NCBI GenBank assembly: GCA_937898755.1
Contig: CALEJU010000010.1
Location: 515-64,514, forward strand
Direction of reading: 5' to 3'
DNA: 64,000 bases
From: an uncultured Acidobacteriota bacterium
GTDB taxonomy: Bacteria > Acidobacteriota > Terriglobia > Terriglobales > SCQP01
The translations under genes and the position numbers were made by a program. The number at the start of each line of letters is the position of its first letter. Position 1 is the first letter of the stretch. Positions 1-64,000 of the stretch are shown here, one piece after another. The notes under the pieces are model-generated. The model saw nothing but the letters and a program-made list of their open reading frames with translations, was not told the DNA's origin and did no database searches.

Positions 1-930
1 CCCGGGCGGGCGGCGTTTATTCTCGGTTTCATCTGGGTGGCGGCGCTGATCAACTGGCGCGGCCCGCACTTCGTCTCCAACTACGCAATTCTGGTGATGA
101 GCGCCGTGCTGGCGCCGTTTGCGGTGTTCGTCGGGCTGGCGTTCTGGCGCGCGCCGGCGGCGCCCATGAGCGCGGCGCATCCGGTGCTCACCGTGAATGG
201 GATGGGGGTGGCGCTGGCGGCGCTGCTCTGGAACTACTCCGGCTGGGACAACGTCGGCACGTTCGCGCCCGCGGTCGAGAAGCCGTCCCGGACGTATCCG
301 CGCGCGCTGCTCGGCGCCTTGCTGCTGATCGTTGTCGCCTATGCGTTGCCGGTGCTGGCCGGGTTACGGCTTGATCCGAAGGTGATGAACTGGCAGGACG
401 GCTATTTCGTCCAACTGGGCGGCATGGCGGGGGGACAGGTGTTGGAGCTGGTGATGGCGCTGGCTGCGGTGGCGAGCGGCTGGGCGCAGTACACCAGCCA
501 ACTGGTCTACGTCGTGCCGCTGCCGGTCAACATGGCTGCGGACGGATACCTGCCGAAGAGTCTGGTCAAGCAGGATAGCCGCGGGACCCCGGTGCGCGCG
601 CTGCTGATGAGCTCGGTGCTCTACAGTGTTTTTGCCATGGCGTCTTTCGGGCACCTCCTGGTCGCGGACACCCTGCTTTACGCCGCCGGCCTCAGTCTTG
701 AGTTTTGGGCCCTGATTCGGCTGCGCAAGACACAAGCCGACGTGGCGCGTCCGTTTCAGATGCCGTTCCGCAACGGAGCGCTGGTCGGTGTTTGCGCCTT
801 GCCGCTGGTCGTGGCGGCGGTGACGGTGACGCTGGCCTCGCGCACGGCGCCGTGGTTCCTGGTGCTGGCGCTCGTGATGCTGGCCAGCGGACCGGTCGTC
901 TACGCCGGAAGGCGTGGAGCGAGCAGGTGA
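1..930 (+). CDS. APC-family amino-acid/polyamine permease, C-terminal part (5' end lies outside window)
   Basis: Frame 1 is open from nt 1 (PGRAAFILGFIWVAAL...) into listed ORF 37..930. It has multiple hydrophobic helices and an NYSGWDNVGTFAPAVEKP block typical of APC transporters. Confidence 0.75.
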   Translation, partial: PGRAAFILGFIWVAALINWRGPHFVSNYAILVMSAVLAPFAVFVGLAFWRAPAAPMSAAHPVLTVNGMGVALAALLWNYSGWDNVGTFAPAVEKPSRTYPRALLGALLLIVVAYALPVLAGLRLDPKVMNWQDGYFVQLGGMAGGQVLELVMALAAVASGWAQYTSQLVYVVPLPVNMAADGYLPKSLVKQDSRGTPVRALLMSSVLYSVFAMASFGHLLVADTLLYAAGLSLEFWALIRLRKTQADVARPFQMPFRNGALVGVCALPLVVAAVTVTLASRTAPWFLVLALVMLASGPVVYAGRRGASR

Positions 931-966
931 AGCGTGGAGGGTCCATGCTGATGGCCTTGCCGAAAA

Positions 967-990
967 CGGACAACTGAAAACCGACAACCG
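967..990. repeat. Half-copy of the dispersed (GTTGTY/RACAAC) repeat family
   Basis: CGGACAACTGAAAACCGACAACCG resembles the right arm at 7642..7669 (..CAACAACTGACAACCG). No partner arm is seen nearby. Confidence 0.4.
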
Positions 991-1264
991 TTCCAGTTGC
1001 GCGCGCCTTCAAGGCTGCTTGGCCATGTGATCGAAAAGGCCGATCAGGTCGGCTGCGACGTAGCGGCCGATGGCTCCTGTGCTATAGACCGCGCCGGCAA
1101 GACGGCCGTCCGGCGGACATGGTCAGTGCGAAATGAGCGAACTCAACATGAGGCATGAAACAATCGACGCTCCGACCGACTTGCCAGCTTCACCGCCGGC
1201 CGTTGATAGGCTAGGGAGTCGCCGGAACGCCCGCGGACGCCGCCTCCTAAGTGATTGAGGAAAG

Positions 1265-2125
1265 ATGCTGACCAAGCTGAGACGATGGCGCTGGGTCCTG
1301 CACGTCTTTGCCGTGCGTTGGAGAATACGCGCCGGGTACCTGTGGTCCGTGCCGCGCGTTTACCGAAACTGGTGGGCTTGGCCACTCCCCAAGCTCGGCG
1401 TCGGCGTCGTCCTGGAACTGCGGGGCGGCGCGCGCTACTACATCCGCCCGCACTCCACTGACCTCAGCGTGGTGAACGAGGCCGTCATTCTCGATCCCTA
1501 CCTGAGGTCCGGGTACATCCAACTGCCCGCCAACTCCGTAATCGTCGACGTCGGCGCCAACATTGGAGACTTCGCCGTCCAGCTTGCCCTCCGCTGCCCG
1601 CGCGGGTGCGTCTACGCGGTCGAGCCCCTGGCGGAGAACGTCAAGATGATCGCGCTCAACAGCCTTCTTAATGACCTGACGGCGAGAATCCAAGTCGTGC
1701 CGGTGGCGTTGGGTGCGCAGCCCGGCGAATCGGACATCTGCGTCGCCGGAAACGCCTCCAGCGCCTATTTCGTCGACCAGCGAGCGCCCGTTGAACGCGT
1801 CCGGGTCACCACGCTTCCGCTGCTGATGGCGGACTACAACATCGAGTGGATCGACTTGCTCAAACTCGACTGCGAAGGTGCCGAGTGGGACATCTTTCCC
1901 GCCTGCGAAGCGGTCCTGCCGAAAATCGGGCAGATCTGCATGGAATATCACACCGCTAACGGCTGGACCGGTGAGCGGCTTGCCGAGTGGCTGCAGGCCC
2001 GCGGCTTCGAAACCCGCATCTCCGCTGGTCCTTGGAATGGCGCCCTCTGGGCCCGCTCCATCACCCTCGCCGCGCGGTCCCGACCGGAACCAGGCGCGCA
2101 GGCGCCTCCCGCCATAGCCCCCTGA
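1265..2125 (+). CDS. FkbM-family SAM-dependent methyltransferase
   Basis: 286 aa. Carries the motif I-like VDVGANIGDFAVQLA and the FkbM-type block LKLDCEGAEWDIF. GAGG lies 4 nt upstream of the ATG. Confidence 0.85.
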   Translation: MLTKLRRWRWVLHVFAVRWRIRAGYLWSVPRVYRNWWAWPLPKLGVGVVLELRGGARYYIRPHSTDLSVVNEAVILDPYLRSGYIQLPANSVIVDVGANIGDFAVQLALRCPRGCVYAVEPLAENVKMIALNSLLNDLTARIQVVPVALGAQPGESDICVAGNASSAYFVDQRAPVERVRVTTLPLLMADYNIEWIDLLKLDCEGAEWDIFPACEAVLPKIGQICMEYHTANGWTGERLAEWLQARGFETRISAGPWNGALWARSITLAARSRPEPGAQAPPAIAP

Positions 2126-2163
2126 GGGCGTGGCCCGCAACCAGCCCGAAACGCAGACCAAGT

Positions 2164-2256
2164 GGAGGAAGACGGGAGGGTGGGAGGAAGGGAATAAGGG
2201 GAGGAAGAACTGTCGCCTTCCGGGTGTTTTCTTCCCTCCCGATTTTCCTCCCTCCC
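2164..2256. terminator. Imperfect polypurine/polypyrimidine inverted repeat between convergent genes (possible bidirectional terminator)
   Basis: GGAGGAAGACGGGAGGGTGGGAGGAAGGGAATAAGGGGAGGAAGAA ... TTTTCTTCCCTCCCGATTTTCCTCCCTCCC. The arms pair only imperfectly (GGAAGAA/TTCTTCC is perfect). Confidence 0.3.
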
Positions 2257-2354
2257 ATCGGTGCTGCTCCACGGCCTCGCCGAGTCAACCGGCAGAGGAA
2301 AAAAGGGCGGATCTTGCGACCGGCCCGCGCCCGTGCAGTTTTCCGGAGCGATCG

Positions 2355-3101
2355 TTACGCCTTGCGGCGGAGTGCGCGTCCGGCGGCCAGTCCGCCGATT
2401 CCGAGCAGGGCAAGCAGGGCCAAGGGCGATCCGGTTGCCGGCATATTGCCGGAAGTACCCGTACTCGATGAGCCCGAGGGTGCGGCGTTGGTGCCGGAGG
2501 TCGACTGATCGGGCGTCTGATTCTGCGTTGCGGCGCCAGTGTCGGGTGTCGCCGGGCTCGGCGTGCTGCTGGGCGCGGCCGACTGGTCCGGCGTGGGTGG
2601 CGTCGAACTCTGCCCACTGGGATTAGCGGTCGTGCTGCTCGGGTTGGTGCTGCTCGGATTGGTCGAACTCTGATCGGGAGTGCTGGTGCTGCTCGTCGAA
2701 CTGCTTTTCGAGCTGTTCGGCGAGGTCTGGTTCATCGGTGTCGTGCTGGGCGCTGTGGTGTTGCCCGGCGTGGTAGTGGATTGCGAACTGCTGTTCGGCG
2801 TCGTGTTGTCCGGCGCTGTGCTGTCTGGCGTCGCGCTGTTCGGGTTGGTCGTGCTCGGGGTGGTGGACGATGGGTTCGACTGGGTGGAGCTATCGGGCGG
2901 CGTCGTCGTGGACGACGGGCTTGCCGGGTTGGCTGTGGTCGAACTCTGATCTGGCGCGGTGGTTGTCGTGCTGCTGCTCTGTCCTGCCGACGAAGAACGC
3001 GGTCGGGACGAGCTGCCTTGCGTGCCCGCACTCTGTGCAACTGCCCACGAGGCCCAAGCCAAAAGCAGAATAGTCAAAGCTAACGGTCGTGTACGCGTCA
3101 T
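2355..3101 (-). CDS. Secreted Ser/Thr/Pro/Asn-rich low-complexity (mucin-like) protein with C-terminal sorting signal
   Basis: I start at the internal ATG 3101 (MTRTRPLALTILLLAWASWAVAQ, a signal peptide) rather than the ORF start 3155. The body consists of reiterated PSSTT/TPDQSS/NPSS motifs. The C-terminus is GNMPATGSPLALLALLGIGGLAAGRALRRKA: motif, hydrophobic helix, basic tail. Confidence 0.7.
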   Translation of the reverse strand: MTRTRPLALTILLLAWASWAVAQSAGTQGSSSRPRSSSAGQSSSTTTTAPDQSSTTANPASPSSTTTPPDSSTQSNPSSTTPSTTNPNSATPDSTAPDNTTPNSSSQSTTTPGNTTAPSTTPMNQTSPNSSKSSSTSSTSTPDQSSTNPSSTNPSSTTANPSGQSSTPPTPDQSAAPSSTPSPATPDTGAATQNQTPDQSTSGTNAAPSGSSSTGTSGNMPATGSPLALLALLGIGGLAAGRALRRKA

Positions 3102-3384
3102 GGTTGGTCTTCTTCTCCCATCTGGATTGCCGCCGCGGTGGCTGTGCTGGAGCAAACTCCAGAGGCGCCGGTTACGGCTGGGCTAGCTGTTGCGATGCCG
3201 GGAGCAGAGCGGAAGACTATGCGGAAAGTGGAGGGCGGAGCGTGGAGTGAAAGGTGAAGCGTGGCTGATAGACAGTGGACAGTAAACGCCACACTCCACG
3301 TTTTACGCTCCACTTTTTGGAATCCTTTACACCTGCCGTTGACTTGACTAACATCGGCGTGTCGAGTGTTGCCCGGAGGCGGAA

Positions 3385-4044
3385 GTGGCGAAGAATAAGA
3401 ACGGATCGGGATTCTCGCGTAGGAAGTTCCTCAAGGGCGTGGGGGTGGGCACCGGAGCACTTTCCGCCGGCCTGCTTTCCCCCGCCGAAACCCTCTCCCA
3501 TGCCGGCGGAGCCTTGGCATTCGGCACGCCACAAGGGCCCGGCGCCGTGCCGATCACGCTGCATATCAACGGTCAGGCGCATCGGTTGAGCGTGGAGCCG
3601 CGGGTCACGCTGCTCGACGCCTTGCGCATGGACCTCGAGATCACCGGCGCCAAGCGCGTCTGTGACCGCGGCACCTGCGGCGCCTGCAGCATGTTGCTGG
3701 ACGGCAAGGTCATCTACGGCTGTAGCATGCTGGCGATTGACGCGCAGGGGCACGAGATCACCACGGTCGAAGGCTTGAGCCACAACGGCCGGCCCCACCC
3801 GCTGATGACCGCCTTCGTCGCCCATGACGGCCAGCAGTGTGGCTTCTGCACGCCGGGTTTCATTGTGGCCAGCAAGGCATTTCTGGACCGCACGCCGCAT
3901 CCCACGCGGGAGCAGGTCAACCACGGGCTGGGCGGCAATCTCTGCCGCTGCGGGACCTACCATGGCATCCGCGAGGCCGTGCTCGATGTCGGCAACCCGA
4001 CCGGCAAGGCAAAGACAGGAGGACAGGCTCATGGCGCCCTCTAA
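3385..4044 (+). CDS. (2Fe-2S)-binding small subunit of a xanthine-dehydrogenase-family oxidoreductase, with TAT signal
   Basis: Twin-arginine motif SRRKFLKG. Cys clusters CDRGTCGAC, QCGFCTPG and CRCGTY. GTG start preceded by GGAGG. Confidence 0.9.
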   Translation: MAKNKNGSGFSRRKFLKGVGVGTGALSAGLLSPAETLSHAGGALAFGTPQGPGAVPITLHINGQAHRLSVEPRVTLLDALRMDLEITGAKRVCDRGTCGACSMLLDGKVIYGCSMLAIDAQGHEITTVEGLSHNGRPHPLMTAFVAHDGQQCGFCTPGFIVASKAFLDRTPHPTREQVNHGLGGNLCRCGTYHGIREAVLDVGNPTGKAKTGGQAHGAL

Positions 4045-6169
4045 ATATGACTGGCCGGTTGCCGGCGAACGCAGCCTGATCGGCACGCGGGTCTCGCGCG
4101 TGGATGGTCCCGCCAAGACCAGCGGCCAAGCCAAGTACACCCTCGATCTCGTGCCACCCGGCATGCTCTACGGCAAGATGCTGAAGAGCCCGTATGCGCT
4201 GGCGAAGATCACGGCGCTCGATGTCAGCGCGGCCAAGAGCATGCCCGGCGTCAAGGCGGTGCACGTCATTCAAGATGTGGGCACCACGATCCAGTGGGCG
4301 GGCGACGAGATCGTCGCCGTGGCTGCGACCACGGAAGGCGAGGCCGAGGACGCGCTGCGCGCCATCAAGATCGAGTACCAGCCCTTGCCCCACCTGGTGA
4401 CGGAAGAGGATCTCAGCCAAGTCGGCACGCGCGGCAAGCTCGGGGAAGAGCAGCGCATGGGCGATCCCGACAAGGCCTTCAGCGACCCTGAGGCGGTGAT
4501 CTCGGAAGGGTTCTACGGTGTTCCCGTCATTACCCACTGCTGCCTGGAGCCGCATGGCGACATCGCGGCGTGGAACGGCGACCAGTTGGAGGTGCATGCC
4601 TCGACACAGGCGGTCACCGGTCTGGTGGGCCAGTTTGCCGAGGGCCTGCAGATCCCGGCCAGCACGGTGCGGGTGATCTGCCAGTACATCGGCGGCGGGT
4701 TCGGCAGCAAGTTTCAGGCGGACCGCTGGGGCATGGTCTCCGCCCGGCTTTCCAAGGCAGCGGGCGCGCCGGTGAAGCTGATGCTGGAGCGCGACGCGGA
4801 GCAGATGGTGGCCGGGTGCCGCCCCTCGACCTTCGCCAACGTCAGCGTGGCGGCCACGAAAGACGGCACGCTGACCGGCTGGAAGTCCCAATCCTGGGGC
4901 ACGGGCGGGGTGGGCGGGGCGGGCGTGCCGCCGCTGCCTTATGTCGTGCGCATTCCCAATCAGGCCAAGCGGCATACGGCGGTCTCGACCAACATCGGCC
5001 CGGCGCGCGCCTGGCGTGCCCCCAACCATCCGCAAGCCTGCGCCATCACCATGACCGCCCTCGACGATCTGGCGGCCAAGCTGAAGATGGACCCGATCGC
5101 GTTCTACCGCAAGAACGCCGCGCTGCTGGGCGACCGCTCGGCCAACTACATGGAGGAGTTCACCAAGGGGGCGGAGCTGGCGGAGTGGGACAAGCACTGG
5201 CATCCTCGCGGCGCGGGTAGTTCCGGTCCAATCAAGCGCGGCCTGGGCGTGAGCCTGCACACCTGGGGTGGCGCCGGCCATGCCTGCATCTGCCGCATGC
5301 GGATTCAGCCGGACGGTGCGGTGGAGTTCGAGATGTCCACCCAGGACCTCGGCACGGGTACCCGGACCATCATGCTGATGGTGGCAGGGGAGACGCTGGG
5401 GCTGCCGATCGAGGCGATCACGCTCAATATCGGCGACAGCAAGTACCCGGCGGGCGGCGCCTCGGGGGGCAGCACGACGGTGGGCGGCGTGAGCTCGGCC
5501 ACGCGGCGCACCGCCATTGACGCCCTCGACCAGCTCTTTGCCGCGGTGGCGCCCAGCCTGGGCGCGACCGCCGATCAGCTCGAGGCGGTGGGCGGCCAGA
5601 TTCGCGTCAAGGGCGCTCCCGGCAAGGCGCTCCCATGGAAGCAGGCCTGCGCCAAGCTGGGCGTGCATGCCATCGAGGCCAGCAACAAGAACCCCGGTCC
5701 CGGCGCGCTCATCTCAAGCGGCGTCGGCGGGGTACAGATCGCCGACGTCTCGGTGGACACCGAAACCGGACAGGTCACCATGAACCGCATGGTGGCGGTG
5801 CAGGATTGCGGCCTGGTGATTGACATCAAAACGGCGGAAAGCCAGGTCTTCGGCGCCCTCATCATGGGCGTCGGCTACGCGCTGTTCGAAGAGAAGATCA
5901 TGGACCGCGCCACCGGCCGCATGTTGAACCCCAACATGGAGTTCTACAAATTGGCCGGCTTGGGCGATGTCGGCGAGCTGCGCGTGCACATGATGACCGG
6001 GCCGGGCTACGACGAGCGCGGCGTCATCGGGCTCGGTGAACCGCCGGTGATCTCGCCGGGAGCGGCGATCTCGAATGCCGTGGCCAACGCCATCGGGGTC
6101 CGCGTCTCCACCCTGCCGCTGACCCCGGACAAGGTGCTGGCCGCGCTGGAGAAAGGAGCGAGCGCCTGA
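4031..6169 (+). CDS. Molybdopterin-binding large subunit (xanthine dehydrogenase/aldehyde oxidase family)
   Basis: Start moved to ATG 4031 (MAPSKYDWPVAG...), overlapping the small-subunit end by 14 nt. Contains the GGGFGSK motif; the family-typical length is 712 aa. Confidence 0.9.
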   Translation: MAPSKYDWPVAGERSLIGTRVSRVDGPAKTSGQAKYTLDLVPPGMLYGKMLKSPYALAKITALDVSAAKSMPGVKAVHVIQDVGTTIQWAGDEIVAVAATTEGEAEDALRAIKIEYQPLPHLVTEEDLSQVGTRGKLGEEQRMGDPDKAFSDPEAVISEGFYGVPVITHCCLEPHGDIAAWNGDQLEVHASTQAVTGLVGQFAEGLQIPASTVRVICQYIGGGFGSKFQADRWGMVSARLSKAAGAPVKLMLERDAEQMVAGCRPSTFANVSVAATKDGTLTGWKSQSWGTGGVGGAGVPPLPYVVRIPNQAKRHTAVSTNIGPARAWRAPNHPQACAITMTALDDLAAKLKMDPIAFYRKNAALLGDRSANYMEEFTKGAELAEWDKHWHPRGAGSSGPIKRGLGVSLHTWGGAGHACICRMRIQPDGAVEFEMSTQDLGTGTRTIMLMVAGETLGLPIEAITLNIGDSKYPAGGASGGSTTVGGVSSATRRTAIDALDQLFAAVAPSLGATADQLEAVGGQIRVKGAPGKALPWKQACAKLGVHAIEASNKNPGPGALISSGVGGVQIADVSVDTETGQVTMNRMVAVQDCGLVIDIKTAESQVFGALIMGVGYALFEEKIMDRATGRMLNPNMEFYKLAGLGDVGELRVHMMTGPGYDERGVIGLGEPPVISPGAAISNAVANAIGVRVSTLPLTPDKVLAALEKGASA

Positions 6170-7167
6170 TGCAAGCCTTCGACTACGCCCGTCCCCACAG
6201 CCTCGCTGAGGCGCTCAAACTGTTGTCCACGGATCGCGATGCGGCCGTGGTGCTGGCGGGCGGAACCGATTTGTTGAGCCTGATGAAGGACAACGTGATC
6301 GCCCCCAAGCGGCTGGTCAGCCTGAAATCCATTGAAGAACTCCACCGGGTGGAGCACAACGCCCACGGCTTGCGCCTCGGGGCCCTGGTGACGCTCGACA
6401 CGTTGAGCACGCATCCGGTGATCGCACAGCACTACCCTGGATTGGCGGAGGCGGCGCTCGGCGTCTCCAGCCCGCAGATCCGCAACATGGGGACAGTGGG
6501 CGGCGATCTCTGCCAGCGTCCGCGCTGCTGGTACTTTCGCGGCGGCTACGGACTCCTCGCCCTGGATCAGGGCAAAGCGCTGGTTCCCGACGGCGACAAC
6601 CGCTATCACGCCATCCTCGGCAATCACGGACCGGCCTATTTCGTGAACCCATCGAGCTTGGCGCCCATCCTCATGGCCTTGGACGCCAAGGTGCGGGTGC
6701 AAGGGCCGAAGACCAGCCGCGAGGTGCCGGTTGCGGAGTTCTTCCGGACCCCGACCAGCGCCACTGAATACGAGAACGTCGTTGCCGCCAACGAGATCGT
6801 GACCGAAGTGTTGATTCCAGCACCGGCGGCCGGCAGCCACCAGGCGGTTTACGAGGTACGCCAGAAAGAGGCCCTCGACTGGCCCCTGGCCGCCGCCGCC
6901 GTGCACGTGCACCTTGCGGGCAACAAGGTGACCACCGCTCGAATCGTGTTGGGACACGTCGCACCCACCCCGTGGCGCGCCGAAGCGGCGGAACAGATGT
7001 TGGTTGGCAAAGCGGTGAACGAGGACGTCGCCACCGCTGTCGGCCGCGCCGCCGTCATGGGCGCCAGCCCGCTCAGCCGCAACGCTTACAAAGTGCAGCT
7101 CGCCCGCGTGGCCGTGAAACGCGCCCTGCTGCGCGCCACCGGTCAGCTCGCCGTCCCGAAGGCCTAG
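6169..7167 (+). CDS. FAD-binding medium subunit (CO-dehydrogenase flavoprotein-like)
   Basis: 332 aa with VLAGGTDLLSLMK and NMGTVGGDL motifs. The ATG overlaps the large-subunit stop (TGATG). Confidence 0.9.
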   Translation: MQAFDYARPHSLAEALKLLSTDRDAAVVLAGGTDLLSLMKDNVIAPKRLVSLKSIEELHRVEHNAHGLRLGALVTLDTLSTHPVIAQHYPGLAEAALGVSSPQIRNMGTVGGDLCQRPRCWYFRGGYGLLALDQGKALVPDGDNRYHAILGNHGPAYFVNPSSLAPILMALDAKVRVQGPKTSREVPVAEFFRTPTSATEYENVVAANEIVTEVLIPAPAAGSHQAVYEVRQKEALDWPLAAAAVHVHLAGNKVTTARIVLGHVAPTPWRAEAAEQMLVGKAVNEDVATAVGRAAVMGASPLSRNAYKVQLARVAVKRALLRATGQLAVPKA

Positions 7168-7179
7168 GAGAACGTCAAC

Positions 7180-7458
7180 ATGGCTGAAGACGCTATGGGT
7201 GAATACAATGCGCTCGACAGTGTGACGGAAGGTCCGCGTTCCGGTCTGGCGGGCACGACGGTGGGCGCTGCCACGCAGCGCTGCCGCCGCCTGCGTTGCA
7301 AGGAGATGTTTATTGATCCCGCGGTCAACCTGAACATCGCCAGCTCCGGCAGCGGTATTTTCTGGTGTGTTTACACACAGAACTGTCTTGGCCCCGATGG
7401 TGCCGCCGCCGGCCACGAAGAGTGCCGCGCCCCGCGTAGTTGCTACGAGCCGCTGTGA
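7180..7458 (+). CDS. Small Cys-rich hypothetical protein coupled to the oxidoreductase operon
   Basis: 92 aa. AGGAG lies 9 nt upstream, and the gene starts 12 nt after the FAD-subunit stop. Cys pattern: RCRRLRCKEMF...FWCVYTQNCLGPDG...EECRAPRSCY. Confidence 0.55.
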   Translation: MAEDAMGEYNALDSVTEGPRSGLAGTTVGAATQRCRRLRCKEMFIDPAVNLNIASSGSGIFWCVYTQNCLGPDGAAAGHEECRAPRSCYEPL

Positions 7459-7465
7459 TTGTTGT

Positions 7466-7669
7466 CGGTTGTCAGTTGTTGGTTGTCGGCAACGCAAACG
7501 CAACGCACAACCGTTGACGGTGCGTGGCAGCACAGAACGCAACATAGAACGCAGCACAACGCTTGTCGGTCCGCGGCTATCGGTTGTACGCTACATACTA
7601 TTGGGGTTGCACTGGCGGCCGTGAGGTTGCGCGTGCTTTGAGTTGCCGACAACCAACAACTGACAACCG
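7466..7669. repeat. Element bounded by perfect 28-bp inverted repeats (MITE-like or long hairpin)
   Basis: CGGTTGTCAGTTGTTGGTTGTCGGCAAC (7466..7493) is the exact reverse complement of GTTGCCGACAACCAACAACTGACAACCG (7642..7669). The 148-bp interior has AACGCA-type short repeats. Confidence 0.8.
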
Positions 7670-7694
7670 AAGACTGTTCTCGGAGGCTTGTGGC

Positions 7695-8357
7695 ATGAGC
7701 AAATCCGGACTTGCTATCGCATCCCTGCTGCTGCTGGTGGTCGCGCCTTTGCGCGCGGCGATCACGGGTGATTACGTCGAGGTACGCAGCGCCGACGTCT
7801 ACACCGGACCGTGTTTTGCCAACGGTGAGATGGGCCTCACGGGCGACCAGGCGATTCTGGCGTGGCATGTGCGCGATGGGGGCTTCCAAGGGGTGTCCTT
7901 GGCGGGGCTCTCGGTGTTCGCCGTCGTGCGGGCGAGCGGCACGCTGGGCGACACGCTGCACGATCCGTATCCGGCGCGATCCATCCTGATCGTGGATGCG
8001 CAGGCGACGCCGGAACAACGCGCCGCGCTGGCGGCCTTCGTGAAGTCGGTGGCCGGGGCGCTGGTCAGCAATGTGGTGCGGGTCGAGTCGGCTCCGATGG
8101 TCTTCCAGTTCGGGGAGGGTGAGGATCACGGCACCGTGCGCCTGGCGGCGGGCAAGTTGGCCATGATTGACACGCGTCCCTTGCAGGCGTGCGACACCAT
8201 CTGCGGCAACGAGGAGACCTTCTATCCGCCACTCACCAAACTGACCCACTCCATGCCGGCCTTCACCGAGGAAGAAGGGTTCAGCGGTCGCGGCCTGAAC
8301 GTGGTCTGGAAGCGCGCCGACAAGCGCAGCGCCTTCGTCGGTTACTTCAGCTATTAG
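7695..8357 (+). CDS. Secreted hypothetical protein, DUF1326-like by eye
   Basis: Start at ATG 7695, 8 nt after GGAGG. Signal peptide MSKSGLAIASLLLLVVAPLRAA. The block IVDAQATPEQRAALAAFVKS recalls DUF1326 proteins. Confidence 0.6.
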   Translation: MSKSGLAIASLLLLVVAPLRAAITGDYVEVRSADVYTGPCFANGEMGLTGDQAILAWHVRDGGFQGVSLAGLSVFAVVRASGTLGDTLHDPYPARSILIVDAQATPEQRAALAAFVKSVAGALVSNVVRVESAPMVFQFGEGEDHGTVRLAAGKLAMIDTRPLQACDTICGNEETFYPPLTKLTHSMPAFTEEEGFSGRGLNVVWKRADKRSAFVGYFSY

Positions 8358-8377
8358 TCATTGCCGGACGCGGCGCT

Positions 8378-8403
8378 GACTTTAACCTGGAAGTCGTTTT
8401 TTT
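8378..8403 (+). terminator. Weak hairpin plus T7 tract
   Basis: GACTT-N8-AAGTC followed by G and TTTTTTT, 21 nt after the stop at 8357. Confidence 0.3.
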
Positions 8404-8413
8404 GGACGCCCTT

Positions 8414-9073
8414 ATGCACATCATGCGTATCCGTGGTTTTGCCCTCGTGTTGCCGTGCTTGCTGGCGGTGAGTGCGCTCGCGCAAGGTCCTTACAAGGTG
8501 GAGAAGGCGACGGCAGCGCCGGCGGGGGTTCCAGCCGCCGACGCCGCGGCGCTGCAAGCCACCGGCTGGCGGGTTGTGAATGGCACCAGCCCCTTCCTCG
8601 CCATTTGGCTTACAAAGAAGGCGGCGCTGGCGGCTTCGCCAAGCGCCGACCCTTCGGTGGCGTACGGGACGTTGGATCCCGGCAGTTGGTTGGGCGAGTT
8701 GCAGTTCCTGACCGCCGGAAGCGATTTCCGTGGGCAGGCGATCAAGCCCGGCCTCTATTCGCTGCGCTATGGATTGCGTCCCGAGGATGGCAACCACCAG
8801 GGCACCAGCACGTACCGTGACTTCCTGGTCCTGTTGCCGGCGAGTACCGACACCGATCCGTCCAAAGCGCTGAGCTTCCGCGACATGGTCAAGATGAGCC
8901 GCGCCGCTTCCGGGACCAACCATCCGCAGATCATGAGCCTGGTCCCAACCACGGCGACCGCGTTTCCCGCGGTGGGGGCGGATGACAGCAGCCATACCGT
9001 GCTGCAAGTGGTGGGACCGCAACCGGTGGCTGCCCTGGGGCTGGTCATCGTCGGTCAGTCCGATGCGCAGTAA
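8414..9073 (+). CDS. Secreted hypothetical protein
   Basis: Start at internal ATG 8414 (or 8423). Signal peptide MRIRGFALVLPCLLAVSALAQG. No motif recognised. Confidence 0.55.
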   Translation: MHIMRIRGFALVLPCLLAVSALAQGPYKVEKATAAPAGVPAADAAALQATGWRVVNGTSPFLAIWLTKKAALAASPSADPSVAYGTLDPGSWLGELQFLTAGSDFRGQAIKPGLYSLRYGLRPEDGNHQGTSTYRDFLVLLPASTDTDPSKALSFRDMVKMSRAASGTNHPQIMSLVPTTATAFPAVGADDSSHTVLQVVGPQPVAALGLVIVGQSDAQ

Positions 9074-9503
9074 AACGCTGCCGCTCGCAACCTTCCTGAG
9101 CGCGCTGCTGCTGGGCGGCGTGGGCGGGGCCCAGACCCCACGTCCCGTGGTGGCAGCGCATGCGCCCACCTGGCAGGGCACCTTACAGCAAACCGCAGGC
9201 GCTGCTCCCAAGCTGCACACCGCGACGCACGATTACGTGCTCACCGGACAGGCCGACTACACGCTGCACACCCTGGAAGACAGCCACCTGGCGGGCGCCA
9301 CACTCGAGGTCCACGGACGCGTGCTGCCCGATGGCCGCTTGGAAGTGGCGCGCTTCTACGTGGTGCGCGACGGCAAGCTCTACAAGGTGCGCTTCTACTG
9401 CGAGACCTGCAACATCGTGGTCTATGAGCCCGGTCCCTGCCCCTGCTGCCAGCAGCCCTTGCACTTCCAGGAAATTCCGCAAAGCGAGGCGGAGAAGGAA
9501 TAG
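9063..9503 (+). CDS. Small secreted protein with C-terminal CxxC...CxCC cluster
   Basis: Start at ATG 9063, overlapping the previous stop by 11 nt. Signal peptide MRSKTLPLATFLSALLLGGVGGAQ. C-terminal YCETCNIVVYEPGPCPCCQQPLHF is zinc-ribbon-like. Confidence 0.55.
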   Translation: MRSKTLPLATFLSALLLGGVGGAQTPRPVVAAHAPTWQGTLQQTAGAAPKLHTATHDYVLTGQADYTLHTLEDSHLAGATLEVHGRVLPDGRLEVARFYVVRDGKLYKVRFYCETCNIVVYEPGPCPCCQQPLHFQEIPQSEAEKE

Positions 9504-9628
9504 GGCCGGTGCTGCCGCGCTGGTTACCGCGGGACGAGGGGAGCGAATAACGGGAGCCAGGGTGCAGCTCCCAGTTCAAAGCGGCCCTGCCGCTTGTACC
9601 GTACGGCTTCAAGGGAAAACTTTCTGTC

Positions 9629-10702
9629 ATGAATACACGCGACTACCTGGTGGTGACCTTGGCAACACTCGTCGTTCTGCGGCTTGGGCTCTCTTCGCAG
9701 GTCCAGACCGAGGTGCCGACGGTGGTTCCCGGCGCAAAGCCGGTGACGGTGGAACATATCAAGGTTCATGGGACAGCCCTCGAAGGCAATTTGGAGGGGG
9801 ACGCGGTCGATCGCGACGTTCTCGTATTCCTGCCGCCGAGCTATGCGAAGGAGAAAACGCGCCGCTACCCCGTCGTCTACGCCTTGCACGGGTATTCCAT
9901 CGGCGCCGAGCAATGGAGCCACGAAATTCACGTGCCGCAGACCATCGAGGGCGCATTCGCGAAGGGCGCGAAGGAGTTCATCGTTGTGCTGCCGGACTCG
10001 AAGACGCTGCACAACGGTTCCATGTATTCGAGTTCGGTGACCACGGGAGACTTCGAGCGCTTCATTGCGCGCGATCTGGTGTCCTACATCGACGCTCATT
10101 ACCGCACCATCCCGGAACGGCGCAGCCGCGGCCTGGTTGGCCACTCCATGGGCGGCTATGGCGCGACCCGCATCGGCATGAAGCACTCCGAAGTATTTGG
10201 AAGCCTGTACATCATGAGCCCTTGTTGCTTGTCACCCCGCCCGGCCGGGCCAGGGAGCGCCGACTTGGAGAAGGCGCTGGAGGCCGTCAAGACGCCCGCG
10301 GACTCGGCCAAGCTGGGGTTTTTCCCCCGCGCCCTGCTGGCCAGTGCTGCGGCGTGGTCGCCGGATCCGAACAACCCGCCGCTCTATCTTGATCTGCCCA
10401 CGCTGCACGGCCAGCCTCAGCCGGACGTCCTGGCAAAGTGGACGGCGAATGCGCCGCTGGCGTTCATTGACCAGTACATCGGCCGGTTGCGCCGGTATCA
10501 CGGCATCGCCCTAGACGTCGGAGACCAGGATGGCCTGCGTGTCGATACGGCAAAACTGCACGCAGTGCTTGATCGCTACGGGATCGCGAACCGCTTCGAA
10601 CAGTATCACGGCACGCACACGAGTGCGGTCGCGGTTCGGTTTCAGGATCATGTCATGCCGTTTTTCAGTGAGAACCTCTGCTCAAAGGCGGGATGCAAAT
10701 AG
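9629..10702 (+). CDS. Putative esterase (alpha/beta hydrolase, esterase-D/enterochelin-esterase-like)
   Basis: 357 aa with a signal or anchor helix. YPVVYALHG and the nucleophile elbow GHSMGGYGA are present. Confidence 0.85.
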   Translation: MNTRDYLVVTLATLVVLRLGLSSQVQTEVPTVVPGAKPVTVEHIKVHGTALEGNLEGDAVDRDVLVFLPPSYAKEKTRRYPVVYALHGYSIGAEQWSHEIHVPQTIEGAFAKGAKEFIVVLPDSKTLHNGSMYSSSVTTGDFERFIARDLVSYIDAHYRTIPERRSRGLVGHSMGGYGATRIGMKHSEVFGSLYIMSPCCLSPRPAGPGSADLEKALEAVKTPADSAKLGFFPRALLASAAAWSPDPNNPPLYLDLPTLHGQPQPDVLAKWTANAPLAFIDQYIGRLRRYHGIALDVGDQDGLRVDTAKLHAVLDRYGIANRFEQYHGTHTSAVAVRFQDHVMPFFSENLCSKAGCK

Positions 10703-10902
10703 GCGGTCGGCGACGTCGATGAGGCTTGCGGACGGCAAGGCCCACAGGGCGTCCCGGGGTCGGCAGCAAGAAGCCTGCTGCTGGATACCCGCGGCGAGGC
10801 GCGGAGCTAAGCGGTACTTCCGGCCCTTGGGGGCAGCCAGGGTCCGCGTTCTACGCCTTCCTGCCCACCCCACATCCCCATTCCCCACAACTCTAAGCTG
10901 GT

Positions 10903-11883
10903 GTGACGGCTTGGCAGGTGCATGAGCGACACGACCTGCGCGCGCTACGCGAGGTTTGGACCGCGGCGGCGGCGGCAGCTTCCGAGGACCACATTTTTCA
11001 GCGCTGGGAGCTGGCCCAGATCTGGATGACGGTGTTTGGCCACGCTTGGGACTGCCGGATCCTCTGGCGGGCCTTCCCGCCGCTGGTCCTGCCCCTGGTC
11101 GTGGACGGAGAGGGGAACTGGAGCCTGCTGGGCAACGGGCTGTTCGACTTCTGCGATGGCCTGGGAGCCCCCGAGGCCGCCGACGTGGCCGAGTTTCGAC
11201 AGGCGTGCGACGGAGGGCATGGGGGGCGCGCGGTGGCGTGGGACCAGTTCCGGGTGACGGGGATTCGTGACGACAGCCGGTTCCTGGATCTGTGGCGGGC
11301 GCTCGGGCTGCGCGTCGAGTCCTACGCCGGCGCCCCACGCGTACCGGCGCAAGATGCCGCGGCGTGGGAATCGCAGCATCCGCGCATTGCCGACCGCTTT
11401 CGCACCGCTCTGCGGCACGGCTGGCGCATGGAGCGCCTCGTTGCCGCGCGTGCCCGCATGCAGCTCCTGCACCGCATCCTGGCGTGGAAGGAGTCCCGCC
11501 AGCGTGCCCTCGGACAGCCCAACGTGCTGGGCGAGCGCGAACAGGCATGGCTGGAACAGATGGTGGCGCGGTATCCCGATCTGGCAGAACTGTGGGGCTG
11601 GGGATGTGGGGCGGATTGGCAGGCCGGTTTCCTCTGCTGGAATGACGCTGAGCATGGAGGGGGCGCGTGGCGGCGCGGTTATACGCTGGCCTTCGATCCC
11701 GCCGCTGCCTCCCACTCGCCGGGGAGCATGCTGCTGTTTGGCGTGATGCGGCACAGCCTCGGCAGCGGATGCGGCTTCGACCTCTTAACCGGCGAACAGG
11801 ACTTCAAACGGCGATTCGCAACCGCCAGCGTCGGATTGCACTGCGTTCGCGGCCCCGCCAGGGCGGAGAAAAGTGAATGTTAG
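10903..11883 (+). CDS. GNAT-fold acyltransferase, CelD/BioF2-like (tentative)
   Basis: GTG start. The C-terminal block SPGSMLLFGVMRHSLGSGCGFDLLTGEQDFKRRFA is typical of CelD-like acetyltransferases. Confidence 0.6.
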   Translation: MTAWQVHERHDLRALREVWTAAAAAASEDHIFQRWELAQIWMTVFGHAWDCRILWRAFPPLVLPLVVDGEGNWSLLGNGLFDFCDGLGAPEAADVAEFRQACDGGHGGRAVAWDQFRVTGIRDDSRFLDLWRALGLRVESYAGAPRVPAQDAAAWESQHPRIADRFRTALRHGWRMERLVAARARMQLLHRILAWKESRQRALGQPNVLGEREQAWLEQMVARYPDLAELWGWGCGADWQAGFLCWNDAEHGGGAWRRGYTLAFDPAAASHSPGSMLLFGVMRHSLGSGCGFDLLTGEQDFKRRFATASVGLHCVRGPARAEKSEC

Positions 11884-12710
11884 ACTACGGATTCCAACGC
11901 CACATGACCCCTACCCTTGGCCCCGACGACGCTTTCGGCAATGTTGATGTCCACTGCCACGCCCTGCCGGGCATGGACGACGGGCCTGCCACCCTGGAGG
12001 ATGCGGTCGCCCTGCTTGAAATGGCGGCCGAGGACGGCACGACACATTTGGTGGCGACGCCGCATTCCAATTACCAGTTCCTCTATGTACCGGAACGGAT
12101 CGCCCAGGAGCGGGCGCGGCTGCAAACCTTGATCGGCGATCGGCTGCAGATCCTGATCGGCTGCGACTTCCACCTCTCCTACGAAAACATTCAGGACGCA
12201 CTCGCTCATCCGCGGAAGTACACGGTGAACGGGTCTCGCTACCTACTGGTGGAGTTTGCGCAGCACTTCAGCATGGACGCCCTGGAGGGCGTGCTCGATC
12301 AACTGCTGCGTGCCGGTCTGATTCCGATCCTGACGCACCCGGAGCGCAACCCCGTCTTTCAGGAGCATCCCGACCTGGCGCCGCGTTACATTCGCTTGGG
12401 ATGTGTGACCCAGGTGACGGCGTCCTCGTTCACAGGCGACTTTGGCAAGCGCGCCCAGAAGATGGCGGAGTCCATGCTGGCCGAGAACTTGATTCATGTG
12501 GTCGCCTCTGACGGGCATTCCGCTTCCAAGCGCCGTCCCCGACTCTCCGGTGCTGCGGCTCTGATTGCTGAGCGGCAGAACGAAGAGCGGTCTATTGCCC
12601 TCATTCGCGACAACCCGCGCGCGATGATTCTCGATCTGCCGCTTCCGTACCACCCCAAGCCGCCCAAACCCAAGCCTAAATCCGCCTTCTGGAGCTTGCT
12701 CAAGGGTTGA
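11877..12710 (+). CDS. PHP-family protein-tyrosine phosphatase (CpsB/YwqE-like)
   Basis: Motifs VDVHCHALPGMDDG, LVATPHSNY, THPERN and VASDGHS. Overlaps the upstream gene by 7 nt. Confidence 0.8.
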   Translation: MLDYGFQRHMTPTLGPDDAFGNVDVHCHALPGMDDGPATLEDAVALLEMAAEDGTTHLVATPHSNYQFLYVPERIAQERARLQTLIGDRLQILIGCDFHLSYENIQDALAHPRKYTVNGSRYLLVEFAQHFSMDALEGVLDQLLRAGLIPILTHPERNPVFQEHPDLAPRYIRLGCVTQVTASSFTGDFGKRAQKMAESMLAENLIHVVASDGHSASKRRPRLSGAAALIAERQNEERSIALIRDNPRAMILDLPLPYHPKPPKPKPKSAFWSLLKG

Positions 12711-12825
12711 CGCGGGAACGATCATGTCACCCGGCTTGCGCGGGGTGCTGAACTGCGGTCGGGTTGGGTCGAGGCGTCCAAACGAGCACAAGTGTGCCCC
12801 GTCTGGCTGACGCGCCGGCGTCCCG

Positions 12826-13965
12826 TCACAGCAGCTTGGCAATGGTTTGTAGCTGCATGTTGGACGTGCCTTCGTAGATCTTCCCGATCTTCGCGTCGCG
12901 GAAGTATTTCTCGACCGGGTAATCTTTCACGAAGCCGTTCCCGCCGTAGATCTCTATGGCCAGCGAGGCCACGTGTTCGGCTACTTGCGAGCTGAAGTAC
13001 TTTGCCATGGCGGCTTCCTTCTGGAACGGCTGGCCGACGTCCTTCAGCCGGGCGGCGTTGTAAACCAGCAGCCGGGCGGCTTCCACGCTGGTGGCCATCT
13101 CCGCAAGTTGGAACTGCACGCCTTGAAACTCGGCGATGGCTTTGCCGAACTGCCTGCGCTCGCGCGCGTAGCGCGTGGCGTATTCGAGCGCGCCGCGGGC
13201 AACGCCGATCATCTGAGCACCGATCCCAATCCGGCCTTCGTTCAAGGTCTCGATCGCGATTTTGTAGCCTTTGCCTTCCTGACCGAGGAGTTGTTCGCGG
13301 CCCACGCAGCAATCCTCGAGGATCAGTTCGCAGGTACTCGAGGCGCGGATGCCGAGCTTGTCCTCTTTCCTGCCCACCCTGAAGCCCGGCGTATCGCGCT
13401 CGAGAAGGAACCCCGTGATGCCGCGGTAGCCAGCGGCCGGGTCCAGATTAGCGAACAAGACGAAGAGGTGGGCCTCCGCGGCGTTGGTGATCCAGAGCTT
13501 GCGGCCATTGAGTCGAAATCCGTCCGTCGTCCGCTGCGCGCGGGTCTGCAGCGCGAACGCATCACTGCCGGAGCCCGCCTCGGAGAGGGCATAGGCGCCC
13601 ACCCATTCCTGCGCAAGCCGCGGCAGGTAACGCTTGTGTTGCTCGGGCGTACCCCAGGCCAGCAGGGCATTGTTCACCAGCGTGTTCTGCACGTCGGCGA
13701 TGACGCCGGCCGAAGCGTCCACGCGCGACAGCTCTTCGACGACCAGGATGGAATCGAAGAAGCTGCCACCACTGCCGCCGTTGGATTCAGGGATCTGGAT
13801 CCCCATCAGACCCAGACGAAAGAATTCCCGCAGCAAGGCCTCATCGAAGTGCGCCGCTTCGTCCATGGCGCGCACCTTGGGACGCAGTTGCTGTTCGGCG
13901 AGCTCGCGCACGGTTTGCTGCAGGAGAAGTTCATCCGAGGTGAGCTGCGTCAGCGGCGTCGCCAT
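12826..13965 (-). CDS. Acyl-CoA dehydrogenase (short/branched-chain type)
   Basis: Start moved to ATG 13965 (MATPLTQLTSDELLLQQTVRELAE), giving 379 aa. The ACAD-typical C-terminal IYEGTSNMQLQTIAK is present. Confidence 0.9.
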   Translation of the reverse strand: MATPLTQLTSDELLLQQTVRELAEQQLRPKVRAMDEAAHFDEALLREFFRLGLMGIQIPESNGGSGGSFFDSILVVEELSRVDASAGVIADVQNTLVNNALLAWGTPEQHKRYLPRLAQEWVGAYALSEAGSGSDAFALQTRAQRTTDGFRLNGRKLWITNAAEAHLFVLFANLDPAAGYRGITGFLLERDTPGFRVGRKEDKLGIRASSTCELILEDCCVGREQLLGQEGKGYKIAIETLNEGRIGIGAQMIGVARGALEYATRYARERRQFGKAIAEFQGVQFQLAEMATSVEAARLLVYNAARLKDVGQPFQKEAAMAKYFSSQVAEHVASLAIEIYGGNGFVKDYPVEKYFRDAKIGKIYEGTSNMQLQTIAKLL

Positions 13966-14487
13966 GGCTACCGATTGTAGACCGCTGGCGCGGCGGCCAG
14001 ACGCTGACGCGTGGGCCAGACGGGGACTCTTATGCCCCGGCGCTTCCATGGCCGGGGGTTTTGGCACATTGGTCCAACTCGAGAGTTTCCTCGAGATCTG
14101 TCGCGGATATCGGACCGACCGTTCAGTCGGAGAGGGCGCCAGCACAGGTGTGGACGAAATCTGAGCGGGTTGGGAACTGCGACGTCACTTTTGGGGTACC
14201 CCCCAGCATTTGCGGGTTTGTAAAGCCCTGGTGGGGTTGCTATTTCCACTCCAAACGCGTAAGATGCGCGAGTTCGCTTCGTTTTGGCGGCCTCTGGCCC
14301 GCCTCGGTTTCGCTCCTCCTGCCCTTAAAAGCAAGGTTTGCCGCGAAATCGAAGAAGCTGAAACCTTTTTGGCGTTGGTAGCGTCCAATCGGCCAGTTCT
14401 GGTTTTGGTGAACTCATAAGTTTTTTTTGGCATCCGGCGAGTCGCCGCGACTCGTACGTCTAACGAGGAACGATTTTGGAGGGATTT

Positions 14488-14709
14488 ATGCCGGCCGTTG
14501 TGGAAGGATTGAAAGCACGAATTCATTGCCCGATGTGCACGCGCACGGTGGAAGGTTTGGCCGTTCCGGCGGTCAGCTTGGGCCACTCGCGCTTGCGCGT
14601 TCAGCCCGGTCAGAAGTGCTCGCGTTGCCATGCGTCGCTCGACGCCGGCTACGTTCTTGAGCTGCTGCCTGAGACGGAGCAGCCCAAGAGCGGCAAGCGC
14701 GCTGCCTGA
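14488..14709 (+). CDS. Small zinc-ribbon hypothetical protein
   Basis: ATG 14488 lies 4 nt after GGAGGG. CPMC...CSRC pairs. A strong terminator hairpin follows at 14746. Confidence 0.5.
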   Translation: MPAVVEGLKARIHCPMCTRTVEGLAVPAVSLGHSRLRVQPGQKCSRCHASLDAGYVLELLPETEQPKSGKRAA

Positions 14710-14745
14710 TCAGGGTCGCGGCTCCATTGTATTTTTTCGACGCGT

Positions 14746-14786
14746 CCGGCCCTTGCGGAGTGCTCCGCAGGGGCCGGTCGCTTTTA
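14746..14786 (+). terminator. Rho-independent-type terminator
   Basis: CCGGCCCTTGCGGAG-TG-CTCCGCAGGGGCCGG forms a 15-bp stem with one G-U, followed by TCGCTTTTA. Confidence 0.6.
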
Positions 14787-14941
14787 GGGCCGATGGCGGA
14801 AGGCCGACGGCCACAAACGCAGCCAGCGTGGTGCCTCAGCCACTTGTGCCTTCGACCCCTCTGCCCTCGCCCATCGGCCATCAGTCCTCACTCTCGTTCC
14901 CGCCTTCGGAACTCGCACGGGCTACTTTGAGATAATTCCGC

Positions 14942-15538
14942 ATGGACAGTTCGCGAGAGTTCGCCGTCCGAACCGTTGTCTTCGACTTGGGGAGGACACT
15001 CATTCCGTTCAGCTTTGAGCCATTGGCACGGGAGATGGAAGCACGTCGCGAAGCGATCCTCGGTCTCGCCCAGCGCTATGAGACGGGTCAGATTGCCTCC
15101 GATGCGTTTCGCGAACAGATCTGCGGCCTGAGCGGGGTCGAGGAGGAACGTTTCCCGAAGTGGTGGTGCTCCATCTTTACACTGGAGCCGCTAGTTCCGC
15201 TCTCGCTTCTGGAAGCCGTTCAGCAGCGCTGCCGCCTGGGTCTGCTCTCGAACACCAACCCCACCCACTACCAGTTTTTGCGTGCGCAATTCCCTTGGCT
15301 CGACCGGTTCGATTTCCGGACGCTTTCCTTCGAAGCGGGCGCCGCCAAACCGGATCCGGCGATCTACGCCGATGTGGAGCGCAAAGCGGGCTGCGCCCCG
15401 CAAGACATTCTTTATTTCGATGACATGCCGCAGTTTGTGGAAGCGGCGCGTTTCCGCGGCTGGCAGGCGGAGGTATTTCGCGACCAGGCGGGCGTGGAAG
15501 AAGCGCTGGCGCGGCACGGCGTTCTGGCGCCGGTTTAG
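14942..15538 (+). CDS. HAD-superfamily hydrolase (subfamily IA-like)
   Basis: 198 aa with motif I VVFDLGRTLI, LLSNTN and a FDDMPQFVEAA block. Confidence 0.8.
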   Translation: MDSSREFAVRTVVFDLGRTLIPFSFEPLAREMEARREAILGLAQRYETGQIASDAFREQICGLSGVEEERFPKWWCSIFTLEPLVPLSLLEAVQQRCRLGLLSNTNPTHYQFLRAQFPWLDRFDFRTLSFEAGAAKPDPAIYADVERKAGCAPQDILYFDDMPQFVEAARFRGWQAEVFRDQAGVEEALARHGVLAPV

Positions 15539-15602
15539 TTGTTGGTTGTTGGTGGTTGCCACTCAACCTGCAACCAAAAACCATCAACCAAAAACCAACA
15601 AC
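15537..15602. repeat. GTTGTT/AACAAC hairpin repeat between convergent genes
   Basis: AGTTGTTGGTTGTTGGTGGTTGC...GCAACCAAAAACCATCAACCAAAAACCAACAAC. It begins inside the TAG stop of the HAD gene. Confidence 0.7.
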
Positions 15603-15611
15603 GGCCCCTAC

Positions 15612-17723
15612 CTATTCCGCCTCGTCGGCGGCGGTCGCGCCACGATGGGCCTTTGATTCCGCCACCACCTTCTCGGCCTGCAACGCCGGCATGACGTCGT
15701 AGTGCGAGAAATGCATGTGAAACGACCCTCTGCCCTGGGTCTTGGCGGTGAGGTCCGACTGGTAAGCGAGCATTTCCGCCTGCGGAACTTGGGCGCGAAT
15801 CCGTTGTGACCGACCTTGCGCCTCCATGCCTTCGATCCGGCCGCGGCGCGCGTTCAGGTCCCCGATGACGTCGCCCGCAAACTCCTGCGGGCAGTGCACC
15901 TCGACTTCCATGATCGGTTCAAGCAGCGCGGGATGCGCCTGCTCCATGCCTTTCTTGAACGCCAGTGAGCCGGCAACCTTGAACGCCATCTCGCTGGAGT
16001 CCACGTCATGGTATGAACCGTCGTAGACCGTGGCGCGGAAATCCACCATGGGGAAGCCGGCCAGGAAACCGCGCTGCGCACTCTCGACGATGCCTTTTTC
16101 GACCGCCGGAATGAAGTTCTTGGGAATGGCGCCACCGAAGACTTCATTGGCGAACGCAAAGCCCGCCCCTCGCGACAGGGGCTCGAATCGCACTTTGCAG
16201 TCGCCGTACTGGCCGTGTCCGCCGGTCTGCTTTTTGTAGCGTCCTTGCACGTCGGCTTTGCCGCGGATGGTCTCGCGGTAGGCCACCTTGGGAGCTTTCA
16301 GGGCGACATCCACGTGGTAGCGCTGCTTGAGCTTCGCGACGGTGATTTCCAGATGCTGCTGGCCGGTGCCGGCCAGCAGAAAATCGCCGGTTTGCGCGTC
16401 GCGGAAAAAACGCAGCGCGAGATCCTCCTCGACCATCTTGTGCACGGCGATGCCCAACTTGTCCTCGTCGTTGCGATTCCTGGCCTCAACGGCGAAGGTG
16501 ATGGCGGGCTCGTCCATCCGGATGGGACGAAAAAAGATGGGCGCTGCCTTGTCGCCCAGCGTATCGCCGGTGAAAGTTTCACGCAGTTTGGCCACGGCAC
16601 CGATGTCGCCGGCGTGCAGTTCGGGCACGGGCATCGGCTGCTTGCCTTGCATGACGCAGAGGTGGGCCAGTCGTTCGCTGACGCCGCGGTTGAAGTTGGT
16701 GACGGTGGCCTCGGTCTTGACGATGCCGGAGCGGACCTTGAAGAAACTGACGCGTCCAGAAAAGGGATCCATCAACGTCTTGAACACGTAGAGCGCCAGG
16801 GGCTGGGCGTCATCCTCGGGACGGCGTACGACGCTGCCGCCCTCCGGAGCGGTCACCGCCTCCACTTCTCCCAGCTCGGGGGGAGCGGGAGCGTACTTCG
16901 CAAGGAAGTTGAGCAGCGCATCCACGCCCTGATTGGTTCCGCCGGCACAGAACAGCACGGGCGACAGGCGGCGATCCCGCAAGGCCTCGTGCAGGCCATT
17001 TTCCAGATGTTCGGCATCAATGGTGCCGCGCTCGAAGAACTCCTCCATCAGGCGGTCGTCCCCTTCGGCCACCAGTTCGACGAGCGCTTCATGGGCTGCC
17101 TTGGCTTCATCGGCGAGGACGCCCGGCACGCCGCTCTCCTGGCTGCGGCCATTGCCGTTGGCGGCAGCGATATAGCCGCGCATTCCGACCAGGTCCACCA
17201 CGCCCTGAAAATGGTCGGCTTGCCCGATGGGGAGTTGGACGGGACAGAGCGAGCGGCCAAATGCCTCCTGGACGGAAGCCAGGGCTTGTCCGGCATCGGC
17301 CCGTTCCCGGTCCATGCGGTTGATGACCACGATCACCGGCAGATGATGTTCCTGGGCGTAACGCCAGACGGTTTCGGTGCGGACCTCGACACCCGCCGTG
17401 GCATCCACCACGAGCAGCACGCACTCGACCGCCGCCATGGCCAACTCGGCTTCATGAATGAAGATGTTGGAGCCGGGTGTATCGATGAAATTGAATTTGA
17501 AGTTCTTGTTCCACTCCGCGATACCAACGGCAGAGCAAATGCTGAAGCGGCGTTGGATCTCCTGCTCGTCGAAGTCGGTGACGGTCGTCCCCTCCTCGAC
17601 GCGGCCCATCTTTGGGGTGGCACCGGCGGTGTAAAGCGCAGCGGAGACGAGAGTGGTTTTGCCGCAACCTCCGTGGCCGACGACGGCGAGGTTGCGCACG
17701 TGAGCGGTGTCGTAGACTTTCAC
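15612..17723 (-). CDS. Elongation factor G paralog (EF-G2-like), outside any str operon
   Basis: GTG start 17723, 8 nt after AAGGAGAGGG, giving 703 aa. G1 motif VVGHGGCGKTT; also DTPG, INRMD and full EF-G domains II-V. Confidence 0.9.
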   Translation of the reverse strand: MKVYDTAHVRNLAVVGHGGCGKTTLVSAALYTAGATPKMGRVEEGTTVTDFDEQEIQRRFSICSAVGIAEWNKNFKFNFIDTPGSNIFIHEAELAMAAVECVLLVVDATAGVEVRTETVWRYAQEHHLPVIVVINRMDRERADAGQALASVQEAFGRSLCPVQLPIGQADHFQGVVDLVGMRGYIAAANGNGRSQESGVPGVLADEAKAAHEALVELVAEGDDRLMEEFFERGTIDAEHLENGLHEALRDRRLSPVLFCAGGTNQGVDALLNFLAKYAPAPPELGEVEAVTAPEGGSVVRRPEDDAQPLALYVFKTLMDPFSGRVSFFKVRSGIVKTEATVTNFNRGVSERLAHLCVMQGKQPMPVPELHAGDIGAVAKLRETFTGDTLGDKAAPIFFRPIRMDEPAITFAVEARNRNDEDKLGIAVHKMVEEDLALRFFRDAQTGDFLLAGTGQQHLEITVAKLKQRYHVDVALKAPKVAYRETIRGKADVQGRYKKQTGGHGQYGDCKVRFEPLSRGAGFAFANEVFGGAIPKNFIPAVEKGIVESAQRGFLAGFPMVDFRATVYDGSYHDVDSSEMAFKVAGSLAFKKGMEQAHPALLEPIMEVEVHCPQEFAGDVIGDLNARRGRIEGMEAQGRSQRIRAQVPQAEMLAYQSDLTAKTQGRGSFHMHFSHYDVMPALQAEKVVAESKAHRGATAADEAE

Positions 17724-17744
17724 ACCCTCTCCTTCATCCGAGCG

Positions 17745-17842
17745 CCCGCCGAGTCCGGCAATCCGCCCAGAACGCCCGATGCTAGCACAGGGGGTGTCTG
17801 GCGAGGTACCCGCCGAGTCGGCGCCTGACGCGCCCAGAACGC
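17745..17842. repeat. Two ~31-34-bp direct repeats in the EF-G2 upstream region
   Basis: CCCGCCGAGTC-N(9-12)-CGCCCAGAACGC occurs at 17745..17775 and 17809..17842. Confidence 0.6.
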
Positions 17843-17957
17843 AGGCGCCCAGGCGAGAAAATCCTGAAGATCTCGTGGCGGCCGTGCGGGCCACTGCCGT
17901 CAGTGGACGGGGGGCGGGTGAGGTGGGAAGCCTTGCGCGGGGGACGCGGCAGCCCTC

Positions 17958-19631
17958 TCAGCGCACCAGCGGAGGAGCGACCACGATTCCCAAGCCGTCG
18001 AGCAGGGTCCAGGTGGCACGCTTTTCGGCCATCACCGCTTTTTGGTACTCCACGTTGGCGTTGAGCAGGGCGCTCTTCGCCTGGGTCAACTGCTGCTGTA
18101 CCTGCAGCAATTCAAAGCTGGTTGTGGCGCCCAGCAGATACTTCTGCTGTTCCGCGTCCACGTTTTTCTGTGTCAACTCGACGGAGATGCGCGCCGTCTC
18201 GATCTGCGCCTGGGCCAGATCCAACTGGTTGGAGGCGAGCTTGACGTCCTGAATGATCTGCTGCTGTTCCTGGCGCTCGCTATAGTGGTCGCGCGTCTGG
18301 CTGAGCAGGGCGTCGGACAGGCGGGCCTCTGCGGCGCTGCTGCGCACCGGGATGCTCAATTGCAGCGTGAAGCCGTAGAACGGGGAGCCGAAGCCGAACA
18401 AATGATGCAGGGCGTCGCCGAGACCACCGGGAACGAAGCTGGTCGAGGCGCTGGGTAGCAGGTTGCCGCCCACCCCGTTCGAGCCGTACTGTCCACCGAG
18501 ATCGAGCTGCGGCAACAGCGAGCTGCGGGCTACGCGCGCGTTGAGGGCATTGACGGTAAAGCGCCGCTGAATGCTCTTCAGTTCGGGTCGGGTGCGCAGG
18601 GCATCCGCGATGGCCTGCTCCGTGGTGGGCGGGGTGAAGGTGGCGAGGCTGGCGGGGTCGTCCTCAAGCACGATGGGAATGTCACGCGTGGCAGGCAGCA
18701 GATCGGCGCCGATCAGGCGACGGATGCCGTCCAGGCGCTCACGGTAGGCATACTGCGCCTGCAGCAGCGCCAGCTTGCGGCTCGCCACCTGTGCCTGTGA
18801 CTGGTAGATGTCGCCTTTCGGCAGGGCCCCGAGGTCAAGCGCCTGTTTGTCATGGGCGTACGACTTCTCCGCCAAATCGAGCGACTCCTGTTCAACTTGG
18901 ATGGTGTCACGCGCCTGCACCGCATCCCAGTACTGTCCGGCGGCGGCAGTGATGAGGTCGCCAATGTGGGCCTCGGTCTGTTCGACCGTGGATTGCACCA
19001 CGGCGCGCGCGATCAGCAGATTGGCCCGATTCGCGAGGTTGCCGCGATTGCGCAGCAGCGGCTGCGAGACGGCGAACGACAGCCCGGTCTGAATGCTGGG
19101 GTTGAAGACCGAAAACCTGCTGTTGCTGGTGTTGCGGCTGCCGTTGAAGCCGATGCTGACGTTCTGCCCCGAGGCCAGACTTTGCGTGAAACTCACCTGC
19201 GAGGTGGAGTTCAAGCTGGCCAGCGTGTTGGCGCCGCCCAACTGCGAGGTCTGCGGCTGGAAATAGCGGGTGCTGCCGTAGTTCAAGCCCAGGGTTGGGT
19301 CGAAGGGAGCCTTGGCGGCGAGCACGGCATTGCCGGCGCTGTCCACGTCGAGTCGGGCGATGTTGACGTCGGTGTTGTTGGCCAGAGCCAGCTTCAGGAA
19401 ACTGTTCAGCCGCAGGTACAGCTTGCCGCCTTGTATACGCTCCCGTACGCCGGCGATGGGCTGTAGCTTGACCTCGGGCGGGTGAAAGCGCTGGGTGTAG
19501 GCGCCCAGACCGGGGATGGCCTGGGCGCACAAAGTCGTCGTTCCCGCCAGCACCAGGCCGACGAGTGCCCGTCGGCTGCCGTGGAGGCCGCGGCGCCGCG
19601 AAAGAGGGGGATGGATAGCAACACGCATCAT
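17958..19631 (-). CDS. TolC-family outer-membrane efflux protein
   Basis: Start at ATG 19631 (MMRVAIHPP...signal...LCAQA), giving 557 aa. Two-repeat coiled-coil/beta pattern typical of OMF proteins. The listed 821-aa ORF is an over-extension. Confidence 0.85.
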   Translation of the reverse strand: MMRVAIHPPLSRRRGLHGSRRALVGLVLAGTTTLCAQAIPGLGAYTQRFHPPEVKLQPIAGVRERIQGGKLYLRLNSFLKLALANNTDVNIARLDVDSAGNAVLAAKAPFDPTLGLNYGSTRYFQPQTSQLGGANTLASLNSTSQVSFTQSLASGQNVSIGFNGSRNTSNSRFSVFNPSIQTGLSFAVSQPLLRNRGNLANRANLLIARAVVQSTVEQTEAHIGDLITAAAGQYWDAVQARDTIQVEQESLDLAEKSYAHDKQALDLGALPKGDIYQSQAQVASRKLALLQAQYAYRERLDGIRRLIGADLLPATRDIPIVLEDDPASLATFTPPTTEQAIADALRTRPELKSIQRRFTVNALNARVARSSLLPQLDLGGQYGSNGVGGNLLPSASTSFVPGGLGDALHHLFGFGSPFYGFTLQLSIPVRSSAAEARLSDALLSQTRDHYSERQEQQQIIQDVKLASNQLDLAQAQIETARISVELTQKNVDAEQQKYLLGATTSFELLQVQQQLTQAKSALLNANVEYQKAVMAEKRATWTLLDGLGIVVAPPLVR

Positions 19632-19654
19632 GATGATTTCAGTTGTGAGTGCCG

Positions 19655-20959
19655 TCACTCGTAGCGCAGCGCCTCGATGGGATCCACGCGCGAGGCTTTG
19701 CGGGCCGGGTAAATGCCGAACACCACGCCCACCGCCACCGAAACGCCAAACGCGACCAAGATGGAGGAGGTCGTGACGATCGTCTTCCAGTTGGCCGCCC
19801 AGGCGATGGTCCAAGAGAGGGCGTAGCCGAAGATGATGCCCAGCATGCCGCCCGAGAACGAGATCATCACCGACTCGACCAGGAACTGGCGCAGGATGTC
19901 GTTGCGCCGTGCCCCGATCGCGCGCCGGATGCCGATCTCCCGCGTGCGTTCCAGCACGGTGGCCAGCACGATGTTCATGATGCCGATGCCGCCGACCAGC
20001 AGCGAGATGCCGGCGATGGCCACCATGACCAGGGTGAAGATGCGCTGTGTACGCTGCTGCTGCGCCAGCAAGTCTGCGGGCACGATGACGTTGAAGTCCT
20101 CGGCGTTGTGATGGGTGGAGTTGAGAATGGCGGTGACCACCTTGGCCACTGCCACGCTGTCCGCCCCTTCTTTCAGGCGCAGGTCCACGCCATCCAGATC
20201 GTCCTTCAAGTTGAAGCTGTTGTCGAAGAAGCGGTACTGGAACGTGTTGAGCGGAATGTAGATGATGTTGTTGACGTCCTGCGCCGCGCCGGATCCGCCG
20301 GGGGCGACCTGTTCGCCCAACACGCCAATCACCTGGAGCCAAGTGTCGTTCACCTTGATCCACTTGCCCCCCGCCGGCCCGTAGCCCAACAGATTGATCT
20401 TTGCGGCTTGGCCGAGCACGCAAACGGCGTTGCTGGCGGCATCGTCCGAGGCGTCAAAGAAGCGGCCTTCCTCGACCTGCAGGTGGTGAATCACCTGGTA
20501 GGAGGGCCGTACGCCGGAAAGCGTGGGCATGTCGTGCGCCGGCTTGGGTAGCACGCTGGTGGGGTGCAGCTCGCGGCGGGGCGAAACGAGGTCGAGCGCA
20601 TCGAGATTGGTCTCGAGGATGCGAACATCACGGTCGTTCAGTCCCTGCGAGATCTTGCGGCGCTGCTGCATCTCCTGCTGGCTGGCGGCCGGACGCGACT
20701 CGATCAGGACGTTGCGCACTCCTAATTGTTCGATGAAACGCAGCGACTCCTGGCGGGCTCCGGCCCCGATGGCCAGCATGCCAATCACCGCACCGACACC
20801 GAAGACCATTCCGAGCGCGGTCAGCAAGGTACGCGTCTTCTGGTTGCGCAGGTTGGCAAAGGCGAGCACGACGTCCAGCACGAGGCTTCGCGCGCCCGAT
20901 TTGGTGGCCGCGGCGGCGCTGGTCCGTGTGGGAGGAAGCGGGGCAGTGGTAGTGCTCAT
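19655..20959 (-). CDS. ABC-transporter permease, MacB/FtsX type (no fused ATPase)
   Basis: 434 aa: an N-terminal TM, a large periplasmic domain, then FtsX helices (LVGGIGIMNIVLATVLERTREIGIRRAIGA). Confidence 0.9.
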   Translation of the reverse strand: MSTTTAPLPPTRTSAAAATKSGARSLVLDVVLAFANLRNQKTRTLLTALGMVFGVGAVIGMLAIGAGARQESLRFIEQLGVRNVLIESRPAASQQEMQQRRKISQGLNDRDVRILETNLDALDLVSPRRELHPTSVLPKPAHDMPTLSGVRPSYQVIHHLQVEEGRFFDASDDAASNAVCVLGQAAKINLLGYGPAGGKWIKVNDTWLQVIGVLGEQVAPGGSGAAQDVNNIIYIPLNTFQYRFFDNSFNLKDDLDGVDLRLKEGADSVAVAKVVTAILNSTHHNAEDFNVIVPADLLAQQQRTQRIFTLVMVAIAGISLLVGGIGIMNIVLATVLERTREIGIRRAIGARRNDILRQFLVESVMISFSGGMLGIIFGYALSWTIAWAANWKTIVTTSSILVAFGVSVAVGVVFGIYPARKASRVDPIEALRYE

Positions 20960-22317
20960 CGCCCCATCCCTTGCAAGGCGGAAGTGTTGCCGCCGGCCTT
21001 TGGCGTGGTGGATTTCTGTTCCGGGCTGGCGAGTGCGATCACCTGTCCCTCCTGCACCCCGCTGATCACCACCTGGCTTTCACTGCGGCGCAGGATCTTG
21101 ACGTCGTGCGGAACAAAGCCTCCGCCCGAGGGAATGTAGACGTAACTGCGGCTGTCACTCTCGAACACCGCCTGTGCCGGCACCCAGAGGACGTTGGGCA
21201 GGGTCTCGGTGGTGATGCGCAGGTCGGCGCTGGTTCCGGGGCGCAACTCCGGCGTAGGATCGTCAATTGCCACCGAACATACAAAGCTGCGACGCCAAGG
21301 CGGGCCCGAGGAGCCGCCGAGGTTGGCCACATGGCCGTGGAAGGTCTTGCCCGGCAGCGCAACCACGTTGATCTGAACCGGCTGACCGGGCGCGAGGTGG
21401 CCGCGGTCCAATTCCGAGATCTCGGCGTTGACGGTCAAGTTCTTCAAGTCGGGGATCTGCACCACGGCCATGCCGGCGCGCACCGCATCGCCGACCTGGA
21501 AGGGCTGCAGCGTCATCCCGGTAAAAAAGAAGTTGAGGTTGGTGTTGGGCTGGATGGCCACGTAGCCAGTGGTTTTGGCCACCGGCGACAGCAGGGCAAT
21601 GTTCTTGCGCGCCCGATCAGCCTCGATCTGCGCCTTGTGGCGCGCCGCTTCCTGGATGGCGATGGAGGCTTGGTTGGTGGCCTGACGGCTTTGCAGATCG
21701 TGCTGCAGTTGCGTCAGGTGGTCGCGCGCCGCCGCCTGCGCGAGATCGTTCTCATGTGCTTCGATGGTGGACAGCAGCGGGTTCCGTTTGACGTCCAACG
21801 CCGCCAGCTGCAAGTCGTCCTTGGCCTTGATGAGGGCGTAGGCGTCCTGTTCCTGCTGCGCCGCACTCTGGGCGCGCGCCTTGATCACCTGCTGCTCGGC
21901 TTCGGCCAGATCGGCTTCCGCTTGCTTCAGCTTGTAGGTCTCATCCGTCGCATCGAACTGCACGACAATGTCGCCCGGCTTTACCGGATCGCCGGCCGCC
22001 TTCATGGCGGTGATGTGCAAATCGCCGCCGCCGGCCATGGGAGCGGTCAACATCTCGGAGTTGCCACCCTGCAGCACTCCTTTTGCGTTGACGGTGAGGA
22101 CGACGGTGCCGCGCTTGACGGTGGCGGTGGGAACCTCGGCGGCCGTGGCCGGCACCAGGCTGCGCACCCCGCGCACCGCTCCCCAGATGAGGAGTGCGAG
22201 CACCGCCAGCAAGACGACCGCCGCAAGGAGGCGGCCCCGCCAGGCGGGGCGCGGAGGCGGCGGAGCCGGGGGACTATAGGCCGGAAGCGCAGGCGTGGCG
22301 GCAGAGTGGGTCGCCAT
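20956..22317 (-). CDS. HlyD-family periplasmic adaptor (MFP) paralog 3
   Basis: 453 aa with a TM anchor, a long coiled-coil and a beta-barrel domain. 4-nt overlap with the permease start. Confidence 0.85.
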   Translation of the reverse strand: MATHSAATPALPAYSPPAPPPPRPAWRGRLLAAVVLLAVLALLIWGAVRGVRSLVPATAAEVPTATVKRGTVVLTVNAKGVLQGGNSEMLTAPMAGGGDLHITAMKAAGDPVKPGDIVVQFDATDETYKLKQAEADLAEAEQQVIKARAQSAAQQEQDAYALIKAKDDLQLAALDVKRNPLLSTIEAHENDLAQAAARDHLTQLQHDLQSRQATNQASIAIQEAARHKAQIEADRARKNIALLSPVAKTTGYVAIQPNTNLNFFFTGMTLQPFQVGDAVRAGMAVVQIPDLKNLTVNAEISELDRGHLAPGQPVQINVVALPGKTFHGHVANLGGSSGPPWRRSFVCSVAIDDPTPELRPGTSADLRITTETLPNVLWVPAQAVFESDSRSYVYIPSGGGFVPHDVKILRRSESQVVISGVQEGQVIALASPEQKSTTPKAGGNTSALQGMGR

Positions 22318-23606
22318 CAGTTGCTCCCCTTGCCGCTGCCAGTCGCAGGCTCGGCCAGCGTCACCAGCGTGCCTCCCGCAATACCGCCCACCGCCACCTC
22401 GTCTGGATTGCGGGCCAGCACCTCGACCTCGACGGGAACGTACTGTCCATTCCTCGCGACATAGACCACGGGCTTGGCATTCCGGGTGAACAGCGCGCGA
22501 CTGGGGACGCTGACCACATCGGCCAGACGCTTGACGATGATGTCCACGCTCCCGTTCATGCCGGTTCGCATGCGTGGGTCGGGGTGGTCAATGGCGGCGT
22601 AGGCGCGGAAGTTGCGAAACGGGGGACAGCAGCCGTGTTCGGTCAGCGGCGAGATGGCGGCGAGATGTCCGCTGAAGGTGACCTCCGGCAGGGCGTCAAG
22701 ATGCACGCGAGTGGGGTTGCCGAGCGCAATGCGGCCGCGATCCACCTCTTCCAGACCGCCCGCCATCTGCACCGTGCTCATGTCGGGGATCTCGGCGATG
22801 GTAGCTCCCCCCCAAACGTGGTCGCCGACCTTAAACGGCTGGGCGTTGATCCAGCCCTGAGAATTGTTCTGCAGAAAGTTGATGATGCCGTTCAATGGGC
22901 TGTGCAACTCCATGTGAGCGAGGTGATCGCGCGTCTGGTCCACTTCGAACTGCGCCTTGTCGCGCAACCGGCGAAGGGAGGAGATCTTGGCGGCCTCCGA
23001 GCGCTGATGGAGGTTCACCGTGGCCGCCTCGACGCGCTGTTTCTCCTGCGCCAAGCCGAGATCAATTTTGCTTTCCTCGCCTTGAATAGCGCTCACGATG
23101 GTCAGTTTGGAGGCCTCCAGGCGGGCCCGCTCGACCTGGTACTTCGCCGTCTCCGTGTCGAGCTGATCCTGTTCAGCGATGATGCGGGCCTGCGCCTGTT
23201 CTTGGTCGAGCGTCGCCTGTGCCTGACGCAAGGCGGCGAGATTCTGGTCCAGCAACTCCTGCGCTTGGCTGGGATCAAAGCGCACCACCACATCCCCGGC
23301 ATGGACCGGACTGCTGGGAGGCGCCAGCCAGACGATCTGCAGGTTGGGAACGTGATTCGGAGCGCTGAGCTGCACCGAGCGCTGCGCTTCCAGAGCGCCA
23401 CGGGCGCGCACCAGAACCAGGAACTCGCCGCGGCGCGACGGCACCGTGGGCAAATGCCCGGCGGCTTCGACTCGGCGCAGGCGCCAGACGCCGACTCCGG
23501 CCAGCAGACAGGCGACCAGTACGGCAGCCGTGACTGCCAGCCGACGGGGCGTCCAGCGGCGTTCACCCGCCGGCAGATTCTGCAGTTCTGAATCGGTCTC
23601 GCTCAT
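22317..23606 (-). CDS. HlyD-family periplasmic adaptor (MFP) paralog 2
   Basis: 429 aa with a TM anchor and coiled-coil. Its stop overlaps the next start (TGATG at 22315-22319). Confidence 0.85.
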   Translation of the reverse strand: MSETDSELQNLPAGERRWTPRRLAVTAAVLVACLLAGVGVWRLRRVEAAGHLPTVPSRRGEFLVLVRARGALEAQRSVQLSAPNHVPNLQIVWLAPPSSPVHAGDVVVRFDPSQAQELLDQNLAALRQAQATLDQEQAQARIIAEQDQLDTETAKYQVERARLEASKLTIVSAIQGEESKIDLGLAQEKQRVEAATVNLHQRSEAAKISSLRRLRDKAQFEVDQTRDHLAHMELHSPLNGIINFLQNNSQGWINAQPFKVGDHVWGGATIAEIPDMSTVQMAGGLEEVDRGRIALGNPTRVHLDALPEVTFSGHLAAISPLTEHGCCPPFRNFRAYAAIDHPDPRMRTGMNGSVDIIVKRLADVVSVPSRALFTRNAKPVVYVARNGQYVPVEVEVLARNPDEVAVGGIAGGTLVTLAEPATGSGKGSN

Positions 23607-23612
23607 GGGCGG

Positions 23613-24881
23613 TTACTGGCCGTCCTCCTGGGTGCAGAGGACCGGGGTATCGGCTTCCAGCCCGCGGCTGATGGCGACGTGCGTCGCATCGTATCCGCCG
23701 AGCTGCACTTCCGTTTCTCGATGTTGCCCATCCACCGCAACCTTGGTGACAAACGCCTTGCCACTGCGGTAATGCACCGCGCAACGCGGCACCAAAACCG
23801 TGGTTGGGCCGGCCGCCCCCTGGAAGTCCACCGCCGCCGAGAGGTCGGGTAGCAGTTCCGGAGCGGTCTGGTCCAACTTGAAACGCGCCGAAAAAGTCCG
23901 CACCGTGCTACCGAAGGGCGGGGAAGTGGCGATCGGGCTGGCGCTCTCCAGATGGGCGGTGAACTCCGCTTTGGGATAGGCATCGAGATGAATCGTCGCG
24001 GTGGCGCCGGGGGTCAAGAGCGCACCATCGGCTTCGCTGACCGCCACCTCCACCATCATCTGGTGCGGATCGAAGACGCGCAGCAGCGGGCTGCCGGAGT
24101 AAACCTGGTCGCCTTCCTGCGCATGCCCGAGCGATCCGTTGCGCCACGAGTTTTCCAGCGCCACCATGCCGGCCAGCGGCGCTTTCACCACCATCTTGTC
24201 GGCGTTCTGCTGCGCCCGCTCCCACTCCAGCTTCTGGCGGTCGCGCTGCAACTCGAGAATCCGCAGGTCGGCGCCCGCCGCTTGGTCATCATCCGCATTC
24301 AGGCGCCGCAGGCTGGCGACGTGGGCGTGCGCGTCTGTGAGCTTGATGGCGTCTTTGGCGCGTTCGAGCTCGCTCAAGATGGGTCCCTTCCGCATCTCCA
24401 GCTCCGCCTTGTGAAAGTCGGCCTCCGCCGAGAGCAGATCGGCGTTGCGCTGCTCCGCATCGCTGCGGTTCTGCGCCACCTTCTGCTCCACCTGGTGGCG
24501 CAGATCCTCGTACTTGGCCTGGTTGTCGCGGGCGTCCTGCAGTTGTTGCGTGCGGTCAAACTCGGCCAGCACGTCGCCGGCGTTCACGGCCGTACCGCTG
24601 GAAACCAGCCGGGTCAGCGTCAGTTCACCGCCGTGGCCGACCAACTGCGGCACCCGGACACCCACCTCCCGCACCGCCTCGATGGTGCCGTTGGCGCGCG
24701 TGGCCCGATGCAACTGCCCCAGAACGGAACGCACCAACTGGCCGTCACTGGGTGAGTGACTCGCAGCGTGGGTCGTCCGCCCGCATCCCACGGCGGTTCC
24801 CGCGATCAGCGTCAAGGCACACACCCATCGCCCGGGACGATCGCGCATGATGAAAAAGGGCCGCATGAAAACGTTGCGCAC
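23613..24881 (-). CDS. HlyD-family periplasmic adaptor (MFP) paralog 1, probable lipoprotein
   Basis: 422 aa from GTG 24881 (alternative ATGs at 24866 and 24848). LIAGTAVGC is lipobox-like. Coiled-coil adaptor layout. Confidence 0.8.
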   Translation of the reverse strand: MRNVFMRPFFIMRDRPGRWVCALTLIAGTAVGCGRTTHAASHSPSDGQLVRSVLGQLHRATRANGTIEAVREVGVRVPQLVGHGGELTLTRLVSSGTAVNAGDVLAEFDRTQQLQDARDNQAKYEDLRHQVEQKVAQNRSDAEQRNADLLSAEADFHKAELEMRKGPILSELERAKDAIKLTDAHAHVASLRRLNADDDQAAGADLRILELQRDRQKLEWERAQQNADKMVVKAPLAGMVALENSWRNGSLGHAQEGDQVYSGSPLLRVFDPHQMMVEVAVSEADGALLTPGATATIHLDAYPKAEFTAHLESASPIATSPPFGSTVRTFSARFKLDQTAPELLPDLSAAVDFQGAAGPTTVLVPRCAVHYRSGKAFVTKVAVDGQHRETEVQLGGYDATHVAISRGLEADTPVLCTQEDGQ

Positions 24882-25221
24882 TGCTCAATCCATTCTACGT
24901 TCCGACCGATCGGTTAGACACATGCATTGGCAATAAAGTTAGCAAAAAGTGAACAATTGTCCGGAGCGTGGACCCAGGATCCGTTACCAATTCGCGCGCC
25001 GCTGCCCCTGAGTGCACACGATCCACAAGGCGAATCGCCTTACATTGGCGCGCTCCCGACCCCCGGCTCCCCCGCAAGGCCGCCAACCCGGTCTCTACCT
25101 CGAAACGTGGCCAACATCACAATTGAGGGGACGTGTTGCCGAGTGATAACCGTGCGGAAAGGCGGACACGTTTATGTCACACTACGCCTTCCGCCAACAC
25201 CACCAAGGGAGACGCACCACG

Positions 25222-27828
25222 ATGGGCTGTCGCCGTGTTCTTTGGGCTTCTGGATTGCTTCTTGTTGGTATCAGCGTGGCCTGGGCTCAACAGGACGCGG
25301 CGCACACGCCACCCGCCCACAAAGTTTTTGGCGATCCGAACATCATCCAGTACGCCCCCAGCCGCTCCTATCACGTCGAGCATTACAAGCTGGCGCTGCA
25401 CTTCGACCCGGCCAAGGGCGAGATCTTCGGCGACGAGACGGTCACGCTGCAGCCCTTTGCCGACGGATTCAGCAGCTTCGATCTGGACAGCAGCGAACTG
25501 GCCATTGAGTCGGTGGTACTGACCGAGCCGGGCCATGCCGCCACCCCCCTCAACTTTCAGGCCCACGATCCCAAGCTCAGCATCACGCTCGACCATCCTT
25601 ACGCTGCCGGCACCAGCTTGGCGGTGCATCTCGTGTACCACGGCTTTCCCCGCACCGGCGTGTTTTTCATCCACCCCGACAGCCAGTACCCCAACCGTCC
25701 GGAGGAAATTTGGACGCAGGGAGAGAGCGAGTTCAACCATTACTGGTTCCCCTGCTACGACTACCCCAACGACAAGGCGACGAGCGAGATCTCAGTGACG
25801 GTCCCGGACAATCAGGTGGTGGTGTCCAACGGCAGCCTGAAGAGCGTCACGCACGACCATGGTCTCGCCACGTATCACTGGGTGGAGGCGGTACCGCACA
25901 GCTCGTACCTCAATGCCATCGCGGTCGGCCCGTGGGCCAAGTACAGTCAGAAGTACAAGAACATCTCGGTGGACTACTACGTTCCCAACACCGTGGATGA
26001 GGCGACGGCGCTGCGCTCCTTCAGCCTGACACCCGACATGATCGCCTTCTACGCCTCGACCTTCGGCGTCGAATATCCCTACGAGAAGTATGCCCAGACC
26101 ACGGTGCACAACTTCACCGAGGGCGGCATGGAAAATATCAGCGCCACCACCCAGACCGAGTGGACGCTGCACGATGCCAAGGCCGAGCCCGATTACAAGA
26201 GTCAGGGCTTGGTGGCGCACGAGCTGGCTCACCAGTGGTTCGGCGACCTCGTCACCACCCGCGATTGGGCCAACATCTGGCTCAATGAAGGCTTCGCCAC
26301 CTTCGTCGAGGCGCTTTATACCCAGCATCACGACGGCGACAATGCCTATCGTCACGAGATCTGGCAGGATCAGCAGTCCTCGCAGCATGAGGACCGGGAC
26401 CGCTATCGGCGTTCCATCGTCAGCCGCCATTACCTCTATCCGGAACAAGTCTTCGACGCCACCACCTACCCCAAGGGGGCGGCGGTGCTCGACATGATGC
26501 GGCACGTGCTGGGCGACAAGGCCTTCTTTGAATCGCTGCACAACTACCTGTTGGCGCATCGCGAAAAAAACGTCGGTACACACGACCTGATGGAAGCCAT
26601 CCGCGATACCAGTGGGCAGAATCTGGACTGGTTCTTCGCGGAGTGGCTCTTCAAGGGGGGCTTCCCCGAGTACGAGGTGCACGCCGGCTATGACCGGGTT
26701 CACAAGGTCGAGACGATTCGGGTGCTGCAAACCCAAAAGCTTGATGCGCTGACGCCCATATTCGACATGCCGCTCGACCTGGCGTTCATCGGACCCCAGG
26801 GGCAGCGGAAGATGCTGACCGTTCGCGACCATCTGGCCGAGCAGGAATTCACGCTGCCGCTCGACTTCGAACCCACCATCGTGGACTTCGACCCCAACGA
26901 CTACGTGGATAAGACGGTCAAGTTCGACAAGTCCGCCCAGGAACTGATTGCCCAGGCAACCGGGGACCCGGCCGTGATGAGCCGGCTGTGGGCCGCTCAT
27001 CAACTACGCGACAAAGACGGATCGCCCGACGTGATTGCCGCCCTGCGGCAGGTCGGGTTGCACGACAGCTTTGCCCCGGTGCGTGCCGAAGCGGCTGATT
27101 CGTTGGGTGAGATTGGAACTCCCGTCGCGCTGAACGCCCTGCTCGAGATCCTGCATGACAGCGACAACGACGTGCGCGCAGCCGTGGTCGGGGCGTTGCA
27201 GCATTTCACGAAGAACCGCGAGGTCTACGCCGCGCTGCTGGAGCGGTTGCACAACGACGGGAGTTACAAGGTGCAGGCGGCCGCCGCCGAAACGCTGGGC
27301 CATCTGGAAATGCCGCAGGCTTTTGCACCCTTGCAGGAGGCCAGCCAACTGGAGGTCACGCCCGCCAACAGCGTGCATTACATCGTGACCGCCGCCCTCG
27401 GGGGGTTGGGCGCGATGAAAGACCCGCGTGCCGTGCCGATTATTCTGGCCCACGCCCAGCCAGGCGTTCCGGAACGCGTGCGCATCCCCGCCCTCTTTGA
27501 GTTGTTGGAGCTGAAGGACCAGCTCAATGGTCACGAGAGCGAGGTGGAGACCACCCTGCGCGCGGCCATGGATGACAGCTTTCCCTTCACCCGCGATGCC
27601 GGCATGCGCGTCGCCGCCGGGTTGCGGCTGAAGACGTTCGAGTCGCGGATCGCCGGTTTCGCCGCCAGTCTGCCCACGGCGGGGGAGCGTGACGGCGCCA
27701 CGCAGGCCTTGCGCGAGATGCGCGGCCAGAACGAGAAGCCGGCCGCCATCCCCGCCGATGTGCAGAAACTGCAGGAGCGGGTCAATGTGCTCGAGCAGAA
27801 GGTGAAGGAACTGGAGAAAAAGCCCTAG
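25222..27828 (+). CDS. M1-family aminopeptidase (aminopeptidase N-like) with C-terminal HEAT repeats
   Basis: Start at ATG 25222 with a signal peptide. GGMEN exopeptidase motif; HELAHQWFGD...NEGFATF zinc site. The C-terminus has PBS-lyase/HEAT-like repeats. Confidence 0.9.
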   Translation: MGCRRVLWASGLLLVGISVAWAQQDAAHTPPAHKVFGDPNIIQYAPSRSYHVEHYKLALHFDPAKGEIFGDETVTLQPFADGFSSFDLDSSELAIESVVLTEPGHAATPLNFQAHDPKLSITLDHPYAAGTSLAVHLVYHGFPRTGVFFIHPDSQYPNRPEEIWTQGESEFNHYWFPCYDYPNDKATSEISVTVPDNQVVVSNGSLKSVTHDHGLATYHWVEAVPHSSYLNAIAVGPWAKYSQKYKNISVDYYVPNTVDEATALRSFSLTPDMIAFYASTFGVEYPYEKYAQTTVHNFTEGGMENISATTQTEWTLHDAKAEPDYKSQGLVAHELAHQWFGDLVTTRDWANIWLNEGFATFVEALYTQHHDGDNAYRHEIWQDQQSSQHEDRDRYRRSIVSRHYLYPEQVFDATTYPKGAAVLDMMRHVLGDKAFFESLHNYLLAHREKNVGTHDLMEAIRDTSGQNLDWFFAEWLFKGGFPEYEVHAGYDRVHKVETIRVLQTQKLDALTPIFDMPLDLAFIGPQGQRKMLTVRDHLAEQEFTLPLDFEPTIVDFDPNDYVDKTVKFDKSAQELIAQATGDPAVMSRLWAAHQLRDKDGSPDVIAALRQVGLHDSFAPVRAEAADSLGEIGTPVALNALLEILHDSDNDVRAAVVGALQHFTKNREVYAALLERLHNDGSYKVQAAAAETLGHLEMPQAFAPLQEASQLEVTPANSVHYIVTAALGGLGAMKDPRAVPIILAHAQPGVPERVRIPALFELLELKDQLNGHESEVETTLRAAMDDSFPFTRDAGMRVAAGLRLKTFESRIAGFAASLPTAGERDGATQALREMRGQNEKPAAIPADVQKLQERVNVLEQKVKELEKKP

Positions 27829-28012
27829 GCAGCCGCTCGAGGCCCAGGCGCCACCGGCGTGCCGGCGCCCCCGGCTGTTCATCATGGCCCTGCGCCCGGT
27901 ATCGGATCGGGCAGGGATTTCGCCGATGCATTTTTGTCTGGCCGGCTTCGATCGCCGTCGAAGATGATTCGGGTGGTGGAATCGGGGCAATGTCTCGCGA
28001 CCCTTAAACCCT

Positions 28013-30487
28013 ATGCGCCGTCTCACACTTGCTCTCTCGGTCGGCTTTGTCCTTTCAATGCTTTCCGGCGGGGCGTTGGCCGCCACGACGCTGGCGACGC
28101 GGACCGCCGGTCTGGTGCGGCAGGACGGCTTCATCCCGTTCTATTGGGACGTGAATTCCGGCAAACTCCTGCTCGAACTGTCGCCGGCGACGCTCGATCA
28201 CGAGTTTCTCTACTTCAGCGGTCTGGGCAGCGGCGTGGGTTCGACGCAAATGTTTGCCGACCGCAGCAGCCCCTCCGAGTCGCTGCTCTGCCGCTTTCGC
28301 CGCATCGGGCCGCGCGTCCTGGTGATTGCCGAGAATACCGGCTATCGCGCCACGGCGGGCACTCCGGAGCTACAACATTCGGTGGCCTTCAGTTTCCCCA
28401 CCACCGTCCTGGCGGCGCTCCCCATCGAGGCGGAACAGGACGGCGCCGTTCTGGTGAATGCCAACCCGCTGGTGGTCCGCGACGCCTTCAACTTGTTACA
28501 ACAACTGCGTTACCCGGCGCGTGTCCGCAACGGGACGGTAAGTCGCGCCGCACAGCCGGCCGCCGGCAATTGGCGGCTGGATGCCGACCGTAGCGCCGTC
28601 GACATCGCTCATACCCATGGCTTCCCGCGCAATACCGAGGTGCAGGCGCTGCTGACCTTCACCTCCGACAACCCGGTCGGGGCCGCGGCCGCACAGATTC
28701 CCGAGGCCTCCGGCCTGACCGTGCGGGAGCATCATTCCTTCCTGCCACTGCCTCTCGCCGGTTTCGAGACACGGGAGTACGACCCGCGCGTGGGCTTTGA
28801 AAACGTGGACTTCGAGGATTTCTCGCAGTCTTACGAGCAGCCCCTCTTGCGGCGTTTGACCACTCGCTGGCGTCTGCAGAAGAAAGATCCCACGGCAGCC
28901 GTGAGCGAGCCGGTGCAGCCGATCGTGTTTTATCTCGACCAGGCGATTCCAGAACCCATCCGCTCCGCCGCACGCCGGGGCGCGCTCTGGTGGAACGAAG
29001 CTTTCGAGCGGGCCGGTTTTAAGAACGCCTTGGTGATCAAGGACCTGCCCCTGGGCGCCGACCCGCTTGACGTGCGCTACCCGACCATTCAGTGGACCAA
29101 CCGTTCCGGACGCGGCTGGTCGGTCGGCAACAGCCAGGTGGATCCGCGTACCGGCGAGATCCTGCACGCCGTGGTGCAGCTTGACTCGCACCGCATCCGC
29201 ACGGTGAATAACTACTGGGAAGCGCTCGGGGCAAAGGGAGGCAAGGGGGACGGCGCGCTGGGCCGCTTCGCGGCGCTCGACGGGCTCGACCCGCAGCTCT
29301 CGGAAGAACAGGTGATGCTGAACCGCATCGCCCTGCTGACCTGCCACGAGATGGGCCATGTGCTCGGCCTGCAGCACAACTTCCTGGCGAGCACCTTCGA
29401 CCGGGGTTCGGTGATGGACTACTTCGCACCCCGCATCACCATGCGCGCCGACGGCACGGCCGACATGTCGGACGCCTACATGCAGCACACCGGCAGCTAT
29501 GACCGCTTCGCCATGCAATGGGGCTATGCTCCGACGCTGGCCGACCCAGTGCAGGAGCAGGCACGTCAGGAGGCAGTGATCCGCGCCGCCCGTGCGCACG
29601 GCATCGTGTTCGGTAACCCGGCTGACCCGCGCTGGAACGCCTACGACGATGGTCCCGATCCGGTGACCTGGCTGGAAAGGGTGATGCCGGTGCGCGACGC
29701 GTTGTTGGCGCATTACGGCTGGAGCCACTTGCGCCCGGGCGAGCCCGCCTCGGCGCTGGCCTCACGTTTTGCGCTGGTGTACCTCTTTCACCAGTACGGA
29801 CTGGAGTCGGCGTTGAACGTCATTGGCGGCGCCGAGGTCCCTCCCATGCTCGCCGGCGACGGCCAGACGCCGCTCACGGTGTGGCCGGAGGCGGAGCAGC
29901 GCAAAGCGCTGGCGCTTGAACTGCATGCCTTACGGCCCGATGAGCTCGCCATTCCTCATGCCCTCTGGCAGGATCTCGTACCGCCCGAGACGTACGGCGC
30001 GGATCCAGAACGGTTCGGAAGCACGGCCGGCTACCTGTTCAACCCCTACGATGCCGCCCGCGCGGTGGCCGACATCGTGGTCAACGGTCTGCTCGATCCG
30101 GAGCGCCTGGAAAGGGTCGCGGTCCTGCACCGTGAGCAGGCGGGCGCGCTCAGCCCGGCCGAGGTCATCAGCGCCCTGCAACGGCAGGCGTTTGCCCCCG
30201 CCGCCGATGCGCAGCAGGACCTCGCTGCCGTGGTCTCCACCGATGTCGCCGAGCAGTTGATGCGCCTGGCGGTCGATGATCAGGCCACGGCGGAGGTGCA
30301 GGCCGCGGCCTGGGACGGGGTCCGCAATCTGCAGCACGTCATCAACACTGGCTTGGCGGGGGCCGGGGCCGCACAGGGAGCGAACCTGCATCGGCTGCAG
30401 CAGGAACTTACGCTCTTCGAGCGCGATCCGCGGCGGAACACCCCACCGCCGCACCCCTCGTTGGCGCCACCGGGACCACCGGTGTGA
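28013..30487 (+). CDS. Large secreted zinc metalloprotease (DUF5117/DUF4953-type by eye)
   Basis: 824 aa with a signal peptide and the HEMGHVLGLQHNF zinc-binding motif. Confidence 0.8.
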   Translation: MRRLTLALSVGFVLSMLSGGALAATTLATRTAGLVRQDGFIPFYWDVNSGKLLLELSPATLDHEFLYFSGLGSGVGSTQMFADRSSPSESLLCRFRRIGPRVLVIAENTGYRATAGTPELQHSVAFSFPTTVLAALPIEAEQDGAVLVNANPLVVRDAFNLLQQLRYPARVRNGTVSRAAQPAAGNWRLDADRSAVDIAHTHGFPRNTEVQALLTFTSDNPVGAAAAQIPEASGLTVREHHSFLPLPLAGFETREYDPRVGFENVDFEDFSQSYEQPLLRRLTTRWRLQKKDPTAAVSEPVQPIVFYLDQAIPEPIRSAARRGALWWNEAFERAGFKNALVIKDLPLGADPLDVRYPTIQWTNRSGRGWSVGNSQVDPRTGEILHAVVQLDSHRIRTVNNYWEALGAKGGKGDGALGRFAALDGLDPQLSEEQVMLNRIALLTCHEMGHVLGLQHNFLASTFDRGSVMDYFAPRITMRADGTADMSDAYMQHTGSYDRFAMQWGYAPTLADPVQEQARQEAVIRAARAHGIVFGNPADPRWNAYDDGPDPVTWLERVMPVRDALLAHYGWSHLRPGEPASALASRFALVYLFHQYGLESALNVIGGAEVPPMLAGDGQTPLTVWPEAEQRKALALELHALRPDELAIPHALWQDLVPPETYGADPERFGSTAGYLFNPYDAARAVADIVVNGLLDPERLERVAVLHREQAGALSPAEVISALQRQAFAPAADAQQDLAAVVSTDVAEQLMRLAVDDQATAEVQAAAWDGVRNLQHVINTGLAGAGAAQGANLHRLQQELTLFERDPRRNTPPPHPSLAPPGPPV

Positions 30488-30528
30488 TCGTGGCTGGCGG
30501 GCGCGCTGCGTTGCGGCCCGCCCCTGGA

Positions 30529-31041
30529 CTACCTGAACGCGTCGTTCCCCGCCGCATCCGCGGAGGAACAGGCGTTCCGCGCCTCCGCCTCCTCCAGCCA
30601 CCCGCGTCGCAACCGTTCGGGGGGAACACTGGAGAGATACGGCTTGATGTCCAGGATGGGGGTCCCGTCCAGCATGTCGACGCCGCGCACGCGCAGGACC
30701 GATCCCTCGCGGCCCAGCAACTCGACGACGGTCAGCCCGATCGGGTTGGGGCGCCGCGGAGAACGAGTGGCGAACACGCCGTGCGGACGATTGTCGGCGG
30801 GCGGCGTGCCCGTGAGCGCGAAGCCCTCGGAGCGATCGAACACCCAGATGACAATCAGGTGGGAAAAGCCTTCGATGTCCGCGAGTCCGGCTTCCAGATC
30901 AGCCCGGATCTGGAGCGATCCTTCCGCTGCATGCCGCGTACCCGGACCTTTGGGCACCTCCGACGTGTGGCGGTAAGGGCTGCGCACCACCCCGATCGGC
31001 TGCAGGGTCAACGATGCGGTGCTCGAGCGCTCCTCGTTCAT
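30529..31041 (-). CDS. trmO: tRNA (t6A37-N6)-methyltransferase TrmO (TsaA/YaeB family)
   Basis: Start at ATG 31041. Motifs LQPIGVVRSPY, GFSHLIVIWVFD, RSPRRPNPIGLTVV and DGTPILDIKPY. Confidence 0.85.
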   Translation of the reverse strand: MNEERSSTASLTLQPIGVVRSPYRHTSEVPKGPGTRHAAEGSLQIRADLEAGLADIEGFSHLIVIWVFDRSEGFALTGTPPADNRPHGVFATRSPRRPNPIGLTVVELLGREGSVLRVRGVDMLDGTPILDIKPYLSSVPPERLRRGWLEEAEARNACSSADAAGNDAFR

Positions 31042-31045
31042 GGGG

Positions 31046-31471
31046 TTAACTCCGCAGGCCACTCCAGGTCTCGCACAATAGGATCGAGTTACCGGGGTTG
31101 GCAGGGTCGTACTTCACGCTGGCTGGCAGACCGGGACTGCAGTCGTGCTCGTCGAGGTACGAGGTCAGGGCGCTGCAATCCTGCGAGGCCTCGTACTGCA
31201 CGCCGCTGACCTCGTAGGAGTAGACGACCAGCGGGGCATCCTCCGGCTCGGCGATGACATTAACGATCTCGCCGCCCGTCAGCCGCCCGATGCCGTTGAT
31301 CTGCAGACGGCGCAAACGCTCCATCTCGGCGGGCGTCTTGCGAGCGCGGAGGGTGCGCACCAGAAAAATCGTGGCCAACGTCGCCGCTCCAGTTCCCGCC
31401 GTCCAGAGAAGCGTTGCGCGCCGCACCGGCAGTTCGGCAAACAGCGCATGCAGGTCGAGGGAGCCGGGCAC
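31046..31471 (-). CDS. Membrane-anchored hypothetical protein (DUF3592-like)
   Basis: 141 aa with one N-terminal TM helix followed by a beta-rich domain. Ends 4 nt before the trmO start. Confidence 0.5.
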   Translation of the reverse strand: MPGSLDLHALFAELPVRRATLLWTAGTGAATLATIFLVRTLRARKTPAEMERLRRLQINGIGRLTGGEIVNVIAEPEDAPLVVYSYEVSGVQYEASQDCSALTSYLDEHDCSPGLPASVKYDPANPGNSILLCETWSGLRS

Positions 31472-31551
31472 GAGTCTAGTTTAACCACAGGGACCGCTGC
31501 CGGGTGCGGGTAAACGGCGCAGTGGGTCGAGGGAAGGAGAATAACGGTTCG

Positions 31552-32346
31552 CTACGCCGAGGCCACGGTATTTTCCAGCGTGCCGATTTCGGCGATGGTG
31601 ACGCTGACGCGGTCGCCTGCGGTGAGCGGGCCGACCCCGGCCGGGGTGCCGGTGGCGATCAGGTCGCCGGGCTCAAGCGTCATCACCGCGGTGATGGCGA
31701 CGAGGATCTGGTCGAGGCTGAAGATGAAGTCGGCGGTGTTGCCCTGTTGCCGCAGTTCGCCGTTGACGTGCGTCTCCACTTGCAGGCTTTCCCAGGGGCG
31801 GGCCCGGCCGCCGGGTTTCTGCTCGCTCCAGTCCTCCACCCAGGGTCCCACCGGGCAGAAGGTGTCGAAGCCTTTGCCGCGCGTCCACTGGCCGTCCTTC
31901 TTCTGCAGGTCCCGCGCGGTCACGTCATTGAGGCAGGTGAACCCGAATAAATATGGAGCGATCGCCGCGCCCGGTTGCAGCGCCCGGCAGCGCCGCCCGA
32001 TGACCACCGCCAGCTCTCCTTCGAAGTCCACCCGCGCGGAGAGCGGCGGTAGCACGATGGCGCCCCCGGGGGCGAGCAGCGCCGAGGGCGGCTTGAAGAA
32101 CAGCAAGGGCTCGCTCGGTACGTCGTTGCCCAGCTCCTTGGCGTGATCGCGGTAGTTGCGGCCCACGCAGATGATCTTGGAGGGCGTGCAGGGCGGCAGG
32201 AGCAGCGTGGTTTCGAGCGGCAGCCGCTCCATCCCCTCGCGATGCCCGGCTTCGAGGGGCGAACCGGAATGCGCCACGATGCAGTCGTCCTCGACGTGCC
32301 CCCAGAGGGGGCAACCAACAGTGTCCAGAAAGCGGACCCACTTCAT
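31552..32346 (-). CDS. Fumarylacetoacetate hydrolase-family protein
   Basis: 264 aa with CVGRNYRDHAKE, EGELAVVIG and GTPAGVG motifs. Confidence 0.9.
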   Translation of the reverse strand: MKWVRFLDTVGCPLWGHVEDDCIVAHSGSPLEAGHREGMERLPLETTLLLPPCTPSKIICVGRNYRDHAKELGNDVPSEPLLFFKPPSALLAPGGAIVLPPLSARVDFEGELAVVIGRRCRALQPGAAIAPYLFGFTCLNDVTARDLQKKDGQWTRGKGFDTFCPVGPWVEDWSEQKPGGRARPWESLQVETHVNGELRQQGNTADFIFSLDQILVAITAVMTLEPGDLIATGTPAGVGPLTAGDRVSVTIAEIGTLENTVASA

Positions 32347-32413
32347 GGCAAGAATTATTTCACGACGCGGTGCGCGGCAGCAGCGGCGACGCTACTAGCT
32401 CCCCCTTCACCCC

Positions 32414-33265
32414 CTACGGCTTCTTGGGCGGTGGCGTGGTCGGCGCCGCCTGGATGGAAACGATGCGGCTGGTGGCGCGGAACTGTTTGTAGTCCTTGAA
32501 GCGGATCACCATTTTAACGTGCGCATCGCCCAGCATGGCGTCGGTGTGGGTGTAGACCGGGAACCAGTACTTGCCGTCGATCGGCTGCCGATAGGTTTCG
32601 AACGGCAGGAAGGTGTTGGTGGGCCGACCGTGCTTGTCGAACTCATCCGGGACCGCCTTGCCGAAGCTCTTGACGATGGCGAGATCGCGGTCGTCGACCC
32701 AGACCGTGCCTTGGAAGTAGCGATGTCCCTTGACCAATTGCTTGGGGCGGATCTCGAACTTGTAGGCGGTCAACTGGTCGAGCGGCTCGTGGTCCACGTA
32801 GCGCACGTCGTACTCCGGCAGCTCGTCAACCGAGAGCGTGTACATGTCGGTGTTGAAAAAATCGTCAATGTCTTCGGCGGTGATCACGATGTCGCGCAGC
32901 GTCGGCTGCGGACAGTAGGTGCAGACGATGCGCCGCTCGCCCTCGTTCGAGAACTGGATGTCGTTGACCTGCTCGTAGTCGCCGGTGGAGTTGCCGTCGT
33001 CGTCGACCGTGTCCACGCGGATGGACTCCGTGTAGGTGTAGCTATGTTTGAGGAGCTGGCGGAAGATGCGCTCCTTCTCGGTGAACTTGGCGATGATTTG
33101 TGGGATCTCGGCCGCCGGCGGGTCGGGCAGGTGCTTGACAGTGGAGGCCGGGGCGGGGAACGCGGAGGATGGTTTCTCCACTACGTGAACTTGGGCCCAG
33201 AGGCCGACCGGGAGCGCGCTGGCGAGCATGAGCAAACCGGCCCAACGACGGTGAAAAGAGTGCAT
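32414..33265 (-). CDS. Secreted hypothetical protein (LolA-like sorting fold suspected)
   Basis: Start at ATG 33265 (MHSFHRRWAGLLMLASALPVGLWAQ), giving 283 aa. The listed 391-aa ORF is over-extended through the repeat element. Confidence 0.55.
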   Translation of the reverse strand: MHSFHRRWAGLLMLASALPVGLWAQVHVVEKPSSAFPAPASTVKHLPDPPAAEIPQIIAKFTEKERIFRQLLKHSYTYTESIRVDTVDDDGNSTGDYEQVNDIQFSNEGERRIVCTYCPQPTLRDIVITAEDIDDFFNTDMYTLSVDELPEYDVRYVDHEPLDQLTAYKFEIRPKQLVKGHRYFQGTVWVDDRDLAIVKSFGKAVPDEFDKHGRPTNTFLPFETYRQPIDGKYWFPVYTHTDAMLGDAHVKMVIRFKDYKQFRATSRIVSIQAAPTTPPPKKP

Positions 33266-33343
33266 GAGCGCGCGTCCTCGCGTTTCCAGTGTAATCCTTG
33301 GACGAGAACGGGCCCGCAATGGTTGCGGGAAGCGGGCGGATAC

Positions 33344-33405
33344 GGTTGTTGGATTTTGGTTGTTAGTTGTTGGCATTGCCGTAGACCAACAACTAAAATC
33401 CAACC
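33344..33405. repeat. GTTGTT/AACAAC hairpin repeat between divergent genes
   Basis: GGTTGTTGGATTTTGGTTGTTAGTTGTTGG-N14-CCAACAACTAAAATCCAACC. Confidence 0.7.
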
Positions 33406-33476
33406 ACGTTGTGGTGTGCCGTCCAGCTCGATTGACGGAAGAGCAGGCATCCATCATGGGGCCATTGAGGTGAAGC

Positions 33477-33887
33477 ATGAAGCTGGCGCGTTTGATCTTT
33501 CTCGTCGCAGGTGTACTCGGAGTGATCGAGATCGTGCCGTTGTATCTGGAAGAGGCTGCGATGAACCGGCGGTTCCCGCCGGCGATCACCCATCCGGAGT
33601 ACTACTACGGCTTCATCGGCGTGACGCTGGCATGGCAGCTCGCCTTCCTGCTCATCAGTCGCGATCCGCTGCGCTACCGGCAACTGATGCCGATCGCGGT
33701 AGTGGAGAAGTTAAGCTATGTCGTGGCCATGATCGTTCTGGGGCTGATGAACCGCGTCGCCTCGACCACGGTCGTGGTCGGGATGCTGGACCTGGTGTGG
33801 GCGGTGTTGTTCTCGCTCGCCTACGTGCGCACGCGGGCGGAAACGGCAGTTGGGGGTGGGGCATGGGGTGCGGGGGGGCAGGCATAG
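33477..33887 (+). CDS. Integral membrane hypothetical protein (about 4 TM helices)
   Basis: 136 aa. GAGGTG lies 4 nt upstream. Hydrophobic helices throughout. Confidence 0.6.
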   Translation: MKLARLIFLVAGVLGVIEIVPLYLEEAAMNRRFPPAITHPEYYYGFIGVTLAWQLAFLLISRDPLRYRQLMPIAVVEKLSYVVAMIVLGLMNRVASTTVVVGMLDLVWAVLFSLAYVRTRAETAVGGGAWGAGGQA

Positions 33888-33948
33888 AACGCCGGTTGCC
33901 GTTCAAGGCAGCAACGCTGTCCTACAGGGCGCGAGGCGTGCCTTGGTC

Positions 33949-35166
33949 ATGACGACGTGTTCCAATCGAGCCGGAAGACAAGGGCCCCTGCCGTATGGTG
34001 TCTCCACTGCGCAGCCGCTGCAGTTGGTGCATCTGCATTCGCCTGCCGACGTGCGGCAATTGGCGCCGCTCGTGCATGAGCTATTGACACGGCTGGGACA
34101 GTTCCGCGACATCACCCTCGACCCGGAGTATTTTCTCCTCTCTTTGCCACCCCATTGGTCGGCGGAGGTGTTGGCCTTTTTTGACGGGACGACGTTGCAG
34201 GCGGTGCTCTACGGCCGGCGACGGAAGGTGGGCGGCTGGGGTACAGGCTTCCTGAATGGGGGCGACGCGGTCGGCGGCGGGTGCCTGGCGGGTGATCCGG
34301 CGGTGCTGCCCACCGTGGTGCGGCAAGCAGCGGACTATTACTTCAAAAAGCGCGTCCACGCCCTGCGCTGGAGTTTTGCCTTCTCCGCCGAGACAGTGGG
34401 CACGCCTGAAGCATTCACGCCGAAGGGAGTGTGTTGCAGGGTTGTCAACGTTCCACCGTGCGGTGAATGGCTGCCGCTCGCGCCGAACTATCCCGCATTT
34501 TTGCGCCGCTTGAGCAAGCTGATGCGCCGCAACTTCGTTTATTACCGCCGTCGCGCTGAAGCGGCGGGGTTCCGGTTCGACGCGCAGGTCCCGTTTGAGG
34601 AGTATGCCCACCGGATTCGACACCTCGGCGCCAGTCTGGGCTTTCCCGTGTCGGAGTGGCAACTGCAGAGCGCGGCCCGACTGATGACGCACTTTGGCGG
34701 CGGGTGGTGCGCCGGATTGCGCGGCCCGGACGGCTCCCTGGAGACGGCGCTGTGTGGATTCGGCCGCGACCACGTTTTCAACCTCCTCGGGCAGTTCACG
34801 AACCGGGCCGAGGCGCGGCGCAGCCTCGGTCTGGTATTACGCGGGCACCTGATCGAGTCGTTGATCGCCCGCGGCGACACCGATCTCCGTTATCTGCACG
34901 GCCTGAGTTTTCTCGAGCATCGCTACTGCACGCCGCATCCGCTGCTACGCCTCGATCTAGATCGTCCTCGCCCGCTGGCTACGCCGTTGAAATGGGTTTG
35001 TGCCCGTGTCGTCCAGGCGTTACCGCCGCGAAACCGCAGATGGGCGGACATCCTCGACGCGGTGGCGGGTAGCTATGGGAACACCGCTGCCGGCGACACA
35101 GGTTGCAGCGGGGGCAGTCAGACATGCCTCGCATGCCCCACGCCCCACGCCCCACTTTCCTGTTAA
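33949..35166 (+). CDS. Hypothetical protein, possibly a second CelD-like GNAT acyltransferase
   Basis: Start at ATG 33949. The block NYPAFLRRLSKLMRRNFVYYRRRAEAAGFRF resembles the linker of CelD/BioF2-like acetyltransferases. Confidence 0.45.
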   Translation: MTTCSNRAGRQGPLPYGVSTAQPLQLVHLHSPADVRQLAPLVHELLTRLGQFRDITLDPEYFLLSLPPHWSAEVLAFFDGTTLQAVLYGRRRKVGGWGTGFLNGGDAVGGGCLAGDPAVLPTVVRQAADYYFKKRVHALRWSFAFSAETVGTPEAFTPKGVCCRVVNVPPCGEWLPLAPNYPAFLRRLSKLMRRNFVYYRRRAEAAGFRFDAQVPFEEYAHRIRHLGASLGFPVSEWQLQSAARLMTHFGGGWCAGLRGPDGSLETALCGFGRDHVFNLLGQFTNRAEARRSLGLVLRGHLIESLIARGDTDLRYLHGLSFLEHRYCTPHPLLRLDLDRPRPLATPLKWVCARVVQALPPRNRRWADILDAVAGSYGNTAAGDTGCSGGSQTCLACPTPHAPLSC

Positions 35167-35201
35167 ACTGCCAGTCGGTCGTGCAGCAGCGGCCACCGCG
35201 T

Positions 35202-35289
35202 GCTGGAGTGGCGGAACTGGCAGACGCAGCAGACTCAAAATCTGCCGGAGCTTTGCTCCTTGGGGGTTCGATTCCCCCCTCCAGCACCA
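35202..35289 (+). tRNA. tRNA-Leu (anticodon CAA), CCA encoded
   Basis: Acceptor GCTGGAG/CTCCAGC, D-arm GCGGAACTGGCAGACGC, anticodon loop CTCAAAA, long variable arm CGGAGCTTTGCTCCTTG, T-arm GGGGGTTCGATTCCCCC, then A-CCA. Confidence 0.95.
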
Positions 35290-35622
35290 GCGCGACATCC
35301 CGCTTGCGGCGCCCTTCCAGCCGCCCTCCCAGGCGTCGCAGTGGCAATCCATGGCACTGGCCGTACGGTCCGGACTTTGGCGTGTCTGGGGGGTGACTCC
35401 CTTCTAACCTTCTTTATTGGTCATTGTAAATGTGCTAGTGTCTGTCAGTTTTTATACGCCTGAGTCCAATTCCGCCCGGCAGAAGTTTCATCTGAGGGAT
35501 GCTTCGCCGGGGTTGCCACGGAGTGTCTGGGCGAGTAGAAGCCTTGGTTCCGTCGGCGTTTCCCCCGCGCGCGGCGGGACGGCACTTTGCGCAGTGCTGC
35601 TTCAGTTTGGAGGCCCTTCGTC

Positions 35623-37485
35623 ATGCATCACATCGTTCGCGTGCTGCCCTGCGCGCTGGCCCTGAGTCTTGCGCTTGCCGGACAGGCCACGCCGGCTGCG
35701 ACGCCGCCCTCTGCCGGCGATACTCCGCAGTCCTCCGGGGCTCCGGTTTCGCCGTTGACCCAGGCGGCGACCTCGTCGTCGGCTGCCGCCGCGCCCGACA
35801 AGAACGGCAAGACCGGCAACGCCGCCCCAGCGCCGCGCGCCTTCACCACCGCCGCCAACGGCGAGTCGCGCACCCAGGACATCATCGAGATCAAGCTGGC
35901 CAACGACAGCGTGCAAATTACCGGTGCGCAACAGAGTTCCTTCCTGCGCAAGGGGCAGGACTCGCTGGCCGAGTTCAACTACTTCACCGATCACCCCTTC
36001 CGTGGCGACACGCGGGTGCAGGTGATCACCATGTTGCGCGGCACCGACGACCCGCACATCGACATCGAGCACAACAGCGTCCAGCGCGCCTCGCTGCGCT
36101 TCTTCAACCCGCGCCTGGACATGACGCTGGGCGATTCGCTGGTCAACTTCTCGCGCCTCTCCTACAACCAGTCGGTGCGCGGCTTGAACTTGGAGCGCCG
36201 CTTCGATCATGGGTTTAAGCTGGCGGCCACCGGGGGCGTCTTCACCGATCGCTGGGGTTCGTTGTTCCGCAACCTCATCACCAAGCCCTACACGCGCGTG
36301 GTGTACGGGGCGCGGGCCGAGCGCACGGTGGGACGGGGGCTGCTGGGCGTCAACTTTTCCGACGCCAGCGATGTGCGGCGTTCGCTGCCCGCCGAACAGG
36401 CCATCACGCCGCCCATCGGCAACCGCGTGGTGAGCACCGACGCGCGCTGGTCGCTGGGCCACCTGAACTTCCTCTCCGAGGCCGCCTACAGTTTCAGCAA
36501 CCCGGACAAGACGCTGTACCACCGCACCTTCGGGGACTACGGCGGCTACCTGGAGTCCAATTTCCACGTGGGAGACCTGCGGCTGCGCGGCTCGCTCACC
36601 CGCTACCAGCCGCTGTTCCTGGCGTTGAACGCCCGCCAGATCTCCGATCTGCAGGACGCCATCTTCGCCAGCACCTACGATCTGGGCAACAACATTACGG
36701 TGAACGGCTCGCTGCGGCGCAGCAACAATGATCTGCGCGGCCAGTTGCCGGCGGAACAGGTGCTCAGTTCGCCCGAGATCCGCCTCGATTTCCACGATTT
36801 CCATTTCCTGCACCGCTCTTCGGTGGAGGTCGGGTACCGCTACCGTGATTTGAGCAGCACGCGCATCCTGCCCACAGCCAGCGCCGCCAACCTGGCGCAC
36901 CGCAAGGTCGGCATTCCCTTTGCCGATCTCACCCTGCCGGTGCATACCACGCTGCTCTCGTTGCATTACGAGCACCGTTCGACCCACGACTTCATCAACT
37001 CCGACCAGACGGCGGGCACCGACAGCATCGGCGGCGGCTTCCGCGGGGTCTACAACTTCGGCAAGTGGACGGTCAACCCGCTGTTCCGCTACGACATCGA
37101 GCGCGACTTCTACAGTTTGTTCACCAACGCCAACAACAACCGCCTGGTCAACGGCTCACTGTTTATCGAGGCGCCCAAGTACTTCGTGTTCGAGGGTTTT
37201 TATCGGCGCCTGTCGGCCAGCACCTTCCAGAACTTCGACAACCCGCTGACGCCCGGCGCGCTGGTGCTGCTGGGCTCGGGGTACCTGCGGCCCAGCTATC
37301 GCGCGGCGCTGAGCTACAAGTTCCGCAACGACGACAACCGCGTCTTTCACGTCTCCTACGAACGCAACAACAACAATTTCATCGATCCCGTCAACCCGTT
37401 CGCCCCCCCCGGACCGGTGACCCTGCGCAACTTCAACGAGCGCGTCTTCGAGGTTGGCCTGCTCTACCGCATCAGCGTGTACTAA
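35623..37485 (+). CDS. Outer-membrane beta-barrel protein (uncharacterised)
   Basis: GGAGG lies 9 nt upstream. Signal peptide MHHIVRVLPCALALSLALAGQA and a low-complexity linker. Alternating beta-strand pattern, ending with aromatic ...LLYRISVY. Confidence 0.75.
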   Translation: MHHIVRVLPCALALSLALAGQATPAATPPSAGDTPQSSGAPVSPLTQAATSSSAAAAPDKNGKTGNAAPAPRAFTTAANGESRTQDIIEIKLANDSVQITGAQQSSFLRKGQDSLAEFNYFTDHPFRGDTRVQVITMLRGTDDPHIDIEHNSVQRASLRFFNPRLDMTLGDSLVNFSRLSYNQSVRGLNLERRFDHGFKLAATGGVFTDRWGSLFRNLITKPYTRVVYGARAERTVGRGLLGVNFSDASDVRRSLPAEQAITPPIGNRVVSTDARWSLGHLNFLSEAAYSFSNPDKTLYHRTFGDYGGYLESNFHVGDLRLRGSLTRYQPLFLALNARQISDLQDAIFASTYDLGNNITVNGSLRRSNNDLRGQLPAEQVLSSPEIRLDFHDFHFLHRSSVEVGYRYRDLSSTRILPTASAANLAHRKVGIPFADLTLPVHTTLLSLHYEHRSTHDFINSDQTAGTDSIGGGFRGVYNFGKWTVNPLFRYDIERDFYSLFTNANNNRLVNGSLFIEAPKYFVFEGFYRRLSASTFQNFDNPLTPGALVLLGSGYLRPSYRAALSYKFRNDDNRVFHVSYERNNNNFIDPVNPFAPPGPVTLRNFNERVFEVGLLYRISVY

Positions 37486-37488
37486 GCA

Positions 37489-40011
37489 ATGGCTGGAGGG
37501 GGACACAACTCGCGACAGCCGCCGCAGGGCGGCGCCACCGGTGGTCGGCAGCGACCGCCGCGCGCCCGGCTCGCGGCCCACTCGCGCTGGGTGTTCCACC
37601 ATGCCGGTTACGGCATCAGCCTGGTGGTCACACTGGCGGCGGTGGCGTTTTACGTGCACGGGTTGCGCGCCGCCAACCATCGAGGATTTTGGGACCGTCT
37701 CGAGTACCGTTCACTCGATGCGCGGTTCCTGTACCGCGCCCAGTTTTTCCCGCAGCGCCCGGCACCGCAGATCGTGCTGGTCACGGTGGACCAGGCGACG
37801 CTGGAAGCGGTGGGGGCGTGGCCGATCTCACGCCTGCACTATGCCCACGTGATTGACCGGCTGGCCGCCGCCGGGGCGCGCGTCATCGCCTTCGACATTG
37901 ATTTCGCCAAGCCGGATCCAGCCTCCGGACTGCAGGCGGTTCACGCCCTGGCCGGGGCACTTCCCGGCGATGCACCCCTGCAGCTGGCCGCGCAGCAGCT
38001 CAGCCGGCAGTTGGACACCGACAAGCAGCTGGCGGCGGCGATTGCGCGTCACGCCGACCGCGTGGTGCTGGGCTACACCTTCCTCGACGAGGCGGACAGC
38101 AAGGCGCAGGACGCGGCAGTGCGCCTGCAGAACGACACCTACCTGCTCGATCCGGTCTACAACCTGCACCCCGCCGGCGGGTTGAAGACGGCGCCGGCCG
38201 CAGCCTTCGCCACCGCGGTGGGCCACCGCCCGGAACTCTTCAAGCCGGGTGCGGAGATGAACTATCCCGTCATCTCGGAGGCCGCCGCGCGGCGGTTGGC
38301 GGGGTACTTCAACTACCTGCCCGACGTGGATGGGTCCTTCCGTCGCGCTCCCCTGGTGATGGGGCACAGTCCGGTCGTACCCGGATTCACCGAGGGCGAC
38401 GCCCTGACCCTCTATCCCTCCGAGGACGTGCAGATCTACAACCTGTACCAGTACCCGGCCGGGACTGATCCCGCCACCGTGGCGCCGCCGGATCTGTACA
38501 TCAACCCGGTCGGCGTTCAGTCCATCCGCTTCCGCAACGACGAGATCACGCCCGACCCGGACGGCACGCTGCTGATCAACTACCCCGGCCCGAAACAGAC
38601 GTATCCACATCTGTCGCTGGCCGCGGTCGAGGCGGGACACTTCCCGCCGCATGTCTTCGAGAACAAGATTGTACTGATCGGCGCCACGGCGCTGGGCATC
38701 GGCGACCTGCGCACCACGCCGGTTTCGACCGCCGCCGATTTCCCGGGGGTGGAGATCCACGCCGCGGTGCTCGGCAACTTGCTGCAACACAATTTCCTGC
38801 GGCACGGCTTCCAGGTCGAAATGGTTGACTTGGGCGTGCTGTTGCTCTTCGGTCTGGGTCTCGGGGCACTCTTCAGCCGCCTGTCACCGCTGCACGCCAC
38901 GCTGGCGTTCCTATGCACTGCCGCGGTGTTCACCGTGGCGGTGGTGGTGGCGTTCATCGCCGCCTCGGTGTGGTTGGCCTTCGTCCTGCCCGCCGCCACG
39001 TTGTTCGTCAATTTCGGCGCCGTGACCAGCTACCGCGTCGTTTTCGAGGACCGCGAAAAGCGGCGTGTGCGGCGCTCCTTTGGGCAGTACGTCGCCCCGG
39101 AAGTGGTGGAGCTGATTGAACGCGACCCGGAGCGCTTTCTGGCGGCGGGCGGCGAGACGCGCGAGCTGACGATTTTCTTCAGCGACATCCGCGGCTTCAC
39201 CGGACTCTCCGAGGGGTTGAGCCCGGAGGAACTGGTGACGGCGCTCAACGAGTACTTCGAGCGCATGACGGCGGCGCTCTTCCACCGCCAGGGCACGCTC
39301 GACAAGTACATCGGCGACGCCATCATGGCTTTTTGGGGCGCTCCCTCCCGGCAACCCGATCATGCGGTGAAGGCCTGCGCCGCCGCGCTCGAGATGCGGG
39401 CCGCGCTGGCCGAGTTGAATCGGGGCTTCCGCGGGCGCGGTCTGTCCGAGCTGGGCGTGGGCATCGGGCTCAACAGCGGCCCGGCGGTGGTCGGCAACAT
39501 GGGCTCCACGGTGCGCTTCAACTACACCGTGATGGGCGATGCGGTCAACCTTGCCTCGCGGCTGGAAGGCATGACCAAGCAGTACGGCGTGGCCATCCTC
39601 GTCAGCGAAGCGACGCGGCGCGCAGTGGGCGATCGCTTCGTGTTCCGCGAGTTGGACGTCATCCGGGTCAAGGGCAAGACGCAGCCGGTGCGGGTTTTCG
39701 AGTTGCTGGACTTCGTGCTGCATGAACGCCGCCAAGGTGCGGCACGACGCAAGGGGCCGGACCGCCGGCAGGGCCGCAGTCCGATTGCCGCCACGGCGCC
39801 GACTTACCCGCGCATGCTGCAACTTTATGAAGTGGCCTACGCGGCTTATGGGCAACGGGACTTCCGCACCGCGCATGCCCGCTTTGTCGAGCTGTTACGG
39901 GAATTTCCGCAGGACGGCCCCAGTCGATTGCTGGCGGACCGCTGCGCGCAGTTCCTCGTGGAGGAGCCCTCGCACGACTGGGACGGGGTGTATGTCATGC
40001 ACACCAAATGA
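37489..40011 (+). CDS. CHASE2-sensor class III adenylate cyclase
   Basis: 840 aa: TM helix, ~350-aa periplasmic domain, three TM helices, then the cyclase domain (FFSDIRGFTGLSE, DKYIGDAIMAFWGAP, GLNSGPAVVGNMGS, YTVMGDAVNLASRLE) and a helical tail. Confidence 0.9.
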   Translation: MAGGGHNSRQPPQGGATGGRQRPPRARLAAHSRWVFHHAGYGISLVVTLAAVAFYVHGLRAANHRGFWDRLEYRSLDARFLYRAQFFPQRPAPQIVLVTVDQATLEAVGAWPISRLHYAHVIDRLAAAGARVIAFDIDFAKPDPASGLQAVHALAGALPGDAPLQLAAQQLSRQLDTDKQLAAAIARHADRVVLGYTFLDEADSKAQDAAVRLQNDTYLLDPVYNLHPAGGLKTAPAAAFATAVGHRPELFKPGAEMNYPVISEAAARRLAGYFNYLPDVDGSFRRAPLVMGHSPVVPGFTEGDALTLYPSEDVQIYNLYQYPAGTDPATVAPPDLYINPVGVQSIRFRNDEITPDPDGTLLINYPGPKQTYPHLSLAAVEAGHFPPHVFENKIVLIGATALGIGDLRTTPVSTAADFPGVEIHAAVLGNLLQHNFLRHGFQVEMVDLGVLLLFGLGLGALFSRLSPLHATLAFLCTAAVFTVAVVVAFIAASVWLAFVLPAATLFVNFGAVTSYRVVFEDREKRRVRRSFGQYVAPEVVELIERDPERFLAAGGETRELTIFFSDIRGFTGLSEGLSPEELVTALNEYFERMTAALFHRQGTLDKYIGDAIMAFWGAPSRQPDHAVKACAAALEMRAALAELNRGFRGRGLSELGVGIGLNSGPAVVGNMGSTVRFNYTVMGDAVNLASRLEGMTKQYGVAILVSEATRRAVGDRFVFRELDVIRVKGKTQPVRVFELLDFVLHERRQGAARRKGPDRRQGRSPIAATAPTYPRMLQLYEVAYAAYGQRDFRTAHARFVELLREFPQDGPSRLLADRCAQFLVEEPSHDWDGVYVMHTK

Positions 40012-40028
40012 GAGGGGTGCGGCGTGCA

Positions 40029-40049
40029 GGCGGCCTAAACCGGGCCGCC
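40029..40049 (+). other. Intercistronic hairpin between the cyclase and the giant gene
   Basis: GGCGGCC-TAAACCG-GGCCGCC: a 7-bp GC stem with no T tract. Confidence 0.4.
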
Positions 40050-40121
40050 ACGGAATGGAGCAAGAGGGTTGAACGGTGGTGCGTCGCGGGTGCGGCTCAC
40101 CGGGCAAGGATCGAAGGATTG

Positions 40122-43100
40122 ATGCAGGAACGGAGCAAACTCATGGGTAACTGGGCGTTAGGATTGGACGGGAAGGCAGGGCTGGTACGCGCGCTGGGCG
40201 CCATGTCCGTTCTCGCGGTGGGCTTGATGGCGGCCGCGCCCGCGCCCACCGTGGCGGGCAAGGTCGGCGCCGTGCTGCCCAATGCCACCATCGCTCCGCA
40301 GCAGCCGACCGCGGCGATGCTCGCCAAGCTGCCCGCCGCCAAGAAGGGCGACTCCGTCTCCTACCAGCAGTACGTTGCCACGTCCAACAGCGGCCGCCTG
40401 CGTCTCGACATGGAGGACGGTTCGGTCCTCAACATCGGCAGTTCCGCTCTGGTCCGGGTTCTCCCCAGCAACACCGGTCGGCACGCCAGCGCGCTGCAAC
40501 TGGTTTACGGCAAGATCCGCGAGTACGGCAACGGCACGCACAACGGGCAGCAGATCACGACCCCCACGGCCGTGGCCGGGGTGATCGGCACCGACGTCTT
40601 TCTCGACGCCTCACCCTTTAACTCCTCGATCACCGTGCTCTCCGGTACGGTAACCGTGTCGAGCAGCAATCCCGGAATCGGTGGCGGTGTCACGCTCACC
40701 GCCGGCGAGCATGCGGATGTGGGCGCCAACAGGGCCCCCCTGAAACGGCCGGCCACGCCACAGGAAGTGCAGCAGGCGTTGCAGTCCACCGACCCGCTGG
40801 CCTTGGAATTTAACGTTCCGGACAGCCTGAAGCCGGGTGCACCGCCGCAGTCAGGTTACGTCCAAGGCAAGGGGGTGGAGCAGATAGATCCCGCCGCCAG
40901 CTCGATCGAAGGCGCCGGCATGCTGCTCAAACTACAGCCTCTGCAGGGACAGCGGTTGACGTTCACCTTGCAGGCGCTCACCCAAGCGGTGCATGGCGCT
41001 CACGCCGTGCATTTCCGGACCAGGAGCGGCGAGAACATTGACACTTCGGTGCTGGTCAGCAGCTTGAACCCGCCGACGGCCCAGCCCGGCCCGGCGCTGA
41101 GCGTCACCCAGGGGGCGCCCGCCACCTTCAATGGCGCCAAATCCTCCAGCCCGAACGGGGCCATTGCCTCCTACGACTGGTTGTTGCGCGGCGTCGGTCA
41201 GCTCAGCCGCGGGGACACCTTTGTCGTCAATACCGGCGGCATAGAACCCGGAACCTACGATGTGCAATTGACCGTGGTGGATGCCGCGGGGATGACAGCC
41301 ACGGCAGTCACCAAGCTCACCATCACGCGCGCCACCCAGGCGCCGGTCGCCAAGTTCCAGATTCCCAGCAAGGTGATGCAGGGCTCGTTGCTCATGCTCG
41401 ATGCATCCGCTTCGCAAGCACGCGACGGCGCCTCGCTGCGTTCCTATTCGTGGAGCAGTCCTGATTTTGCGTTGAGCGCCAGCGGCGCGACCGTGCAGGT
41501 GAATACGTCGAACCTGTACGTCGGAACCACGTACAACATCCGCTTGGAAGTGACCGACTCCAACGGCGTGGTCAGCTCCCTGACACTGCCCGTCGTCCTG
41601 AGTCCGGCGGCCCTACCCGTCGCGGCGCCGGGACAGGCACAGCGCGTGACGGCGGGCACGACCGCCACCTTTGATGGCAGCCAGTCCACGGCTTCCAGCG
41701 GACGGATCACCACTTACAGTTGGAGGCTGGACCCGCCGCCGGGGCAGCAGTTCAACGGCAGCCCCACTGTCCTCGTCGGGGACCGTCCCAGCTTCAGTAT
41801 CGACACCACCGCACTGTCGCCCGGCGATTACACCCTCACGTTGGTCGTCACCGATGCCGCCGGACAGACCGGCACGGCCGCCACCAAGCTCACGGTCATG
41901 CCCGGAGCCAGCAGCAGCGGCACCCCGCAGGACGTCGTCCAGACGCTCGGGAACGCCTATCAGGCCCTGAATTCCAGTCAGTTCTTGTCGCACTTCTCCA
42001 GCGGTCAATCCGGCTACGACCCTTTCCCAAGCTACGAGGCGCTGGCCGAAAACTTCAAGTCCTCCTTCAGTCAGCTGCAGTCCGCCACGGTCAACATCCA
42101 GATCGCCAACGTGCAAACCCAGGGCAACTACGCGACGGTGTTCGCCAACTGGACCATCAACTACACCTTTAAAGCCAACGGCGCGACGGGTTCACTGAAA
42201 GAAAATCTGACTATCCGCCTGGAGAATGTCGCAGGCGGCGGCTGGTTGATCACCGACTTCCAGGGCTCGACCGGCAAGGTGGGCACCAACAGCGGCGGCC
42301 AACTGCAACTGGGCAAGACGCCAGCGTCCGCCGTGGCCAACTTCACACTGTCCGGCTTTACCGCCGCGGCCGCGGTCGCTTCCGGAGCAACGGCGACGGT
42401 GAGTGTGACGGCCAGCAACAATGGCAGCGGCGACGCGGCGGCCTCGAAAATCGCGCTCACCCTGCAGGGCGTCGACGCGCCGGTGGGCACCATTCCAGTT
42501 CCCCCGCTGGCGCATGGCGCGTCGGCCGCCCTGACGGGGACGTTCCAGGCACCGGCCACGGTCTCCGGTGCAAACCTGACGCTGGTGGCCACCATCAACG
42601 CCGATCGCTCTGTGTCCGAGTCGAACTTTGACGACGACACGGCGAAGACCACCATTACGGTCGGTCTTCCCGATCTGAGCGTCAGCGCCGTCACTGCGCC
42701 GAATAACGTTCTGCTGCCCGGCGTCCCGGGCACGCTCACCGCCACGGTCGCCAACGGCGGCCTGATCGCGAGCGCTCCCACCACGTTGGTGGCAACACTG
42801 GGAGCGGCAGCGGTGCAAATCGGGACAGGGGCGGTGCCCAACGTCAATCCCGGGCAGAGCGTTCAGGTTACGATTCCGGTCAATACGCCGGCCAACCTCA
42901 GCGGCCCGCAACCGATTGCCGTTACCGTCAACCCAACCCACGCCTTGGCCGAGTCTTCTTACGCCAACAACACCTTTACGGGAACGATCATTGCCGGGCA
43001 GCCCGATCTGGTGGTGGGCACGAGTTCGGTCATTCCAAACCCGCTCGTCGCAGGCACGCCGGGCACACTCGCCGTGGTGGTCACCAACCAAGGTACGGCG

Positions 43101-46100
43101 CCCTCGGCGGCGACCACGCTCATCGCGACCGGGGATGTTTCCGGTACCCAGAATGTTCCGGTCATCAACGCCGGGCAGAGCGCCACGGTGAACATCTCCT
43201 TCACGACGCCGGAGGAGGGCACCTACAACGTCAACCTGGCGATAACTGCGGATCCCAACGAGAGCAACAAGACCAACAATACCGGCAAGGCCAGCTTCCA
43301 AGTCGGTGCGCCGGACTACATCGTGCAGAGCGCGGGTTTGCTGCAGAACGGCAGCCCGGTCACGCAGGTGCACCCCGGCGATTCCTTCAATACGACGATC
43401 ACCCTCGCCGATATCGGCCAGAGCGATCCGGCAGCCGCCGGCACGGTGGCCGTGCATGTCGCGGTCAGTGGACCGCAGGGGCAGGTGTACTCCAACGACT
43501 TCAATTCGGCGCTGCCCACCCTCACGCATCCTGTCACGAACGTGAGCGCCGCGGTTGCGCTGGGGCCGAACGCCGTACCCGGCTCCTACACCGCGACCGT
43601 GACGGTGAACCCGGGCGGCGCGGTGCACGAAAGCAGTACCGCCAACAACACCCTCCAGTTCAGTTTCACGATCCTGAAGCAGGCGGACTACGTGGTGCAG
43701 AGCGCCAACCTGACCGTGGGCGGCAGCGTTGCCTCGCTTCTGCATCTGGGCGACACGCCGACGCTCAACTTCACGGTTGCCAATCAAGGTCAGACCGACC
43801 CCCCGGCGGGCGCCAAGCTCACGGTGGCTTACGCGGTGGCAGGACCCGGCAAAAATCTGCCCAGCGGCACCGTCAGCATCGCGGCTCCGACGCTTGCTCA
43901 GGCGACCCCCGCGAGCGTCACCTTCAACCCGTTGGGTCAGGACGCAACTCCCGGCACCTACACCATCACGGTGACCGCCAATAGCGATGGCGCGTTACCT
44001 GACGGCAACCCCGGCAACAACACCTTCCAGTTCCAAATCACGGTGGCCGGCGTGCCGGACTATGTCGTGCAGACGGCCAATGTTGCGGTCAACGGCAGCG
44101 CGGTCTCGCTCCTGCATGTGGGCGACTCCCCGGTGCTGAACTTCACCCTGGCCGATATCGGAATGTCCGATCCCCCGGCCGGTTCCGCGGTGACCGTCAC
44201 CTTCAGCGTCGCCGGACCGGGCAAGAACTCACCTACGGGCACGCAAAAGGTCCCCGCTCCTACCCGGACTCAGACAAGCACCGGCAGCTTCCCGCTGGGA
44301 ACGCTCGACAGTCAGGCCACGCCCGGCACCTACACCATCACCGTTACAGTGAACGGCGATGGGGCGCTGCCGGACGCCAATCCGGGCAACAACACCTTCC
44401 AGGTCCAAGTCACCATCGCCGGTGCCGCCGACTACATCGTGCAGAGCGCCAACGCCTCGCTCAACGGCTCGGTTACCAACGTGTTGCACGCCAACGACGC
44501 ACCGACCCTCAACTTCACGCTTTCCAACATCGGCCAAGTGGATCCGCCGGCGGGCACCATGATCGCCGTGGCTTACGCCGTTACTGGGCCGGGCCAAAAC
44601 CTGCCCTCGGGGACGACGCAGGTTGCAGCTCCGACGCAGGCACAGCCGACGGGCGGCAGCTTTGCCGTTCCATCGATCGGTCCCAATCCCACGCCAGGCA
44701 CTTACACGGTGACGGTGACGGTCAATCCGGATCACGCCGTTCCGGAAGGGAATTTCAACAACGACAGTCGGCAGTTCCAGATCACTGTGGCCGGGGTGGC
44801 AGATTATACGGTGCCGGCAGCGGGCTTGCTGGTCAACGGCACCCTGGTCTCCCCAGCCACCGTGGCTTCCGGTACAACGGTTCAAATCGGTTTCGTCGTA
44901 ACAAATCTCGGATCAGGCGATCCGCCCCGCGGCGCCCAGATTTTAGTGAGTTACACCGACAGTCTGAACAACAAGCAGACTCAGACAGTCTTCGCACCCA
45001 TCCATTCTCAAAACTCATCCGGGAGTTTCACACTGCAGATTCCGGCCACGGCTGCCGCCGGAACGGTGGTGACCGGCACCATTACGGTGAACAGCGATGG
45101 AGCCCTGCCTGAGTCCAACCCCGCCAATGATTCGGCCCCGTTTACGCTGAACATTGCCACTGCGGCGCCATTCAGCGTCATCGGTCCGGGCGGGACGGCA
45201 CCCGCACTGGTTGCCGCGACCACGTTCTCGAACACCGAAAACCAAACGAGCGTGGTCGTCGGCTATACGGCGTCCGCCACCACCTTGGAAAATGCCACGC
45301 TGAGCATCCAGAACAACAGCCCGCTCGCCATCAGCTTCGATAGCAGCGGAAACGTCATCTCAACGACGAATCCCACGCAGCGCATCCTCGTCGACAGCAG
45401 CAATGGCGCTCCTGCGGGGAACTACAGCTTTACGGTTTCCGGCAAAACCGCCTCGGGACTGAATCTTGTGCCGGTGCAGGTCAACGTCATGGTGGTGGAT
45501 GTGACGCTGGCGCCGGTCACCACACCCGTGCAGGTGCTGCGCAATGACAGCAATGGCGTCAGTTTCCCGCTGACGTTTAATGGGTATTTCCCGTGCGCCG
45601 TGGCGTTCCCAGGTAACCTTGGGGGCGGGCTCACCGGAGTGTTTGTCTTTGAGCCCGGGATTGGGGCTGCAGGCCGCCAGCGTCCCACCGCGCGCCCGGA
45701 ACTGACTTCCAGTGCAGGCGTTTGTACGGGATTCCAGCCCAACGCTGCCGTGAAGCTGCAGGCGCAGGCCTTCGATGTGAATCCGGTCCTCCAGACCGCG
45801 ACGCTTCAAGTGTCGGTGGCTGGGCTCCGCTCGACAAAATCCTTCACCCTGCCGGTCAACGTCTATGACTTCCTATTGACGGCCACCCCCGCCAGTCAGG
45901 CCAATCATCGCCTGAGCCTGACCATCGGAACGCCCACGACAATTACGCTCGCGCTGGTTCCCATCAACACCAGCCAGACGCTGACCGCCAACCTGACGCT
46001 GACCCCGACCGTCTTGTCTGCAGATCCCTCGGTCGTAAAGCTCTCCAGTGTGCCGGCCACCATCAGCAGCGGTACGCCGGTGACCTATCAAGTCACCACC

Positions 46101-48677
46101 ACCGCCGTGGTTGGATTGCAGGTGCGGGCCCAGGCCGTTCTAGGGGCGACCACCCCATCACCCTTCCGCTTCAACGACACCTACTTCAGCACCACCGGGG
46201 CCAACTCCGATCTGGCGCTGACGTCGGTCACGTTTCAACGGGATCTCAACGCCGCACCCGCGGTCATCGGCGAACAGACGACTGCCACCCTCAACATCAC
46301 CAACAACGGAACTGCAGCCACCCCCACACGCCTGATCAACGGCAATTCAATCATCGGCTCGGTGCAGATCGCTCTGGGTGGGCGTCCGCTGATCGCCTAC
46401 TACCTGATCAACACCTTGCAGCCGCAGCAGACGGCTGCGGTGGCACTGCCGTTCTTCATCCCCGACTTCGGCTTGGCCGGTTCCCAAGCGTTGAGTTTTA
46501 CCTTCACTCCCATCGATGGCGCGGTCGACCTGACCACCTCGGACAAGATCCTGTCGCAGAACATCTCCATCGTCGACTGGGGGGTGGCGATCAACGGCGG
46601 TGGCCCCGGCTCCTCGGCCGGCAACCCGCTCCCGGTGGCGCAGGGCGCAACGGTCAACGTTCCGCTCCTGTTCACCAACAGCGCGAATACGAAGCTGGAT
46701 CCAACGGTGAATCCCGTCGTGGTGAGTGGCAGTCAGCCCACCACTGGACTTTCCGTCACCGTGCCTGCCGGAACTCTGAACAGCACGTCGGTCAACGTTC
46801 CTGTCGCGGTCACCGCGGGGGTGAATGACGGACTTTATGTGCTCAACCTCGATGTCGCGATGAACAAAGGGCGGGTGGCGAGCAGCACGTCTCTTGGCGG
46901 AGGGGCGGAGTTGGCCCGCTCCAGCTTGGACACTTCGGGCGGCTTCTTTGGCGACACCGTTCGCAAGGCGGTGGTCTATCTGCAGGTCGGCGCCACACCG
47001 GGTCTCAAGGTGAGCCTGACCAGCAGTCCGAGCGGGACCGCAGCCAACCCCATTCAGGTTGATGGCCCGCAGCAGATCCCCCTGGGCATCACGCCGACGC
47101 GGCAGGACGGCAAGACCACCGGAACCGTAGATCTTGATGTGCAGGGGAGTTCGCAGTTCGGGACGCTGCAAAGCGGTCAAGTCGTCGCCGATCAGAATAT
47201 CTCCGCCATCCCTTACGGTACGGTGACCACGGTTCAGGTCGGCGCGGCGGTGGACTACAGCGGCAATAGTGCCGTGCCGGTCGGACCTGCCAGCCTGACC
47301 GTAGTGGCGCACTCGCCGCAGGGGCAGGCCGGGCGCGGACGCCGCGAAAGCGGAGCGGCCGCTTCGGGTGGGACGCCCTCCAACACCCTGCAGGTCTTCT
47401 TCAACGTGGGCGACTTGAACGTCGCTTTTTCGCCGTCCGCCTCGGGCGGGTACAACTTCCCGGTGGGGGGCACGCAGACCATCTCGGTGACCACCTCGGC
47501 GGTCAGCGGCTTTAAGACGGTGCCGTTGATCCTGTCTTGGGAGCTGCCGGCCGGCGTGACGATTGACCAGAACGACGTCACGCTGAGCTCCGTCAACGCC
47601 ACCACAACGTTCAAGATGAGCTATATCGGGCCGGCCGGCGGCGGCCACTCGCTGCTCTTCCTGAACGTCTTCGTGCCCTTCAACGCCAGCATCGCCAACC
47701 AGAGCTTCTACAAGTTCTACGTGGTTCCGGTGACGCTGGGCAGCAGCGCCGCCGGCCTGGGCGGCGGTGGGCTCTCCACCGCCGCCGCGGGCGGCGACGG
47801 CCTGCGCGGCCGCTGGGCGCGCGGCGTTCCGCGCTCTTTGGGAAGCGGCAGGGGAATTGCCGCGCCGACACGCACGCAACCCTTGCGCCTGACCGTGCAG
47901 GGGCACGACATCACATTGCATCCCGCCAACCCGCGTCCGGGCGACCCGGTGCGGGTGCGGGTGCCGGTCATGAACGATGGCGACACCATAGCGCGTGACG
48001 TTCCCGTCGAACTCACCCTCAGCGGCCAGCCGCTGGCCTCGACCACGGTGACCGTGCGGGCCCACGGCATGAGCGTGGCCGAACTCGAGTGGACGATCCC
48101 CATCGCACAGCAGGCGGCCTTCGGTGAACGGCTGCGCGTGCAGGTGGATCGCGACAACCGGCTCACCCCGGCCAGTCCCGCGAAAAGTGCGGCCGTGGAT
48201 TTGCAACTCGGCGAAGACGGCGGACCCGCCGTGCGCGGCCGCGGGCCGCAACAGCGGCAGCGCGGCACCCTGGCCTTCCCGGCGGAAACCTGCGCTGGCT
48301 ACCGGTTCGCTTTTGCCGGCGAAACGGCCTGCGGGTCGGCGGATGCAGAGTTCATGGCCGCCGGTGGCCACGTCAGCGTCGAAGGGCGCGACGGTATCGC
48401 CGATCTCGGGTTCGCCGACTTGGGTAACCCGCCCGCCGTGCCGTCCACCGGCTTTGTGAGCACACCGCAAATGTTGCAGGTGGGTCACGTGTACGCGGTG
48501 CGGGTGCGCAGCGCGACAGTGCTCGTCCGCGTCGTTTCCGTGCACAACCCCGACGCCGAACGCGAGGTTCGCGAAAAGGTCTTCGGGCGTGGCCATAACC
48601 CGCTCGACCACGCCCCCGTTCCGCATACACTGCAAGGCGGAGCGCCGGTGACGGTGACGCTGGAATGGCTGCAATAG
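40122..48677 (+). CDS. Giant secreted/surface protein: signal-anchor, FecR domain, 3 PKD-like, NTF2-like module, ~9 CARDB-like repeats, further Ig-like region, terminal CARDB and unknown C-terminal domain
   Basis: Single open frame to 48677. Start candidates are ATG 40008 (ATGA overlap with the cyclase stop), ATG 40122 and ATG 40143 (GGAG 7 nt upstream). The FecR pattern is RLRLDMEDGSVLNIGSSALVRVL...VIGTDVFLDAS...LSGTVTVSS. The CARDB pattern is PDLxV...N.G...A...ESNxxNN. Confidence 0.85.
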   Translation: MQERSKLMGNWALGLDGKAGLVRALGAMSVLAVGLMAAAPAPTVAGKVGAVLPNATIAPQQPTAAMLAKLPAAKKGDSVSYQQYVATSNSGRLRLDMEDGSVLNIGSSALVRVLPSNTGRHASALQLVYGKIREYGNGTHNGQQITTPTAVAGVIGTDVFLDASPFNSSITVLSGTVTVSSSNPGIGGGVTLTAGEHADVGANRAPLKRPATPQEVQQALQSTDPLALEFNVPDSLKPGAPPQSGYVQGKGVEQIDPAASSIEGAGMLLKLQPLQGQRLTFTLQALTQAVHGAHAVHFRTRSGENIDTSVLVSSLNPPTAQPGPALSVTQGAPATFNGAKSSSPNGAIASYDWLLRGVGQLSRGDTFVVNTGGIEPGTYDVQLTVVDAAGMTATAVTKLTITRATQAPVAKFQIPSKVMQGSLLMLDASASQARDGASLRSYSWSSPDFALSASGATVQVNTSNLYVGTTYNIRLEVTDSNGVVSSLTLPVVLSPAALPVAAPGQAQRVTAGTTATFDGSQSTASSGRITTYSWRLDPPPGQQFNGSPTVLVGDRPSFSIDTTALSPGDYTLTLVVTDAAGQTGTAATKLTVMPGASSSGTPQDVVQTLGNAYQALNSSQFLSHFSSGQSGYDPFPSYEALAENFKSSFSQLQSATVNIQIANVQTQGNYATVFANWTINYTFKANGATGSLKENLTIRLENVAGGGWLITDFQGSTGKVGTNSGGQLQLGKTPASAVANFTLSGFTAAAAVASGATATVSVTASNNGSGDAAASKIALTLQGVDAPVGTIPVPPLAHGASAALTGTFQAPATVSGANLTLVATINADRSVSESNFDDDTAKTTITVGLPDLSVSAVTAPNNVLLPGVPGTLTATVANGGLIASAPTTLVATLGAAAVQIGTGAVPNVNPGQSVQVTIPVNTPANLSGPQPIAVTVNPTHALAESSYANNTFTGTIIAGQPDLVVGTSSVIPNPLVAGTPGTLAVVVTNQGTAPSAATTLIATGDVSGTQNVPVINAGQSATVNISFTTPEEGTYNVNLAITADPNESNKTNNTGKASFQVGAPDYIVQSAGLLQNGSPVTQVHPGDSFNTTITLADIGQSDPAAAGTVAVHVAVSGPQGQVYSNDFNSALPTLTHPVTNVSAAVALGPNAVPGSYTATVTVNPGGAVHESSTANNTLQFSFTILKQADYVVQSANLTVGGSVASLLHLGDTPTLNFTVANQGQTDPPAGAKLTVAYAVAGPGKNLPSGTVSIAAPTLAQATPASVTFNPLGQDATPGTYTITVTANSDGALPDGNPGNNTFQFQITVAGVPDYVVQTANVAVNGSAVSLLHVGDSPVLNFTLADIGMSDPPAGSAVTVTFSVAGPGKNSPTGTQKVPAPTRTQTSTGSFPLGTLDSQATPGTYTITVTVNGDGALPDANPGNNTFQVQVTIAGAADYIVQSANASLNGSVTNVLHANDAPTLNFTLSNIGQVDPPAGTMIAVAYAVTGPGQNLPSGTTQVAAPTQAQPTGGSFAVPSIGPNPTPGTYTVTVTVNPDHAVPEGNFNNDSRQFQITVAGVADYTVPAAGLLVNGTLVSPATVASGTTVQIGFVVTNLGSGDPPRGAQILVSYTDSLNNKQTQTVFAPIHSQNSSGSFTLQIPATAAAGTVVTGTITVNSDGALPESNPANDSAPFTLNIATAAPFSVIGPGGTAPALVAATTFSNTENQTSVVVGYTASATTLENATLSIQNNSPLAISFDSSGNVISTTNPTQRILVDSSNGAPAGNYSFTVSGKTASGLNLVPVQVNVMVVDVTLAPVTTPVQVLRNDSNGVSFPLTFNGYFPCAVAFPGNLGGGLTGVFVFEPGIGAAGRQRPTARPELTSSAGVCTGFQPNAAVKLQAQAFDVNPVLQTATLQVSVAGLRSTKSFTLPVNVYDFLLTATPASQANHRLSLTIGTPTTITLALVPINTSQTLTANLTLTPTVLSADPSVVKLSSVPATISSGTPVTYQVTTTAVVGLQVRAQAVLGATTPSPFRFNDTYFSTTGANSDLALTSVTFQRDLNAAPAVIGEQTTATLNITNNGTAATPTRLINGNSIIGSVQIALGGRPLIAYYLINTLQPQQTAAVALPFFIPDFGLAGSQALSFTFTPIDGAVDLTTSDKILSQNISIVDWGVAINGGGPGSSAGNPLPVAQGATVNVPLLFTNSANTKLDPTVNPVVVSGSQPTTGLSVTVPAGTLNSTSVNVPVAVTAGVNDGLYVLNLDVAMNKGRVASSTSLGGGAELARSSLDTSGGFFGDTVRKAVVYLQVGATPGLKVSLTSSPSGTAANPIQVDGPQQIPLGITPTRQDGKTTGTVDLDVQGSSQFGTLQSGQVVADQNISAIPYGTVTTVQVGAAVDYSGNSAVPVGPASLTVVAHSPQGQAGRGRRESGAAASGGTPSNTLQVFFNVGDLNVAFSPSASGGYNFPVGGTQTISVTTSAVSGFKTVPLILSWELPAGVTIDQNDVTLSSVNATTTFKMSYIGPAGGGHSLLFLNVFVPFNASIANQSFYKFYVVPVTLGSSAAGLGGGGLSTAAAGGDGLRGRWARGVPRSLGSGRGIAAPTRTQPLRLTVQGHDITLHPANPRPGDPVRVRVPVMNDGDTIARDVPVELTLSGQPLASTTVTVRAHGMSVAELEWTIPIAQQAAFGERLRVQVDRDNRLTPASPAKSAAVDLQLGEDGGPAVRGRGPQQRQRGTLAFPAETCAGYRFAFAGETACGSADAEFMAAGGHVSVEGRDGIADLGFADLGNPPAVPSTGFVSTPQMLQVGHVYAVRVRSATVLVRVVSVHNPDAEREVREKVFGRGHNPLDHAPVPHTLQGGAPVTVTLEWLQ
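43314..45173 (+). repeat. Five in-frame tandem repeats of exactly 372 bp (124 aa) inside the giant gene
   Basis: The (P/A)DY(I/V/T)V codon block recurs at 43314, 43686, 44058, 44430 and 44802. Conserved segments include TPGTYT(I/V)TVT and NPGNNTFQ. Confidence 0.85.
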
Positions 48678-48745
48678 AGGACAGGACGGGTGAGGAGCGG
48701 TGAGGACGGTGGCGGTCCGGTACACTGAATTCGTGTGGAGGTGAT

Positions 48746-49213
48746 ATGCGCCTATCGCGTGCGTTTTCTGCTGTCCTGCTGGTGACCTTGGCGCTGGCCG
48801 TCGCCGCCCCGGCGCAGCACCGCAAGAATCCGGATGTTGACGCGCCCGGTGGGGTGGGTCCCGCGCAGGCCGCCGACAGCGTCTTCTCGTTGCTCAAGGA
48901 CGGGCTCGAAGGACACATCAAACGCCTTTTCATGTCCGCCTTTGACCAGGACATGCCGGCCTACGATGAGTTTGACGATCAGATCGAGAAGCTATTCCGC
49001 GAGGTGCAGGTCTTCCGTGTCCAGTTCCGCGTACTGCAGAGCGAGATGCAGGATCGCTCGGGCGTCTTGTTGGTGCAGGTGGACCTCGATGAGAGCGGCT
49101 CGACCGCCCCACGCCGCGCCACGGAAGAGGTCAAGCTGAATCTGGTACTGACCAAGAAGGGCTGGCGCATCTCCGACCTCGAACCGCGCACCTTGTTCCT
49201 GCCGCCGCGCTAG
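48746..49213 (+). CDS. Small secreted protein, NTF2-like by eye; resembles an internal module of the giant protein
   Basis: GGAGGTG lies 2 nt upstream. Signal peptide MRLSRAFSAVLLVTLALAVAAPAQ. 155 aa. Confidence 0.65.
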   Translation: MRLSRAFSAVLLVTLALAVAAPAQHRKNPDVDAPGGVGPAQAADSVFSLLKDGLEGHIKRLFMSAFDQDMPAYDEFDDQIEKLFREVQVFRVQFRVLQSEMQDRSGVLLVQVDLDESGSTAPRRATEEVKLNLVLTKKGWRISDLEPRTLFLPPR

Positions 49214-49445
49214 ACCGGCACCAGCGGCCCTCCGATGAAGAAGTCAACGCCACGCATGTCTGGGCGCGTTCTCGGCGTTGCCTCGAGGCGCGCGCCGAGT
49301 CGGTTCGGGCGGAGCCGCGATTGCGGGTGGAGCTTTGGGTAGGTTCACCAGCCACCGCGTGGGTGCCACGCCAGCGTTCCACCGCGCCAAGTTTCCGGCA
49401 CAATAAGGGTGCCCACCACGAATTCATTCAGGAGTTTGGTTAATC

Positions 49446-49937
49446 ATGCCCAATCCGGATCGCGACCTGCAACTGCAGTCCTACGGCGAGGCGGCGAACG
49501 AACTGGTCTCGGCGTTGCACGAGTTCCCGCGGGAGATGTGGCACTTCAAGCCCGCCCAAGAGCGCTGGAGCATTCACCAGATCCTTGTGCATCTCGCTGA
49601 CGCCGAGGTCAGTGCCTACTTCCGCTGCCGCATCATCATCGCGGAGCCGGGTTCAGCCGTCTCGGTGTGGGATCAGGATCGCTGGGCGACCGGGTTGCGC
49701 TACGAAGAACAGAACGTGGAGGACGCGCTGACGTTGTTCCGCCTGTTGCGGCGCATGAATTATGAGCTGCTGCTGACCGTGCCGGAGACGGCGTGGAGTC
49801 AGACCATGCAGCACCCGGAACGAGGCGCGGTCACCCTCGAACAGTTCCTCACCACCTATGAGCGCCACACCCCGAAACACATCGAGCAGATGCGGGGCAA
49901 CCTCGATGCCTGGCGGAAGGCGCAGGTCCGTCCGTAA
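49446..49937 (+). CDS. DinB-superfamily protein
   Basis: 163 aa. WSIHQILVHLADAE and ERHTPKHIEQM His-rich helices are typical of the DinB_2 family. Confidence 0.8.
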   Translation: MPNPDRDLQLQSYGEAANELVSALHEFPREMWHFKPAQERWSIHQILVHLADAEVSAYFRCRIIIAEPGSAVSVWDQDRWATGLRYEEQNVEDALTLFRLLRRMNYELLLTVPETAWSQTMQHPERGAVTLEQFLTTYERHTPKHIEQMRGNLDAWRKAQVRP

Positions 49938-49963
49938 TCGCCGCACGGCCGAGGCGCCAACGA

Positions 49964-51829
49964 CTAACGCAGGCTTTTCACCTTGGCGATGATGGCGGCG
50001 GCGTCTATGCCGTACTTGTGCAGCAGCTCTTCCGGCTTGCCGCTGTGCGGGATCTCGGTGACTGCCAGGCGATGCAGTTGGACGCCGTGCGGCGCCACCG
50101 CCTCCGCCACAGCGTCGCCGATACCACCCGCCGGGTAATGATCCTCGACCGTGATGATGGTGTTGCGCGTCGCCTTGGCGGCGGCGAGCAGGGTCGCCGT
50201 ATCCACCGGGCGCACGCTGAAGAGGTCGATGACCCGAATGGCAATGCCTTCTTTTTTCAGCGCATCACAGGCGGCCAGCGCTTCAAACAGCGTTACGCCC
50301 GCGCCGACCACGGTGACCACGTCCTGATCGGACTGGCGCAACACCTTGGCCTGCCCGATGGCAAACTTTTCCTGGGCGGAATAAAGAATCGGAGCCTTGG
50401 GGCGGCCGGTGCGCACATAGCAGGGCCCGGCATGCTGCGCGACGAGATCAATCGCGTGCCACGTACTCACGGCATCGCTCGGGTAGAGCACCACCGTGGC
50501 CGGCATGGCGCGAAACAAGCTGAGATCCTCCAACCCCATTTGCGAGCTGCCGTCCTCGCCGATGGAGACGCCGGCGTGGGTGCCGACAAATTTGACATTT
50601 GAGCTGGCGAGCCCGGCGAGACGAATGAAGTCGGCGGCGCGGGTCAGGAAACAGGCGAAGGTGGAAGCAAAGGCGATCTTGCCGCAGGCGGCAAGGCCCA
50701 TGGCCATGCCCACCATATTCTGCTCGGCAATGTAGCCCTCGAAGAAGCGCGCCTGCGCCACGCCTTGGAAAGCGTCGGTGAAGGTGGAGTTCTTGACGTC
50801 GCCGTCGACGGCCACCACCCGCGGATCGACCTTGCCGAGAGCGGCGAGTGCCTGTCCGAAAGCTTCGCGCGTGGCGACCTGCTTGGCGGGGTCAAAGCTC
50901 GGGGCGGGCAGGGGTTCCGCGACGGCGGGCGCGGGTTTGTGCGGCGTGGGACCCAGCGGGCGGGGTTTCACGGCGGCGTTGGGGCTGAATTGTGCTTCCA
51001 GTTCCTTGATCGCGGCATCCTCTTCCGCGCCGGACTTGAACGGCTTGCCGTGCCAGCCTTCCTTGTTCTCAACAAAGGAGACCCCTTTGCCTTTCAAGGT
51101 TTCGGCCAGCACGACCGTCGGGCGGCCTTTGGTGGTGCGGGCGGTCTCGAAGGCGGCCAATAGTTGCGCAACGTCGTGACCGTCGACCACGAGCGCCTGC
51201 CAACCAAAAGACTCCCAGCGGCGCCGATACGTCTCCATCTGGTGCTGCAACATGGTGGGCTGGCTCTGACCCAGGCGGTTCACATCCACAATGGCGCAGA
51301 GGCTGTCCACCTGATCAAAGCTGGCCACTTCCGCCGCTTCCCAGACCGAACCCTCCGCCACCTCGCCGTCGCCCATCAGCACGTAGGTGCGGAAGTCGCG
51401 GTTGTCGACCCGGGCGCTGAGCGCCATGCCCAGGCCCACCGGCAGTCCCTGGCCCAGCGAGCCGGTGGGAACCGCCACGAAGGGCAGAATCGGCGTGGGA
51501 TGACCTTCAAGATCGGAATCGAGGCGCCGCAAGCTCAGCAGGTGCTCGCGCGAGAAGAGACCGAGCTCCGCCCAGGCGGCGTAGAGCACCGGTGCGGCGT
51601 GTCCCTTGGAGAGCACGAAGCGGTCATTGGCCGGGTTGGATGGATCGTGGGCGTCAAAATGCATCACCGAGAAAAACAAGCTGGCCACGATCTCGGCTGC
51701 CGACATGGAACTGGTGGGATGGCCACTGCCCGCCGCCGTGGTGGCGCGGATGGAGTCAATACGGAGCTGGGTGGCGATGTTGTGCAATCCCAGAACGAGG
51801 TCGGACGGGGCGGAGGTAGTGGTGGACAC
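49964..51829 (-). CDS. tkt: Transketolase
   Basis: 621 aa with GSGHPTSSMSAAEI, SKGHAAPVLYA, GSLGQGL and GDGEVAEGSVWEA motifs. Confidence 0.9.
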   Translation of the reverse strand: MSTTTSAPSDLVLGLHNIATQLRIDSIRATTAAGSGHPTSSMSAAEIVASLFFSVMHFDAHDPSNPANDRFVLSKGHAAPVLYAAWAELGLFSREHLLSLRRLDSDLEGHPTPILPFVAVPTGSLGQGLPVGLGMALSARVDNRDFRTYVLMGDGEVAEGSVWEAAEVASFDQVDSLCAIVDVNRLGQSQPTMLQHQMETYRRRWESFGWQALVVDGHDVAQLLAAFETARTTKGRPTVVLAETLKGKGVSFVENKEGWHGKPFKSGAEEDAAIKELEAQFSPNAAVKPRPLGPTPHKPAPAVAEPLPAPSFDPAKQVATREAFGQALAALGKVDPRVVAVDGDVKNSTFTDAFQGVAQARFFEGYIAEQNMVGMAMGLAACGKIAFASTFACFLTRAADFIRLAGLASSNVKFVGTHAGVSIGEDGSSQMGLEDLSLFRAMPATVVLYPSDAVSTWHAIDLVAQHAGPCYVRTGRPKAPILYSAQEKFAIGQAKVLRQSDQDVVTVVGAGVTLFEALAACDALKKEGIAIRVIDLFSVRPVDTATLLAAAKATRNTIITVEDHYPAGGIGDAVAEAVAPHGVQLHRLAVTEIPHSGKPEELLHKYGIDAAAIIAKVKSLR

Positions 51830-51927
51830 GCGGCTTCTCCCGATTCGGCGTAGCAGCGCCGGAGCACTAGTTTAACGCGAGACGACGCGGCCTCTTCGGC
51901 TCCAGCGCTGCCGCCGCGCAGCCACCG

Positions 51928-52902
51928 TCATCCCGCCACCGTTCCCCGCTTCGTGGTCAGGACTTCTTCGGGCAGGATGAAACGCACGTTCTCGGTGATC
52001 TCGCCGGTCTGTTCGACGTGCGTAAAGCCAAAGCGGCTACGCAGGGCGGCGACCACGTCCTGCACCAGCGACTCGGGAGCGGAGGCGCCGGCGGTCAGGC
52101 CGACACGATGCACGCCTTCCAACCAGGTCGGACGGATGTCGTCGGCGTTGTCAATCAGGTAGCCGGGCACCCCGGCGTTTTCCGCCACCTCGACCAGGCG
52201 CAGCGAGTTCGAGCTGTTTTCCGAGCCCACGACGAGAACCAGATCAACCGTGGGGGCGGTCAGCTTGAGCGCCGTCTGGCGGTTCTGCGTGGCGTAGCAG
52301 ATGTCCTGGGCCTTGGGCGCGGCGACGGCGGGGAAGCGCTCCCGCAGCCGGCGGATGATGTCGGCCGTCTCGTCCAGGCTCAGGGTGGTCTGCGTGAGGT
52401 AGGCGACGCGCTCTGGGTCGGGGAATTCGAGCGCCTCGACCTGCTCCAACGTCTCGACCACCGGCGTGCCCTCCGGCACCTCGCCCAGCAAGCCGATGAT
52501 CTCATCGTGATGGCGGTGGCCGATGATTACCAGACTGTAACCGCGCTTGATGTAATCGCGAGCCTCGACATGGACCTTGCTGACCAGCGGGCAGGTGGCG
52601 TCAATCACCTGCAGCCCGCGGGCCCGGGCCGCGTCCCACATCTGCGGGGCGACACCGTGGGCGCTGAAGAAGACGCGGGCGTCCACCGGCACCGCGTCGA
52701 GCGAGGGCACGAAGATGGCGCCACGCTCTTCCAGGCCGCGGATCACGGTGCGGTTGTGGACGATCTCCTTGAGGACATAGATGGGCGCGCCGAATTGCGC
52801 CAATGCTTCCTCGACCGCTTCGACCGCCCGCACCACGCCGGCGCAGAACCCCCGGGGCTGCAGCACAAAGACCGTTTTGGCGTCGGGTGAGGCGGCGGGC
52901 AT
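51928..52902 (-). CDS. ispH: 4-hydroxy-3-methylbut-2-enyl diphosphate reductase
   Basis: 324 aa with GFCAGVVRAVE, EIVHNRTV, ATCPLVSKVH and SSNSLRL motifs. Confidence 0.95.
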   Translation of the reverse strand: MPAASPDAKTVFVLQPRGFCAGVVRAVEAVEEALAQFGAPIYVLKEIVHNRTVIRGLEERGAIFVPSLDAVPVDARVFFSAHGVAPQMWDAARARGLQVIDATCPLVSKVHVEARDYIKRGYSLVIIGHRHHDEIIGLLGEVPEGTPVVETLEQVEALEFPDPERVAYLTQTTLSLDETADIIRRLRERFPAVAAPKAQDICYATQNRQTALKLTAPTVDLVLVVGSENSSNSLRLVEVAENAGVPGYLIDNADDIRPTWLEGVHRVGLTAGASAPESLVQDVVAALRSRFGFTHVEQTGEITENVRFILPEEVLTTKRGTVAG

Positions 52903-53064
52903 GGGCGGTGGTCCTCGCTTCCCATGGTAGCAAGTGCCCGGGGCATGGGGGAGGATCCGCTCTCAGCGCGCGCCGGGCGAAACCCGCATGGCCGAGGCGC
53001 CCGTATCCTGTGAGAATTATAATAACGGTATGATGCGTCCACGAGTGGCTGAGGGATAGTGCGC

Positions 53065-53340
53065 ATGACTTTGGACTGCCCGAAGTGTGGCGGCGGTGCG
53101 ATCCATCGCAGCCGGCGCAACGCCTGGGACCGCTTGCTGCGGCGCTCGGTGGTTTACCGTTGTGAGGCTTGTGCGTGGCGTTTCGCACCGCGCAAAGAGA
53201 AACATGCGGTGAAATATTGCCTCTGCGGCGCCGACCTCGACCGACGCAACGCGAAGACCGCCTGGGATCGGTTCATCTGCATGTTTGGCTTGCGCGTCTA
53301 TAGCTGCCGTCGCTGCGCGACGAAGCGCTACCGTTTCTAA
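53065..53340 (+). CDS. Small protein with two tandem zinc-ribbon modules
   Basis: ATG 53065 lies 8 nt after GAGGGA (alternative GTG 53059). The pattern CxxC-x(n)-R(R/N)(N/A)(A/K)(-/T)AWDR-x(n)-CxxC is repeated twice. Confidence 0.5.
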   Translation: MTLDCPKCGGGAIHRSRRNAWDRLLRRSVVYRCEACAWRFAPRKEKHAVKYCLCGADLDRRNAKTAWDRFICMFGLRVYSCRRCATKRYRF

Positions 53341-53474
53341 GCGCGTCCGCGCTGGGCCGTGGGCGGTCGCGAAGGCCTAAAAGTTCCAGCTCCGGACAAC
53401 ATTCCCCGCGGATCTCACGTCATAGCAGGCTGGACCCCCGCAGCACGCGGGAGCGTGCATGGAAGGAGGCTCGC

Positions 53475-53645
53475 GTGTCATTTGGACTCTATCTCGGTGG
53501 TTTCGTTGTTCTGATCGTCGGCTTGGCCATTGCCGCCCACATGTTGCATGTGCAGGATCAGTGGATCGCGGTCGGCGTGGTGGTGCTGGTCGGACTGGGT
53601 ATTCTCACCGGCGTCAACCATACACGGCAGCGCGACCCATCCTAG
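53475..53645 (+). CDS. 56-aa two-helix membrane peptide (not in the supplied ORF track)
   Basis: GTG 53475 lies 5 nt after GGAAGGAGG. Translation is MSFGLYLGGFVVLIVGLAIAAHMLHVQDQWIAVGVVVLVGLGILTGVNHTRQRDPS. The listed overlapping ORF 53459..53686 is Arg-rich and implausible. Confidence 0.45.
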   Translation: MSFGLYLGGFVVLIVGLAIAAHMLHVQDQWIAVGVVVLVGLGILTGVNHTRQRDPS

Positions 53646-53692
53646 ACGTCCGGCCGGCGCCTGGCCTCTTTTCCCCGCTAGACTGAGCGGGT

Positions 53693-54283
53693 ATGCGGGT
53701 CATTGCCGGGCGTCTGCGTCGAAGGCCCTTGGCGGCTCCCGCGGGCCTGCGCCTGCGGCCCACCAGCGACGCCCTACGCGAGACGCTGTTCAACATTCTC
53801 GGACCGGAGGTGGCAGGCAGCGTTTTTGTGGATGCCTACGCCGGGACCGGCGCGGTGGGGATCGAGGCGCTCAGCCGCGGCGCTTCCCGCGTGGTGTTCA
53901 TGGAGCGCGACCCGGTGGCGCTGCACGCGCTGCGCTCGAACCTGCGCGATCTCGCGCTGCTCCAGGATCCCGCCGTGCAGGTGCTTGCCCTCGAAGTGGC
54001 GCGCGGATTGCTGAAGCTGAACAGCCATCCCGCGCTGCAGGCCGGCGCGGGATTTATTTTTCTGGACCCTCCCTACGCCGCGGCCACGGAATACGCCCGC
54101 ACCCTGGACGCCTTGGGACGCAACCCCACGCTGATCGGTGCCCATACCCGGGTGATTGTCGAACACGCCGCCCGCGCGCCGCTTGCCTCCGCGTTCGGCG
54201 AGCTGGTCCTCACCCGCACCGTGGAACAGGGCGACAGTTGCCTGAGCTTCTTTGCCCGTCGCGGTGCGGGAGCTGTTCTGTAA
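53693..54283 (+). CDS. rsmD: 16S rRNA (guanine966-N2)-methyltransferase
   Basis: 196 aa with MRVIAGRLRRRPL, RPTSDALRETLFNIL, DAYAGTGAVGIEALSRGA and IFLDPPY. Confidence 0.85.
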   Translation: MRVIAGRLRRRPLAAPAGLRLRPTSDALRETLFNILGPEVAGSVFVDAYAGTGAVGIEALSRGASRVVFMERDPVALHALRSNLRDLALLQDPAVQVLALEVARGLLKLNSHPALQAGAGFIFLDPPYAAATEYARTLDALGRNPTLIGAHTRVIVEHAARAPLASAFGELVLTRTVEQGDSCLSFFARRGAGAVL

Positions 54284-54496
54284 GTGCGCCGCCACTTGCC
54301 GACTTCAAGGCGTACTTGCCGAGGTTCCCGCTCACGGCGGGTGGGGGCGGCCTCCCATGGTTGAAGCGCCGGCGACTGTCAAGCTTTTCGCGAAAAATAT
54401 TCTTCGCGCGCCGAGGCCTTAGACGCGTTGTCTTTTCGTGCGCTTCGCGGTATCAAAGAGCAGGCCGCCAGCGGGACGGCCGGTTTGCTGCGACAC

Positions 54497-54778
54497 ATGG
54501 CCATGGAAGGCGATTCCCAATCTACGACCGCGGTTCCCGATTTCGAGGCGCCGGAACGCGAAGCCGCGTTCTTCTATGGGCTGTTCCTGCGCGGGCATAC
54601 CTACCAGGAATTGCGTCAGGATATCGAGGTGCCGATGGCGGTCATGAAGCAGTGGCAGCGCCACGGGCGACGCGATCCCAACTTTGCCCACCTCGCCGAT
54701 CGCGTCCTGTCCTATCGGCGGCGAGTGCTGGCCATCTTCAAGTCGCTCGTCTCAGCCGACGGCGAAACCGTGCAGTGA
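54497..54778 (+). CDS. Hypothetical small protein
   Basis: I chose the internal ATG 54497 because a TTGTCT-17-TATCAA promoter-like pair (54428..54456) lies inside the longer ORF. There is no clear SD. Confidence 0.35.
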   Translation: MAMEGDSQSTTAVPDFEAPEREAAFFYGLFLRGHTYQELRQDIEVPMAVMKQWQRHGRRDPNFAHLADRVLSYRRRVLAIFKSLVSADGETVQ

Positions 54779-55024
54779 CGCTGGCCCGTAGGCCACGCGG
54801 GGCTTCGACCCGCGGGTCGCCGCCCCCGGACCCGGGTTCTGGCCGACACCCGACCTCGATCTGCGGCACCGACCGTCCGCAGGAACTGCGCTGACCGTTT
54901 CTTGCTTGAGCGCCTGTGCTCTGGGCCCCACGGCAGCCGACTCGGTGGATGCCTCGCAAAGGTCAAGTCGGCGGTTTCACGGCCGCGGGACGTTCGCGTC
55001 GCCCTTGCCATGAAATACCACCTG

Positions 55025-55795
55025 TCACCCGTTCACCAGTTCCGCCAGTTGCCGCAGGTCGTCGAACAGAACATCCGGCCGGGCACTGCGGGGTCGATTT
55101 TTGATTCCGGCTGCAGTGAGTCTCTGGGCGCCAAACCCATAACTGACGCCGCAGGTCCAGGTGCCGGCGTTCTTTCCGGTCGCGATGTCCACCCAGGTGT
55201 CGCCGACCATCAGGGCTTCGCCGGGCGCTGCCGGCGCTTCCTCCAGCAGCCGCTGCAGCCCCAGCGGGTCAGGCTTGCGGGTGGAAAAGCTGTTGCCTCC
55301 GTAAATTGCCGCAAATGTGGTCTCGATTCCCAGGCCCGCCAGGATGGCGCGGCTGATGGCCACCGGCTTATTGGTCAACACCGCCAAGCGGCAACGCGCC
55401 GCGAGGCCCTGCAGCGCCTCCGCAACCCCTGGAAACAGAACGGTCCGATCCAGTTTGTGGGCTTCGTAATGCCGCAGAAACGTGGCTAGCGTGTCCGTCT
55501 GAAGGTGCGCCTCAGGGGTGCCGCCAGTTGCGGCCAGCGCACGTGCGACCAGAGCCGGGGCCCCGTCCCCCACGAAGCCCGCTACTTGTTCCAAGGGCAA
55601 CGCCGGTCGGCCGATGCCTTGTAGTGTGGCGTTCAGGCTGGCGGCCAGATCGTGCTGCGAGTCAATCAGCGTGCCATCGAGATCGAAGACCAGCAGTCGC
55701 AGCGATGGCCAGGGGATGGGGGAGGGAACAGGACGCACCGTTGCATGGTAAACGGAGACGGTCAGCGGTGGACGCGAGCCAGCCCGCGCTGCCAT
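55025..55795 (-). CDS. HAD hydrolase, phosphoglycolate-phosphatase-like
   Basis: LLVFDLDGTLIDS, VLTNK and MVGDTWVDIATGKNAG motifs. The start is uncertain (ATG 55795 chosen; the listed ORF extends to 55972). Confidence 0.7.
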   Translation of the reverse strand: MAARAGSRPPLTVSVYHATVRPVPSPIPWPSLRLLVFDLDGTLIDSQHDLAASLNATLQGIGRPALPLEQVAGFVGDGAPALVARALAATGGTPEAHLQTDTLATFLRHYEAHKLDRTVLFPGVAEALQGLAARCRLAVLTNKPVAISRAILAGLGIETTFAAIYGGNSFSTRKPDPLGLQRLLEEAPAAPGEALMVGDTWVDIATGKNAGTWTCGVSYGFGAQRLTAAGIKNRPRSARPDVLFDDLRQLAELVNG

Positions 55796-56021
55796 CCACC
55801 GTCCACCAGACCTGGGTAGGGAAGCAGCGTCCCGAAGGAACGTCGTGGGCGCAGCACAGATCACGCGTGGCCGTCGCGCCAGCGTCCGTCCGATGTCCGC
55901 CATCATCATGCTTGCGCTATACTGCGAGAGAGCGCATCCCAAGCGGGCATCCTTGGCCAACGGCAGGGGCACGATTGCGGAGCCGGTTCACCAACCGGAC
56001 GACGCGCCTGCGGGAGGATTT

Positions 56022-56234
56022 ATGTTCGAGGGAATTCTTCAACCCACCCATCTGCTGATCATTCTGGCGATTTGTTTGCTGCTCTTCGGGCCGCAGAAGC
56101 TGCCCCAGCTGGGCAAGGGTTTGGGTGAGAGCATCAAGGAGTTCAAGAAGGCGATGAGCGAGGCCACCGGCAACTCTTCGACCCCAACCACTCCGACCAC
56201 GCCGACCACGCCGGTCACCGAAGAAAAAAAGTAG
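56022..56234 (+). CDS. tatA: Twin-arginine translocase subunit TatA/E
   Basis: 70 aa, MFEGILQPTHLLIILAICLLLFGPQKLPQLGKGLGESIKEFKKA. GGGAGGA lies 3 nt upstream. Confidence 0.9.
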   Translation: MFEGILQPTHLLIILAICLLLFGPQKLPQLGKGLGESIKEFKKAMSEATGNSSTPTTPTTPTTPVTEEKK

Positions 56235-56369
56235 CTACTTCAAGCGCTTGAGTTGTCCAGCTCCGCGGTACCAGCTGTAGTCGCTGGGGTTGGGCGAAAA
56301 CCTGAGCGTCGTACGCTACGATTTTCTTACAAAACCGTTAAAATCTGGAGTCAACCCCCGTTTGGGGGC

Positions 56370-56398
56370 TTGACGAACGACTGCGCTCCGGATACAGT
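56370..56398 (+). promoter_or_regulatory. Sigma-70-type promoter of groESL
   Basis: TTGACG, a 17-nt spacer, then TACAGT. The -10 element abuts the CIRCE operator. Confidence 0.55.
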
Positions 56399-56424
56399 TA
56401 GCAGTCGAAGGGCGCGAGTGCTAA
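56398..56424 (+). promoter_or_regulatory. CIRCE operator (HrcA binding site)
   Basis: TTAGCAGTC-N9-GAGTGCTAA has one mismatch to the consensus TTAGCACTC-N9-GAGTGCTAA. It lies 130 nt upstream of groES. Confidence 0.85.
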
Positions 56425-56553
56425 AACGACCGCCTCTCAACCGAGTGAGCCCCTCGTTTTTGGGGAAACCACACGGGTTTCCGGCCGCCTCCGGGCGGGC
56501 CGCGAACGGGACCAATGGCTCGCCCAAAGTTTAGTCGGCAAGGAGAAGAAGCA

Positions 56554-56868
56554 ATGGTGAACGTACGACCCCTGCACGATCGCTTGATCGTCAAGCGCGT
56601 GGAAGAAGCTGAGACGAAGCGTGGCGGGATTATCATCCCTGACAGCGCCAAGGAAAAGCCGCAAGAGGGCGAAGTGGTGGCCGTCGGCAAGGGCAAAGTG
56701 ACGGAAGACGGCAAAGTGCTGCCCTTGGACGTCGCCGCCGGTGATCGCATCCTGTTCGGCAAGTACTCCGGCAACGAGATCAAGCTGGACGGCGAGGAGT
56801 TTCTCATCCTGCGCGAAGAGGAAGTCCTCGGCGTGCTGACCAACGGCTCCAAAGCGGCCAAGAAGTAA
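56554..56868 (+). CDS. groES: Co-chaperonin GroES
   Basis: Start at ATG 56554, after AGGAG. Sequence [18 protein letters not shown]...[16 protein letters not shown]. Confidence 0.95.
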
Positions 56869-58560
<1,692 letters not shown>

Positions 58561-58580
58561 TCGCGGCTCAACACCGCATC

Positions 58581-58616
58581 AAAAAAGGCCCCGCGCAAGC
58601 GGGGCCTTTTGTTTTT
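58581..58616 (+). terminator. Rho-independent terminator of groESL
   Basis: AAAAAA-GGCCCCGC-GCAA-GCGGGGCC-TTTTGTTTTT. Confidence 0.85.
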
Positions 58617-58626
58617 GGAAAACGAC

Positions 58627-58845
58627 TTTGGTTGTTAGTTGTTGGTTGTTAGTTGTTTGCTTCCAACAACCAAAATCCAAAATCATCGGAGGGCAAAAAC
58701 AGGAACTGATTTTAGATTTTAGTTGTTTGCTTCCAACAACCAACAACCAACATCCAAAATCTTTTCAGGCCGGACATCGGAGCCGATTTTAGTTGTTGGT
58801 TGTTAGTTGTTTGCAACCAACAACCAACAACCAACAACCAAAATC
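58627..58845. repeat. Array of three GTTGTT/AACAAC hairpin units
   Basis: Units lie at about 58627-58684, 58709-58762 and 58786-58845. A 25-bp core TTAGTTGTTTGCTTCCAACAACCAA is repeated exactly at 58649 and 58719. Confidence 0.8.
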
Positions 58846-58865
58846 GCTCATCCAACATCGCTTCT

Positions 58866-59141
58866 TCATCCTGCCGCGGCGCGCCGCATGGCGACCGCCC
58901 GCCGCGCCAAGCTGCGCGCCGCCTGGTTGGGGCGATAGTCCAGCTGTGAGGCGGTCCGTAAAATGCGCGTTATGGTTTCGGGCGCAACCAGGGCCCGATT
59001 ACCGTTCAACGTGCGGGAGACGGTGGCCTTGGACACCCCGCAGAGTTTCGCGATGGACTGCAGGGTGGCCGGCGGGGAGCCCGCACCCAAGGTTCGGGGT
59101 ACTTGACGCCGCGATTGCGGAAGCACGCGCTTCTGTGGCAT
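58866..59141 (-). CDS. Stand-alone LacI-family HTH domain (likely truncated remnant of a LacI regulator)
   Basis: ATLQSIAKLCGVSKATVSRTLNGNRALVAPETITRILRTASQLDYRPNQAARSLARR is a complete LacI HTH. The ORF stops 10 aa later, with no sugar-binding core. Confidence 0.55.
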   Translation of the reverse strand: MPQKRVLPQSRRQVPRTLGAGSPPATLQSIAKLCGVSKATVSRTLNGNRALVAPETITRILRTASQLDYRPNQAARSLARRAVAMRRAAAG

Positions 59142-59274
59142 GCCCTCTGATACGTCAGCGGCTGTTTTCGGTTGCGGGGGCGGGCCCGCCAAATGTTAAG
59201 AGTTTGTAAAATGACGGCGGCGCCCAAGGGGAGTACCGGGATGGAGCGCCCAGGCGTCTTCGACGCGCCCGCGT

Positions 59275-60510
59275 CTACGCCTGCGCTTCGCGACGTTCCG
59301 TGCCTCCGAGGTTCGGTAGAAACCCGGCCAGCAGCCCCATCAGCGGAAGATAACCGCAGACTTTGAAGACGTGCTCGATGCTGGTGTGGTCGGCGAGCAC
59401 GCCCAGCGCGGCCGACGCGAGCCCGCTGACGCCGAAGGCGAAGCCAAAGAACAGGCCCGCCACCGTGCCCACTTTCCCGGGGATCAGTTCCTGCGCGAAG
59501 ACCAGAATGGCGGAGAAGGCCGAGGCGAGGATGACGCCGACCAGGACGGTGAACACCGCCGTCCAGAACAGGCCCACGTGCGGGAGGGCCAGAGAAAATG
59601 GAGCCACCCCGAGGATGGAGACCCAGATCACGATCTTGCGTCCAAACCGGTCACCTAGTGGGCCGCCGGCGAACGTTCCCGCCGCCACCGCGAACAGAAA
59701 AATGAACAGGTAGATCTGCGATGTCTGGACCGACACGTGGAATTTGCTGATCAAGTAAAACGTGTAGTAGTTGGTCAGGCTGACCAGATAAAAGTATTTC
59801 GAGATGACCAGCAGAATCAGAATCGTCATCGAGAAGGTCACGTGAGCGGAGGGCCCTGCCCGCCCCGCGGCGCGGTGCTTGGCGCGGACCTGTGCCCGGT
59901 ATTGCGCGATGTTGGCGTGGTACCAGAAGCCCACCCGGACAAGGACAAAAATTCCGACAAACGCCAGAATTGAAAACAGCGCAATCGAAGACTGCCCATG
60001 GGGCACGATGATCCACGCCGCCAGCAGCGGTCCCAGCGAGCTGCCGAGGTTGCCGCCCACCTGGAACAGCGACTGCGCCAGACCGTGCTTCCCGCCGGAC
60101 GCCATGTGCGCCAGGCGTGAGGCTTCCGGATGAAACACCGAGGAGCCCAGGCCCACCAGTGCGGCGGAAACAAGGATGGCCCTCAGGTTGCCCGCCCGCG
60201 ACAGCAGCAACAACCCGAGCAGGGTGAAGCTCATGCCGACCGCCAGCGAGTACGGCTTGGGGCGGCGATCCGTGTAGGTGCCGACCACCGGCTGCAGGAG
60301 CGACGCCGTGAGCTGGAACGTGAGCGTGATCAGGCCGATCTGGGTGAAATCCAGATGGAACGAGGTCTTCAGGACGGGGTAGATGGCCGGAATCAGTGAC
60401 TGGATCGTGTCATTCAGCAAGTGCGAGAAGGAGAGCGCAAAAAGCACGCTCATCGTCGTCCGCTCGACCAGATGGCGGCCGGCTAAGAGTTCGGTCGGGT
60501 TTTGCGTCAT
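59275..60510 (-). CDS. MFS transporter (Fsr/fosmidomycin-resistance-like subfamily by eye)
   Basis: 411 aa, about 12 TM helices. N-terminal FSHLLNDTIQSLIPAIYPVLK and GTYTDRR loop. Confidence 0.8.
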   Translation of the reverse strand: MTQNPTELLAGRHLVERTTMSVLFALSFSHLLNDTIQSLIPAIYPVLKTSFHLDFTQIGLITLTFQLTASLLQPVVGTYTDRRPKPYSLAVGMSFTLLGLLLLSRAGNLRAILVSAALVGLGSSVFHPEASRLAHMASGGKHGLAQSLFQVGGNLGSSLGPLLAAWIIVPHGQSSIALFSILAFVGIFVLVRVGFWYHANIAQYRAQVRAKHRAAGRAGPSAHVTFSMTILILLVISKYFYLVSLTNYYTFYLISKFHVSVQTSQIYLFIFLFAVAAGTFAGGPLGDRFGRKIVIWVSILGVAPFSLALPHVGLFWTAVFTVLVGVILASAFSAILVFAQELIPGKVGTVAGLFFGFAFGVSGLASAALGVLADHTSIEHVFKVCGYLPLMGLLAGFLPNLGGTERREAQA

Positions 60511-60851
60511 CGTTCTTCTTCGTGCTGCGCAATCATCCTATCGAAGTCGCGATGAAGTCATGTTCCGAGTTGTGCCGGGACGACGTGGAAGAACTGGAAC
60601 TCGCGTGGCCGTCCCGCAGGCGTATCTGGCAGGAGCGCGCCTCTTGACGTACGCCTGTGACGATGATTCGGTGCTGACGTCGTTGCGTATGAATCGGTCT
60701 CCCCAACTCCCCCGTGGCTGCGCTCCCACAGTGTGGGGAACCCCCCACGCTTCGCCTTGGAAGCTGAGCGGCTAAATAGCTGTTATTGCAACGACTTGCG
60801 CTTTGGTCCCCGGGTTGCGTTGTGAAAGGCGTGGTTGCAAGGAGACTCGCC

Positions 60852-61448
60852 ATGAACCGACCCGCACTCGAACGCCCGACTCCGGCCCTGGTGCCCAGCT
60901 TCTGTCTCGTTCTGGCCTTGGCGGCGATCGTCGTCAACGCCTGCGCGCAAGCGCCGCGTCCGCGGACGTTGCCCATGGCGCTGCCAGCGCGCCCGGCGCG
61001 TCGCGTCGTGATCAGCCTTCCCGATCGCAAGCTGGCCGTGATCGAGAATGGACGCATCCTGGACTCCTTTCACGTGGCGGTGGGCGCGCGTGTCACTCCC
61101 AGCCCGACTGGCACGTTTGTCATCGTCAACCACCTCGACGCCCCGAACTACTACCACCACGGCAAAGTGATTCACCCCGGCGCGCACAGCCCCATCGGCA
61201 CGCGCTGGATGGGACTGAGCAAGAAGTCCTACGGCATCCACGGGACCGACGCGCCGCGTTCCATCGGGCATGCCGCTTCGCATGGCTGCATCCGCCTGCG
61301 CAACCAGGATGTCCAGCGCCTCTTCACCGAGCTTGCGGTCGGCGATACGGTTGAGATTCACGGTGAGCGTGATGCCGCCGTCCTGGGAGTGTTCCAACCG
61401 ACCACCCTGACTGCCGTTTCCAACGCCGCGGTCGCGGGCGGGCAGTAA
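60852..61448 (+). CDS. L,D-transpeptidase (YkuD domain)
   Basis: Start at ATG 60852, after AAGGAGA, with a signal peptide. Catalytic block YGIHGTDAPRSIGHAASHGCIRLRNQDV. Confidence 0.9.
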   Translation: MNRPALERPTPALVPSFCLVLALAAIVVNACAQAPRPRTLPMALPARPARRVVISLPDRKLAVIENGRILDSFHVAVGARVTPSPTGTFVIVNHLDAPNYYHHGKVIHPGAHSPIGTRWMGLSKKSYGIHGTDAPRSIGHAASHGCIRLRNQDVQRLFTELAVGDTVEIHGERDAAVLGVFQPTTLTAVSNAAVAGGQ

Positions 61449-61595
61449 ATACGGTTGACGGTTTATGGATTGTCGGTTGCGGGGCAACCAGGCGCTGGCG
61501 GCCAGTGGGGTCGGAAAGCGGGGAGGTCGGAGGAGGTGGGCGACGCGCCAGCGTCGCCCTTGTTATACTTCCGCAATCTTGTCGGTAACTCCCTG

Positions 61596-62927
61596 ATGCG
61601 GACTGTGGCACGACTCTTTCTGTTCCTAGCTTCACTCAGTCTGACCTTACGGGCACAGGCTCCTTGCGCAGGGTTCTGTCCGGGCCCGGCGGTCACGCAA
61701 CTGGTGGACCGACTCCTGGCTGAGGTGGGTCCGCAACAAATCTGGCAGTTGACCTTCTCCAATCTTTCCAGCCATGACGCCCGCGACGTGGCAAGGCTCC
61801 GCCAGGCCGTCGAGACGGAGCTGCAACGTCGCCGGATCGTCCTGCCGCCCGATACCGCCACGACGGGTCCGACGCTGATGGTCCCGGTCACTCTCAGCGA
61901 GGACGCGACCGAGGACTTGTTGGTGGCGGCGCCGCAGGCGCTACTTCCCACTCCCCATGTCCTGCCGCCGGTGGTGGTGTCGTGGCCGCGCGGCACGCCG
62001 CCCGCCGATCTCCCGACAGTCGAACTGCTCGTGACCCCGCTGGTGGCACAGGCCGCGCCGCTCCTGGACGCCGTCGTGGCAGGAGATCTTTTATTGCTGC
62101 TTGAGGCCGATCACGTTCGCTTTCTCCGCAGGGATGCCACCGGCCAGTGGCAGGAACAGCAATCCTGGGATATCGGGACCGGGGTCGCCCCGGCACGTGA
62201 CCCGCGCGGTCGCCTGGAATGGCAGAGCGGCACGCAGTTTCGAGCTTGGATCAACGACACGGTCTGCGCTGGGGATGTCGGGCTTGCGGCGCCCCCCGAG
62301 GCACCCGCCGGGATGGCTCCGGCGGGGCCGCGACCCACGGGCGCGCCCGGGGGCGAAGCTCCCGCGGGGCCGATGCGCCGGCATCTGCAGTGTCAGTTGG
62401 CCGCCGGCTGGCCCGCCCCTACGCCCGCTGGAGAAATCGGCCCCCTGCGGCTGCCGCGCGGTGAAAACGCCTTCTCCGCCGCGGGTCTTCCCATCCCTTT
62501 CTACAACCTGGCGTCGCTTCCCGGAAATCCACCGGCCTGGTTTTTTACCGGCGAGGATGGGGGCCTCCACTGGACGCGACCAACGGCAGCGGGTGTGCTT
62601 GCCGACCGAGGAGGCCGCATCGCGGGGACGTGGGGAAGTGAAGTGGCGGCGCTGCCCGCCTGTGACGCCGCCAGCGCGTTGCTGCTGACGGGATCGGGCG
62701 ATACCGCCGCGCCCGACTGGCTGCAGGCCTACCATGCCGAGCCGCCGCGCCTGCAGGCCATCAGCCCGAGGATGCAGCTTCCTGGGCCGATCACCACGTT
62801 GTGGTCCGATGGCAGCACGGCCCGCGCCATTGTCCACAACGTGACAACGCATCTCTACGAGGCCTATCAGGTGCGTTTGGTCTGCCTGCAAACGCCGCCC
62901 CCGGCTGGAGGCATGGGTGCGCACTAG
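61596..62927 (+). CDS. Secreted hypothetical protein
   Basis: Start at ATG 61596 (MRTVARLFLFLASLSLTLRAQA), giving 443 aa. No motif recognised. Confidence 0.55.
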   Translation: MRTVARLFLFLASLSLTLRAQAPCAGFCPGPAVTQLVDRLLAEVGPQQIWQLTFSNLSSHDARDVARLRQAVETELQRRRIVLPPDTATTGPTLMVPVTLSEDATEDLLVAAPQALLPTPHVLPPVVVSWPRGTPPADLPTVELLVTPLVAQAAPLLDAVVAGDLLLLLEADHVRFLRRDATGQWQEQQSWDIGTGVAPARDPRGRLEWQSGTQFRAWINDTVCAGDVGLAAPPEAPAGMAPAGPRPTGAPGGEAPAGPMRRHLQCQLAAGWPAPTPAGEIGPLRLPRGENAFSAAGLPIPFYNLASLPGNPPAWFFTGEDGGLHWTRPTAAGVLADRGGRIAGTWGSEVAALPACDAASALLLTGSGDTAAPDWLQAYHAEPPRLQAISPRMQLPGPITTLWSDGSTARAIVHNVTTHLYEAYQVRLVCLQTPPPAGGMGAH

Positions 62928-64000
62928 CCCCCTGGCCACGCTGAGTCGTGTCGCAGACCTTCTGACGGGCCGCCTCCGCAGCTTCGTTGCGCTGTCCCTC
63001 CTGCTGGGCTGTTCGCTGGCTGCGGCCACGCGCCCGCACTTTGGGGGAAGGCTCCGCGTCGAGTACCAGGCGGCCCCGGTCTCGTTGGACCCCTCCGACG
63101 CCGACCCCTTCACCGCCGAGGCGGCGGTGGTGGACGACACCGCGCGGCTCCTGTTCGATCGTCTGGTGGTGATTGACGCTGCGGGCCGGCCGCAGCCTGC
63201 CTTGGCGCGGGCGTGGGACGTGGACGCCGCCGGCCGCGAGTGGCAGTTCCATCTGCGCCCAGGCGTGCGCCTGTCGGACGGCGGTCTACTAACGCCTCCG
63301 GAAGTGACGGCGTCGCTCAGCCGGACGCTGCTGCTGGCCTTCCCGGATGCGACCGTTGACGCGACCCGCGATGGCGTGCGCGTCGTGCTGTCTTCGCCGC
63401 GGCCGGACCTGCTTTGGGAGCTGGGGCGGCTGCGCCAGTCCATCGTGTTGCCGGGGCCGGCCGGCAGGTGGCGGGGGACGGGCCCGTTTGCACTCACGGA
63501 CTGGCAAGTGGGTCGGCACATGGCGTTGGCGGCGAATCAGCATTACTGGGGCGGGCGTCCCTATCTCGATGGGCTCGACATCCGCCTCGGAGTACCCGCG
63601 CGCGAGCAGACGACGGATCTCGCCTTGGACCGGGCCGATCGCATCGAAATTCCCGTCGAGGAGATCCGCGCCGCGCAGCAACGCGGGTTGCAGGTCCTGA
63701 TCAGTGGTCCGCGGGAGCTGGTTGCACTGCTGCTGGTGGCCGGGCGGCCGGCCACGGAATCGGATGCCGTGCGGGCGGCCCTGGTCCACAGCCTCGATCG
63801 CAACGCGCTGTGGGCCTCACTGGCCCAGCGCGAGGGAGCGCCGGCCGCGGGGTTGCTGCCCCAGTGGATGAGCGGTACCGCCTTTTTGTTTACCAACGAC
63901 GTTGCGACGGGCGGTCAAGGCGGGCAGATAACTGCGGCTTCACCGGTGAACTCGGCATCGGTCCCGGTGGTTCTGGCCTATGACCGGTCTGATCCGTTGA
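62917..64000 (+). CDS. ABC-transporter substrate-binding protein, family 5 (peptide/nickel type), 3' end outside window
   Basis: Not in the ORF track because it is open-ended. GTG 62917 lies 6 nt after GGAG, and frame 1 stays open to nt 64000. Lipoprotein-like LLLGCS; GTGPFALTDWQVGRHMALAANQHYWGGRPYLDGLDIRL. Confidence 0.8.
   Translation, partial: MRTSPLATLSRVADLLTGRLRSFVALSLLLGCSLAAATRPHFGGRLRVEYQAAPVSLDPSDADPFTAEAAVVDDTARLLFDRLVVIDAAGRPQPALARAWDVDAAGREWQFHLRPGVRLSDGGLLTPPEVTASLSRTLLLAFPDATVDATRDGVRVVLSSPRPDLLWELGRLRQSIVLPGPAGRWRGTGPFALTDWQVGRHMALAANQHYWGGRPYLDGLDIRLGVPAREQTTDLALDRADRIEIPVEEIRAAQQRGLQVLISGPRELVALLLVAGRPATESDAVRAALVHSLDRNALWASLAQREGAPAAGLLPQWMSGTAFLFTNDVATGGQGGQITAASPVNSASVPVVLAYDRSDPL

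Follow-up and report, generated by a model that had tools for sequence, protein, structure and literature searches.

CHASE2 is a widespread bacterial sensor domain found on cyclases, histidine kinases, Ser/Thr kinases and diguanylate cyclases, and we know of no ligand for it. FecR and PupR domains dock to their outer-membrane barrels, the PupR domain by binding a periplasmic domain of its barrel, and MtrB is a 26-strand sheath around a partner protein. In Sinorhizobium meliloti, signal-induced cAMP requires the outer-membrane barrel protein NsrA together with the CHASE2 cyclases CyaK and CyaD1/D2 (PMC7529298, PMC13001267). Gene neighborhoods that join FecR and CHASE2 have also been published for clusters from Burkholderia and Campylobacterota (PMC5192318, PMC9239204). 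An S. meliloti open reading frame of 1,209 aa (locus L089) lies directly upstream of a CHASE2 cyclase and comprises FecR, TPR and a C-terminal region with a terminal beta-signal; the record is unannotated, and we infer from length, host and position that this is NsrA.

We analyzed a window of 64,000 nucleotides from an uncultured soil member of the Terriglobales (Acidobacteriota). Four genes within it constitute a single conserved envelope module, a new arrangement of a little-studied signaling pair already known from rhizobia, and the module probably serves to signal the state of a structure on the cell surface through cAMP. A preliminary description had overstated the novelty of the module, given that NsrA has already been linked experimentally to CHASE2 cyclases (PMC7529298, PMC13001267). 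The features of the locus are as follows.

35202..35289, + strand: tRNA-Leu(CAA), called by ARAGORN; upstream boundary, outside the module
35290..35622, + strand: upstream intergenic region of 333 nt with an AT-rich stretch, the presumed promoter region of the module, read from the sequence
35623..37485, + strand: predicted outer-membrane beta-barrel protein, 620 aa from its ATG (AF2 model)
37489..40011, + strand: CHASE2 receptor adenylate cyclase, 840 aa (Pfam, catalytic residues)
40029..40049, + strand: GC hairpin in the spacer between cyclase and giant, with an 8-bp stem (40029-40036 pairs with 40042-40049)
40143..48677, + strand: giant secreted protein, 2,844 aa from the ATG at 40143; alternative start at 40122, frame open from 40008
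40245..40787, + strand: FecR-type domain, giant aa ~35-215, directly behind the signal peptide (Pfam, AF2, Foldseek)
41070..41897, + strand: three PKD domains, giant aa ~310-585 (Pfam PKD_4 and K319L-like_PKD)
41895..42302, + strand: SnoaL/NTF2-like insert, giant aa ~585-720 (weak SnoaL_3 match, E 0.006)
42324..45152, + strand: eight CARDB-like domains, giant aa 728-1670 (Pfam CARDB, self-profile)
45153..47888, + strand: giant aa ~1671-2582, with no Pfam match and a CARDB-like domain at aa 2038-2126 by self-profile
47889..48674, + strand: last CARDB domain (aa 2583-2673) and conserved C-terminal domain (Pfam; homologs)
48746..49213, + strand: small secreted protein, 155 aa, with a signal peptide and GGAGG ahead of its ATG

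The positions, spacings and junction elements given in the preliminary description agreed with the sequence throughout. Four open reading frames follow one another on the + strand (35623-37485, 37489-40011, an open frame at 40008-48677, and 48746-49213). The barrel stop TAA (37483-37485) is separated by 3 nt from the cyclase ATG (37489), the AAATGA at 40006-40011 contains the cyclase TGA plus an in-frame ATG of the giant's open frame, the ATGs of that frame at 40122 and 40143 are preceded by GAAGGA and GGAG, and 68 nt lie between the giant stop and the small gene. In addition, GGAGG is located 10-14 nt ahead of the barrel ATG at 35623. The giant's frame is open from the overlapping ATG, as had been described, but its protein start is most likely at 40143 or 40122, as judged from homologs that align from a cleavable signal peptide matching the stretch after 40143; initiation at 40008 was discarded on the basis of these alignments. 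With either start, the junction between cyclase and giant would be a gap of 110-131 nt rather than an overlap.

A consensus scan returned no sigma-70 match in 35290..35622, and no internal promoter or terminator signals beyond chance were found across the module, a result that is neutral on co-transcription. The hairpin at 40029-40049 was rejected as a terminator: it has no T run, was not called as one, and lies in a junction that as a whole folds no better than shuffled sequence (z = -1.58). An integrated genomic island beside the tRNA was also rejected, since the tRNA-Leu 3' end is repeated nowhere in the window, GC content does not shift and the flanking genes are housekeeping genes. The neighbors of the giant gene are the tRNA, barrel, cyclase and small-protein genes and a DinB gene. 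A phmmer search with four cNMP/Crp queries found no cAMP receptor gene in the window; Crp-type or cNMP-binding genes are present near two related loci, L001 and L005.

As had been proposed, the sequence is that of a catalytically competent cyclase with no recognizable sensor domain besides CHASE2. The protein consists of a transmembrane helix at aa ~40-60, CHASE2 at aa 56-456, three transmembrane helices at aa ~445-520, a catalytic domain at aa 557-733 and a conserved C-terminal tail that ends DWDGVYVMHTK; the helices were read straight from the sequence rather than by a dedicated topology predictor. CHASE2 lies between transmembrane helices and is therefore predicted to be periplasmic. Pfam matched CHASE2 (PF05226) with E 2.5e-53 over aa 56-456 and Guanylate_cyc (PF00211) with E 2.7e-26 (92.7 bits, cut-off 21.9). 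The motifs FFSDIRGF, KYIGDAIMAF and VNLASRLE are all present, and residues D566, K606, D610, T680, N687 and R691 are invariant in 22 homologs. We take the Lys/Thr pair to fit an ATP-specific class IIIb adenylate cyclase.

The giant protein carries, behind its signal peptide, a FecR domain, three PKD domains and about ten CARDB-like domains. All five families named in the preliminary description (FecR, CHASE2, Guanylate_cyc, CARDB and PKD) were matched in HMM searches with Pfam. The FecR domain (PF04773) was matched with E 1.4e-9 (38.7 bits, cut-off 24) and modeled by AF2 with pLDDT 80-95 over aa 35-215; its Foldseek matches included the C-terminal cell-surface signaling domain of PupR (6ovk_R, E 5.7e-7, rmsd 2.8 A, 138 columns) and the anti-sigma factor BDI_1681. 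Self-profile matches placed the PKD domains at aa 311-387, 401-479 and 492-578, and the CARDB array (Pfam E 3.5e-52) includes five 124-aa units (aa 1058-1670). Three pieces covering aa ~1699-2564 had no Pfam match. The C-terminal domain (~150 aa, including two Cys) matches no curated family and is conserved in a 1,130-aa protein of L005, in ORF2 of L001 and in a 1,213-aa protein of L091. Homologs align colinearly with its first ~1,050 aa and last ~500 aa and vary in between, and their lengths range from about 1,100 (1,130) to >3,500 aa. A search with the giant N-terminus gave 12 short matches only. Absence of tandem repeats at the DNA level excludes a collapsed-repeat assembly artifact. The N-terminal helix had been called a signal or anchor; the homologs have cleavable signal peptides there, and the giant has no membrane anchor. 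We recognized no surface-sorting or secretion signal in the giant.

The barrel protein begins with a signal peptide (ALA|GQ), continues with a disordered Ala/Pro/Ser-rich tail (aa 18-81) and a barrel (aa 85-619), and ends in a C-terminal Tyr. Its barrel identity, which the preliminary description had only surmised, is supported by the AF2 model, which predicts ~26 strands (pLDDT 77.5, pTM 0.67), no plug domain and no folded periplasmic domain. The protein belongs to no Pfam or NCBIfam family, a search of the PDB found no relative by sequence, and the best Foldseek match, MtrB (6r2q_B, TM 0.54/0.52), is a resemblance of fold only. The family comprises 63 clusters at 90% identity, with named sources among Terriglobales/Acidobacteriia MAGs, and a profile search expanded it to 328 representatives at 50% identity. 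We considered and set aside membership in several described groups. Pfam gave no Plug, TonB_dep_Rec or STN match and no MtrB_PioB, LptD or Usher match to the barrel, and no ShlB, POTRA or Haemagg_act match to barrel or giant. The barrel is thus not assigned to TonB-dependent transducers, ushers, LptD, TpsB or MtrB, its structural matches being generic for large barrels. MtrB/PioB membership is further contradicted by the lack of a cytochrome gene in the module, and two-partner secretion (TpsB/TpsA) by the ~26 strands and the absence of POTRA and TPS domains. As had been described, the module includes neither a sigma factor nor a TonB transducer. These barrels represent an uncharacterized family of very large barrels, whose sole constant partner is a FecR-headed protein. 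Because the modeled barrel has no plug of its own, it may hold a protein occupant.

An arrangement closer to that of NsrA would make the barrel itself the surface receptor for an external ligand, with the giant as a periplasmic or sub-outer-membrane relay or scaffold to CHASE2 and its repeats unexposed; the acidic loops of NsrA have been proposed to bind basic proteins. In its favor, NsrA contains a barrel and is required for CHASE2-cyclase signaling (PMC7529298), the NsrA-like frame of L089 combines FecR and TPR with a C-terminal region bearing a terminal beta-signal, and it is the barrel gene, not the giant gene, that is coupled translationally to the cyclase. However, by general domain dimensions rather than by computation, some 25 Ig-like domains in a protein of 2,800-3,500 aa would span far more than the width of the periplasm, PKD and CARDB are typically extracellular domains, and variation in length between two conserved ends is the pattern of a surface fiber. 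The plug-less barrel would also need an occupant, and its sequence does not resemble the C-terminus of the NsrA-like frame: a comparison of the barrel profile with the C-terminal 610 aa of L089 by hhalign found no homology (probability 0.3%, at low power with one target sequence). We consider this arrangement improbable.

The 155-aa protein is probably NTF2/SnoaL-like, judging from remote similarity; it has no Pfam or NCBIfam family. It had been described as a paralog, which holds weakly in that it resembles the giant's SnoaL/NTF2-like insert (BLASTP E 0.04; E 5e-4 between the insert and the homologous small protein of L091). The insert is itself retained in the giants of L001, L005, L006 and L090 (E 1e-16 to 1e-20). 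Homologs of the small protein occur directly after the FecR protein in L091 (E 4e-12) and downstream of it in L005 (E 6e-24), there with a transposase gene in between.

To place the module in context, we compared related loci. It is conserved in Terriglobales amid differing genomic surroundings: the gene order (barrel, CHASE2 cyclase, FecR/CARDB protein) is shared by L001, L005, L006, L007, L009 and L090, whose flanks are unrelated, and in L091 the cyclase is divergent from barrel and FecR protein. A FecR-headed protein adjoins the barrel in all 12 barrel loci, which bears out the suggested tie between the two genes, and eight also have a CHASE2 cyclase, usually coupled translationally to the barrel (by a 4-nt overlap in L001, L005 and L007, a 2-nt gap in L006 and the 3-nt gap in the window). 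Another arrangement, barrel and FecR protein without cyclase, was seen in 5/12 loci from two lineages (L003, L004, L008, L092 and L093), counted as such when neither the interval separating this pair nor the 5-10 kb examined upstream contained a cyclase. Signaling is therefore not intrinsic to the pair of barrel and giant, and in these loci the cyclase looks like an add-on to a barrel-giant core. Conversely, pairs of a small FecR protein (265-314 aa) followed by a CHASE2 cyclase exist in Terriglobales without a barrel (L010, L012-L015). Since each pairing occurs separately, FecR appears to be the connector common to both. With the parts naturally separated in this way, into barrel with giant, FecR with cyclase, and all three together, structure prediction and genetics could test how they are wired.

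The link between FecR and CHASE2 extends well beyond this order. In 30 of 80 species loci, a FecR reading frame was located no more than 2 kb from the CHASE2 cyclase, and FecR density was 0.11 per kb near CHASE2 cyclases versus 0.0047 per kb far from them, a 24-fold excess; FecR genes are thus frequent neighbors of CHASE2 genes, as the preliminary description had stated. The other 50 loci had no FecR gene within 2 kb, a count that includes some short contigs and in which the profile may miss divergent FecR proteins. Pfam confirmed 39 of the 42 FecR proteins scanned, these being the matches of our own profile plus L089. FecR distances correlated with CHASE2 distances (r = 0.85, 38 pairs; 0.81 for CHASE2 against its own catalytic domain) with a partial correlation of 0.59 given the catalytic domain (permutation p <= 5e-4, 38 pairs), so that FecR divergence follows CHASE2 divergence more closely than that of the catalytic domain, a mirror-tree signal that co-inheritance plus the larger dynamic range of fast-evolving domains can also give. 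FecR proteins beside CHASE2 have diverse architectures in many phyla (small, LysM, TPR-barrel, RTX and CARDB). They include FecR-headed cadherin/RTX giants directly upstream of CHASE2 cyclases in alphaproteobacteria (L055, L069 and L073) and, in a member of the Desulfovibrionaceae (L040), a FecR-headed giant ~1.5 kb upstream on the opposite strand; FecR-headed giants thus adjoin CHASE2 cyclases in Bradyrhizobium, Methylobacterium and Desulfovibrionaceae. Nothing relevant came up in a literature search for FecR and CARDB together; the claim that a FecR-giant fusion was undescribed nevertheless went too far, as giant repeat proteins with a FecR fusion also occur next to CHASE2 cyclases in other phyla. 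Because FecR recurs beside CHASE2 across phyla and the two diverge in step, the data support the reading that CHASE2 receives its input from the FecR-fold domain of a partner protein and not from a small molecule.

These observations also bear on the possibility that the genes are only co-regulated, such that CHASE2 senses something unrelated and cAMP controls expression of adhesin and barrel, or that they are simply co-expressed envelope genes; in either case FecR would serve in barrel docking or export and not in signaling. Barrel-giant pairs without a nearby cyclase, Crp-type or cNMP-binding genes near L001 and L005, and a CHASE2 ligand that is not known would all suit this explanation. It does not account readily for FecR-CHASE2 adjacency in many phyla and FecR architectures (PMC5192318, PMC9239204), for FecR covarying with CHASE2 more than with the catalytic domain, or for adjacency that also occurs with histidine-kinase outputs and so points to the sensor side rather than to cAMP output. 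We think it unlikely that co-regulation is the whole explanation.

Together, these data appear to suggest the following layout. The plug-less barrel of ~26 strands would sit in the outer membrane, and the giant would be exported by Sec, leaving a FecR-fold domain in the periplasm as its mature N-terminus. This domain may dock to the barrel, as FecR/PupR domains do to theirs, with the PKD/CARDB chain held or threaded by the barrel and extending outward, and would also provide the input that the class IIIb cyclase of the inner membrane receives through its periplasmic CHASE2 domain. If so, cAMP synthesis would be set by the condition of barrel and giant together (ligand binding, load, assembly or loss). 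The small NTF2-like protein may be an accessory that plugs the barrel or acts as a chaperone. This layout draws on synteny, on FecR-CHASE2 enrichment and covariation, on the fold matches of FecR to PupR and of barrel to MtrB, and on the NsrA and FecR-giant precedents; against it, neither POTRA nor any other known translocator domain is present in the barrel, and the giant has no recognizable sorting or secretion signal. We infer its physical contacts, the surface location of the giant and the direction and nature of the signal, and regard the barrel-giant assembly, FecR input and cAMP output taken together as having about an even chance of being correct. The same synteny and covariation would equally fit an assembly checkpoint, in which the FecR head tells CHASE2 whether the barrel has engaged or exported the giant and cAMP, instead of reporting contact from outside, acts in a feedback on how envelope components are produced. 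In favor of such a checkpoint, FecR is N-terminal and would be the first part of the giant to reach the periplasm, and nothing in the present data separates the checkpoint from external sensing; we nonetheless hold it to be very improbable.

More tentatively, and with considerable doubt, we propose that the plug-less barrel and FecR head form a previously unrecognized mount for a giant Ig-like fiber on a Gram-negative surface, with the fiber threaded through the barrel or plugged into it, that the FecR head, retained in the periplasm, is a tethered ligand of CHASE2, and that binding or mechanical load on the fiber is converted into cAMP. Such a tethered ligand would name the long-unknown CHASE2 input as a partner protein's FecR domain, and would make NsrA, LysM-FecR/CHASE2 kinases and FecR-headed RTX adhesins variants of one surface-to-second-messenger device. 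If the giant is exposed on the surface, the module would be a candidate for linking adhesion to cAMP in soil bacteria that are abundant.

Among known systems, that of NsrA agrees with the module in gene content and adjacency, here known from genes alone: an outer-membrane beta-barrel and a FecR domain are encoded beside a cAMP-making CHASE2 class III cyclase, with no sigma factor. The module is not of the NsrA single-chain type (FecR, TPR and barrel), as its barrel and FecR are on separate proteins and neither has TPR; its FecR protein also bears about 2,600 aa of PKD/CARDB repeats, and an NTF2-like protein is added. Two published arrangements, the LysM/FecR protein with a CHASE2 histidine kinase (the Burkholderia 'BiofilmReg' operon, PA4035-type) and the cluster in Campylobacterota, in which a CHASE2 cyclase is accompanied by a phosphodiesterase, a FecR protein and a TPR protein, share with the module a periplasmic or outer-membrane FecR protein whose gene adjoins that of a CHASE2 sensor (PMC5192318, PMC9239204). 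In both, however, the FecR proteins are small, no dedicated 26-strand barrel has been described, and outputs and accessory genes are different. FecA-FecR-FecI and PupB-PupR share the genetic pairing of a periplasmic FecR fold with an outer-membrane barrel and the logic of trans-envelope signaling. Unlike FecA and PupB, the barrel in the window has no plug, TonB box or STN domain; unlike FecR and PupR, the FecR protein has no anti-sigma domain or membrane anchor (homologs have cleavable signal peptides), there is no adjacent ECF sigma gene, and the output would be cAMP. An assignment to FecR-type anti-sigma regulators was accordingly rejected, with FecR directly behind the signal peptide and no sigma or STN-transducer neighbors. 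With very large barrels that enclose a partner (MtrB, LptD-LptE, usher pores), the barrel shares the lack of its own plug, and with MtrB of MtrCAB, its best structural match (TM 0.52-0.54), also a predicted count of about 26 strands, whereas it has no sequence similarity or Pfam match to MtrB, LptD or ushers and the module has no cytochromes. Finally, although the module has no RTX/T1SS signal, POTRA/TPS domain, intimin-type barrel or LysM, the giant would by analogy resemble LapA-type RTX adhesins, which a periplasmic N-terminal module holds at the surface, inverse autotransporters and two-partner secretion systems in its conserved head, variable Ig-like shaft, conserved C-terminal domain and outer-membrane partner gene, and with the alphaproteobacterial RTX/cadherin giants it shares FecR at the N-terminus.

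Comparison with other genomes indicates that the four plus-strand genes lying downstream of a tRNA-Leu(CAA) gene are a real and conserved module. Its features in the window are as follows.

35202-35289, tRNA-Leu(CAA), upstream of the four-gene module
35623-37485, + strand, barrel ORF (620 aa)
37489-40011, + strand, CHASE2 cyclase ORF (840 aa)
40008-48677, + strand, open frame of the FecR-headed giant (2,844 aa from the ATG at 40143)
40029-40049, GC stem of 8 bp in the cyclase-giant spacer
48746-49213, + strand, small-protein ORF (155 aa)

The sequence details of the preliminary description (tRNA, ORFs, junctions, hairpin and spacing) were all found in the window. The barrel stop is separated from the cyclase ATG by 3 nt and the giant stop from the small gene by 68 nt, and at AAATGA (40006-40011) the cyclase stop is joined to an in-frame ATG of the giant frame. 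The giant had been described as opening there; an ATG and an open frame are indeed present, but the true start appears to lie further on, as the alignment with homologues begins at their cleavable signal peptide, which matches the stretch after the ATG at 40143. This places the start most likely at 40143 or 40122, candidate ATGs that each stand behind a Shine-Dalgarno-like motif, and would give a cyclase-giant spacer of 110-131 nt. Inside the module no promoter-like or terminator-like match exceeded chance, which is compatible with a single transcript but no proof of one.

A hypothetical protein from a Terriglobales MAG shares 100% identity with the barrel, and the genes flanking the module are housekeeping genes unrelated to it (DinB, transketolase, IspH, FAA hydrolase and M1 peptidase). 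Nothing suggests a mobile island, because GC content is flat over the module region and no repeat of the tRNA 3' end was found. Elsewhere in the window, 17958-24881 (minus strand) encodes a TolC-like outer-membrane efflux protein of unusual length (821 aa, with OEP domains only C-terminal) and, after it, three HlyD-family membrane-fusion paralogs in tandem (453, 429 and 422 aa), and an 824-aa DUF5117/DUF4953 Met-zincin protein (28013-30487, plus strand) adjoins an M1 aminopeptidase with HEAT repeats (25174-27828). The ~2.8 kb upstream of the tRNA (32414-35166) holds long ORFs on both strands with no Pfam match, including a minus-strand ORF (32414-33589) that would encode a plausible secreted protein from an internal Met.

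Synteny was examined in 12 barrel loci, with homologues looked up on long contigs. A FecR-headed protein lies beside the barrel in 12 of 12, and a cyclase does too in 8. L001, L005, L006, L007, L009 and L090 share the order barrel, CHASE2 cyclase, FecR/CARDB protein, with different flanking genes each time; in L091 the cyclase is adjacent and divergent, and directly after the barrel come a FecR/PKD protein, a small-protein homologue and a 4,336-aa protein. The FecR protein comes directly after the barrel in L003, L004, L008 and L092, which form one lineage, and in L093, whose barrel carries an AMIN domain; in these five no cyclase was found between the two genes or in the 5-10 kb upstream. Barrel and cyclase genes overlap by 4 nt in three loci and lie 2-3 nt apart in two, and as a rule are translationally coupled.

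Other genes were seen near these loci. An 800-aa Ser/Thr kinase-TPR gene (about 3400-5900, minus strand) lies a few kb from the barrel and giant, on the opposite strand, in L003, L004, L008 and L092, beside a PBP-like gene and an uncharacterised gene. L091 has a GAF-SpoIIE (PP2C-type) phosphatase gene (2005-3762, minus strand) directly downstream of its cyclase, and a Crp-type regulator gene (L001, 5236-5985) and a cNMP-binding protein gene (L005, 20397-20900) lie 5-6 kb or less from the related module of each locus. Neither a Crp-type nor a cNMP-binding gene was found in the window.

A scan for CHASE2 cyclases, taking one genome per species, yielded 80 loci with cyclase relatives, near which FecR ORFs were found with a FecR profile of our own; Pfam confirmed FecR in 39 of the 42 proteins scanned (the own-profile matches plus an ORF of the S. 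meliloti megaplasmid locus L089). In thirty of the 80 loci a FecR ORF lies no more than 2 kb from the cyclase; such ORFs number 31, of which 21 are same-strand ORFs and 20 are at most 200 nt away. Close to the cyclase FecR ORFs number 0.11 per kb, farther out 0.0047 per kb, an enrichment that bears out the preliminary description's remark that FecR genes are frequent neighbours of CHASE2 genes. Terriglobales FecR partners can also be small (265-314 aa), upstream of the cyclase and without a barrel; those of proteobacteria and Sulfurimonas measure 350-580 aa. Larger FecR-headed proteins close to CHASE2 cyclases are listed here.

L055, 3925-9981, Bradyrhizobium, 2,018 aa, cadherin/Big_9
L069, 5377-9930, Bradyrhizobium, 1,517 aa, cadherin/Big_9
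L073, 6030-9707, Methylobacterium, 1,225 aa, cadherin plus RTX
L040, 5108-8374, Desulfovibrionaceae, 1,088 aa, 16 RTX repeats

These have FecR near the N-terminus and no evident signal peptide; the Bradyrhizobium and Methylobacterium genes are directly upstream of the cyclase, and the Desulfovibrionaceae gene lies ~1.5 kb upstream, on the other strand. All four resemble type I-secreted adhesins in which FecR occupies the place of an N-terminal retention module. A T1SS-type ABC/C39 gene was seen near the CHASE2 cyclase of another locus, L049.

Many CHASE2-cyclase loci without a detected nearby FecR carry cNMP-/GAF-regulated T2SSE ATPases, class II phosphodiesterases and GAF-HD proteins. One betaproteobacterial cluster (L025, 5674-16337; similar in L026 and L056) combines a CHASE2 Ser/Thr kinase, PP2C, FHA and a CHASE2 adenylate cyclase with a class II cAMP phosphodiesterase, a cNMP-binding rhodanese protein and a GAF-T2SSE (MshE-like) ATPase. 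It is a second context for CHASE2 cyclases, one lacking FecR, and suggests pilus or secretion ATPases as putative cAMP targets. Across 38 adjacent pairs, FecR and CHASE2 distances correlate at r = 0.85, above the value for CHASE2 and its own protein's catalytic domain (r = 0.81); with the catalytic domain controlled for, the partial r is 0.59 (permutation p <= 5e-4). This covariation suggests a link without establishing it, since domains that evolve fast have a wider dynamic range. That the module genes are co-regulated and nothing more, with CHASE2 sensing something else, is unlikely.

Since barrel plus FecR giant without a nearby cyclase, small FecR protein plus cyclase without a barrel, and all three together each occur, the FecR domain is singled out as the probable connector between the barrel and cyclase pairings, which favours an envelope module. 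On this model, to which we give about an even chance, barrel and giant would form an outer-membrane or surface assembly, the giant's periplasmic FecR head would be the input to CHASE2, and the barrel lumen could be occupied by a giant segment or by the small NTF2-like protein. We infer the contacts within the module, the giant's surface location and the nature of the signal.

Pfam upheld the domain calls made from sequence alone: the cyclase matches CHASE2 at E 2.5e-53 and Guanylate_cyc at E 2.7e-26, and the giant has FecR (E 1.4e-9), CARDB (E 3.5e-52) and three PKD domains. CHASE2 is the only sensor domain recognisable in the cyclase, whose catalytic residues D566, K606, D610, T680, N687 and R691 are all there and do not vary among 22 homologues; class IIIb adenylate cyclases have this Lys/Thr pair. 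An AF2 model of the giant's first 330 aa is confident over the FecR head (aa 35-215), the fold of which has matches in the C-terminal cell-surface signalling domain of PupR (6ovk_R, E 5.7e-7, rmsd 2.8 A) and in a Bacteroidetes anti-sigma factor. In the Fec/Pup paradigm the binding partner of such a domain is an outer-membrane barrel's periplasmic signalling domain, and 6ovk is the complex of the two. The giants are colinear over the N-terminal ~1,050 aa (FecR, Ig-like, PKD, NTF2-like insert and first CARDB domains) and the C-terminal ~500 aa, with a variable middle and total lengths from 1,130 to >3,500 aa; the middle of the window giant holds eight consecutive CARDB-like domains, and no DNA-level repeat was found in this array. 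The small protein, previously called a paralog, does resemble the giant, but weakly and only in one SnoaL/NTF2-like insert (aa ~585-720). Small-gene homologues lie downstream of the FecR protein in L005 (E 6e-24) and L091 (E 4e-12); an IS200-type Y1 transposase gene (17840-18289) intervenes in L005.

The barrel belongs to no family of Pfam or NCBIfam and has no sequence relative in the PDB. Its close family comprises 63 clusters at 90% identity, the given source names being Terriglobales/Acidobacteriia MAGs, and a profile search of 1.84 billion representatives returned 328 relatives, some of which bear an AMIN domain at the N-terminus or weakly resemble SlpA_C or Porin_4. The AF2 model (39 homologues; pLDDT 77.5, pTM 0.67) runs from a signal peptide through a disordered tail (aa 18-81) to ~26 strands (aa 85-619), and lacks a plug domain. 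Its best Foldseek match is MtrB (TM 0.54/0.52), the 26-strand sheath of the Mtr complex, followed by ushers, SlpA, TonB-dependent transporters and LptD; the likeness is one of fold only. By analogy with MtrB, LptD, ushers and TonB-dependent transporters, a plug-less barrel of ~26 strands should need an occupant. A further alternative to the envelope module, an export or assembly checkpoint, is quite improbable. The preliminary description had the giant's FecR domain feed CHASE2 in a surface-contact-to-cAMP device, with the barrel anchoring or exporting the giant: comparative evidence backs the FecR wiring and the barrel-giant tie, but not contact sensing or export.

In S. meliloti, the response of the CHASE2 cyclases CyaD1, CyaD2 and CyaK to a protein signal requires the outer-membrane barrel protein NsrA (PMC7529298, PMC13001267). 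Directly upstream of a CHASE2 cyclase on an S. meliloti megaplasmid (L089) we found a 1,209-aa ORF with FecR, TPR and a C-terminal region that closes with a typical beta-signal; as the record is unannotated, we only infer that it is NsrA, with whose published size and barrel position it agrees. A comparable arrangement in the window, the barrel being the receptor and the giant a periplasmic relay, is an unlikely alternative to the envelope module. SMc02177, the FecR protein beside cyaD1, was dispensable for plant-signal perception (PMC5498481). LysM/FecR proteins adjoin CHASE2 histidine kinases (PMC5192318), and a published cluster comprises a CHASE2 cyclase, a phosphodiesterase, a FecR protein of the outer membrane, together with a TPR protein (PMC9239204); our literature search found no paper on FecR-CARDB giants or the window's barrel family. 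The pairing of a FecR partner with a CHASE2 sensor is thus already known and is common to the module and the NsrA type, whereas the split, uncharacterised ~26-strand barrel, the giant PKD/CARDB extension and the NTF2-like accessory protein are the module's own.

Follow-up and report, generated by a model that had tools for sequence, protein, structure and literature searches.

The 64,000-nt window analysed here, part of a contig from an uncultured Acidobacteriota bacterium, contains a giant gene. Its exported product of 2,844 residues is a member of a so far uncharacterised protein family from soil Acidobacteria. The gene is part of a conserved cassette, in which the gene for a probable outer-membrane β-barrel comes first, followed by those for a CHASE2 adenylate cyclase, the giant and a small NTF2-like paralog (Table 1). 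Other neighbours are DinB and DXS; no gene for a Crp-type cAMP receptor was seen among the scanned genes of the window.

Table 1. Genes of the cassette and features of the giant protein. Residues of the giant are numbered from the opening of the frame at 40008, so that M46 corresponds to the ATG at 40143.
Feature	Position (nt)	Strand	Residues	Remarks
Partner gene 1, probable outer-membrane β-barrel	35623..37485	+	620 aa	secreted protein
Partner gene 2, CHASE2 + class III adenylate/guanylate cyclase	37489..40011	+	840 aa	Pfam
Giant gene	40143..48677	+	2,844 aa from conserved ATG	frame open from 40008
Sec-type signal peptide	40143..40256	+	aa 46-83	cleavage probably TVA|GK
FecR domain with family-conserved flanks	40263..40877	+	aa 86-290	Pfam core aa 123-215, nt 40374-40652
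Three PKD units	41070..41897	+	aa 355-438, ~449-540, 542-630	
NTF2-like (SnoaL-like) module	41925..42287	+	weak SnoaL_3 match aa 648-754	family hallmark
Three ~110-aa CARDB units	42333..43310	+	aa 776-1101	per-unit E 6e-11, 2e-9, 1e-13
Five tandem 124-aa CARDB-like units	43311..45173	+	aa 1102-1722	each starts xDY[IVT]V
Lineage-specific orphan stretch	45174..46397	+	aa 1723-2130	Thr/Ala/Val-rich, no Pfam match
Pre-C-terminal module	46398..47843	+	aa 2131-2612	family-conserved, no Pfam family
Variable basic linker	47319-47354	+		QGQAGRGRRESG, "RGRR"; homolog alignment
Gly/Arg stretch with conserved G-x-W-x-R/K motif	47754-47855	+		homolog alignment
Terminal CARDB domain	47883..48161	+	aa ~2626-2718	Pfam CARDB E 6e-7, passes cutoff singly
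Family-defining C-terminal domain	48252..48674	+	aa 2749-2889, 141 aa	~9 strands and 1 helix
Partner gene 3, NTF2-like protein	48746..49213	+	155 aa	secreted, free-standing paralog of the giant's NTF2-like module

An ORF scan showed that the frame 40008..48677 is uninterrupted, with zero internal stops, and GC3 stayed within 0.73-0.89 across all 600-nt segments, also in the part that lacks Pfam matches. This bears out the single open frame proposed in an earlier sequence-only reading of this DNA, and all motifs quoted there were recovered at their positions. That reading had placed the start at 40122, which we correct to the ATG at 40143. The database copy of the protein (P0001/MHB8734514.1) begins at this codon, and an 88%-identical relative (L044) keeps both this ATG and the GGAACGGAG box, lacks the ATG at 40122 and carries frame-breaking indels upstream. 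The candidate starts at 40008 and 40122 were therefore discarded. A scan for promoters and terminators returned nothing above chance level.

Domain architecture of the giant protein

The protein consists of four parts. A constant head comprises FecR, a small β domain, the PKD units and the NTF2-like module; a variable stalk is made of Ig-like CARDB units, here eight, and about 400 aa of β-rich orphan sequence; a constant tail is formed by a 480-aa module, the G-x-W-x-R/K motif and the terminal CARDB; and a novel disulfide-bonded domain closes the C-terminus. The mosaic map of FecR, PKD and CARDB regions drawn in the sequence-only reading was essentially correct; profile searches returned the same families. 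Pfam matches were absent for aa 1-120, 225-360, 1723-2600 and 2700-2889.

The sole strong hydrophobic segment of the giant spans aa 59-77, and the N-termini of 29 homologs are canonical Sec signal peptides (M-K/R...h-region...AxA|APAP). These sequence features indicate that M46 begins a signal peptide of the cleavable type, so that of the 'signal/anchor helix' suggested before, the signal part holds and the anchor part is given up. As the signal peptide contains no Cys, there is no lipobox. The giant is thus predicted to be Sec-exported and non-lipidated, its cell location and export route being read from such features. The FecR-like region that had been placed at about 40347-40676 is supported by Pfam FecR (PF04773), which scored 38.6 bits (cutoff 24) and was covered at model positions 3-96 of 97. 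The region shares 36-44% identity with 30 homologs and constitutes the best-conserved part of the family, with an invariant TPTAVAGVIGT and a mean column identity of 64%; PDB sequence and profile searches with this region gave nothing useful. Three PKD units (PF18911/PF00801) follow, as proposed. PKD_4 reached 84.5 bits (cutoff 27) over three stretches, K319L-like_PKD likewise covered three, and self-BLAST showed the units to be mutually 29-41% identical.

The assignment of the next module as NTF2-like lies below the Pfam threshold. SnoaL_3 matched with E 0.0012 and 19.6 bits (cutoff 22) over model positions 9-117 of 121, and DUF4440 and SnoaL_2 matched still more weakly, so that three families of the same clan are represented, all weakly; an NTF2-clan Pfam match occurred in only 2 of 17 giant-family members, and a PDB profile search found nothing. 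The module itself aligned in 30 of 30 homologs, with E down to 7e-24, and has a free-standing paralog downstream, which speaks against the earlier description of it as an insert.

CARDB (PF07705) accounted for 175 bits over eight stretches of the giant, in support of the CARDB-like repeats previously noted at about 42335-45173. Unit starts lie at aa ~776, 888, 999, 1102, 1226, 1350, 1474 and 1598, with a length of about 110 aa for three units and of exactly 124 aa for the other five. Scored singly, the first five of the eight (starts 776 to 1226) passed the CARDB cutoff of 22.7 bits, and those starting at 1350, 1474 and 1598 scored 15.3-20.5 bits. The 124-aa units share 37-62% mutual identity (self-BLAST), with single-unit CARDB E values from 3e-6 to 0.024; for the last of them the best match was Ig_VWA7. 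A Pfam Lysyl_oxidase match (32.6 bits, aa 1563-1594) covered only 32 of 204 model positions and was set aside as motif-level only; it reappears weakly at the ends of other 124-aa units.

The array is followed by the 2.6 kb that had been described as devoid of recognisable motifs. Pfam indeed gave no match there, but a weak, degenerate CARDB-like unit lies across the end of the orphan stretch (aa ~2077-2150), and the last 480 aa are conserved in the family. A word-indexed homolog search with aa 1723-2600 returned nothing and missed even the identical database copy, and an exhaustive phmmer search, covering 1.84 billion representatives, recovered nothing but the giant itself, so that remote relatives of this region were found solely by a locally built family profile. 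This profile of 29 homologs, with the query left out, matched aa 2131-2612 (E 2e-32, 109 bits), none of 2,000 shuffled decoys, and not aa 1723-2130. By this sequence comparison the true orphan comprises only aa 1723-2130, presumably built of β-sandwich modules, and aa 2131-2612 are conserved family-wide. The basic stretch QGQAGRGRRESG within this region had been suggested as a processing site. It aligns to a variable inter-domain linker in which the homologs have no conserved dibasic site, and processing at "RGRR" is thus unsupported. The Gly/Arg-rich stretch further downstream is present as described, but carries the conserved G-x-W-x-R/K motif.

The last CARDB-like unit, located before at about 47883-48105, was confirmed by Pfam and aligned in 29 family members. 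Its AF2 model matched 3idu, 2kl6, 2kut and 2l0d with a Foldseek probability of 1.0 and TMt of 0.56-0.68, supporting the fold. In contrast to this unit, the C-terminal domain fits no recognised family, as had been surmised: it has no Pfam match, a PDB sequence search of the C-terminal region hit only the CARDB structure 2kut, and an AF2 model built from 21 sequences (pLDDT 85.4, pTM 0.75) found no Foldseek match in the PDB (best E 0.56, TM <=0.24) or in BFVD. When the terminal CARDB and the C-terminal domain were modelled together, Foldseek matched the CARDB only. Alignment of 24-29 homologs revealed two invariant Cys, as expected of an extracytoplasmic disulfide, an invariant GH-x-Y-x-V, and QR and D-x-G motifs. 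Pfam, NCBIfam and motif scans detected no LPXTG (LP.[TSA]G), PEP-CTERM, C-terminal TM helix, RTX (GGxGxD), T9SS CTD or autotransporter feature in the giant, in agreement with the absence of classical C-terminal sorting signals noted before. NCBIfam PorU_rel_Nterm on the CARDB-like repeats (72 bits, cutoff 450) and the LipL45 and Lsa33 matches, far under their cutoffs, were rejected.

Partner proteins and conservation of the gene linkage

The giant family was found here only in Acidobacteriota, mostly in Terriglobales/Terriglobia MAGs, with lengths of 1.2-4.3 kaa, and carries no name in Pfam, NCBIfam or the literature searched. Head, tail and C-terminal domain are kept in about 30 homologs, which measure 1.6-4.3 kaa. 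The main clue to function is the gene context, namely the CHASE2 cyclase, the barrel candidate and the NTF2-like paralog.

Pfam assigned aa 56-456 of the cyclase to CHASE2 (2.5e-53) and aa 557-733 to Guanylate_cyc (2.7e-26), and the protein is 42% identical to its orthologue at another locus (L001). CHASE2 is enclosed by hydrophobic helices at about aa 41-59 and 445-490, and therefore faces the periplasm. The 620-aa protein has a signal-peptide-like N-terminus and otherwise no hydrophobic helix, and none of its 23 homologs is annotated. It gave no Pfam, NCBIfam or PDB match, the best being Porin_4 with E 0.05 in one homolog. Period-2 amphipathic segments make up 13.2% of its sequence compared to 8.0±2.3% after shuffling, a value reached in 8 of 500 shuffles, and the family ends in an aromatic C-terminus (...VYRF-like). 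On these sequence properties it is probably an outer-membrane β-barrel. The 155-aa protein also has a signal-peptide-like N-terminus, is 40-43% identical to ORFs downstream of the giants at two other loci (L001, L004), and aligned to the NTF2 module of the giant family with a probability of 97% (hhalign; E 1e-10, 86 columns). Such a paralog lies downstream of the giant in 13 of 25 loci.

A search of GTDB genomes seeded with the barrel gene recovered 36 loci, all from Acidobacteriota. The CHASE2 cyclase gene comes next after the barrel gene in 26 of them, and a FecR giant follows the cyclase in 18 of the 18 loci with sequence continuing beyond it. At three loci (L032, L035, L002) the giant directly follows the barrel gene and the cyclase is absent. 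Metagenome loci retrieved with the FecR head as seed comprised 24 with barrel, cyclase and giant, 3 with cyclase and giant and 3 with barrel and giant, along with 6 clear giants that had neither partner upstream. These six, together with the three loci without cyclase, imply that the giant is not strictly cyclase-dependent.

Relation to known CHASE2 and FecR systems

Among characterised systems, the one closest to the cassette is that of Sinorhizobium meliloti, in which NsrA works with the CHASE2 adenylate cyclase CyaK. On an S. meliloti replicon we found an ORF of ~1,209 aa directly upstream of a CHASE2 cyclase gene, with FecR at aa 85-179, TPR repeats, a barrel and an OMP-typical C-terminal end, which we identified as NsrA by its size, position and published description. 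NsrA was reported to be necessary for signal perception by the CHASE2 cyclase (PMC7529298, PMC13001267), and among the papers found, a FecR partner of CHASE2 has been tested genetically only in Sinorhizobium. The FecR domains of the giant and the NsrA-like ORF are 30% identical (pairwise E 1e-6). Both systems place the gene of a secreted protein with an N-terminal FecR beside a CHASE2-Guanylate_cyc gene (27 metagenome loci and 18/18 testable genomes for the giant), and an outer-membrane β-barrel in the one corresponds to a putative barrel in the other. However, NsrA fuses FecR, TPR and barrel in 1,209 aa upstream of the cyclase, whereas the giant lies downstream of it, has neither TPR nor barrel, and instead contains more than 2,500 aa of PKD, NTF2-like, CARDB and novel modules; its putative barrel is a separate gene of unrelated sequence. 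Concordantly, the 620-aa protein showed no similarity to the barrel of the NsrA-like ORF (hhalign) and no match on plasmids including rhizobial megaplasmids (tblastn).

Similar pairs occur elsewhere. In the 'BiofilmReg' operon of Burkholderia a LysM-FecR protein accompanies a CHASE2 histidine kinase (PMC5192318), and a FecR-domain protein is encoded alongside CHASE2-cyclase clusters of Campylobacterota (PMC9239204). As with the giant, a signal-peptide-bearing FecR protein adjoins a CHASE2 sensor, but these proteins are small (LysM-FecR or FecR outer-membrane proteins), without Ig-like arrays or the C-terminal domain of the giant, and have other outputs and accessories (histidine kinase and response regulator, phosphodiesterase, TPR protein). 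With FecR-type anti-sigma factors such as E. coli FecR and Pseudomonas PupR the giant shares a periplasmic Pfam FecR. We rejected this class for the giant, which lacks both a cytoplasmic anti-sigma domain and FecR_C/DUF4974 and is without a membrane anchor beyond its signal peptide; genes for an ECF sigma factor or a TonB-dependent transducer are absent from its cassette. A search for literature on CARDB with FecR, or on CHASE2 in Acidobacteria, found nothing relevant.

By analogy, the giant may also be compared to inverse autotransporters (intimin/invasin) and LapA-type adhesins, which likewise combine a periplasmic N-terminal module, an Ig-like array and a distinct C-terminal domain; the periplasmic end of LapA is read by an inner-membrane signalling protein. 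Unlike these, the giant has no fused intimin-type barrel, LysM, RTX/T1SS signal or LapG site, and its barrel candidate is encoded by a separate, unrelated gene. Structures of the CARDB surface proteins Pyrococcus PF1109 and Methanosarcina MA_4588 match the fold of the terminal CARDB, and nine units of the giant pass or come near the Pfam CARDB threshold. CARDB is a generic β-sandwich block, and this likeness leaves the conserved head, the tail and the gene context unexplained.

Possible role as co-sensor of the CHASE2 cyclase

The near-constant adjacency to a CHASE2 cyclase and a probable outer-membrane protein suggests that the giant is most likely the outward-facing partner of this sensor. 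We give about even weight to the proposal that it acts as an extracytoplasmic co-sensor of the adjacent CHASE2 adenylate cyclase and not as a stand-alone adhesin. The giant would serve as an 'antenna' of the cyclase encoded immediately upstream: in the periplasm its FecR head would meet the CHASE2 domain, a target in the envelope or outside the cell would be bound or probed through stalk and tail, the barrel-like protein would supply outer-membrane attachment or passage, and events at the tail would be conveyed to cytoplasmic cAMP. The data show the architecture, the conservation within the family, the linkage of the genes and the periplasmic orientation of CHASE2, from which we infer the FecR-CHASE2 contact, the barrel fold, the surface location and the signalling direction. 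Several points count against a co-sensor. To our knowledge, no experiment or structure in any system shows a FecR-CHASE2 contact. The ~20 or more Ig-like modules would be far longer than the periplasm is wide. Motif and NCBIfam searches showed no known outer-membrane-crossing export signal in the giant; the barrel statistics are weak (8/500 shuffles), the barrel candidate has no similarity to the NsrA barrel, giants occur without the cyclase, and the window genes scanned included none for a Crp-type cAMP receptor.

The giant might instead be a plain adhesin, either secreted or located at the surface, or have a structural role in a matrix or an S-layer-like coat, with the cyclase regulating its production or release by cAMP or being merely co-transcribed. 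Variable-copy PKD and CARDB arrays are typical of adhesins and surface proteins, the family ranges from ~1.2 to 4.3 kaa, some giants lack a cyclase, and NCBI labels the protein only as 'CARDB domain-containing protein'. Such a role, possible but somewhat doubtful in our judgement, does not readily account for the FecR head being the best-conserved part, for FecR as a transduction or interaction module that recurs beside CHASE2 sensors in unrelated phyla, or for the cyclase-then-giant order in all 18 testable genomes. As a simple adhesin the giant would be ordinary, another giant repeat protein.

It is unlikely that the giant is a wholly periplasmic scaffold, linking the inner-membrane cyclase via FecR to the outer-membrane barrel via the C-terminal domain and monitoring the envelope without ever being surface-exposed. 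The Sec signal peptide without a recognisable outer-membrane translocation or sorting signal would fit, as would the persistence of the barrel-giant linkage where the cyclase is missing and the co-encoded small secreted NTF2-like paralog; however, a chain of 20 or more β-sandwich modules would in extended form surpass a typical periplasmic width several-fold, and the ~3-fold variation in stalk length within the family fits a fixed-distance bridge poorly. That the ORF is an artefact of misassembly or fusion, a pseudogene or a spurious high-GC frame is very improbable: the window has 65% GC and long opposite-strand ORFs, e.g. 46347..48725 (-) of 792 aa, and at one homolog locus the giant gene is in two pieces, but GC3 is uniformly of coding type throughout the 8.6 kb, an identical product of 2,844 aa has been recorded from two contigs and several sources, the end-to-end architecture recurs in ~30 homologs, and the gene has no DNA-level tandem repeats (TRF) able to collapse in assembly.

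The co-sensor proposal can be extended to an undescribed outside-in device, which we consider improbable. Its dedicated barrel would thread the giant through the outer membrane or tether it there, with the stalk projecting tens of nm from the cell and the FecR head docked on CHASE2 in the periplasm, and binding to the stalk or mechanical load on it would be read directly as cAMP. If true, this would constitute a new two-partner-like export or anchoring route via the C-terminal domain or the G-x-W-x-R/K tail, and would provide a protein 'ligand' and a mechanism for CHASE2. The Pfam description, as quoted in PMC5192318, gives the ligand of CHASE2 as unknown. For this widespread bacterial sensor domain, the most promising clue is the FecR protein that recurs as its partner. 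In the acidobacterial cassette the FecR partner is split from the barrel and enlarged to a modular protein of 1.2-4.3 kaa with constant head and tail, so that the parts are individually testable, the FecR head with CHASE2 and the C-terminal domain with the barrel. The cassette also points to a route of signalling in the Terriglobia, a group abundant in soil. Moreover, the 141-aa C-terminal domain, the 480-aa pre-terminal module and the 620-aa barrel-like protein emerge as three unannotated families fit for Pfam-type curation.

Reading frame, translational start and signal peptide

The giant protein is encoded by one open frame, as the sequence-only reading had proposed: the + strand ORF 40008..48677 has zero internal stops. 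GC at the third codon position (GC3) was 0.73-0.89 across all 600-nt windows, including the part without a recognised family, so the ORF looks coding over its whole length, and the long antisense ORFs opposite it are a usual by-product of high GC. The 2,844 aa product is identical to the database copy P0001 (NCBI MHB8734514.1, 'MAG: CARDB domain-containing protein [Terriglobales bacterium]') and present on two contigs. TRF detected no DNA-level tandem repeats liable to assembly collapse in the gene.

Three candidate start ATGs were considered, at 40008, 40122 and 40143, and a relative with 88% identity in the FecR region (L044) was used to decide among them. It retains the ATG at 40143 plus a GGAACGGAG box 7 nt upstream, has no ATG equivalent to 40122, and between the cyclase stop and ~40115 differs by indels not divisible by three. 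The first two starts were therefore dropped. This comparison and the cyclase-to-giant gaps of 100-240 nt in homolog loci place the start at 40143, in agreement with the database annotation. The sole strongly hydrophobic segment (aa 59-77) had been taken for a signal or anchor helix. Only the former part stands, since canonical Sec signal peptides ending in AxA|APAP were found at the N-termini of 29/29 homologs. From these alignments we conclude that the giant carries a predicted cleavable signal peptide lacking a lipobox cysteine, probably cleaved near TVA|GK.

Domain architecture and conserved modules

Pfam upheld the earlier FecR, PKD and CARDB assignments, and all motifs quoted in that reading were found at their positions. 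The ~110-aa CARDB units matched with E values of 1e-9 to 1e-13. The 124-aa units, each opening with xDY[IVT]V and sharing 37-62% identity, matched more weakly (E 3e-6 to 0.02). An AF2 model of the terminal unit matched 3idu, 2kl6 and 2l0d with probability 1.0 in Foldseek, confirming a CARDB fold at the level of the model. The NTF2-like assignment stands less firmly: the SnoaL_3 match is below the cutoff but spans nearly the entire model (DUF4440 and SnoaL_2 matches were weaker), and such a module is likely. As had been noted, no known type of C-terminal sorting signal was detected (Pfam, NCBIfam, motif scan). A Pfam Lysyl_oxidase match at 44694-44789 (aa 1563-1594; 32.6 bits, gathering score 20.4), with weak repeats at the ends of other 124-aa units, was set aside because it spans just 32/204 model positions and probably reflects a shared strand motif, not an oxidase.

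Features of the giant and of neighbouring cassette genes (aa counted from the ORF start at 40008)
Feature	Position	Strand	Evidence
FecR	aa 123-215	+	Pfam, 38.6 bits
PKD, three units	aa 355-630	+	Pfam, self-BLAST
NTF2-like (likely)	aa 640-760	+	SnoaL_3 E 0.0012, 19.6 bits (cutoff 22)
CARDB array, eight units (three ~110 aa, five tandem 124 aa)		+	Pfam, self-BLAST
Terminal CARDB	aa 2628-2718	+	Pfam E 6e-7
620-aa secreted protein	35623..37485	+	no Pfam, NCBIfam or PDB match
CHASE2 + Guanylate_cyc enzyme, between 620-aa gene and giant	37489..40011	+	Pfam
155-aa secreted protein, downstream of giant	48746..49213	+	hhalign

About 30 homologs of 1.6-4.3 kaa keep one domain order: signal peptide, FecR, PKD-like, NTF2-like, variable CARDB stalk, a conserved pre-terminal module, CARDB and C-terminal domain. 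Stop-to-stop ORFs at further loci lower the size range to ~1.2 kaa. In two relatives the giant is broken into two or three ORFs (L005/L008, 14332-21860; L020, 14410-19251), which could be due to frameshifts, pseudogenisation or assembly errors.

The 2.6 kb stretch first read as devoid of motifs indeed matched no Pfam family, apart from one CARDB-like unit (aa ~2077-2150) that scored below threshold and that self-BLAST also picked up. When aa 1723-2600 were searched exhaustively with phmmer in 1.84 billion representative proteins, the giant itself was the sole hit. However, a profile of the 480 aa preceding the terminal CARDB, made from 29 family members excluding the query, matched aa 2131-2612 (E 2e-32), while 0/2,000 shuffled decoys scored. 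Judged by these searches, the lineage-specific part is aa 1723-2130 only. The basic stretch QGQAGRGRRESG, suggested as a processing site, lies in the conserved part and is aligned to a variable inter-domain linker; the aligned homologs have no conserved dibasic site, and processing there is not supported. The Gly/Arg stretch, first read as a linker, likewise falls in the conserved part and holds a conserved G-x-W-x-R/K motif.

The C-terminal domain (aa 2749-2889) is alignable among family members and has two invariant Cys and an invariant GH-x-Y-x-V, besides QR and D-x-G motifs. Its AF2 model from a 21-sequence alignment (pLDDT 85.4, pTM 0.75) comprises ~nine strands and one helix. Foldseek gave no match in PDB (best E 0.56, TM <=0.24) or BFVD, and Pfam and PDB sequence searches were also empty, in line with its initial description as unassigned. 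The modelled domain is thus confidently predicted and family-defining, with no recognised relative in these databases.

A conserved cassette with a CHASE2 cyclase

The cassette order recurs in three homolog loci (L001, L005, L006) at 35-42% identity. With the 620-aa protein as seed, 36 loci were recovered from GTDB genomes, all in Acidobacteriota MAGs, mostly Terriglobales/Terriglobia, and scanned with HMMs made from sequences of the present analysis. The cyclase gene came next in 26/36, and an FecR giant followed the cyclase in all 18 loci (18/18) whose sequence continued past it. In L032, L035 and L002 (5941-16136) the giant directly follows the 620-aa gene, and in L034 the latter stands on its own. 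The FecR head, used as an independent metagenome seed, yielded 80 loci: 24 with the complete trio of 620-aa gene, cyclase and giant, three with cyclase and giant but upstream sequence cut, three with the 620-aa gene and giant alone, six with clear giants lacking both partners, 24 with FecR ORFs that are short or truncated and whose family is uncertain, and 20 in which the upstream sequence was too short for a verdict. The persistence of the pair in cyclase-less loci suggests that the 620-aa protein and the giant form the core, the cyclase being the usual output module.

Apart from its signal peptide, the 620-aa protein has no hydrophobic helix. Its C-terminal end is aromatic and its period-2 amphipathic segments are modestly over-represented (13.2% vs 8.0±2.3% in shuffles), consistent with a putative outer-membrane β-barrel. 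The NTF2-like module inside the giant has a free-standing paralog in the 155-aa protein (hhalign probability 97%, E 1e-10), and both end in KGW-x-I-x-DF; such a paralog follows the giant in 13/25 loci. In class III adenylate cyclases a Lys/Asp pair sets the substrate and certain Asp residues bind metal; by eye, the cyclase domain keeps these residues of active enzymes. Crp-family regulator genes (cNMP_binding/HTH_Crp_2) lie within 4-8 kb of the cassettes of L001 (21991-22627) and L005 (5236-5985) and might serve the system as cAMP receptors; the window genes scanned included no such regulator.

Proposed role and comparison with known systems

None of the giant's recognised domains is unusual in itself, and FecR proteins have been described beside CHASE2 sensors before. 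In Burkholderia a CHASE2 histidine kinase is paired with a LysM-FecR protein (PMC5192318), and an FecR outer-membrane protein occurs within CHASE2 cyclase clusters of Campylobacterota (PMC9239204). In S. meliloti, signal perception by CHASE2 cyclases is reportedly mediated by the outer-membrane protein NsrA (PMC7529298, PMC13001267). On an S. meliloti replicon we found a CHASE2 cyclase gene preceded by a 1,209-aa ORF, which carries an FecR domain (aa 85-179; 30% identity to that of the giant), TPR repeats and an OMP-like C-terminus and agrees with published NsrA in size and position. Both systems combine FecR, an outer-membrane-type protein and a CHASE2 cyclase, whereas in the acidobacterial cassette the barrel candidate is a separate, unrelated gene and the FecR protein lies downstream of the cyclase and is enormously extended. 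What is new is this combination as a conserved cassette, which the present searches recovered from Acidobacteriota alone; an FecR partner that is giant and modular; three conserved modules or families lacking annotation; and the confidently modelled C-terminal domain without structural match in PDB or BFVD. A function as FecR-type anti-sigma factor was ruled out, as the giant has neither an anti-sigma domain nor a TM anchor, and genes for an ECF sigma factor or a TonB-dependent transducer were not found near it.

The best-supported reading, whose chances we rate as evenly balanced, is that the giant acts as extracytoplasmic co-sensor of the CHASE2 cyclase. The periplasmic CHASE2 domain would be the docking site of its FecR head. 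The constant tail, together with the variable Ig-like stalk, would bind a target in the envelope or outside the cell, attachment to or passage through the outer membrane would be provided by the barrel-like protein, and the output would be cAMP. The data show the architecture, its conservation, the gene linkage and the CHASE2 topology, and from these the FecR-CHASE2 contact, the barrel fold, the protein's location and the signalling direction are inferred. A plain adhesin or matrix protein, merely regulated by the neighbour gene, is a less probable but serious alternative. A wholly periplasmic bridge is rather unlikely, and we are equally doubtful of the fully specified version in which a surface-tethered giant, exported or anchored by the new barrel partner, signals to CHASE2 through a periplasmic FecR head. 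An artefact is very improbable given the coding-type GC3, the identical product on two contigs and the lack of tandem repeats.

With its uniform GC content, the region shows no sign of a mobile island around the cassette. The 438-aa ORF 33850..35166 had no family match, and the 1.6 kb at 33885-35538 held a tRNA-Leu(CAA) gene at 35202-35289 (+), ~330 nt upstream of the first cassette gene, but otherwise no ORF with coding-like GC3. Housekeeping genes surround the cassette (49964-52902 (-), 56917-58560 (+)), encoding a DXS-like transketolase-family enzyme, LytB/IspH, GroEL, an M1 peptidase and TrmO.
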